IMG/VR virus record: IMGVR_UViG_3300025653_000122
Span: 1-34,570 of that record
Length of the DNA: 34,570 nucleotides
Origin: a virus
Lineage: Duplodnaviria > Caudoviricetes
Direction: 5' to 3' (one strand)
This document shows positions 1 to 34,570 of the stretch, piece by piece (the first letter of the stretch is position 1; every line of letters starts with the position of its first letter). The notes beneath the pieces were generated by a model. The model worked only from the letters and a program-made list of their open reading frames with translations, was not told the DNA's origin and made no database searches. The position numbers and the translations under genes are program-made.

Positions 1-192
1 TTCTGAATCCATGTCCATTGTATCATACTGCATGTATTTTTCAATGCGGTTTGGACTTCCTGCATAAACATCCGGTAGATATGATGAATAGTTGGAACGT
101 GCTGGACCAGGTCGTCCGCCACCACTTATTGGGCTGTACGATCCTGATTGGTTTTCGGTGTTAACCGGCGTAAAGTATTTTTTCCAACTCAT
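1..192 (-). CDS. Portal (head vertex) protein, T4 gp20-like, N-terminal 64 codons; continues off the left edge
   Basis: Not in the ORF track. ATG at 192-190 with AGGAT upstream; reads MSWKKYFTPVNTENQSGSYSPISGGGRPGPARSNYSSYLPDVYAGSPNRIEKYMQYDTMDMDSE. The 'RIxxYxxYxxMDxDSE' segment resembles the N-terminus of gp20-type portals of large myoviruses. Confidence 0.7.
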   Translation of the reverse strand, partial: MSWKKYFTPVNTENQSGSYSPISGGGRPGPARSNYSSYLPDVYAGSPNRIEKYMQYDTMDMDSE

Positions 193-208
193 TTCTTATC
201 CTATATTA

Positions 209-2926
209 TTATACAGCAAATGCATCATTTGTCAACCCCGACGTAACACCAATATGTCTTTGGGTTAGAGTGTTATTAATTCTTGTTAATCCTACTAGTT
301 CTTGTATGCTACTATTTAACTCTTTCATGATCGTCAATTGTGAGTTTGTGGATTGTCCATGATCTATTGACTTAGTAACTGAAGCAGTGGTGGTTCCTGC
401 ACTCATAAGATCTTTGGTTGCTTTTTCTTCGTCTGCTATTAGCATATTTTGGACACTGCCGATGAACGAACGCATGGTTCCTGTCACACCACTTGCCACA
501 ACTTCTGCCATTTGCATTGGAGTTACTACTGCTTCCATTCCGTGTAGCATTGCTGGAGTTCCTTCACCAAAGTTTCCAAACAGTTTGTTTAGGCTTCCTA
601 AAGTACCACCTGCAAACATCGCTGGCATTTGGTTTCCTGCTTCCTGCTGTTTTTTAAGTTCTTCTGCCTTGAGCTCCGCAATCTTCTTTTCCATATCGAG
701 GATTCTTGCTCTGGATTGTGCCTGTCCATAACTTTCTCTACCAAGTCCGCCATCCATTATGCCATATTCGTCCTCGCCAGCCAAACTTCTCTCGAGCCTT
801 GCCTTTTCCTTGGCAATTTCCGCTTCATACTCTTCCATGGTGTTGACACCGGCGCCAGTTAGATTCACCAATTTTTCAGCCATCTTCTTGCCATCAAGTA
901 GACCAAATGATAGGGTTTCGACAAATGCACCAGCGCCAGCCGAGAACCTTTCTCCCATAGTGGCTGCTTCGCCTTCGTCAAGTCCTAGGTAATCCTCAGC
1001 ATTCATTCCTGCCTGGACACCCTTGAATCCTGCGTATCCTATACTTGCTATGGCTGCTATTGGGCCTGCAAATCTTGCTGCGGCTCCCGCACCTCTAAGT
1101 AGGGATCCGCCCACTCCTGGCTTAGTTGCTAGATTTGTTACTGCCTTAGGAAGTAATTTTTTTCCAACATTTCCAATTGCATTAGCACTGCCTGTAAATG
1201 CCTTGCCTAATAATTTTAATGGGCCTTTGACTATGGACATTAATCCTTGTGCGCCCATGGCTAGTGCTGCCGCAAAGGCCGCACTTTCAAGAGCAAACAA
1301 TGCCGCTTCGGCGGCTATTGCTCCTGCTTGTATCTTGTCAATATTTTCTACGGATTTGTTTAATACTCTGGGAAGATTTTGCAAAGCCAAATCAACTGGG
1401 CCACCGTCGGCAAACATGTCTGTGAGAGGTTTGATGCTAATCTGATTTAGATTAGAAGTCATCTTGTTAGCGGCTGTATTAATTTGATTTCTAAAAGATT
1501 CTATGGTAGCAGGATCAATTATGGGTTCGCCATCTTCCGTAAATTTGACTCCCTTCTTGGCATTCTCAATTGTTGTTTCTATATCCTTGGTAACTTCTTC
1601 CAATGATTTTTGACGTGCAGCAACATTGTGAGCAGCCACGACAAATCCTTCCATCTCCTTGTCAAATAAACCAAGTACTTCACCAGTCGCCGACTTTGCA
1701 AATGCTTCTGCTTCTTTTGAATAAGTCTCGTAAAAGGCATCAGCAAATTTTTCACCCAAGGTTCCTGTTTTAATCTGTTGATACATGTTCTGCGCCATGC
1801 CACTAGATTCTTTTAGATATGTCATGGCGGCTATACCAGCATCGGATGTTGCTGTACCAGTCGCTAAAATTTCCTTGATGCCCGCTCTGTGTGCTTCAGG
1901 AACCGAGTCCATCAGTTTTTTCATCTCGGCCTGTTGCTTCGGATTGAGTTTAGACATCATGATACGATACTGCGCATCAGCCTGTCTAGCGTCTTCTTCT
2001 GCCTGTAGTGATTCCTTGCTCTTACCAGTTAACTTGGATACTGCATCCAAGTTTTTCATGTATTCGTGCGTGCCTTCCATTAACTGGTCTTGCGTCATGC
2101 CTTCCAGTCTGCCGTTCTTTGCTAGCATCTTGGCGTAGTCTAGGAAGCCTTCATTCATTGCTTCTGTACTATAACCTAATCTTGCTAGATCATTAAAGAA
2201 AGGACTCTTTTTAAACTTTTCACCAAATTTTGCAAGTTCTTTGGCTCCGGTTGCCGTGTCGCCTCCAAACAGCATTAGTGCTTCGCTGTTGTTGGCTATC
2301 ATGTTGCTGTATTGGGTTAGAGTCAAGCCCATCTTGCCTGCTGCTGTAACAACTCCGTTGAGATTACCGCTGAAGTTAGCACCTACTGATGCTGCTTGTT
2401 GGAATGCATCTCTAGTTCTATCTAGTGCTGCCACAGTTGGCATAAGAGCAGCAGCAGTTGCTTCTGCAGCCATTCCCAAACCGGGTATAGATCCCATCGC
2501 TGTGGCAATGGTTTGTGTGGCACCGGTCAGCGATCCATCCATGGTCGCTAGACCATCGGCTGCTGCACTTACACGTTTTAGGAATTCAAGACCACCTGTT
2601 GCTACCTTACGGATAACATTGGCCAAGCCCTGCATTTTGTTTCTTAGGGCATCGGTATTTTTTTCAACCGCATCAGTATTTTGCTCTTGTGCCTTATAAG
2701 CTCTTAGATTGCTCTCTTTAAATTTTTTGCCTGCTTTGGCTGCATCTCTAGATTTTTGGGCTAATTCTCTAATGCCCTTGTCAAGATCCTCACCGCTTTT
2801 GAAGCCTTTTGCCGCATTTGCAGCAATGATCTTCTGCATTTCCAAAATTTGCTTGAGAGTGGCTTCGGTCGCAGCATTATTAAGAATAATGTCTTCTTGT
2901 CCAAATTGTCCTGTTACTTCAGCCAT
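209..2926 (-). CDS. Tail tape measure protein (905 aa)
   Basis: Long Ala/Gly-rich helical protein with hydrophobic stretches (AIAAEAALFALESAAFAAALAMGAQGLMSIV; FAGPIAAIASIGYAGF) and a C-terminal 'FAGGTLG...GTPAMLHGMEAVVTP' motif typical of tape measures; lies next to the chaperone pair. Confidence 0.8.
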   Translation of the reverse strand: MAEVTGQFGQEDIILNNAATEATLKQILEMQKIIAANAAKGFKSGEDLDKGIRELAQKSRDAAKAGKKFKESNLRAYKAQEQNTDAVEKNTDALRNKMQGLANVIRKVATGGLEFLKRVSAAADGLATMDGSLTGATQTIATAMGSIPGLGMAAEATAAALMPTVAALDRTRDAFQQAASVGANFSGNLNGVVTAAGKMGLTLTQYSNMIANNSEALMLFGGDTATGAKELAKFGEKFKKSPFFNDLARLGYSTEAMNEGFLDYAKMLAKNGRLEGMTQDQLMEGTHEYMKNLDAVSKLTGKSKESLQAEEDARQADAQYRIMMSKLNPKQQAEMKKLMDSVPEAHRAGIKEILATGTATSDAGIAAMTYLKESSGMAQNMYQQIKTGTLGEKFADAFYETYSKEAEAFAKSATGEVLGLFDKEMEGFVVAAHNVAARQKSLEEVTKDIETTIENAKKGVKFTEDGEPIIDPATIESFRNQINTAANKMTSNLNQISIKPLTDMFADGGPVDLALQNLPRVLNKSVENIDKIQAGAIAAEAALFALESAAFAAALAMGAQGLMSIVKGPLKLLGKAFTGSANAIGNVGKKLLPKAVTNLATKPGVGGSLLRGAGAAARFAGPIAAIASIGYAGFKGVQAGMNAEDYLGLDEGEAATMGERFSAGAGAFVETLSFGLLDGKKMAEKLVNLTGAGVNTMEEYEAEIAKEKARLERSLAGEDEYGIMDGGLGRESYGQAQSRARILDMEKKIAELKAEELKKQQEAGNQMPAMFAGGTLGSLNKLFGNFGEGTPAMLHGMEAVVTPMQMAEVVASGVTGTMRSFIGSVQNMLIADEEKATKDLMSAGTTTASVTKSIDHGQSTNSQLTIMKELNSSIQELVGLTRINNTLTQRHIGVTSGLTNDAFAV

Positions 2927-2952
2927 TTATTTTTTTCCCAGAAATATACGCA

Positions 2953-2960
2953 TATAAATA
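2953..2960 (+). promoter_or_regulatory. T4-type late promoter TATAAATA for the chaperone gene
   Basis: Exact T4 gp55 consensus ~45 nt upstream of ATG 3005; a gp55-like sigma is encoded in the window. Confidence 0.75.
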
Positions 2961-2986
2961 CATTTGCCTACACGGCAATAATATAT

Positions 2987-2994
2987 TATTTATC
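2987..2994 (-). promoter_or_regulatory. Late promoter GATAAATA for the tape measure/portal operon
   Basis: Minus-strand GATAAATA ~60 nt upstream of the tape measure ATG (2926). Confidence 0.65.
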
Positions 2995-3004
2995 GGAGAA
3001 AAAA

Positions 3005-3901
3005 ATGGACCAAAATACTGAGTTACCAAAGGTAGAGATAGCCGGAACTCCTGGTGCTCAAAAAGAAAGCCAGAGTCCTCTATCAGCCTACTATAGGCAA
3101 CCTAAAATTTACATTAGCCTGCCCAGCAAGGGAGAGTTCTATCCCGAAGGCGCATTGGATAAAAGTGAGGACGGACAATATGCTGTCTATTCTATGACAG
3201 CCAGAGACGAACTTATGTTCAAGACCCCGGACGCACTAATGAACGGACAATCAACTGTAGCCGTAATACAGAGCTGCATTCCTAGTATTAAAGATGCTTG
3301 GAAGATGCCTTCTATTGATGTTGATGCAACACTAATTGCTATTAGAATTGCAACCTATGGCGAAAAGATGGACATTGATTCAAATTGTCCTAAATGCAAG
3401 GAAGAACTAAGACATGAATACAATCTAACGGACTTTTTAGATCAAATGGCAAAGTTCCAATACATCAAACAGTTCCAAGTTGGTGATTTAACTTTTCACA
3501 TTCGTCCTTTTACGTACAGAGAAACTACCAAGCACACTATTAGCAAAATCGAACAGGAAAAAATCTTTAACATCGTAAATGATACTACTATGTCAGAAGA
3601 AGAAAAACTTGATAGATTTGGCGTGAGCTTTGTTAAGATTACCGAAATTACTGTTGAACTAATTGCAGACGCAGTTCATCAAATTGATACTCCGAATGGA
3701 TCAGAATCTAACAGAGATGCAATTAAAGCATTTGTTCTAAATGCTGAACATGGTATTTTTGAAAGTATCAATAAAAAACTACAGGAAATGAAGCAGACCC
3801 TTGAACTTAAGGTTAAGAATGCAAAATGTGATAAGTGCGAACACACATTTGATATAGGCATTACTATGGATCAAGCGGATTTTTTCGCCGCAAGATCTTA
3901 A
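3005..3901 (+). CDS. Baseplate hub/tail assembly chaperone, T4 gp26-like (298 aa)
   Basis: Real start is ATG 3005 (GGAG at 2995-2998), not 2849. Motifs 'PKIYISLPSKGEFY', 'MTARDELMFKTPDAL', 'DATLIAIRIATYGE', two CxxC pairs (CPKC, CDKC) and C-terminal 'DFF'. Confidence 0.75.
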   Translation: MDQNTELPKVEIAGTPGAQKESQSPLSAYYRQPKIYISLPSKGEFYPEGALDKSEDGQYAVYSMTARDELMFKTPDALMNGQSTVAVIQSCIPSIKDAWKMPSIDVDATLIAIRIATYGEKMDIDSNCPKCKEELRHEYNLTDFLDQMAKFQYIKQFQVGDLTFHIRPFTYRETTKHTISKIEQEKIFNIVNDTTMSEEEKLDRFGVSFVKITEITVELIADAVHQIDTPNGSESNRDAIKAFVLNAEHGIFESINKKLQEMKQTLELKVKNAKCDKCEHTFDIGITMDQADFFAARS

Positions 3902-3925
3902 CCCTTCCCTTGCCGGAGATCTTGC
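3880..3925 (+). promoter_or_regulatory. Candidate -1 programmed ribosomal frameshift signal (T TTT TTC plus 3' stem-loop)
   Basis: X XXY YYZ heptamer at 3880-3886 in the correct phase; 9-bp inverted repeat GCAAGATCT (3890-3898)/AGATCTTGC (3917-3925); the -1 frame is open into ORF 3910-4113. Confidence 0.7.
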
Positions 3926-4113
3926 AGGAAGTAAAAAAACTCGATAAAGAGGCAAGGGAAATCAAGAAAGAAGTTCTCAAAATGTGTTGGTATATGAGAG
4001 GTCTTTCTTACAGTGAAGGCATGACTCTGGGTTATGAAGAGAGAGAAATCGTAGCCGAAATAATCAAAGAAAATATCGAAACAACTAAGAAAACGCAGTT
4101 GCCTTTCTTCTAG
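3883..4113 (+). CDS. gp51-like small baseplate assembly protein, probably made as the -1 frameshift extension of the upstream chaperone
   Basis: 'LKMCWYMRGLSYSEGMTLGYEEREIVAEIIKE' resembles gp51/tail chaperone T segments; no ATG at its 5' end (track start is TTG 3910). Confidence 0.65.
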   Translation, partial: FRRKILTLPLPEILQEVKKLDKEAREIKKEVLKMCWYMRGLSYSEGMTLGYEEREIVAEIIKENIETTKKTQLPFF

Positions 4114-6458
4114 GCCGCTAGTAATTTCTTAGCATCTTTTACAGCATCGGGTCCTAATTTTTTAATTTCAGAAGCAAGTGATTTTATGTCCACAGGAGCA
4201 GTTGTAGGGCTCTGTGCTGTGTTTTGTTGATCTGTTGGTGTAGTTGTAGTGTCTCCGCCTTGACCACCGCTTGTTGACGCTGTATTTGTGTCTGTGGCGC
4301 CATCTGTAGGTGCTCCTACTGGATTGCCTGTCTTGTCAAGATTGTCTTCGGGTGAAGCATCGGGAGATCCTGCTTTTGGTTCGGCAATTGGTTTGCCAGT
4401 TTTATCCATAAGACCCGCTTTTGGAAAATTATAAGTTTTGTTCTTTTCGTCCTTGATTGACAGGTGGGTTTCACGACCATCTTCGGACGGGCCAACAATT
4501 GTTCCTTTCATCTGTTGACCTTTACTTGTCTTGAATGTGACTTCGGTTCCCTTTTCAATGCCTTGCTTTTTCAATTCCTTGGCTGCTGTAAATTCTTTTT
4601 CTACTTGTTTTTCTTCCTGTGGAGAAAGACCTCTTCCAAGTCTTAAGGCTCTCTGTTCCTTTGCTTTGCCTAGTGCATCTGCATCATCTGTTGTGTCATC
4701 TGTTGCTGCTGGTTCGTCTCCGCCTGCATTGGTATCTGCCGCGCCTGTGTCAGTGGTGCTTGAACCTTCATCGCCTGCTGTTGAATCCTTAGGACTATCT
4801 GCATTTGTTTCTGAATCTGCTGCTGTTTCATCTTTATCACCATCCGGTGCATCCGTTGCCTTAGGAACTTCAATCTTCATCGAATCGTAAGTGCCCTTGA
4901 TAACATCATCTGCAACACCCATGTTCTTGATAATGTCGTAAACTTCTGCGCTGTCTGTGGGTGAATTTGCTTTCTTCCATGCACTCATTAACTTTTCTGC
5001 GGTTACCTTTGTGGTAATCTGCTTGCCTGCACCCTTCATGAAACCGCCAACCGCTGTCGCTGCTTTCTTAATTGCATCAAGTGGTCCTTCATTGATTGTC
5101 TGTTTGTTGCGGTGTGCGAGTGCATCAAACACGCTTTCAAACATCAGTTTGTTTTCCAGCATGTGGGTGTTTACTGTTTCTAATCTGTTAAACAGTAGAT
5201 AAATTTGTCCTTCGGAAAGTTTCTGTCCTACGTATGTTTTGCTTTCCTTAGGTGCTTCTCCGTCTGTAAGTTCTGCTTTTTCTTCTGGACTGATGGGTTT
5301 TGCGTCGTGCATATTTTTTGCATTATCATCAACCGTCTGTAGAGCACCCTGTGCTGCTGCGGCTGCGCCACCACCGATGTCCATAATTTTTTCAATTGCT
5401 GCATCTGCGTTATCAAGCACGGCAATGGCAGCATCCATCTGAGGACCTGTTAGTTGATCCTTAGGTATATCTCCAATTGTCTTTGCAAGTGCTGTTAGAT
5501 CTGCATTTGCTTCCTGTGTGGTAGATAGGAAACCGTGTAACTTGCCTGCTGCTTCATAGTATTCTGGACTAAATGTATCTGCCGCATAATAGGCATTAGT
5601 TAATTCTTTGTATTGTGCTACTTGATCAGGAGTCATTGTTAAATCATAGTTATAAAAGAATCCGTTAATGTTACCTGACATTTTTAAATTCTGAGCACCA
5701 TCAAGCACACCTGCATCAAAACCTGCATCTGCTACTGCCTTGTCCACTGCCGCTGTAAAGTTGGCTTTTTGAAATTGATCCAACATGGCATCGGCTTCTG
5801 CTTCACTGGCACTTGCAATATTGTCAATGATGTTGTCACTTATGCCTTGGATTGCTGCACCAGCAAGAGCACCATATGCTGCTGTTTTGACTGACTTACC
5901 AACCGCTGTTGAAAGTTTTGATCCCTGTAATAAATCTTTTGTTGCTCGTGCAAGGAAACCTGCTACTGCGCCGCCCGCTGGTCCGGCTGCAAGTGCAGCG
6001 GCTGCTGTTAGGATACCCACTGCTATGGTTGCCTTGCCTGGATTTTCCTTTGCCCAGTTGCTTACGCCCTGAATGGCTTGGACAATCTTTGAATCCTTGT
6101 TGTTTGCCGTAATCTGTTGTTTGAGCTTTTCAAATTCTGCATCCGCATTTTTGATCGGACCTGCCTTCTGAACCATTCCGCCCAATTGATTGATTAGGTC
6201 ATCAATTTTTTTCACGGCCTCCACGGGCAGTTTTGCTATGTCAACGGTCTTGCCCGCCAGCGTTCTATTGTCTCCGGCATTCTGTTCAACGCTCTTGAAT
6301 ATTCCCGCAATTTGATCCTGCGAAAGTGCTGCTTCAAAAATTACCTGTTCAACACTGGCCACCCAGGGTGTTATCACACGCTGTTCAAAAAGTGTTAGTT
6401 GGGGATTACCAAATTCTTCAGTAACCATCTTTCTATTTTGTATCTGGCCAAGTCTCAT
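4110..6458 (-). CDS. Probable virion internal (head/ejection) protein, 782 aa, with a Gly/Ala hydrophobic hairpin and acidic low-complexity linkers
   Basis: Long ORF coupled to the upstream gene by a TAATG overlap at 6458; under a late promoter; N-terminus MRLGQI...VTE; hydrophobic segment ATIAVGILTAAAALAAGPAGGAVAGFLA. The function is inferred. Confidence 0.55.
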   Translation of the reverse strand: MRLGQIQNRKMVTEEFGNPQLTLFEQRVITPWVASVEQVIFEAALSQDQIAGIFKSVEQNAGDNRTLAGKTVDIAKLPVEAVKKIDDLINQLGGMVQKAGPIKNADAEFEKLKQQITANNKDSKIVQAIQGVSNWAKENPGKATIAVGILTAAAALAAGPAGGAVAGFLARATKDLLQGSKLSTAVGKSVKTAAYGALAGAAIQGISDNIIDNIASASEAEADAMLDQFQKANFTAAVDKAVADAGFDAGVLDGAQNLKMSGNINGFFYNYDLTMTPDQVAQYKELTNAYYAADTFSPEYYEAAGKLHGFLSTTQEANADLTALAKTIGDIPKDQLTGPQMDAAIAVLDNADAAIEKIMDIGGGAAAAAQGALQTVDDNAKNMHDAKPISPEEKAELTDGEAPKESKTYVGQKLSEGQIYLLFNRLETVNTHMLENKLMFESVFDALAHRNKQTINEGPLDAIKKAATAVGGFMKGAGKQITTKVTAEKLMSAWKKANSPTDSAEVYDIIKNMGVADDVIKGTYDSMKIEVPKATDAPDGDKDETAADSETNADSPKDSTAGDEGSSTTDTGAADTNAGGDEPAATDDTTDDADALGKAKEQRALRLGRGLSPQEEKQVEKEFTAAKELKKQGIEKGTEVTFKTSKGQQMKGTIVGPSEDGRETHLSIKDEKNKTYNFPKAGLMDKTGKPIAEPKAGSPDASPEDNLDKTGNPVGAPTDGATDTNTASTSGGQGGDTTTTPTDQQNTAQSPTTAPVDIKSLASEIKKLGPDAVKDAKKLLAA

Positions 6459-7369
6459 TAGAGCAACCTCATTAATTGTTGTTTTTCTCTCATCGGAAGA
6501 TTAGATAATTGATCTGCGAGTTCTGGCGGTAATTTTGAACCGGGTTTTGCAAATTGATCCTTGGCTGATTGTCCCGCGGATTTCAATGCTCCGCCAAAAC
6601 CACCACCCTGTGCATCCGCAGGCGCACTGCCCTTGCCAGTGTCTATTTGACCACCTTCATCGCGTTCAATTGCCTGTCTAACTGCTGCCATAAAAATCTT
6701 ATCTAACTGTCCGCTACTTAATACTACTGCGGCATCGTCCTCAAATATAAACTGTGCTTCGCTCCAGTCAATTGATTGATTAACAAGTTTTTTCTCGCTT
6801 GGTAATGGAATCTTTTTCTTGCCACCCTTGATTGATATTCCATTATCTGTATTGGGTTGGTTTCCTGTTTGTGTGTTTTGATTGGGTTGGTTTCCTGTTT
6901 GTGTATTTGTATTTTGATCGGTGTCGGACTTCTGTGCATCTTGTTTTGCCATTGCATCCTTGGCACCTTTTATACCACCCTTAACTGCATCAACTGCTCC
7001 CTGTGCAACGTTTCCTATGCCCTTGGCAACATTGCTAATTCCTTTTCCTATACCACCAGCAACCGTTCCTACAGCGGATCCAATCTTCTGCCCGGTTGTA
7101 ACCTTGGACATTTCCTCTTCGGCGGCTCCTGTTGGGTAATTGTTTTTCTTAAGAAAGTCTATTAATAATTGTGGTGTAGCGTCTTTTTTAATTTTTCCAA
7201 GGTAGATTTCAAATTGATCTTTCAACCAGTTTGCTTCCTTGCCTGCTTCCAGATCTCCCTGTGCTCGTTTATCACCCGCAAATGCCTTTACTCGTGAACC
7301 CATTCTTGATAAAAAACCCTGAGGTGCTTCATCGATCTGTTGTTCCGTAATGATTTCTTCTAAACGCAT
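6458..7369 (-). CDS. Probable virion internal protein, 303 aa, distantly paralogous to the downstream 782-aa protein
   Basis: Starts MRLEEIITEQQIDE; late promoter at 7401-7408; shares the LSxxQ(I/L)xxIF motif and a similar C-terminal helix with its neighbour. Confidence 0.55.
   Translation of the reverse strand: MRLEEIITEQQIDEAPQGFLSRMGSRVKAFAGDKRAQGDLEAGKEANWLKDQFEIYLGKIKKDATPQLLIDFLKKNNYPTGAAEEEMSKVTTGQKIGSAVGTVAGGIGKGISNVAKGIGNVAQGAVDAVKGGIKGAKDAMAKQDAQKSDTDQNTNTQTGNQPNQNTQTGNQPNTDNGISIKGGKKKIPLPSEKKLVNQSIDWSEAQFIFEDDAAVVLSSGQLDKIFMAAVRQAIERDEGGQIDTGKGSAPADAQGGGFGGALKSAGQSAKDQFAKPGSKLPPELADQLSNLPMREKQQLMRLL
6851..6904. repeat. 30-bp-period tandem duplication (24 identical bp) encoding NTQTGNQPN twice
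   Basis: ATTGGGTTGGTTTCCTGTTTGTGT at 6851-6874 and 6881-6904. Confidence 0.9.
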
Positions 7370-7400
7370 TGATTATCTTTCCATAACTGTTATGTAGTGT

Positions 7401-7408
7401 TATTTATT
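7401..7408 (-). promoter_or_regulatory. Late promoter AATAAATA
   Basis: Minus-strand AATAAATA ~32 nt upstream of ATG 7369. Confidence 0.65.
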
Positions 7409-7423
7409 CCTTTACACTGTGAG

Positions 7424-7519
7424 TAAGATCTAAAGATCTTATGCGTTTTCGCTTGCGCTCAACGCATTTTTTCTTCTTTCTTACTTTATATATATGAACA
7501 CAACAACTGCGAAGCAGTT
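7424..7519. repeat. Cluster of three inverted repeats around an AT-rich spacer (terminator or DNA-hairpin element)
   Basis: TAAGATC-TAAA-GATCTTA (7424-7441); ATGCGTT...AACGCAT (7441-7467) followed by a T run; AACTGC-GAA-GCAGTT (7505-7519). Confidence 0.7.
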
Positions 7520-7523
7520 TTGT

Positions 7524-7873
7524 TAGCATCATGTAGATAGTAGAGCCACAATTCGCCCGTTGCCGGACGAATTAGTGTTGTTGAGCTTCATGTGAGTTAG
7601 CGTCACCAACCTGTTAAAGAAGATTACATATAATATGTGTGGAGGCGGCAGACCTTCAACCCCCTACTTCAGCATTCGCAATATCCGCGGAAAGCAGTTA
7701 ATCCCTAACAGTCGAAATCACTTGCTTTGTGGTTGTATCTTTTTCACAGAGCCACATCTTTCATGCCTTAAGTTAGCATTGTCCTTGCAACGCACCAGTA
7801 TCTGAACGCACACTGCCCACACGGCAGGCGTCCTCAAGATGGGTCGAGCAGCCCCGACCAAACCATGTTGCTA
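7524..7873 (-). ncRNA. Candidate large structured non-coding RNA (~350 nt), family not recognised
   Basis: ORF-free and more GC-rich than other intergenic DNA. End-closing helix UAGCA-A-CAUG/CAUG-A-UGCUA; many internal helices whose G-U pairs work on the minus strand; 10-bp stem with GCAA tetraloop; 10-bp long-range pairing. Confidence 0.7.
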
Positions 7874-7875
7874 TG

Positions 7876-8325
7876 TTAAGCCTTGTTTTTGATGTGTCTT
7901 TCTAGGAGTGCCTTGCGCAATTTGTCTGAACCGCCTACTCTAACATTGATTATGCCGTTGTAATAATCGTCTGATTCCAATACCCTACGATCAAACTGTT
8001 CTCTTGCCTCGAGATATGACATTTCACCTCTGCCTCTACACATGTAAAGTATTTCCCTTGTAAAATTTTCTGGACCTAATGCTTCTACGTCAGCCTGTAG
8101 CCTATCGGATGAACCCCAATATTCCTTCCAGTCTGACTCCTTATGGCCTCTGCGTTTATTTTTCTTGCCTTTGAGAGGTGGCTTTGTGGTTTTAAATTTG
8201 GCTAATTTCTTGCCTATGTATTTTTTATTGTTGGTAGTATTGGTAATGAGATAAACGAAGCCTTCGTATTCATCAGGAATACTGTCAATAGTCTTGCCTT
8301 CAAATGTCCAACTCGCTGTCTCCAT
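7876..8325 (-). CDS. Stand-alone GIY-YIG endonuclease (Seg-like catalytic domain only, 149 aa)
   Basis: GFVYLITN...KYIGKK, 'YWGSS', 'ENFTREIL', catalytic-type Glu in 'YLEAREQ' and Asn in 'YYNG'; no C-terminal NUMOD/HTH DNA-binding modules. Confidence 0.85.
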   Translation of the reverse strand: METASWTFEGKTIDSIPDEYEGFVYLITNTTNNKKYIGKKLAKFKTTKPPLKGKKNKRRGHKESDWKEYWGSSDRLQADVEALGPENFTREILYMCRGRGEMSYLEAREQFDRRVLESDDYYNGIINVRVGGSDKLRKALLERHIKNKA

Positions 8326-8557
8326 CAGTGTTACTTACTTTTGATGGACGACCAACCATGCCTTTTCTGGCTTGCTTTCTTTCCTGCCTTTTATCTTGTA
8401 TTTCCTTGCGCCTTACACTTGCAAAATTACGTATCTCGGATAGCCAAAATCTACTCTTGATTCCGGCTTCATCACTTCCTTTGTATTCAAAGCGTTCCTG
8501 CCACTTGAAATAGTTTTGGAATGCTTCGATCATCTTGTCATGACTATCAGTTGCCAT
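8300..8557 (-). CDS. Small basic protein, Hc1/histone H1-like helical hairpin family, with AT-hook-like tail
   Basis: 'FEYKGSDEAGIKSRFWLSEIRNFASVRRKEIQ' resembles the 'KGNKAAGTRARK.L.EI.....RKE' pattern; tail 'RKGMVGRPSK'. Confidence 0.55.
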   Translation of the reverse strand: MATDSHDKMIEAFQNYFKWQERFEYKGSDEAGIKSRFWLSEIRNFASVRRKEIQDKRQERKQARKGMVGRPSKVSNTDGDSELDI

Positions 8558-8561
8558 AAAA

Positions 8562-10340
8562 CTATTGGACTATTTCTATATCGTTTGAATATGAAGTAAA
8601 TCCATTCTCCTTGATTACTTTTAATACATGATTAACACGCCCTGCTAGATCATCTCTATGCGAAATTAAGAATACGTTTTTGTTTCTTTCTCGTGTCATT
8701 TTCTTGAGAATACTAATACTGCTTTCAACACCAGCACTATCCATACCACTGTCTACCAATTCATCAATGAACAGTAGATTAATACCGTGATATAGTGATT
8801 CCCATACATCTCTAAATGCCCAACTTAGACTTAAAATGAGTCTATTTCGTTCACCTCTACTGAGATTATCAAAGTCTAAGTCCTGTCCCAGTTGTGTAAT
8901 AACCACCGTTAAATCGTTCTGAAATTCCACAATGTGTGGTAATCCTACCTTGGCAAGATAGTATGTTAAACGCTGATTTAGATATGCTAGATTCTGTTCA
9001 ATAATCTTTTTACGCACAAACGAATCCTTGTTTGTGAGCAATTTGTATAGGAAATCCTGATGATCCTTTACCTTTGTAAGTTCATTCAGTGCGTCAAAAC
9101 TCACTTCCTGTAGTGCAGTTTCCTTTAGATCCTCAATCTGTTCCGCATAAGGATTAGTTTCTTCCTGCTTCTGTCCTAGTTCCTTCTGCAGACTCTCGAC
9201 CGTATTCCTGTGGTTGTATGCTTCTTCCACTGAATCATACTGCGTTACGGGGCAGTTTTCAAGTTCTCCGATGTCCTTTACAACTTTTGCGTGTTCGTCA
9301 TATTGCGTTTCGTTGGCCAGGATCTGTTGTGCTGCTTCTTGCAACATTTCTTCCTTCTGCTTCTTAATTTCTTCCTGCTTGTTGTCGTGTATCTCCTGCC
9401 CACACGCATAACATTCGTGCTTGTCAATTGATTCCAGTTCCTTTTGCAGTTTAGAAATTAATTTTTCCTGCTTTTCGTTATCGGCTGTGATGTTAGCCAT
9501 CCAACGCTGTGCTTCTTCCAGTTTATTCTTGTCTGCGTTAAATTTCTCCCAACATCTATGTGCCTCAATTTCCGCTTCAATGTCAATCTTTTCCAATGCA
9601 GCAATGCTCTGTTCCAGTTCCTTAACGGTTTGCTGTTTATTATCTTCCCATAGCCTCTGCTTGCGTTCAAGGCTTTCTATATTCTGCTCAATTCTTTCGT
9701 TGCTTGCCTTGACAGTTTCAATTCTAGTATTTTCTGCATTAATGGCGTCTCTGTTTTGGCGCATCTTTTCCTTGAGTGCCTCTGCCTTTTCAGAAAGCAG
9801 TGTAATTCCTAGCAGTTGTTCGATGATAGCACGCTGATCGTTTGGCTTTGAAGCAAGGAATGGTTCGGTGTATGTGTTCAATGCAAGAATGTGCTTGAAC
9901 ATGTCATGGCTCATGCCAAACAGGTTTTCAATATCCTTCTGCGTTTCTCTGCTATCTCCCTGTGCTTCATCGGTATCAGATGGTTCCTGTTCAGTTCCAT
10001 TAACTGTGAATTTTAATACGTTGGGTTTTCTTCCTCTATGGATAGAATATTCAACTCCATCTTTTTCAAAATCAATCGTAACCAGCATTCCCTTGCCGTT
10101 AATCTTGTTGATGAGATTATCACGTTTAATATTTGTTAAGGCATTTCCATAGATTGCATAACTTAGTGCGTTGACGATAGTGGTTTTACCAGTGCCGTTT
10201 CTGGAACCGCTATCATCTCCGCCCAAGTCTAGGTTTTCACCTAGCACAAGTGTGAGCTCGCCCTTGTCAAAGTCAATGGCCTGGGTTTGATTGCCCACAC
10301 TCATAAAGTTTTTTACCGTGATGTTTTTTATTTTAATCAT
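8562..10340 (-). CDS. Recombination nuclease ATPase subunit, T4 gp46/Rad50/SbcC-like
   Basis: KNFMSVGN, Walker A NGTGKTT, coiled coil with zinc-hook CYAC, signature LSRGE, Walker B LLFIDE, D-loop, ISH. Confidence 0.95.
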   Translation of the reverse strand: MIKIKNITVKNFMSVGNQTQAIDFDKGELTLVLGENLDLGGDDSGSRNGTGKTTIVNALSYAIYGNALTNIKRDNLINKINGKGMLVTIDFEKDGVEYSIHRGRKPNVLKFTVNGTEQEPSDTDEAQGDSRETQKDIENLFGMSHDMFKHILALNTYTEPFLASKPNDQRAIIEQLLGITLLSEKAEALKEKMRQNRDAINAENTRIETVKASNERIEQNIESLERKQRLWEDNKQQTVKELEQSIAALEKIDIEAEIEAHRCWEKFNADKNKLEEAQRWMANITADNEKQEKLISKLQKELESIDKHECYACGQEIHDNKQEEIKKQKEEMLQEAAQQILANETQYDEHAKVVKDIGELENCPVTQYDSVEEAYNHRNTVESLQKELGQKQEETNPYAEQIEDLKETALQEVSFDALNELTKVKDHQDFLYKLLTNKDSFVRKKIIEQNLAYLNQRLTYYLAKVGLPHIVEFQNDLTVVITQLGQDLDFDNLSRGERNRLILSLSWAFRDVWESLYHGINLLFIDELVDSGMDSAGVESSISILKKMTRERNKNVFLISHRDDLAGRVNHVLKVIKENGFTSYSNDIEIVQ

Positions 10341-11347
10341 AGGTCCTGATAAATCTCCGTTAGCATGCGCCTGTCATACGTTTCGCTGTCCAACTGTTCA
10401 ATCTGATTCATTACGATGGTATCAACGCTTTCAAATGATAAGTCTATAGGATCAATGTTTGACTCCACTTCTACCTTTTCTGGAATCAACATGAGTTCAC
10501 GCAATTTAAACTGCGGAATAAACTGCTCCTTAATAAAGTTTGCCTCCTCAAAGGTAATCTGCACGTCAATGGTTACACGGGCATGCATCTTTTCTCTAAG
10601 ATGCTCTTCTGGTTTGTCCAATAGTTGCGAAAGTTTAAACGTTCTATATACTGGCTGATCCGCCCAAGTTTTGTATTCTGGAACCCCGCCCCACTCCAAC
10701 AGCATCATGCCACGCTCATCATCCCACGCATCTGCGTAGTTGTGTGGAAATGCGTTACCAATATAGGTTACATTGCCTTTTGTCTGTCGCTTATGGAAGT
10801 GTCCTGAGAACACATACTCCTGATTGACAAAATGATTTGCCTGTAGTTCGCCGTGATCAGGCATTTCTACCATTGCATTCATCTTAAAGTACGGAAGCTC
10901 GAAGTGTCCAAACACGTATCTTGATTTGATATCCTTAACACTCTTCCATTCTTCACCAACCAACCAAGGAAGAAGTGTTACTTCACCTTCCGTAAATAGT
11001 TCCGTGATAGGAATAATGTTAGGAAACAATCGCATGAACTCGATGGAGTTAATCTCACGCTTGTCCTTATAGAACAAGTCATGGTTACCAACCATGAAAT
11101 AAACTTTTTCGAATGTTTCGTTGAGTCTTTCTAAATTGGAAACTGTATAGTTCATTGTGCTAACGTCTGTGGTTGCACGGTTATGGTGCCAATCTCCCAA
11201 GAAGATGCAGGTTTCAGCACCAGCGGCTTTGGCTTCTTCGCAAAACCATTTTACAAATTCTTCACAATCAATGTTGTGTGTCCTGCTTCCACTCTTCATT
11301 CCAAAGTGAATATCCGTAAAGCAGGCTGCTTTTTTAAATAACGGCAT
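10337..11347 (-). CDS. Recombination nuclease subunit, T4 gp47/Mre11/SbcD-like
   Basis: Metallophosphoesterase motifs DIHFG, GDWHH, GNHD, GHFE, SGHFH; ATGA overlap with gp46. Confidence 0.95.
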   Translation of the reverse strand: MPLFKKAACFTDIHFGMKSGSRTHNIDCEEFVKWFCEEAKAAGAETCIFLGDWHHNRATTDVSTMNYTVSNLERLNETFEKVYFMVGNHDLFYKDKREINSIEFMRLFPNIIPITELFTEGEVTLLPWLVGEEWKSVKDIKSRYVFGHFELPYFKMNAMVEMPDHGELQANHFVNQEYVFSGHFHKRQTKGNVTYIGNAFPHNYADAWDDERGMMLLEWGGVPEYKTWADQPVYRTFKLSQLLDKPEEHLREKMHARVTIDVQITFEEANFIKEQFIPQFKLRELMLIPEKVEVESNIDPIDLSFESVDTIVMNQIEQLDSETYDRRMLTEIYQDL

Positions 11348-11363
11348 TTTTACTCCTTACTAT

Positions 11364-11392
11364 ATTGTAATGGAAATTAGACAACTTGTCAA
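11364..11392 (-). promoter_or_regulatory. Host sigma70-type promoter TTGACA-N17-TACAAT for the gp47-gp46 operon
   Basis: Minus strand: TTGACA (11392-11387), 17-nt spacer, TACAAT (11369-11364), then AAGGAG and ATG 11347. Confidence 0.85.
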
Positions 11393-12219
11393 GACTTTTT
11401 CTTTTCACCACGCGGAACAGTATCACCATTGTCTCTATCCGCATTTTGTCGTGTCCAACTCGGATTCATTCCATTCATTTCGAGTATGTCATCTCGAATA
11501 TTTTGGTTTCTTTTTTCGATATTAATGATTCTAACGAATGAATTGGTAACTGCCGCGGTATAGTATGCGAATGGATTCTGTGATTTTGATTCATCAAATT
11601 GCAATCCAATCTGTGCTAGTTGTAAAATGGCTTGTCCTTTCATCTCATCATTATAGGTATAGCCTCTAACATTACCACGTGTTGCGTATCTGTCGCACAG
11701 TTTCATCCACATAAGTGCTAGTTTGTTGGTTGCCTTGCCAACCTTTGGATTGAAAAACCCATTTTCCATACCACCTTCCCAGTGGCTCTTGCCCACGCAG
11801 ATTAAGTTGTTCTTTTCATCAAACTTCCAATGTTGGAACGGTGGAAAGTTTACCTTTACGTGCCTATCGGCAACAGACTTTTTGGTTTTCTTCCTTGTAA
11901 GATCCTCCGGAATGTGTTCGAATGTCATAATGCGGAAGATTAGATCCGTTTTTTCCATCTTGCGATAATCAATTTCAAACTGCTTTGCAGGAATCTTTTT
12001 ACCAGCAGCCTCTACGGCCGCTTCATGATTTTGTTTAGCCAATCTTGAAGCACGATTCCTTTTTGCTTCTGCAATGGTTCTTATGTTAATTTTTTCAAGA
12101 CTTGGCAGGATAACATCGAATTGATGATATTCAGGGTCAACATAGGAGCAAAATGTGTTTTTACTGCGGTGTATCTCTGCCAATAGGTCTTTGTTTGTTA
12201 GATATTTAATTTTTTGCAT
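11389..12219 (-). CDS. Late-transcription sigma factor, T4 gp55-like (276 aa)
   Basis: 'YLTNKDLLAEI', 'RGNVRGYTYNDEM', 'FDESKSQNPFAYYT...F.R.I..EK'; T4-like gene order 55-47-46. Confidence 0.88.
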   Translation of the reverse strand: MQKIKYLTNKDLLAEIHRSKNTFCSYVDPEYHQFDVILPSLEKINIRTIAEAKRNRASRLAKQNHEAAVEAAGKKIPAKQFEIDYRKMEKTDLIFRIMTFEHIPEDLTRKKTKKSVADRHVKVNFPPFQHWKFDEKNNLICVGKSHWEGGMENGFFNPKVGKATNKLALMWMKLCDRYATRGNVRGYTYNDEMKGQAILQLAQIGLQFDESKSQNPFAYYTAAVTNSFVRIINIEKRNQNIRDDILEMNGMNPSWTRQNADRDNGDTVPRGEKKKS

Positions 12220-12239
12220 AATTGTGAACGTTCTCCTAA

Positions 12240-12256
12240 TATTTATTATAATAGCA
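12240..12256 (-). promoter_or_regulatory. Candidate promoters of the gp55-like gene: extended -10 TGCTATTAT and adjacent AATAAATA
   Basis: Minus strand reads TGTGCTATTATAATAAATATTAGGAG before ATG 12219. Confidence 0.45.
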
Positions 12257-12268
12257 CATAATGATAGA

Positions 12269-12276
12269 AATAAATA
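12269..12276 (+). promoter_or_regulatory. Late promoter AATAAATA for the baseplate operon
   Basis: Located ~28 nt upstream of ATG 12304, followed by AAGGA. Confidence 0.7.
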
Positions 12277-12303
12277 GAGTAAAGATAAGGAAATATTACC
12301 AAA

Positions 12304-13452
12304 ATGAGTTTACCACCTAATCCACAAGCACAATTGGTTGCTAAGATTGACAGTGCAGTTTCTGAAGGACTAAAGGCCGCCGAACAGGCAGGATCTCAAA
12401 TTTCAAACCAGTTTGAAAAGGCTAGGCTAGATGCCAAGATGGATAAACTGGGTGCAGGATTTACCAGCGGTTTTAACCAGGCAGCAGCAGCGGGTGCTAC
12501 CTTTAACGATCAAATAAACACAGGTATGGGCAATGTTGCTGATGTGATTACAAATAAAGTTGGCGACGGTTCGATAAGTTCTCTTACTAGCACGATAGGA
12601 AGTTTTGGTAATGCAATAGGAGATGCAGCAGAAGGTGTGTTGGGAGCAGCAGCAGGTGCTGGAAAGGAAATTGGTGCGCTGGCAAGTAAACTAACAGGAG
12701 GAAATCTTGCTGGAGGAGTATCAAGCATAGCAAGTGCCATATCAGAAGGTGCAGGAAAATTAAACGATTTCCTAAGCCTAAAGCGCGGAGCCAACCTACC
12801 CCAGGAAGGAGAATTGTTCCAGACACAAGGAGAAGGAATTCAAGTGTTGCCTTCAAACGGAGATGACTGGCGTGTGAGGATCGGTTGTGATTTTAACATT
12901 TTTGCAGGAAATAAAATAATAGACCTTATTAAAGCATCGGACGGAGTTGTATTTCCTATACTACCAGAAATAACTTTTTCAACCAAGGCAACTTATTCTT
13001 CAATAGATCCCGTGCATAACAACTATCCATTCCAGGCCTATAAGAATTCACAGGTAGACGAAATCAATATTTCAGGAACATTCGTTGCTGAAAAAGAGGA
13101 TCAAGCAGCATACTGGATCGCAGCAACAACATTCTTTAAAACTGTTACAAAGATGTTCTTTGGCAGGGGCGCACTTCAAGGTGCACCCCCTCCTATCTGT
13201 ATACTAAATGGATATGGTGCCAGCGTGTTTGATAACGTGCCTGTTGTTGTTAAATCATTTAGTGTGGATTTTACTGAAGATGTAAATTACATACGTTGTA
13301 ATGCGTTTGGTACAGGAACATGGGTACCTATAACGAGTACCATTAATGTTATTGTTCAGCCTGTCTACAATAGAAGAAATCTAAGGCAGTTTAGCCTACA
13401 GGATTACGCAAAAGGAAATTTACAAACTCCTGGCAAGATGGGATACTTATAA
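12304..13452 (+). CDS. Baseplate tail-tube initiator/cap, gp48/gp54-like, with Gly/Ala-rich N-terminal extension
   Basis: C-terminal tube-like motifs 'GVVFP..PEI', 'INISGTF', 'GAPPPICILNGYG...NVPVVVKSFSVDF'; first gene of the baseplate cluster. Confidence 0.65.
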   Translation: MSLPPNPQAQLVAKIDSAVSEGLKAAEQAGSQISNQFEKARLDAKMDKLGAGFTSGFNQAAAAGATFNDQINTGMGNVADVITNKVGDGSISSLTSTIGSFGNAIGDAAEGVLGAAAGAGKEIGALASKLTGGNLAGGVSSIASAISEGAGKLNDFLSLKRGANLPQEGELFQTQGEGIQVLPSNGDDWRVRIGCDFNIFAGNKIIDLIKASDGVVFPILPEITFSTKATYSSIDPVHNNYPFQAYKNSQVDEINISGTFVAEKEDQAAYWIAATTFFKTVTKMFFGRGALQGAPPPICILNGYGASVFDNVPVVVKSFSVDFTEDVNYIRCNAFGTGTWVPITSTINVIVQPVYNRRNLRQFSLQDYAKGNLQTPGKMGYL

Positions 13453-13454
13453 TA

Positions 13455-13754
13455 ATGGCGGTATACAAGCAATCATCACCCTATTCGGCAACCAAGCAGA
13501 ACAATCTGTATCTTGAACTATTAAGCATCAGGCCTGTTCCCGCACAGAAGGACGATTTTTTATACACGATTGAGAGCCAATATGAGCGTCGACCTGATCT
13601 ATTGGCCTACGACCTATATGGTGATCCTAAATTATGGTGGGTGTTTGTTCAAAGAAACATGGAAACTATTAAGGATCCGATCTATGATTTTGTTCCTGGC
13701 ACAAAAATATATATCCCCAAGAATTCCAATCTAAAGAAATTTTTAGGAGTCTAG
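13455..13754 (+). CDS. Baseplate wedge protein, gp53/LysM-like (99 aa)
   Basis: 'YTIE...RPDLLAYDLYGDPKLWWVF...N...G..IYIP'. Confidence 0.85.
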   Translation: MAVYKQSSPYSATKQNNLYLELLSIRPVPAQKDDFLYTIESQYERRPDLLAYDLYGDPKLWWVFVQRNMETIKDPIYDFVPGTKIYIPKNSNLKKFLGV

Positions 13755-13755
13755 A

Positions 13756-16362
13756 ATGGCGGACCTAAAAGAGTATAGAATACAATCAACAGGCGGAGCC
13801 TCTAACGTTAACATCACTGAAGAGACCAGAAAAAATCCCTACATCGTAACACGAATCAACGGCCAGGATGTTAAGGTGTATGGAACCCAGGAGCAGTTGG
13901 ATGCATACCAAAACAAGAAACCGGACGGAACACAGAAACAGCCAACAGCAGAAGAAACAGCCGTAGCAAGGGGATTTATCAGACAGGTTGCTTTCAAACA
14001 AGAAGCAGCAGTTAATAACATTGATGAGGAAGGCAAGGGAGATATTGAGGAATCAAGCCAAGAAACTAATGCTGGAACATCAGGAACTAATCTTAACGGT
14101 CTTGTGCCCAACCCATTGGATGATTTTGCATCAATAAATCATTTGTGGACGCTGGCAGTGCTGACGCCCAAGCAGTTTAATAATCCTAATCTATATAGAA
14201 ATGCAGTAGGATTTAGTTTTGCGTCACAGAACTATGACGTGTCGACCACCCAAACAATACTTGATCCTGTATTAGGAAATGATGAGGAAGTGACTAGAAC
14301 TTCTAATCTATCATCCAGCATAGTATTTTCAAGTGCAGGAAGGGCAGATGCTGAAAGGGTAAACACAGCGTTTGGAACTCCAGAATATTTTATAAACAAT
14401 TTTGAAATGGTATCCGTTATTGCAGCAAACCCTAAGACCGGAAATCAAAATGCAATTAGTTTTACGTTTGAAATTTATGAGCCATATTCGATGGGACTGC
14501 TACTACAATCTCTACAGAATGCGGCAATCAAGGCTGGATATGTAAACTATCTGGACTCGCCATTTCTGCTTAAACTTGACATTATAGGATTTGAAGACAA
14601 TTCACAAGTTAAGCAAACAATCAAGCCCAAATACTTTATATTGAAATTAAAGAAGGTTACATTTAACGTTGACGAAACGGGTAGTAAGTACGCGGTCGAA
14701 GCGTATCCATATAACTATCAAGGATTTTCCGATACTGTTGATACTGCATTTACGGACATTAATATTTCAGTTTCGACAGGAACACCCACGGTAGCATTTA
14801 ATCAAGGACTGGTTGACGAAAGAGGAACTGTAAAAGATGTATTGGCAACCGGAAATAATAGCCTGGTAGCACTGCTTAACAAGAATGAAGAACTGAACGT
14901 CCAACAAGGAAGATACAAAATCAAGGACAGATACGAAATTCATTTTCCCGAAACACCAGATCAGCGTTTTACAAATTTTAATGAACAGAGCAATGACTCC
15001 GCAGGAGCAACTGAGGATCCAGAAAAATCATCAAACAAATCTGTTGGCGGCACTGATGTTGATGCCACGACGAGCAAGAACGTTGGCAGCAATCCTATAT
15101 CCAAATCCGACTTTGGATTTGACGTAAAGAAAGGCGGTAACTTTCCATTCAAGAATGATAAGGATGTGGTTGACGAAGAAACCAAGCGTGTGATTAGAGG
15201 AATCATGCAGGTAGATGAAAAGAATAGATCCTTTCACTTCACGCAAAAACAAAAACTAACAGACATCATTACCCAGGTTATTCTTAGTTCAACATGGGCA
15301 AAGCAGGCAACGCAGAAGGCAACAAAGGCTGACGGAATGATTGACTGGTTCAAGATTGATGTGCAGGTTGAGTTTCTTGACTATGATGTCAGCATTGGAG
15401 ATTTTGCAAAGAAATTCATCTACAGGGTAGTGCCGTTCAAGGTTCATTCAAGCATATTTGGAAATCCTAACTCCATTCCTGTGGGATATAGTGAATTGGA
15501 AAAACAGATTGTTAAAAAATACGAATACATCTACACAGGACAGAACACGGAAATATTGGATTTTAATATAGAGATAAACTATCTATTCTACAGTGGTGCT
15601 AACCCTCAATCAGAAACCAAAACCAAGACTGAACAGAAACCAGATCAGACAAACACTGTTGAAGGAAAACCATTTCTTACAAAAACAAACACAGGAAATG
15701 AAACTGCGGCACAGGCAGCCAATCTTGGTAAATCAAAGGTTAAGAAAAACCCCAATCTATTTTCTATAATGAGAGGTGGTAGTGGTGATGCTGATGTTGA
15801 ACAAAAAATTGCCGAAAACTTTTATGATGCGTTTATTAACGTTACCAGCAGTGACTTGGTTAAGGTTGATTTAACCATAATGGGCGACACATACTATCTA
15901 GTTGATAGCGGACTCAGCAATTATTTTTCCGCACCTTCGTCACAGAGTTCTCAGCTCACGGAAGATGGCACCATGAACTACGAAGCTCAGGATGTTTACA
16001 TATATCTAACCTTTAGGACTCCTGCGGACATAAACGAAAAAACAGGATTGGTTGAATTTTCAAACAAGGATAAGGTAAGTCCATTTAGCGGTATATACAG
16101 AGTAGTAAGATGTACAAGCAGGTTTAGTGATGGAAAATTTACGCAAGAATTAAGATGCATTAGAATGCAAGGACAACCAACTGACTATGACGGCAAAAAT
16201 CTTAACACCAACAAGGAAACATCAACGACAGTGATAGAGGGAGAATCCACGGAAAAAACTAATGTCAGTGAAGAAACTAAAAATACCGAAGATGACTTTT
16301 TAATGAATCAAAATCAGGAAGAGCGTGAATTTGACATAGAATTAAACGAAGGTGTAACATAA
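13756..16362 (+). CDS. Baseplate hub protein, gp27-like (868 aa)
   Basis: Position between gp53 and gp5; 'VDLTIMGD' and 'FSGIYRVVRCTSRFSDGKFTQELRCIR' resemble the C-terminus of hub proteins. Confidence 0.65.
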   Translation: MADLKEYRIQSTGGASNVNITEETRKNPYIVTRINGQDVKVYGTQEQLDAYQNKKPDGTQKQPTAEETAVARGFIRQVAFKQEAAVNNIDEEGKGDIEESSQETNAGTSGTNLNGLVPNPLDDFASINHLWTLAVLTPKQFNNPNLYRNAVGFSFASQNYDVSTTQTILDPVLGNDEEVTRTSNLSSSIVFSSAGRADAERVNTAFGTPEYFINNFEMVSVIAANPKTGNQNAISFTFEIYEPYSMGLLLQSLQNAAIKAGYVNYLDSPFLLKLDIIGFEDNSQVKQTIKPKYFILKLKKVTFNVDETGSKYAVEAYPYNYQGFSDTVDTAFTDINISVSTGTPTVAFNQGLVDERGTVKDVLATGNNSLVALLNKNEELNVQQGRYKIKDRYEIHFPETPDQRFTNFNEQSNDSAGATEDPEKSSNKSVGGTDVDATTSKNVGSNPISKSDFGFDVKKGGNFPFKNDKDVVDEETKRVIRGIMQVDEKNRSFHFTQKQKLTDIITQVILSSTWAKQATQKATKADGMIDWFKIDVQVEFLDYDVSIGDFAKKFIYRVVPFKVHSSIFGNPNSIPVGYSELEKQIVKKYEYIYTGQNTEILDFNIEINYLFYSGANPQSETKTKTEQKPDQTNTVEGKPFLTKTNTGNETAAQAANLGKSKVKKNPNLFSIMRGGSGDADVEQKIAENFYDAFINVTSSDLVKVDLTIMGDTYYLVDSGLSNYFSAPSSQSSQLTEDGTMNYEAQDVYIYLTFRTPADINEKTGLVEFSNKDKVSPFSGIYRVVRCTSRFSDGKFTQELRCIRMQGQPTDYDGKNLNTNKETSTTVIEGESTEKTNVSEETKNTEDDFLMNQNQEEREFDIELNEGVT

Positions 16363-16363
16363 A

Positions 16364-18157
16364 ATGGCAATACAGAGAAGAGTTCCAAACAAAGAAACAG
16401 TCGGGGTTAGCCTAGGATCGGGAATTCAACTAGCCAAAGTAGTAAGCCTCATGGATCCAACGTTTAATGGCAGGCTCCGTGTAACGCTACTTAAGGATCA
16501 GGGAAACGACATAGGTGCGGACAGGCAAACATACACGTTAAATTATGCTTCACCATTCTTTGGTTATACTCCATTCGAAGCAATGGGTAAAAACAATGAT
16601 AACTTTAACGACACGCAAAAATCCTACGGCATGTGGTTCGTCCCACCAGATGTAGGAGTCACAGTTTTGTGTGCGTTTGTTGATGGAGATCCTGCAGAAG
16701 GTTATTGGTTTGCGTGCCTTCCGCCAAACTTTGCCAATAATATGGTACCGGCAATAGCAGGAACCACGCAGGTAGAACTTACTGATGAGGACAAGAAAAA
16801 ATTTGACACGGCACAGCCACTTCCAACAGGAGAAATAAACAAGAGATTCAATCAAAAAGAACAGGAAAAGGATCCCGACAAGATTAAGAAACCGGTCCAC
16901 CCTATTGCGGATAGATTCCTTGAACAAGGAACGCTGGAAGATGATGTGAGAGGAGTGACAACCAGCTCGGCAAGAAGGCAAGTTCCTAATTCCGTATTTG
17001 GTATTTCCACACCAGGTCCGCTGGATTGGAGAGATGGCAGCAAGCGAATGACAACAGGACCAACTGATAATCAGTCATTAGATGGGGTAGCGGTATCAAG
17101 ACTTGGTGGCACACAGTTTGTGATGGACGATGGTGATGATAGATATGTCAGACAAACCAAGGCAAGCGATGGCCCGGTAAAATACATAGACTTAATTGAA
17201 AAAAGATTTTTTGATAAAGAAGCACAACCAACCAACGAAAAGGGCGACCCAACTGTTCCGTATAATGAATACACGAGACTGAGAACTAGGACAGGCCACC
17301 AACTGTTGATGCATAACTCAGAGGACCTTATCTACATAGGAAATTCGAGAGGAACGTCCTGGATTGAAATGACATCTAATGGAAAGATTGATGTGTATGC
17401 CGCAGACAGCATCAGTGTGCATTCTGAAAATGATTTAAACATTAAGGCTGATAGGGATGTGAACATTGAAGCAGGAAGAAACATAAACATGAAGGCAACT
17501 GCCGAATACGTTTCTCCCACGGAACTGCATCGAAGAGATGATGATGGTAATCCTATTCCTAAGATACAGGATGGCAGAGAATTTGAAGCAGGAAGAATAC
17601 AGATAGAAAGTGCCTTCAATATGAATTTGTTAATTGGTGCCAATGGTAAAATAGAAACTAGGAATTATGAAAATGTTGCAGGTGTTCCTACTGACGGCGA
17701 CTTGGACATCAGCGTGATAGGTAGCACAAGATTTTCAACAGGCTACGGAATTGTTACTCCTCATGATTACGAAGTAAAAGTTTTTGGAGACACATTAATT
17801 AAAACTACCGGCAACTTAGATCTTAACACAGAAGGAAACAATGCTTATAGTGCCGGAGGAACGACAGATATTCTAAGTGGCGGAAATCATACAGAGACTG
17901 CTGCACAGATACACATGAATGGTCCTCAGGCAAGACAAGCAGATGAAGCAGTTGCAGCAGAAACAATTACAGACTTGCACCTACATACGGCACTTTTCAA
18001 CAATGTGGAAGTTGGTTGGCCCAAGTTAAAGTATCTAGACGGAAAAATTAAATCAATAATGAAACGAATCCCCATGCATGAACCCTGGGCTCTGCATGAA
18101 AACTTTTCTCCGGCAACGCAGACGGAACAGTTTACTGACAGGGAACTAGAGGAGTAA
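16364..18157 (+). CDS. Central spike, gp5/VgrG-like (OB fold plus beta-helix, no lysozyme domain)
   Basis: 'DPTFNGRLRV', 'GMWFVPPDVGVTVLCAFVDGDP', 'LRTRTGHQLLM', beta-helix repeats (SISVHSENDLNIKADRDVNIEAGRNINMKA), 'IHMNG'. Confidence 0.85.
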   Translation: MAIQRRVPNKETVGVSLGSGIQLAKVVSLMDPTFNGRLRVTLLKDQGNDIGADRQTYTLNYASPFFGYTPFEAMGKNNDNFNDTQKSYGMWFVPPDVGVTVLCAFVDGDPAEGYWFACLPPNFANNMVPAIAGTTQVELTDEDKKKFDTAQPLPTGEINKRFNQKEQEKDPDKIKKPVHPIADRFLEQGTLEDDVRGVTTSSARRQVPNSVFGISTPGPLDWRDGSKRMTTGPTDNQSLDGVAVSRLGGTQFVMDDGDDRYVRQTKASDGPVKYIDLIEKRFFDKEAQPTNEKGDPTVPYNEYTRLRTRTGHQLLMHNSEDLIYIGNSRGTSWIEMTSNGKIDVYAADSISVHSENDLNIKADRDVNIEAGRNINMKATAEYVSPTELHRRDDDGNPIPKIQDGREFEAGRIQIESAFNMNLLIGANGKIETRNYENVAGVPTDGDLDISVIGSTRFSTGYGIVTPHDYEVKVFGDTLIKTTGNLDLNTEGNNAYSAGGTTDILSGGNHTETAAQIHMNGPQARQADEAVAAETITDLHLHTALFNNVEVGWPKLKYLDGKIKSIMKRIPMHEPWALHENFSPATQTEQFTDRELEE

Positions 18158-18161
18158 TACA

Positions 18162-18599
18162 ATGAAGAAGATATACAATCAAAAGGCAGTGGCAGTTAAC
18201 TCAGCCAGTGTGGGATCTGCTGGAGCGAATACCTATACCTATAGGGGATTTAACTCCAAGAACAAGTCAAGCGGATTCAAGTTGTATGATATTGACTTGG
18301 TAAAGCAGGACATAATCAATCATTTCTACATAAGAAAGGGTGAAAAGTTGGAAAATCCATCCTTTGGAACCATCATATGGGACATGATTTTTGAACAATT
18401 TACGCCAGAAGTCAAGAACATGATAGCCAAGGACGTGGAAACCATAATAAACTACGATCCTAGGGTAGTCGTGAAGAATGTCAGCGTTGCTAGCACGGAA
18501 CAGGGCATGCGAATAGAAGCGGAAGTGGTTTACGTTCCATTCAATGTGAGCGAAAGGATGACGTTTAACTTTGACAGAAATAACTCCGTTATAAACTAA
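18162..18599 (+). CDS. Baseplate wedge subunit/sheath initiator, gp25-like
   Basis: 'DIDLVKQDIINHFYIRKGEKLENPSFGTIIWDMIFE...YDPRV'. Confidence 0.9.
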   Translation: MKKIYNQKAVAVNSASVGSAGANTYTYRGFNSKNKSSGFKLYDIDLVKQDIINHFYIRKGEKLENPSFGTIIWDMIFEQFTPEVKNMIAKDVETIINYDPRVVVKNVSVASTEQGMRIEAEVVYVPFNVSERMTFNFDRNNSVIN

Positions 18600-18615
18600 G
18601 CACTTAATTACAAGG

Positions 18616-18623
18616 GCTAAATA
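18616..18623 (+). promoter_or_regulatory. Late promoter GCTAAATA
   Basis: TAAATA core in the 44-nt gap before the gp6-like gene, followed by AGGA. Confidence 0.55.
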
Positions 18624-18643
18624 TTGCAATAGGATACTAGTTA

Positions 18644-21600
18644 ATGAGCACAACGTCAAGACAGAACAATTTAATACTAAATCAGGACTGGACACGCATC
18701 TATCAAACCTTTAGAAATGCGGATTTCAAGTCCTATGATTTTGAAAACATTCGCAGGGTAATAATCAACTATCTGCGCGAAAACTATCCTGAAGATTTTA
18801 ATGATTACATTGAAAGTTCTGAATACATGGCGCTGGTTGATGCTGTTGCATTCCTTGGACAGAGCCTTTCGTTTAGATTGGATTTAGCCAGCAGAGAAAA
18901 CTTTCTTGAATTGGCAGAGCGCAAGGAAAGCGTTCTACGAATTGCCCGCATGCTGTCATACAATGCGAAGAGAAACATAGGTGCCAGCGGACTGCTAAAA
19001 TTTAATTCAATAAGCACCACAGAAGACATCATAGATAGCAATGGTAGGAATCTTGCACAGCAAACAGTGAAGTGGAATGATCCTACAAACACCAACTGGG
19101 CAGAACAGTTTGTATTAATACTTAATGCAGCGATGTCTGATAACACTGAGTTTGGTAAGGGACAAGGATCTGCCACCATACAGGGTATACCAACCGAGCA
19201 GTATAGATTTAGAACAACGACAAATGATGTTCCTCTGTTTACTTTCACAAAATCAGTTGCAGGAAGAAACATGGCATTTGAGTTGGTTAGCACAGCATTT
19301 AAGGATTCAGAAACAATTTACGAGGAGCAGCCTGTTCCAGGAAACCAATTAGGATTCGTATATAGGCAGGATGGCAAGGGCCCATCAAGCGCAAACACAG
19401 GCTTCTTCCTACAATTCAAGCAGGGCAGCCTTGAGTTTGCGGACTTTAACATAGCAACACCAACCACAAATGAAACTATTGCAGTTGAAAGCAATAACAT
19501 CAATAATGATGACATATGGTTATTTGGGTTGAATTCAAGGGGCGGACAGCAAACTGAGTGGACCAAGGTAGACACACTTACAGGAAATAACATTGCCTAC
19601 AACAGTTTAATTGGAAACATAAAAAACATTTATGCAGTTTCCACACAACCCAATGATAGGGTAAATTTAGTATTTGCTGACGGAACCTATGGAAACCTAC
19701 CACAGGGTGCATTTAGAATTTTCTATAGGGTGAGCAATGGACTTGAGTATTCAATAGCACCTACCGACATGCGTGGTATTTCGATAGATGTTAACTATGT
19801 TAACAAGTCTGGCATAGCCCACACATTAACAATTAATCTCGGATTGCAGTACACGGTAAACAATGCGGCTGCAAGTGAAAGCACGGATAGCATTAGGCAG
19901 AATGCACCAGCACTTTATTATACACAGAATAGGATGGTAACTGGTGAGGATTACAATCTTGCACCATTAGCAAGTTCACAGAATATTTTAAAATTAAAGG
20001 CAGTTAATAGGACTTCGAGTGGCATCAGCAGAAACTATGACATCATAGATGCGAGCGGCAAATACAGTTCGGTAAATGTGTTTGCGGATGACGGATATAT
20101 CTACAAGCAGGATTCGGAGAGAAGTTTATTCCTTAAATTTACTAGCAAGACAGAAATTATTAATTTCCTAAGGCAGAACATCGAAGGAGCATTTTCTGAC
20201 AAGGATCTATATAATTTCTACATAACAAAATACGAAAGGGTTACATTCAGTGAACAGACAACAGTATGGACAAGCATAACTAATGATTTGAATAGCGGCA
20301 CTGGATATTTTACCAACACCATTGACAACAGTTTGCTCAAGGTTGGAACCTATTCCACAAGCAGCCTAAAGTTTTTAACCGTTGGATCATCAATAAAATT
20401 TATTCCGCCGACTGGATTTAGTTTTAAGAAGGGTAAATTGGTTGAAACTAATCCTACCGACATAGAACAAACAAATTATATATGGACCAAGGTGGCTAGT
20501 GTTGTTGGAGATGGTACCAACGCTGACAGAGGAGCTCTTGCTAGCGGACTTGGCCCAATTACATTTAATGAGAATATTCCAACAGGCGCAATTGCCAGTA
20601 ACATAGTTCCAAAGTTTGTGAACGATTTAGACGTTGCACTAGAAACAGAAATTACAAATTTAATGTTTGCTAATCTTAATTTTGGATTGAGATATAGCAC
20701 TGTTGATACATCATGGAAGATTATACAGAATCAAAACTTGGATTTAATCAATAATTTTAGCCTTGGTAAGGCAGGAGACACTACCAATGAAAACTTAGAT
20801 GCGTCTTGGTTGTTTGCGTTTGTTAAAGAAAACGATCAATACGTTATAAGAATAAGAACTCTAAATTATGTTTTCGGAAGTGTTGAACAAAATAGATTTT
20901 ATTTTGATAAGAACGAAAAAGCCTACAACAATCTAACAGGACTTTTAAACAAGGATCTAGTAAACATTTTAGGCATCAACAGCCAAACTAATAGTGCTTC
21001 AGCACTAGGTAGAGATTATAAGTTTGAAATTACTGATACAATAGAGTTTGATGACGGATATGAAAGCAGCAAGGAAATTAAATTAAGTTTCAACGACAGT
21101 GATAGTGATGGAGTGGTTGATGATCCTGATTCATTTATACAGGTTGCAGGAGCAGATGTAGATGCAAATTATTTGTTCTTTGTAAAAAGCACCGATGAAT
21201 ACGGAACAGAAATATTTAATATATTTGATAATTCAAATAATACAATTATAATTGCAACTAGAGAAGCATTAATAAATGTAAACGATTACGATGATGGACA
21301 ATTAATTTATTTTAGCGACGTGGCAGAAAATAGAGTGAAGCGTGTTGATAGAAATACCAATACACTAATCTTAGACAGTTCTTATGTTGCTTACATTGGT
21401 AGAAGAAATTTAAAATTCCAATACACTCATGCTGCTAGTGAGGATAGAAGAATAGATCCTAGTGTTACTAATATTGTTGATTTATTTCTATTAACAAAAA
21501 ATTACGACACAGCATTTAGAAATTATCTAGCCGGTGCAACCACAGAACCTGTGGCACCGACTACTGACAGCCTAAGGGTTGAGTTTGGAAGCAATTTGTC

Positions 21601-22042
21601 TGCAATCAAAACAATAAGTGATGAAATAATTTATCATCCTGTCAAGTATAAAGTTTTATTTGGTAGCAAGGCAGCAGTTAAATTACAAGCGGAGTTTAAG
21701 ATTGTTAAGAATACAAGCAAGGCAATTAATGATAATGATCTCAAGGTAAGAATAGTGAATGCTATCAATCGATTTTTTGCAATTAGCAATTGGGACTTTG
21801 GAGATAGATTTTATCTCAGCGAACTAACAACTTATGTCATTAATTCAGTCGCACCGGATGTCACAAACTTTGTCATCCTGCCAAGGGCAACGGATCAATC
21901 ATTTGGTAGCCTTTTCGAAATTCAAAGCAAGCCAGACGAAATTTTTGTAAGCGGAGCAACGGTTGATGACATAAAAATTGTCTCAAGCATTACTGCTGCT
22001 GAAATAAGAACCGGTACTGGTACAGTAGTGAGTGATGCATAA
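18644..22042 (+). CDS. Baseplate wedge subunit, gp6-like (1132 aa)
   Basis: 'DFENIR...YL...FNDYIESS', 'ENFLELAERKESVLRIARMLSY', 'FADGTYGNLP', 'ESTDSIRQNAP..YYTQNRMVTGEDY'. Confidence 0.9.
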   Translation: MSTTSRQNNLILNQDWTRIYQTFRNADFKSYDFENIRRVIINYLRENYPEDFNDYIESSEYMALVDAVAFLGQSLSFRLDLASRENFLELAERKESVLRIARMLSYNAKRNIGASGLLKFNSISTTEDIIDSNGRNLAQQTVKWNDPTNTNWAEQFVLILNAAMSDNTEFGKGQGSATIQGIPTEQYRFRTTTNDVPLFTFTKSVAGRNMAFELVSTAFKDSETIYEEQPVPGNQLGFVYRQDGKGPSSANTGFFLQFKQGSLEFADFNIATPTTNETIAVESNNINNDDIWLFGLNSRGGQQTEWTKVDTLTGNNIAYNSLIGNIKNIYAVSTQPNDRVNLVFADGTYGNLPQGAFRIFYRVSNGLEYSIAPTDMRGISIDVNYVNKSGIAHTLTINLGLQYTVNNAAASESTDSIRQNAPALYYTQNRMVTGEDYNLAPLASSQNILKLKAVNRTSSGISRNYDIIDASGKYSSVNVFADDGYIYKQDSERSLFLKFTSKTEIINFLRQNIEGAFSDKDLYNFYITKYERVTFSEQTTVWTSITNDLNSGTGYFTNTIDNSLLKVGTYSTSSLKFLTVGSSIKFIPPTGFSFKKGKLVETNPTDIEQTNYIWTKVASVVGDGTNADRGALASGLGPITFNENIPTGAIASNIVPKFVNDLDVALETEITNLMFANLNFGLRYSTVDTSWKIIQNQNLDLINNFSLGKAGDTTNENLDASWLFAFVKENDQYVIRIRTLNYVFGSVEQNRFYFDKNEKAYNNLTGLLNKDLVNILGINSQTNSASALGRDYKFEITDTIEFDDGYESSKEIKLSFNDSDSDGVVDDPDSFIQVAGADVDANYLFFVKSTDEYGTEIFNIFDNSNNTIIIATREALINVNDYDDGQLIYFSDVAENRVKRVDRNTNTLILDSSYVAYIGRRNLKFQYTHAASEDRRIDPSVTNIVDLFLLTKNYDTAFRNYLAGATTEPVAPTTDSLRVEFGSNLSAIKTISDEIIYHPVKYKVLFGSKAAVKLQAEFKIVKNTSKAINDNDLKVRIVNAINRFFAISNWDFGDRFYLSELTTYVINSVAPDVTNFVILPRATDQSFGSLFEIQSKPDEIFVSGATVDDIKIVSSITAAEIRTGTGTVVSDA

Positions 22043-25000
22043 TGGCAGATAAAGTATATCCTAACAGTCAATTACCAATTAGAAAGTCTAGCGATTTATT
22101 ACCGCAGACTTTTAGAACGGATGTAAATGACAAATTTCTTTCTGGTGTTGTTGATCCTCTAATACAACCAGGTGCACTGGATAAATTGTCCGGATACGTG
22201 GGTAGAAGGTTTGGCAAGACATATAATGGTAATAATGTTTATCTTGATACTGATAACACCCTAAGAAGTAGATATCAACTGGAACCGGGTGTCACCGTAG
22301 AAAACAATCAGGTAGTAACCAAGTTCTATGATTATCTAGATTTTAAGAATATTGAAACTTTCTTTGGTAATGGTAATGAAAGAGATGATAAGACTACATT
22401 CCAGGAACACTACAGTTGGAACCCTCCCATTGATTGGGATAAATTTGTAAACTATAGAGAATACTATTGGGTTCCTGCAGGACCTCCCACCGTGGCTGTT
22501 TTCGGACAGGCGCAGAGCGTGCAATCAACCTACAAGGTTAATCAAGGAATAGGTTCATCGTGGGTGTTTACTCCAGACGGGTTAACAAACAATCCAACCA
22601 TTACCCTATACAGGGGACAGACATATGAATTTACAGTAAACTCACCAGGCGAGCCTTTTGTATTAAGAACAAATTATGATACTGGTAGTTTAAATTATGA
22701 GCCACTTAAAACTTACTTTCCTGGGGACCTTGCAGTCTTTGATGGTAAGTTATGGCGTGCCCTACAGGAAATTTTGCCCGGAGATGGCAGCACCATTGAT
22801 ATAGATTCGCAGGATTGGGAATTGCTGGATAGCTCAGCCTCTCTCAATAGTTTAATTTATAATAATGGTGTAACCAATAATTCAGTTGAAGTTGGAACTC
22901 TAAAGTTTGAAGTTCCACTGAATGCTCCGGACGTAATCTACTATCAGAGTGCGACTGATCCTAACAGATTAGGCAGATTTATAATTGCTGATATTGAATC
23001 TAACACAGCAATAAATGTAGAAAAGGAAATACTGGGCAAGACTTATTATACCAGTGCCAATGGTGTTGAACTATCAAACGGCATGGTGGTTGAATTCCGT
23101 GGACAGGTTGAGAGCGAACAGTATGCTACCGATACGTGGTTGGTTGAGGGTGTGGGCAAGGCAATCAATCTAATCCGATTTGCAGATTTGATTCCACCGT
23201 CAATCAGCGCAAACACTCCTGAGATACTGTTTGATAATCAAGGTTTTGATACACAACCATTTGACGATGCAACACTGTATCCTGCTAATAAGGATTACGT
23301 AACAATTAATAGAGCAAGTTCTGATTTGAACCCATGGAGTAGATACAATCGTTGGTTCCACAGAAGCGTGCTTGAATTTGCATATAACTACAGAGACAGT
23401 GATTTTGACGCACTAGAAACCGCAAGGGCAAAGCGTCCTATAGTAGAATTTCATCCCAACATAAAACTGTATCAACAAGGGACCACTGCAAAACAATCAG
23501 TGGACTATGTGGATGATTATACTAAGGATGTGTTTTCAACTATTGAAGGCAGCACGGGATATTCCGTGGATGGGGAAAGCCTATTTGAGGGTGCAAGGGT
23601 TCTAGTAACTGCGGATACTGACAATCTTGCAAATAATAGAATATATGAAGTCAAGTTTATAGTTCATAATGGAGTGAGGCAGATTACCCTACGAGAAACT
23701 GCTGACAGTGCTCCACAACTTAATGAGTGTGTATTAGCCAGCAGGGGAACCGCAAACGCCGGCAAGATGTTTTACTATGATGGCACGGTATGGAACCGTA
23801 GCCAGGATAAAACCACGGTAAACCAACCGCCATTGTTTGACGCCTTTGATGAGAATGGCGTGGCGTTGGATAATGTTGATACCTATCCTGTTTCGAGTTT
23901 TGCGGGAAGCAAAATTTTTAGTTACAAGCAAGGCAGCGGACCAATTGATTCAGAGTTAGGATTTGCAATATCATACCAAAACATTGACAACGTTGGCGAT
24001 ATCGAATTTAATTGGAATTGGGAAACTGAAACTTTCACATACACTGCAAATCAGCAGGCTTTTACTAGCAACATAAACAAGCACTACTATAGGGTAAATG
24101 ATGATTATGAAAATGGATGGATTAGATCCAATACGAAGTATCTACAGCCCATAGTTGATAGCACAAAAATTGTTGATGCTACCAGCACTGTTGAATTTAA
24201 CACTGTTGATTTTGAAAATCTCGCTGACGGCGCTGAAATAATTTTCTATCTCAACGGCAAGGAATTCAAGGAAGATTATACTAGGAACATAAACCAGTTT
24301 AGTTTTACAACTACGTTCCAACCCAAAGATATCGTCACGATAAAGATTGTGGGAGAACTCACGCCGGATCAGGGTTATTATGAAATTCCGGTTGGAATAG
24401 AAAAGAATCCACTCAACGAATCACTCGGTACATTTACTCTAGGACAGGCAACGGATCATGTAAGGACGGCTCTCGAGTTCGACACGAGATTTACAGGTAA
24501 TCTTCCTGGAGTTTCTAATCTTAGAGATATATCGGAGTTCGTTCCAAACGCCAAAAGATTCCTAAAGCATAGTGGTGTTGCGGCATCTGCCCTACTAATG
24601 TTGTGTGACAAGGACTTGAACATTATCAAGAGTCTACAGCATTCAAAGAAACAGTATTCTCTGTTCAAGGAAAACTTCATCAAAAAATCCTATGAAGTAG
24701 AAGATATCGAAAGCATACCCGACTTGGTTGATAGAATATTTGAAGAATTAAACAAAACCAAGAGCCCTGCCAGCGCATTTGCTGACAGTGACATGATTGG
24801 AACGGGTGCTTTTACCAAGACAGAATACACCGTGGAAGACACTGGGATACGAACATTTACTCTAAATGAAGGTTTTGATTTAGAAACTCTAAGCAGGCGT
24901 GCAGTCTATGTTTATAAAAATGGTTTGCAATTGCTCAACCAAAGAGACTATTCATTCAGTTCTGAATTTTCTTATTTGACTCTCTCCATAGATTTGGTAG

Positions 25001-28000
25001 AGGGAGACACTATTGAGATAAGAGAATATGTGTCAACGGCTTCATGCCACATACCACCAACACCAACTTCCATTGGACTGTACAAGAAATACACTCCCAT
25101 GAAATTTGTGGACGATACCTACAGGGAACCACAGGAAGTGATACAGGGGCATGATGGTAGCATCACCATAGCATATGGTGACTTCAGAGATGATGTTCTT
25201 CTTGAATTGGAATACAGAATATACAACAACATCAAGCAGGAATATGATCCTTCCGTTTTTGATATTGATGCAAACTTGGGCGGTTATTATGGCAACTCCG
25301 TATTCACCAAGGAAGAATTTGATGCAGTTGCCAACCAGGAATTTTTACGATGGGTAGCAAATACTAATCTAGGATATACTACCAACGATTACTGGAAGGA
25401 TACAGAAACATTTACCTATACCTACTCGAACATGACATCTCCTGATGGTTTAGAAAATTTACCAGGATGGTGGAGAGGAGTATACAAATATTTCTATGAC
25501 ACAGATAGACCCCATAGATGCCCGTGGGAGTGCTTGGGTTTCTCTGAAAAACCCGCATGGTGGGAAGATGAATATGGTGCTGCACCGTACACGAGCGGTA
25601 ACTTAATCCTTTGGGAGGATATCAGGGATGGTATAATCCGACAAGGAGATAGGGCAGGCACCTACAAGAGATACGCTAGAACTTCAATAATGAGACACGT
25701 GCCTGTTGATGAACACGGAAATCTATTGAGTCCGCTTGATAGTGGCTTGGCTGGAAATTTCACTCTCACTAACAACAAGGGAAGTTTTACTCTTGGTGAC
25801 GTATCACCAACTGAATATGCATACAGAAGCAGTTCCGAATTTCCATTCGTTGTTACAATGGCACTGTGTTTGCTCCGTCCATTTGAATACATAATCGCAA
25901 ACTTTGACAGAAGCAAAACTAAGAGAAACATTGCGGACCAAATTATAAGCAAGAACACAGGAGTGTTCATAAATCCTCAGGAGATTGAATTACCAATCAC
26001 TGGTGAGACAATAACTTCTGGATTGGCTTTTTATCTAGCCAGTTATCTAAAATCGCAGGGAAAATCAATTCCAGCGTCACAGGATGTGCTTTCAAACATA
26101 AACGTGAGATTGACATCAAGGCTAAGCGGTTTCGTTGACAAGACGCAGCAGAAATACTTGTTGGATTCAAAGAGTCCTGCTGCTTCAAGTTCAAGCATAT
26201 TCATACCCCAGGAAAATTATAATATTTTCTTCAACGTATCCGCACCAATACAGACTGTGAGCTATAGTGGTATCATATTTGAAAAGACTGAAGGTGGTTG
26301 GATCGTAAATGGATATGATGATGTTAATCCTTATTTTACAATTTATCGTGCCATTGCGAATCAGAAGGATCCAACTATATCGGTTGGTGGAGTTAGTGCA
26401 ACCTTTGTTAACTGGACGTCAAATCAGTTGTACAATAATGGCGCAATAGTACAATACAGAAACATGTTCTATAGGGCTAAACTCACCCACACCAGTGCAG
26501 ATGCCTTTGAGGAAGACAATTGGACCAAACTTCCAGAATTGCCAATCATAGGAGCAGCAACAGCACAGCGAAGAAGAACCTTCAACAGATTTAGAACTGC
26601 TAATATCAGTTACGGAACTACATTTAATAGTGTGCAGGATGTGGTTGACTTCCTGCTAGGGTATGAGGATTATCTAAAGAGCCAAGGATTCATATTTGAC
26701 AATTACAGCGCGGATAACCAAGCAATGCAGGATTTTACCACTGCTGCCAAGGAATTCATGTTTTGGACACGCAACGAATGGGCAGTTGGATCATTGCTGG
26801 CAGTCAGTCCGGGTGCTGAAAAAATTAAGGTAACTGTTCCTGTTGGAGTGGTTGACAACATACTTGACAGTTTCTATGATTACAACGTGCTCACTGACAA
26901 CGGTGAGCCAATGAATGTTAATAATTTTGATGTGAATAGAGAATTTCAAACTTTCACATTTAACATAAATGATACCACAAGAGGTTTATTCTATCTAAAA
27001 TTAAACTATGTTCTCAAGGAACATGTTGCAATATTTTCAGATAGAACGGTTTTCAATGATGTAATATTTGATAAGCCAACAGGTTATAGACAGGAAAGAA
27101 TCAAGGTGCAAGGATTCCGTACCGTGGACTGGGATGGAGATTACACTTCACCTGGATTCCTATTTGACAATGTAAACATAGACTCCTGGCAACCGTTTAC
27201 TGATTACAAACTAGGTGACATTATTAACTTCCAAGGAGTAAACTATACTAGCAAGAAGAATCATACTAGCCTAGAAGAATTTAATGCAAATAATTGGACC
27301 GTACTAGATTCAACACCAGAAAAAAGACTTATTCCTAATTATGATTTTAGAATTAATCAGATGGAAGATTACTTTGATGTTGATACTGAAGGACTTTCAC
27401 AGAGCCAGAGAGATCTCGCAAGGCACGCAATCGGCTATCAGACAAGAACCTATCTACAGAATTTAGCGGAAGACGAAGTAACACAGTTTAGATTGTATCA
27501 GGGTTTCATAAGAGAAAAAGGAACTAACAATTCATTCACTAAAATATTTAATAAACTTGGTAGAACTACAGATAGTGGTATTACACTGAAAGAGGAGTGG
27601 GCCTTCAAGGTAGGATCATTGGGAGGAATAGATCAGTCTAAAATAGTTGAATTAAAATTAGACACAGATAATTTTGTTTTAAATCCTCAACCTGTAATTG
27701 TTACTGATACAGAAAACATTGATTCAGTTGATAGATATTATAGAGTAAATCAATCAGACTTTGATTTTGCACCTATTCCTTATACGACCAAGATTAATCC
27801 AACTACCTCTGTGAAGGAATACATGAGGACGGCAGGGTATGTCAAGGTAGATCAAACAAAATATATTGTTAAAACTAGGGATGATATTTTAAACATTGAC
27901 ATTAATAGTGTTAGCAACAATGATCATATCTGGGTAACATTTGATAAGCAGAGTTGGACAGTTTTAAGAGTTAATTTTGTTAATGAACTTCCTATTGTTA

Positions 28001-31000
28001 ATCTTACAACAGAAAGAAATACTGTAACTCTTACATTTGGTAAGAGACATAATCTTAGTGTAGATGATATAGTTGGACTTAAAACTTTTGGAGATGTTGA
28101 TGGATTCCAAAAAATTACTGCTGTAACAAACTTTACGGCATCTTTCGTAACCGAAACGCCACCAATTGATTTAGAATTCGAACCAAGTTCGTTAAATTAT
28201 CCCATATTGTTAACCAATGCAAGATTTGAAAGTTACGATGTTTTGGATATAGAAAACACAGCACTACTAGATAAAAAATCAAAACTTTTCATTGATAACA
28301 ATGGAAATGATAGATGGGAAGTAGTTGAAAAAAATAAGATTTATTCTTCGAAAAAAATAGAATCTTTTGGCAGCTCTGTTCCTAAACACACAGGTAAAAA
28401 AGTTTTATACACAGAAGATTTACAACAAACCATAGGATCAATTCCGGGCTCGGGCATAGTTGTTGTTTACCTAGAAACAGCAACGGGTCTTTCTGTTAAA
28501 CAAATACTAGAACCTCTTTCAGGTTTCACAGGAGCAGTAGGAAATACCTTTGGAGAAGAACTAGCAATAAGTCCTGATAACCAATGGTTAGTGATTGGAT
28601 CGCCAGGTGCCAGTGGAGTTCCAACAAACTATAAAGGGATATTTAGTACCTATGAGACTTATGCTCCTAATGATATAGTTTTATATGAAGGAAATTTATG
28701 GAAGGCTAAGAATACAGTCTTAGGTGACGGAAGCACAATTAATGTTTACACTGAGGATTGGGAACAGACCTTTAACATTGAAGCACGAGAAAGTGGCACA
28801 AATCCAGGTTATGAAAACCAAGGAATGATTTCAATCTATAGATATAATGCCCAACAATGGAATTATGTTGAAAGTTACGTAAGTCCTAGAGCGGATGGTG
28901 ACAAATTTTTTGGTAGCAAAATTTCCATTGCTAAAACTACAGGCGGATATACCATGGCAGTATCTGCTCCTGGTTCCAACGATACCAAGGGCAGGGTATA
29001 CATATATGATTATACTGAAGCAAATGGTTGGAAGTTGATACAGAATCCTAATTATAGAGGAATATATCAACCAGGCGGAACACTTCCGGCTACTGAAATT
29101 TTAGCAGGAAGAACATACACAATTGATACATTAGGAACAACAGATTTCCGATCTCTGGGATCATTAAATAATACCCCAGGACAGATATTTGTGGCAAGAC
29201 AGAAAGGAGAAGGAACAGGAACCGTAACGCAGAATAGTTTCTATCCTAAGGGTTCGATAGTTTTTTACAATGGTAATTTATGGCAAGCATTGGAAGACAA
29301 CGAAGGTGACGGTAGCACAATTACTATTGAAAGTAATGATTGGATTAGACTAGACGAAGTTAATACTAATGTTTCTTTACCATCAAGCGTGAGCATAGAA
29401 GACGATGGATCAACACTAGCATCAGGGATACTTTCAGAAGATCAACTGGCAGAATTGATCAAAGAAGGAGATCGGTTTGGTAGTTCCTTGGCATTTGATA
29501 GTGATGCTTCAACTTTAGTTATAGGTGCTGTTCAGGCAGATGGACAATATTTTGCAAACTTTAGAGGAAACTGGCAGCCTAATTATGAATATGTAGAAAA
29601 TGATGTGGTAAAATACCAAGGCGGCTATCACAAATTAGAAAATTTAGGTGCAACATCTGTAGGACCTGATAGCACGATTAGAAGTTTCAATCAACCACCT
29701 GATGATGGTTATCCTTGGGTCAACGTTGGAGATAGTTCTTCAGAATCCGTTGGTAAGGTGTTCATTTATACTAAAAATGCACAAGGATTTTACAGTCTAC
29801 AGCAAACTATAACAGCAGAAAGTCTAGCAGAAATTAGTGATTTACCTGCCGAAGAAATTATTAGCACGGGTGATATGTTTGGTTATGCCATTGATCTAGA
29901 CCATACAGGAAACACACTGGTTGTTACTAGTCCAAAGGCTGATAAAAATTTACAAAATCAGGGCAGTGCATATATTTTTAAATATGAAACTGATTCAACA
30001 GCAACGAGATATAGACTAAAGCAGAAAATTGAAAGTTACGGAATTTATCCAAATGAATACTTTGGACAATCAGCATGCATTACAAATAATTCAAGCAAGA
30101 TTGTAATCGGTGCAAATAATACTGGTTATAATCTACCAATTAGATTTGACGGAAGTGAAACAAGTTTTGATGATTCGAACACTACATTTAGCACCTATGG
30201 TGGATATAGTGGTGCAGTATATGTGTTCGATCTCAAAGGATCGAAATATTTGTTAACTGAAAAATTAGAAGATGATTTAAGCACCAATGAATCATTTGGA
30301 TACAGTCTGTATTGTACGGATAATGTAATAGTTGTAGGATCACCAAACTATATTGAACCTACGACACACGGTCCAACTCTAGATTTTTCTGGCGACGTTA
30401 CAGGAATGATAAGGCTATTTAGAAAAGATTCAAACGTACAAAGCCTAAGCATAGTAGGAAGCGAACCCGATAGAGTGGATCTTTCAAGAATAAAAAGAAT
30501 TGCGTTATATAATGAAGCAGGCGACAATAAAATACAGGACATGGAAGTTGTTGATCCAGCAAAATTAAAAATTCTAGCGGCAGCAGAAAAAGAAATAGAA
30601 TACAAGACACTGTATGATCCAGCAACATACAATGTGGGATCTGAAGAAGTTGTTGTAGATAGTTCAGTGGCATGGTTTGACAAAAATGTTGGAAGACTAT
30701 GGTGGGATGTATCAAGTGCAAAATGGATTGACTATGAACAGGGTGACACAGCCTACAGATTAGCAAACTGGGGAGCACAGGCAGAAGGATCATCAATCAA
30801 GGTTTACGAATGGGTTGAATCCAAACTATTACCATCAGAATGGGCAGTGCTGGCAGACACCACCGAAGGATTACAACTTGGAGTTTCAGGACAACCGCTA
30901 TATCCTAATGATAACGTATACAGCGTTAAGGAATTCCTAAATGTAAACACGGGGCTGGTTACTGAAACAAAATACTACTATTGGGTAAGCAATAAGGTTA

Positions 31001-34000
31001 CGGTTCCTGAAAATACTCTAGGCAGAACAATTAGTGCAGCAGAAGTTGCGGCACTAATCAACAATCCTACCACTCTAGGAAACAGTTATATTGCACTTGC
31101 GGCAGACAATAGAATATTTTTCTACAATTACAAAAATATAGTGAGTGATAGCATTAGTGTGTTGAATCTTGAATATTATAATTCAGCAACAAATAACAAT
31201 GCCGCACACAACGAATTCCTGTTGCTAACTGAAAATGATGAAAACAGCGTTCCTAATGCCAAACTTGAGAAGAAGTGGATTGACAGTTTGGTTGGTTATG
31301 ACGTACAGGGAAATAGAGTTCCCGATCCAAACATACCTGAAAAACAGAAGTATGGAATGAACTTCCGCCCTAGGCAGAGCATGTTTGTTAATAGAAAACA
31401 GATTCTCCAGCAGAGCATAGAATACATTAATGGAATACTGGTTAAGGAAGCATTTGCAAACACGATTAATTTTGAAAAACTAAATCTTGTTGACAATGAA
31501 CCATCGAACGAATTGTATCTATATGATACCAAGGTTGATGGTGTGATTGATTTGGAGAATGTTGGAACGGTAAGGGTCAAGCAGGCAAAATTGTCAGCCA
31601 ATATTATTAATAATGAAATTTCCTCAATTGATATTGTTGATCCTGGATTTGGATACAAGCCACAAGAATTATTTGACACTGAAGCACCTGGCGTATACCC
31701 AGGACCAAAGGTTACCATACAGGGAGATGGAGCGGGAGCAGAAGCAATCACCCACATTGACAATCAGGGAAGAATTGTTGAGGTTGCAATGGTAAGTTCA
31801 GGATCAAATTACACGAATGCCAATCCTGTGGTAAGACAGTTTTCCGTATTGGTGGAAAACGACAGCACGGCAAACAACTATTGGTCCATCTATGCTTGGG
31901 ATGACATAAGACAGACATTCTATAGAAGTGCGTCACAGGCGTTCGATACCAGAAAGTATTGGAATTACGTTGACTGGTGGAAGACAGGATATGGAACGAC
32001 TTCAAGAATAACTAAGGAAATAGTTGATGTTTCGGTGGAACCTTCAATACAAACTGCCGTTGGCGATTTAATAAGAATCAAGGAATACGGTTCCGGTGGC
32101 TGGGCAGTATTTGAGAAAACGGCAGAAAGCAGTGATTTACCCTTGGGCAATTATGAATTGGTTGGAAGGCAGAACGGAACAATACAACTTTCTAAAAATT
32201 TATATGACACGGTTGTTTCTGGAGTTGGATTTGACAATGTGGTAAACTTTGATACCGGATTGTATGATTTGGAACCAACGGCAGAATTAAGGAACATCAT
32301 TAGTGCAGTCAAGGAAGATATATTCCGGGGCGATTACAAGATTGAATGGAACAGATTATTTTTTAACAGCATTAGATATGTGATGCACGAGCAAACATAC
32401 GTTGATTGGTTGTTCAAGTCCAGTTTCCTAAAGGCGATACACAACGTTGGTAATCTAAAGGTTATTCCTAACTATAGTAACGACAATCTAGAAAGTTATC
32501 AGAGTTACATAGAAGAAGTTAAACCATATAGAACAACCATTAGAGAGTATGTCAGTAGATACGAACAGTTAGAAGGTAACGGAGTAGCAGCCAATGACTT
32601 TGATTTGCCTGCTGTTTATTCTGATGTTGATGGAAAAATTATTGCCGTAAATGAAAATAGTACCTTGATGACACAACAACCGTGGAAGACATGGTTTGAC
32701 AATCGAGGCTACAGCATAACGGATATAGTGATATCCAACCCAGGCAGTGGTTATACCAGTCCACCAAGGGTAGTGATTGAAGGCAACGGTACCGGTGCAT
32801 CCGCACAGGCTTTCATAAGTAGTGGGTCAGTCACGGGAATTAGGATTCTTAACAAGGGAAGAGGATTCACCAAGACACCAACAGTTAGTTTGGTGGGTGG
32901 AAATGGAGCGTCAACGGATGTTGCAAAAGCAGTTGCTTATCTTGGTGAAGGCAACAGCAGAAGTTTCGAACTTAAGGTAAAATTTGACAGAATAAACAAG
33001 GAAGGACTGTTTACTAATTTTACGGATAGCCAGACTTTTACGGCAACCGGTAATACGGCAGTGTTTGACTTAAGATATGCGCCAACTGTTGACAAGACAA
33101 AGATTAGCATTACCAAAAACAATCAAACGGTGCTGGCTAGTGAATATTCCGTTTCACTGTTTACTAAGATAATCGATGGATATACCCTGTTGCAGGGAAG
33201 AATAGTATTCAACAATGCTCCGATACAGGGCGACGTAATCAAGGTTGAATATACCAAGAATGACGAACTGTTGGACAGCGTCAATAGAATTAACAAATAC
33301 TACTCACCAACGGAAGGAATGAAGGGCAAGGAGCTCAATCAGTTAATGACTGGTATAGACTTTGGTGGTGTACAAATACAGGGAACAACATTTGATGTGA
33401 CTGGAGGATGGGATGCACTACCTTGGTTTACGGACAGTTGGGATAGTGTTGAAAGCAGTGCGGATTACTATGTGGTTGCTGACGGTAGCACGAATGAAGT
33501 GACACTGCCTTATGTGCCAGCAGACGGACAGGAAATTAACGTCTATCTCAAGCGTGCAGGAGAAGGAACGCTTCCAACTATTGATAATTTGCAGTATAGT
33601 GAATCAGTAAAAAATCCTCCTGTAATTAGAATAGATGATCCATATTTTGGATCAGGTTCGCCAGCAATACCAGCAGTACCAGGCGTACCAGCAGATGCAG
33701 AATACAACAATGGTGCATTAATTGCCGAGAACAATGGTACAGTGTTTGACAGAGCCCTAACTGTAAACGGATTGAAACTGGTTGTTGCAGGAGCAGTAGG
33801 CGGACAACTAGCAGTACCAGATGAATGGGCAAAGAAAACTGCAAGAACATTTGAATTAATGACTGACCCTAACGGCGCTGGCATTAACACTACACATCAA
33901 CGCAATTTTATTAAAACACTACGTGGTGACGCTGGAACGAAACACGCAGGAATACCTACAGTACAAAGAGTTGGCTATGGCGGCGGAAGTACATATACAC

Positions 34001-34570
34001 CTAACTGGTTAGAAGATGCCGGCATAGCAAGTTATGCAGGACTACAAGCATTCAATGACAGTGTTGCTCAAAAGGATATGGTATGGTATAGAAATATCAA
34101 CGGTAACAATCCTCCAACACAGCGTAGAGATATCGAAGAAATATTCGAACACATATTCCACACCATACACGCATTTGGTATTCCGGGTGCAGTGCCTGGC
34201 AGTTCAGACGCAGTAGAAATGAATCCAGATATTAGAATTGGTAATGAACCAAGTTTTGATTGGCAAAACACAGCATTACATCTTGCTATGAAAGAAGCAA
34301 TTGACGCAGGATTATATGATCCGAGTGGTTATGCTACTGATTGGAATACAGATCCAGAAGCGGCGGCAGTGGCATACACAGAATACACCTACTTGGTAAA
34401 CTGGTCAATGTGGGATATGAGTGTATACTGGGATGGCGGCAGTCTTAGTCCTGAATGGGATGATAGTTTAAAAACACCAGCAGGTATGTTGGCAAATAAC
34501 CCATTAGGTTATGCATTGTTCAATACATATTTTGCTCCAGTATTAAGCAAACCAAACTTTGCTACAATAG
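22042..34570 (+). CDS. Giant virion structural protein (gp7-position baseplate wedge/adhesin), >4,170 aa, 3' end outside the window
   Basis: ATG overlaps the gp6 stop (TAATG); begins MADKVYPNSQLPIRKSSDLLPQTFRTDVNDKFL. The frame is still open at 34570 and the track lists no closed ORF in it. Contains CBM-like repeats, FG-GAP-like blades, GxGY repeats and a His-rich enzyme-like domain. Confidence 0.88.
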   Translation, partial: MADKVYPNSQLPIRKSSDLLPQTFRTDVNDKFLSGVVDPLIQPGALDKLSGYVGRRFGKTYNGNNVYLDTDNTLRSRYQLEPGVTVENNQVVTKFYDYLDFKNIETFFGNGNERDDKTTFQEHYSWNPPIDWDKFVNYREYYWVPAGPPTVAVFGQAQSVQSTYKVNQGIGSSWVFTPDGLTNNPTITLYRGQTYEFTVNSPGEPFVLRTNYDTGSLNYEPLKTYFPGDLAVFDGKLWRALQEILPGDGSTIDIDSQDWELLDSSASLNSLIYNNGVTNNSVEVGTLKFEVPLNAPDVIYYQSATDPNRLGRFIIADIESNTAINVEKEILGKTYYTSANGVELSNGMVVEFRGQVESEQYATDTWLVEGVGKAINLIRFADLIPPSISANTPEILFDNQGFDTQPFDDATLYPANKDYVTINRASSDLNPWSRYNRWFHRSVLEFAYNYRDSDFDALETARAKRPIVEFHPNIKLYQQGTTAKQSVDYVDDYTKDVFSTIEGSTGYSVDGESLFEGARVLVTADTDNLANNRIYEVKFIVHNGVRQITLRETADSAPQLNECVLASRGTANAGKMFYYDGTVWNRSQDKTTVNQPPLFDAFDENGVALDNVDTYPVSSFAGSKIFSYKQGSGPIDSELGFAISYQNIDNVGDIEFNWNWETETFTYTANQQAFTSNINKHYYRVNDDYENGWIRSNTKYLQPIVDSTKIVDATSTVEFNTVDFENLADGAEIIFYLNGKEFKEDYTRNINQFSFTTTFQPKDIVTIKIVGELTPDQGYYEIPVGIEKNPLNESLGTFTLGQATDHVRTALEFDTRFTGNLPGVSNLRDISEFVPNAKRFLKHSGVAASALLMLCDKDLNIIKSLQHSKKQYSLFKENFIKKSYEVEDIESIPDLVDRIFEELNKTKSPASAFADSDMIGTGAFTKTEYTVEDTGIRTFTLNEGFDLETLSRRAVYVYKNGLQLLNQRDYSFSSEFSYLTLSIDLVEGDTIEIREYVSTASCHIPPTPTSIGLYKKYTPMKFVDDTYREPQEVIQGHDGSITIAYGDFRDDVLLELEYRIYNNIKQEYDPSVFDIDANLGGYYGNSVFTKEEFDAVANQEFLRWVANTNLGYTTNDYWKDTETFTYTYSNMTSPDGLENLPGWWRGVYKYFYDTDRPHRCPWECLGFSEKPAWWEDEYGAAPYTSGNLILWEDIRDGIIRQGDRAGTYKRYARTSIMRHVPVDEHGNLLSPLDSGLAGNFTLTNNKGSFTLGDVSPTEYAYRSSSEFPFVVTMALCLLRPFEYIIANFDRSKTKRNIADQIISKNTGVFINPQEIELPITGETITSGLAFYLASYLKSQGKSIPASQDVLSNINVRLTSRLSGFVDKTQQKYLLDSKSPAASSSSIFIPQENYNIFFNVSAPIQTVSYSGIIFEKTEGGWIVNGYDDVNPYFTIYRAIANQKDPTISVGGVSATFVNWTSNQLYNNGAIVQYRNMFYRAKLTHTSADAFEEDNWTKLPELPIIGAATAQRRRTFNRFRTANISYGTTFNSVQDVVDFLLGYEDYLKSQGFIFDNYSADNQAMQDFTTAAKEFMFWTRNEWAVGSLLAVSPGAEKIKVTVPVGVVDNILDSFYDYNVLTDNGEPMNVNNFDVNREFQTFTFNINDTTRGLFYLKLNYVLKEHVAIFSDRTVFNDVIFDKPTGYRQERIKVQGFRTVDWDGDYTSPGFLFDNVNIDSWQPFTDYKLGDIINFQGVNYTSKKNHTSLEEFNANNWTVLDSTPEKRLIPNYDFRINQMEDYFDVDTEGLSQSQRDLARHAIGYQTRTYLQNLAEDEVTQFRLYQGFIREKGTNNSFTKIFNKLGRTTDSGITLKEEWAFKVGSLGGIDQSKIVELKLDTDNFVLNPQPVIVTDTENIDSVDRYYRVNQSDFDFAPIPYTTKINPTTSVKEYMRTAGYVKVDQTKYIVKTRDDILNIDINSVSNNDHIWVTFDKQSWTVLRVNFVNELPIVNLTTERNTVTLTFGKRHNLSVDDIVGLKTFGDVDGFQKITAVTNFTASFVTETPPIDLEFEPSSLNYPILLTNARFESYDVLDIENTALLDKKSKLFIDNNGNDRWEVVEKNKIYSSKKIESFGSSVPKHTGKKVLYTEDLQQTIGSIPGSGIVVVYLETATGLSVKQILEPLSGFTGAVGNTFGEELAISPDNQWLVIGSPGASGVPTNYKGIFSTYETYAPNDIVLYEGNLWKAKNTVLGDGSTINVYTEDWEQTFNIEARESGTNPGYENQGMISIYRYNAQQWNYVESYVSPRADGDKFFGSKISIAKTTGGYTMAVSAPGSNDTKGRVYIYDYTEANGWKLIQNPNYRGIYQPGGTLPATEILAGRTYTIDTLGTTDFRSLGSLNNTPGQIFVARQKGEGTGTVTQNSFYPKGSIVFYNGNLWQALEDNEGDGSTITIESNDWIRLDEVNTNVSLPSSVSIEDDGSTLASGILSEDQLAELIKEGDRFGSSLAFDSDASTLVIGAVQADGQYFANFRGNWQPNYEYVENDVVKYQGGYHKLENLGATSVGPDSTIRSFNQPPDDGYPWVNVGDSSSESVGKVFIYTKNAQGFYSLQQTITAESLAEISDLPAEEIISTGDMFGYAIDLDHTGNTLVVTSPKADKNLQNQGSAYIFKYETDSTATRYRLKQKIESYGIYPNEYFGQSACITNNSSKIVIGANNTGYNLPIRFDGSETSFDDSNTTFSTYGGYSGAVYVFDLKGSKYLLTEKLEDDLSTNESFGYSLYCTDNVIVVGSPNYIEPTTHGPTLDFSGDVTGMIRLFRKDSNVQSLSIVGSEPDRVDLSRIKRIALYNEAGDNKIQDMEVVDPAKLKILAAAEKEIEYKTLYDPATYNVGSEEVVVDSSVAWFDKNVGRLWWDVSSAKWIDYEQGDTAYRLANWGAQAEGSSIKVYEWVESKLLPSEWAVLADTTEGLQLGVSGQPLYPNDNVYSVKEFLNVNTGLVTETKYYYWVSNKVTVPENTLGRTISAAEVAALINNPTTLGNSYIALAADNRIFFYNYKNIVSDSISVLNLEYYNSATNNNAAHNEFLLLTENDENSVPNAKLEKKWIDSLVGYDVQGNRVPDPNIPEKQKYGMNFRPRQSMFVNRKQILQQSIEYINGILVKEAFANTINFEKLNLVDNEPSNELYLYDTKVDGVIDLENVGTVRVKQAKLSANIINNEISSIDIVDPGFGYKPQELFDTEAPGVYPGPKVTIQGDGAGAEAITHIDNQGRIVEVAMVSSGSNYTNANPVVRQFSVLVENDSTANNYWSIYAWDDIRQTFYRSASQAFDTRKYWNYVDWWKTGYGTTSRITKEIVDVSVEPSIQTAVGDLIRIKEYGSGGWAVFEKTAESSDLPLGNYELVGRQNGTIQLSKNLYDTVVSGVGFDNVVNFDTGLYDLEPTAELRNIISAVKEDIFRGDYKIEWNRLFFNSIRYVMHEQTYVDWLFKSSFLKAIHNVGNLKVIPNYSNDNLESYQSYIEEVKPYRTTIREYVSRYEQLEGNGVAANDFDLPAVYSDVDGKIIAVNENSTLMTQQPWKTWFDNRGYSITDIVISNPGSGYTSPPRVVIEGNGTGASAQAFISSGSVTGIRILNKGRGFTKTPTVSLVGGNGASTDVAKAVAYLGEGNSRSFELKVKFDRINKEGLFTNFTDSQTFTATGNTAVFDLRYAPTVDKTKISITKNNQTVLASEYSVSLFTKIIDGYTLLQGRIVFNNAPIQGDVIKVEYTKNDELLDSVNRINKYYSPTEGMKGKELNQLMTGIDFGGVQIQGTTFDVTGGWDALPWFTDSWDSVESSADYYVVADGSTNEVTLPYVPADGQEINVYLKRAGEGTLPTIDNLQYSESVKNPPVIRIDDPYFGSGSPAIPAVPGVPADAEYNNGALIAENNGTVFDRALTVNGLKLVVAGAVGGQLAVPDEWAKKTARTFELMTDPNGAGINTTHQRNFIKTLRGDAGTKHAGIPTVQRVGYGGGSTYTPNWLEDAGIASYAGLQAFNDSVAQKDMVWYRNINGNNPPTQRRDIEEIFEHIFHTIHAFGIPGAVPGSSDAVEMNPDIRIGNEPSFDWQNTALHLAMKEAIDAGLYDPSGYATDWNTDPEAAAVAYTEYTYLVNWSMWDMSVYWDGGSLSPEWDDSLKTPAGMLANNPLGYALFNTYFAPVLSKPNFATI

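What the first reader, a model, noticed from the sequence alone, without database searches (positions are those of the whole stretch)
7524..7873. Large multi-helix non-coding RNA with closed ends and a probable pseudoknot
Helices read by eye on the minus strand: terminal UAGCA-A-CAUG (7873-7864) with CAUG-A-UGCUA (7533-7524); GGUCGG/UCGACC; AUCU..GGACGC-CUGCC/GGCAG..GCGUUC-AGAU; AUGCU/GGCAU; UGUGG/CCACA; AAAGCA/UGCUUU; CGCGG/UUGCG; GGGGGU/GCCUCC; ACAUA/UAUGU; GUGA/UCAC; AAUUCGUCCG-GCAA-CGGGCGAAUU (7573-7550). CUGUUAGGGA (7711-7702), enclosed by the AAAGCA/UGCUUU helix, pairs over 10 bp with UCUUUAACAG (7620-7611) outside it, implying a pseudoknot or a switch. Many pairs are G-U on the minus strand and would be A-C on the plus strand, which points to RNA-level selection and fixes the strand. 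I cannot match it to tmRNA, RNase P or group I/II introns; in size and complexity it recalls ornate phage RNAs such as ROOL and GOLLD.
Basis: partly seen in the sequence, partly recalled or inferred. Interest (0 to 1): 0.8.

Follow-up and report, generated by a model that had tools for sequence, protein, structure and literature searches.

The report
Self-gripping phage RNA, likely replication primer
This gene-free stretch of a giant aquatic phage holds a conserved element of about 350 bases, predicted to fold as a doubly knotted RNA, whose two short repeats change together across relatives, which likely lets the RNA grip the DNA strand it is copied from and would start copying of the phage genome.

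Summary
The element is real. In 35 homologues a 65-pair structure is 98.9% paired, and 30 pairs change on both sides (shuffles 12.8). No Rfam hit, but a model of the window's core matches the uncatalogued 3' part of Polynucleobacter-1 (RF01718) loci at 42-91 bits: a longer family with swappable 5' domains. That is the layout of the ColE1 primer RNA gripping its template strand. DNA-type mini-hairpins follow. The RNA nearly always follows a small GIY-YIG gene, but small siphovirus-like phages carry it without one, in a slot where a relative has a gene with PolA-like motifs (seen by eye only). Best reading: replication pre-primer (about 0.5), untested; base-skew tests were inconclusive. Transcription strand and ends are not shown. 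The scan reported this family and idea before on other DNA.

The parts
7524..7873 (-). Structured element, predicted ncRNA of about 350 nt ('class A' 5' variant of the extended Polynucleobacter-1 family); ends not mapped
   Evidence: homology to Polynucleobacter-1-bearing loci
7787..7871 (-). 5' domain, exchangeable among relatives: P1 GCAAC/GUUGC (7871-7867/7791-7787), P2 (7859-7853/7848-7842), P3 CAUC/GGUG (7841-7838/7796-7793) with a variable inner arm
   Evidence: other loci carry unrelated 5' domains incl. RF01718
7728..7779 (-). P5 hairpin (7779-7775/7767-7763), A-rich linker, P6 hairpin (7756-7752/7732-7728)
7692..7727 (-). P7a/P7b stem-loop; its loop CUGUUA (7711-7706) is the 5' strand of pseudoknot 1
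   Evidence: 9 of 12 pairs with two-sided change
7641..7688 (-). Nested H-type pseudoknot 2: P8 GCGGAU/GUCUGC (7688-7683/7653-7648) crossing P9 GGGGG/CCUCC (7664-7660/7645-7641), with a conserved CCG linker; alternative helix CGCGG/UUGCG (7689-7685/7681-7677)
   Evidence: P8 4 of 6, P9 2 of 5 pairs with two-sided change; (CCGC invariant in 29 of 29)
7611..7616 (-). 3' strand of pseudoknot 1 (UAACAG)
   Evidence: 3 of 6 pairs with two-sided change, 99.5% paired
7587..7593 (-). Twin word, copy 1 (ACAUGAA), in the loop of a hairpin with a variable stem
   Evidence: stem read by eye
7551..7572 (-). P12 hairpin with GCAA loop between the twin words
   Evidence: 99% paired
7528..7534 (-). Twin word, copy 2 (ACAUGAU); its template-strand complement is the proposed pairing site of copy 1
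   Evidence: the pairing itself is inferred
7505..7519 (+). Hairpin with a C-GAA-G loop when read on the template (+) strand, DNA mini-hairpin type
   Evidence: hairpin within 45 nt of copy 2 in 160 of 167, loop C-GAA-G in 114; the stability of such DNA loops is recalled
7424..7467 (-). Two further hairpins on the non-template strand (GAGCG-CAA-GCGA type; GAUC-UUUA-GAUC) after an A/T-rich run; candidate signals on the displaced strand
   Evidence: GAGYG-N2-4-ARCGA in 150 of 167; role inferred
7401..7408 (-). T4-type late-promoter-like AATAAATA before the downstream ORF 7369-6458
   Evidence: seen in 90 of 167 loci; motif identity recalled
7876..8325 (-). 149-aa SegE-type GIY-YIG protein, catalytic domain only; usual but not obligatory neighbour, last gene of the gp55-gp47-gp46 run
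   Evidence: PF19835, E 3.5e-36; I-TevI catalytic domain Z 7.9, rmsd 2.7, 82 aligned

Best explanation
The element is a conserved structure predicted to fold as a doubly pseudoknotted RNA, and it likely acts in cis as a ColE1-RNA-II-like pre-primer that would start phage DNA replication. SHOWN: the pairing pattern by covariation, the identical twin 6-7-nt words with no complementary partner in cis, one copy per contig in five long relatives, mini-hairpins just downstream, and occurrence without the GIY-YIG gene. INFERRED: (1) the element is transcribed from the minus strand and folds while it is made; (2) the fold presents copy 1 in a loop so that it pairs with the template DNA strand at copy 2 as RNA polymerase opens that site; (3) this anchors the transcript so that it is not displaced and a persistent R-loop forms; (4) the 3' end, perhaps trimmed by an RNase H, primes the leading strand, while the hairpins on the opened strands load helicase or primase. 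The GIY-YIG protein is likely a neighbour from the recombination operon, at most an accessory.
For: Twin words: first 6 nt identical in 167 of 167 loci where fixed anchors located both copies (191 examined), across 10 different 6-mers; position 7 agrees in 151 of 167. Sets found by RNA pattern, which partly overlap the first: 98 of 98 located among 111 (of the other 13, 12 identical by eye and 1 a deletion); 98 of 105 by pattern and the other 7 identical by eye. The word switches repeatedly on the SegE tree and no SegE residue predicts position 2 (best normalised MI 0.41). In alignments of 48, 58 and 61 sequences no column changes in complement to the word; the column that tracks copy 1 is copy 2, by identity. 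Identity covariation is what pairing with the opposite strand predicts. Direction: 3 of 9 class D loci have G in copy 1 against A in copy 2, a G-T wobble if copy 1 reads the template of copy 2 and a mismatch the other way round (few events). Precedent: in ColE1 an rG stretch of RNA II pairing with a dC stretch of the template strand is essential for the persistent hybrid, and T4 oriF/oriG use R-loops (PMC4412123, passages; PMC5043065, passages). A template-strand hairpin follows copy 2 in 160 of 167, with a C-GAA-G loop in 114. One copy in each of 5 contigs of 185-282 kb. Small siphovirus-like phages carry a class B RNA with new twin words and no SegE (L618, L627, L714). G008 (25.6 kb, 85% complete) has 29 ORFs scanned, none matching a replication family in PHROGs, 13 with no match at all. 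In a relative (L717, same insert in L716 and L718) the same slot holds a 470-aa gene with PolA-like motifs by eye instead of the RNA.
Against: No experiment. GC skew at four-fold sites does not flip at the RNA, and the bulk skew flip in the window follows gene orientation at 12.2 kb; only AT skew differs between genes pointing away from and toward the RNA, which is confounded with gene class. SegE lies directly upstream in 75 of 80, 71 of 71 and 68 of 70 pattern-found loci, a tighter link than an origin needs. The PolA call on the L717 gene is not confirmed: no Pfam, PHROG or PDB match; the nearest Atlas cluster with a family is DNA_pol_A at score 0.77, a lead only. G008 is incomplete and ends at the RNA. 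A 6-7-bp pairing is weak on its own. Loci are related, so the counts overstate independent events. Strand and ends of the RNA are not shown (contigs only). My covariance models found no significant match in five cultured phages.
Confidence: 0.52

Rival explanations
1. A cis-acting transcription controller: the nascent RNA pairs with its template at copy 2 to pause, terminate or modify RNA polymerase at the end of the gp55-gp47-gp46-SegE operon, in the manner of HK022 put RNA (recalled), without priming DNA synthesis.
For: It explains the twin words equally well. The RNA sits at an operon end, before a late-promoter-like motif. RNA-library contigs run from SegE into the element and stop at 7613, 7600 and 7600 in three runs.
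Against: It does not explain the extra hairpins on both DNA strands or the exchange with a large gene in small phages. One of those contigs has a loose end and another run reaches 7545. 350 nt with two pseudoknots is much for a terminator.
Confidence: 0.16
2. A ribonucleoprotein with the SegE GIY-YIG protein: the RNA is the scaffold and the loop word is a guide that aims a nuclease lacking its own DNA-binding domain, either at the phage's own copy 2 (a nick for replication or recombination) or at rival alleles (homing).
For: SegE is adjacent in 75 of 80, 71 of 71 and 68 of 70 loci. The protein is a bare catalytic domain with invariant Y25, Y36, G38, E106 and N123 and a basic beta-hairpin. RNA classes are shuffled across near-identical SegE proteins.
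Against: RNA without SegE in L618, L627 and L714. SegE without RNA in phage Melnitz (69% identity, no model hit in the whole genome) and L198. A genome's own word is not depleted in that genome relative to others. ORFs or a promoter-like sequence can lie between gene and RNA (L053, L068, L072, L062, L076).
Confidence: 0.13
3. Both words pair with one partner in trans (another phage or host RNA), or mark the ends of a template that a polymerase copies repeatedly by realignment, as in telomerase or DRT2 (recalled).
For: Direct repeats flanking a hairpin are the layout of realigning templates, and two identical words would co-vary with a common partner.
Against: No RVT_1 in 5 of 5 long relatives (51-80% complete). 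No fixed complement within 1.5 kb upstream or 0.9 kb downstream. No joint between the words in 8 runs laid (contigs only). I did not run a genome-wide search for a co-varying partner.
Confidence: 0.1
4. A free ornate RNA (ROOL/GOLLD/OLE-like) or a ribozyme acting on its own, the twin words being protein-binding or multimerisation motifs.
For: Size and complexity; one RNA-library contig over 7661-7977 at depth 398 while other listed contigs of that run on the stretch have 2.7-10 (contig depth cannot rank genes).
Against: No Rfam match. Identity covariation at five positions is not explained by antiparallel self-pairing or by a fixed protein site.
Confidence: 0.07

Closest known systems
Polynucleobacter-1 RNA motif (Rfam RF01718; Weinberg et al. 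2010, PMC2864571: passages, supplement search and part 206 of file 5 seen)
   Same: Relatives carry RF01718 in the same slot behind the same SegE gene (L034 67 bits, L041 72, L197 98). The sequence after that domain matches a model built only from window-type cores at 42-91 bits in 28 of 28 class C loci given. Some rows of the authors' alignment already run on into this core.
   Different: The window lacks the 141-nt Rfam domain and has another 5' domain (no hit). The Rfam model omits both pseudoknots and the twin words. I saw no function assigned; the name occurs in 1 paper of the library.
ColE1 RNA II pre-primer (PMC4412123 and PMC5043065, passages; Masukata and Tomizawa 1990 not seen, cited through them)
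   Same: A long folded transcript with a short stretch identical to a downstream site, so that it can pair with the template strand there; single-strand signals downstream.
   Different: No sequence or Rfam likeness. About 350 nt against 550. The word is a variable mixed 6-7-mer about 60 nt upstream, not a G run (the -265/-20 positions in ColE1 are recalled). No antisense RNA I identified. R-loop and priming untested.
T4 oriF/oriG transcription-primed origins (PMC4412123, passage)
   Same: T4-like phage; transcript followed by an A/T-rich region; proposed R-loop priming.
   Different: The T4 origins are described as promoter plus unwinding element; no conserved pseudoknotted RNA or twin word appears in the passage seen.
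PA5oct ncRNA004 and two paralogues (PMC7318152, passages incl. Table 1)
   Same: PA5oct is among the nearest cultured phages by gp55 (51%). Its equivalent slot is gene-poor and paralogous to the transcribed ncRNA004 and to a third copy (83% and 79% over about 126 nt). By eye all three show a P8/CCG/P9-like pseudoknot and a long hairpin; ncRNA004 and the third copy show 5-6-nt twin words, while the slot copy is ambiguous.
   Different: Homology to the window RNA is not shown: no significant model hit. PA5oct has no SegE and has a RusA-like gene on the other strand there.
OMEGA systems (HEARO/IscB, TnpB) and IS110 bridge RNA (recalled)
   Same: A small nuclease gene directly beside a pseudoknotted RNA; a loop identical to a nearby DNA site, as in bridge RNA.
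   Different: GIY-YIG instead of RuvC/HNH or a recombinase; RNA and nuclease occur apart; only one 6-7-nt word; no transposon ends looked for.

Membership tests
Polynucleobacter-1 (RF01718) as catalogued | Match to the 141-position Rfam model at or above 37 bits | tested here: not met
   No hit in the window at gathering score or at E up to 10
Extended Polynucleobacter-1 family (this report) | Shared core and 3' module with loci that carry RF01718 | tested here: met
   Class A-only model hits L034 at 91 bits, L041 at 53 and L197 at 43; these loci carry RF01718
Extended Polynucleobacter-1 family (this report) | Twin identical words, loop and 3' tail | tested here: met
   ACAUGA at 7593-7588 and 7534-7529
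ColE1 RNA II-type pre-primer | RNA stretch identical to a downstream site, able to pair with the template strand | tested here: met
   Sequence condition only: identity covariation in 167 of 167; the pairing itself is inferred
ColE1 RNA II-type pre-primer | Persistent RNA-DNA hybrid, RNase H processing and extension by DNA polymerase | not testable with these tools
   Needs in vitro transcription and replication
ColE1 RNA II-type pre-primer | Replication starts at the element (strand-bias signature) | tested here: inconclusive
   GC4 skew does not flip; AT4 skew and gene orientation do, but are confounded
ColE1 RNA II-type pre-primer | Antisense RNA I control | not tested
   Only unstranded contigs were available
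OMEGA-like nuclease-RNA pair | Obligate co-occurrence of nuclease and RNA | tested here: not met
   RNA without SegE (fragments of 8-26 kb); SegE without RNA in the complete Melnitz genome
OMEGA-like nuclease-RNA pair | RNA-dependent DNA cleavage | not testable with these tools
   Biochemistry needed
ROOL / GOLLD / OLE / tmRNA / RNase P / group I and II introns | Rfam model match (ARAGORN for tmRNA) | tested here: not met
RT-templating RNA (DRT2, retron, telomerase-like) | Linked reverse transcriptase | tested here: inconclusive
   No PF00078 in 5 of 5 contigs, each 51-80% complete; none among 16 window ORFs scanned

The most novel reading that the evidence does not exclude
A widespread, programmable RNA origin: a pseudoknotted scaffold that uses an exchangeable 6-7-nt loop to recognise its own template DNA and prime replication with no initiator protein. 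It is shared by jumbo phages and small siphoviruses, where it is interchangeable with a minimal PolA-like primase-polymerase gene. The word would act as an identity tag, and the scaffold could be re-aimed by changing both copies.
Probability: 0.35. Interest if true: 0.85.

Novelty: new variant of a known kind. Interest (0 to 1): 0.62.

Why it matters
In my literature searches I found no account of how Rak2/PA5oct-like jumbo phages start replication and no function for Polynucleobacter-1, catalogued in 2010. The twin-word rule gives a direct test: change one word, then both. If right, a ColE1-type RNA-primed origin exists outside plasmids, in abundant aquatic phages, with a variable instead of a G-run anchor, and it moves between unrelated phage lineages. 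The small 25-30 kb phages that carry the RNA offer a minimal cassette, and PA5oct may offer a culturable test system if its look-alike elements prove homologous.

Tried and rejected
Rfam and ARAGORN on the window: nothing. blastn of three RNA variants against 50,697 GenBank phages: no match. Alternative genetic code: not needed; the region after 22 kb is one long open + frame. Promoter scan: 5 sites against 3.0 expected, none assigned to the RNA. An ORF between the twin words (ATG in copy 1 to TGA in copy 2 in the window) is not kept in frame in L001 or L003 (by eye). Copy 1 pairing with copy 2 antiparallel: cannot give identity at five positions. Complement in cis: none. Frequent cutter guided by the word: no word-specific depletion in 5 contigs and the window. 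SegE residue reading the word: not found for position 2; positions 1 and 5 reach normalised MI 0.61 and 0.70, which follows clade. Reverse transcriptase: none. Origin by base skew: inconclusive. Covariance models against PA5oct, Atu_ph07, RaK2, Vibrio 2.275.O and Melnitz: best E 0.01-0.3, none credible; class B matches only weakly (14-20 bits with R1, 18-32 with R2) and class D reaches 9.7 bits with R1. Single-sequence AlphaFold of SegE was poor (pLDDT 50); the alignment-based model was used (89). PolA identity of the L717 gene: not confirmed by Pfam, PHROGs or PDB profile search. RNA-library contigs stopping near 7600: a weak hint only; one has a loose end and another run passes it. Literature searches found no paper describing this RNA beyond Weinberg 2010. 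The library lacks most subscription papers. Large catalogues of candidate phage RNAs and their supplements (recalled: Fremin et al. 2022) were not checked and may list it, and the rest of the Weinberg alignment (part 207 onward) was not read.

Full report
Setting. The window is part of a T4-like jumbo myophage: baseplate genes, a late sigma factor (gp55, 12219-11389), gp47, gp46, an 85-aa ORF and a 149-aa SegE-type GIY-YIG gene (8325-7876), all on the minus strand. The nearest cultured phages by gp55 are Pseudomonas phages MIJ3, PA5oct and Paride at 51%, then RaK2-like phages at 38%. The finding begins two bases after the SegE stop codon. Rfam and ARAGORN give nothing. The held genome is the window itself.

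Observation. Alone, the minus strand folds slightly better than shuffles (z -1.88) and the plus strand does not (z -0.58). Homologues came from the SegE protein and, independently, from RNA patterns. On 35 distinct window-type sequences a 65-pair structure is 98.9% paired, with 30 pairs changing on both sides against 12.8 in shuffles. Many one-sided G-U/G-C changes favour the minus strand and RNA-type pairing.

Family. The same slot holds at least four variants. Class C begins with the Rfam Polynucleobacter-1 domain. A covariance model built only from window-type cores scores 28 of 28 class C loci given at 42-91 bits, class B at 14-20 bits in 5 loci and class D at 9.7 bits at best. The window RNA is therefore a 5'-domain variant of a longer element of which Rfam holds one exchangeable front part. 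L193 joins a class A front to a class B core, and RNA classes are shuffled across near-identical SegE proteins. Weinberg 2010 lists the motif in the passages seen without a function; some rows of its alignment already extend into the core.

The key feature. All classes end in a loop word, a hairpin, a (U/C)G(A/G)C motif and the same word again. With anchors that did not require identity, both copies were located in 167 of 191 distinct regions; the first six bases agree in 167 of 167, over ten words. Pattern-found sets, which partly overlap, agree: 98 of 98 located among 111 (12 more by eye and 1 deletion), and 98 of 105 plus 7 by eye. The word changes many times on the protein tree. No column changes in complement to it, and no complement lies at a fixed place nearby. 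Identity covariation implies pairing with the opposite strand or with a shared partner. The exceptions seen in class D (G in copy 1, A in copy 2, in 3 of 9 loci) are wobbles if copy 1 reads the template strand of copy 2. A hairpin follows copy 2 in 160 of 167 loci, and its loop reads C-GAA-G on the template strand in 114; a GAGYG..ARCGA hairpin follows on the other strand in 150. That such loops are stable in DNA is recalled knowledge.

Mechanism. ColE1 RNA II forms a persistent hybrid because an rG stretch pairs with a dC stretch of the template; RNase H then makes the primer and the displaced strand loads the helicase (PMC4412123, PMC5043065). The element has the same layout with a variable word. 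I reached this reading, before the word look-ups. Searches then showed 14 earlier AI reports on what appears to be this family, 13 with the same idea; they are leads, not support. Testing those leads: SegE is upstream in 75 of 80 (the other 5 had under 470 nt upstream), 71 of 71 and 68 of 70 loci. The two exceptions, L618 and L627, are small siphovirus-like phages with the RNA ahead of the terminase genes, with their own words and no SegE; L714 is a third. G008, 25.6 kb and 85% complete, shows no replication family among 29 ORFs scanned, 13 of which match nothing. In L717, and in L716 and L718 as far as printed, the slot holds a 470-aa gene instead; L713 holds another ORF. In 26 aligned homologues of the 470-aa protein R206, D233, F302-G303 and H402-D403 are invariant, resembling the PolA/TV-Pol core described in PMC2579912 (passages), but no library search confirms it. 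If confirmed, RNA and priming enzyme would be alternatives for one job. SegE folds like the I-TevI catalytic domain (Z 7.9), occurs without the RNA in phage Melnitz, and is absent from PA5oct, RaK2 and Atu_ph07; PA5oct and RaK2 have a gene annotated as a junction resolvase next to gp46.

Against. Skew at four-fold sites gives no clean origin signal. Five long contigs have one copy each, so the multi-copy claim of earlier notes was not seen in this clade. PA5oct has three paralogous non-coding elements, one in the equivalent slot and one the published transcribed ncRNA004; by eye they resemble the core, but my models do not detect them. Fourteen metatranscriptome runs hold part of the stretch. 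Of the seven RNA runs laid, one has a 352-nt contig over 7661-7977 at depth 398, and several run from SegE into the element. These are contigs, so strand, ends and level are not shown, and DNA carry-over is not excluded.

Verdict. A real, conserved, doubly pseudoknotted element; a new variant of a partly catalogued family; most likely a self-anchoring replication pre-primer (0.52), with transcription control (0.16), nuclease guide (0.13), trans partner or realigning template (0.10) and free ornate RNA (0.07) as rivals. Interest 0.62.

Noticed in passing
window 22042-34570 (+): One + frame has no stop codon in any 1.5-kb bin from 22.5 kb to the window end: a giant ORF of about 4,000 aa or more that runs off the contig and is missing from the ORF list.
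   Followed up: no
L717:4964-6376 (+); also L716, L718: 470-aa protein family (32 homologues) of small siphovirus-like phages with PolA/TV-Pol-like motifs by eye and no library match; it occupies the slot that holds the RNA in relatives.
   Followed up: partly
L618, L627, L711, L714 (G006-G008): Small, roughly 30-kb phages carrying a class B RNA otherwise seen in jumbo phages, behind a TTGACA..TATAAT-like sequence in L714; possible satellites or borrowers of a jumbo-phage origin.
   Followed up: partly
NC_071039.1 (PA5oct) 12.9 kb, 76.0 kb, 246.1 kb; L446, L445, L444: Three same-strand paralogous non-coding elements of about 500-900 nt, one being published ncRNA004; two ORFs annotated in the 76-kb slot overlap it and may be spurious.
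   Followed up: partly
window 7876-8325; PHROG 447: The family is labelled 'NAD synthetase' in PHROGs and many GenBank phages, but matches PF19835 and folds as a GIY-YIG domain.
   Followed up: yes
loci: Many contigs end within about 150 nt of the SegE stop, inside the RNA, suggesting an assembly breakpoint from mosaic alleles.
   Followed up: no
L451, L249, L257: Shortened elements: L451 lacks copy 1 and P12; L249 and L257 lack much of the 5' part. Natural deletions or assembly artefacts.
   Followed up: no
window 4110-6458, 6458-7369 and the genes after the RNA in relatives: The genes downstream of the RNA vary widely but often start M-[KR]-x-x-E-I...DEAP, behind an ATAAATA motif.
   Followed up: no
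window and G001-G005: Strong, genome-specific avoidance of palindromic 4-mers (AGCT 0.17 in the window and 0.15 in G002; CGCG 0.31-0.58), a hint at host restriction systems.
   Followed up: no
L379 (G001): Cluster of 27 tRNA genes in one freshwater relative, while G002, G004 and G005 show none.
   Followed up: no
L441 (Vibrio phage 2.275.O, 94.6-95.0 kb): Array of four or five related, roughly 60-80-nt inverted-repeat units in a non-coding stretch.
   Followed up: no
L193-L197: Jumbo-phage contigs carrying this locus are binned into bacterial MAGs in the genome collection.
   Followed up: no
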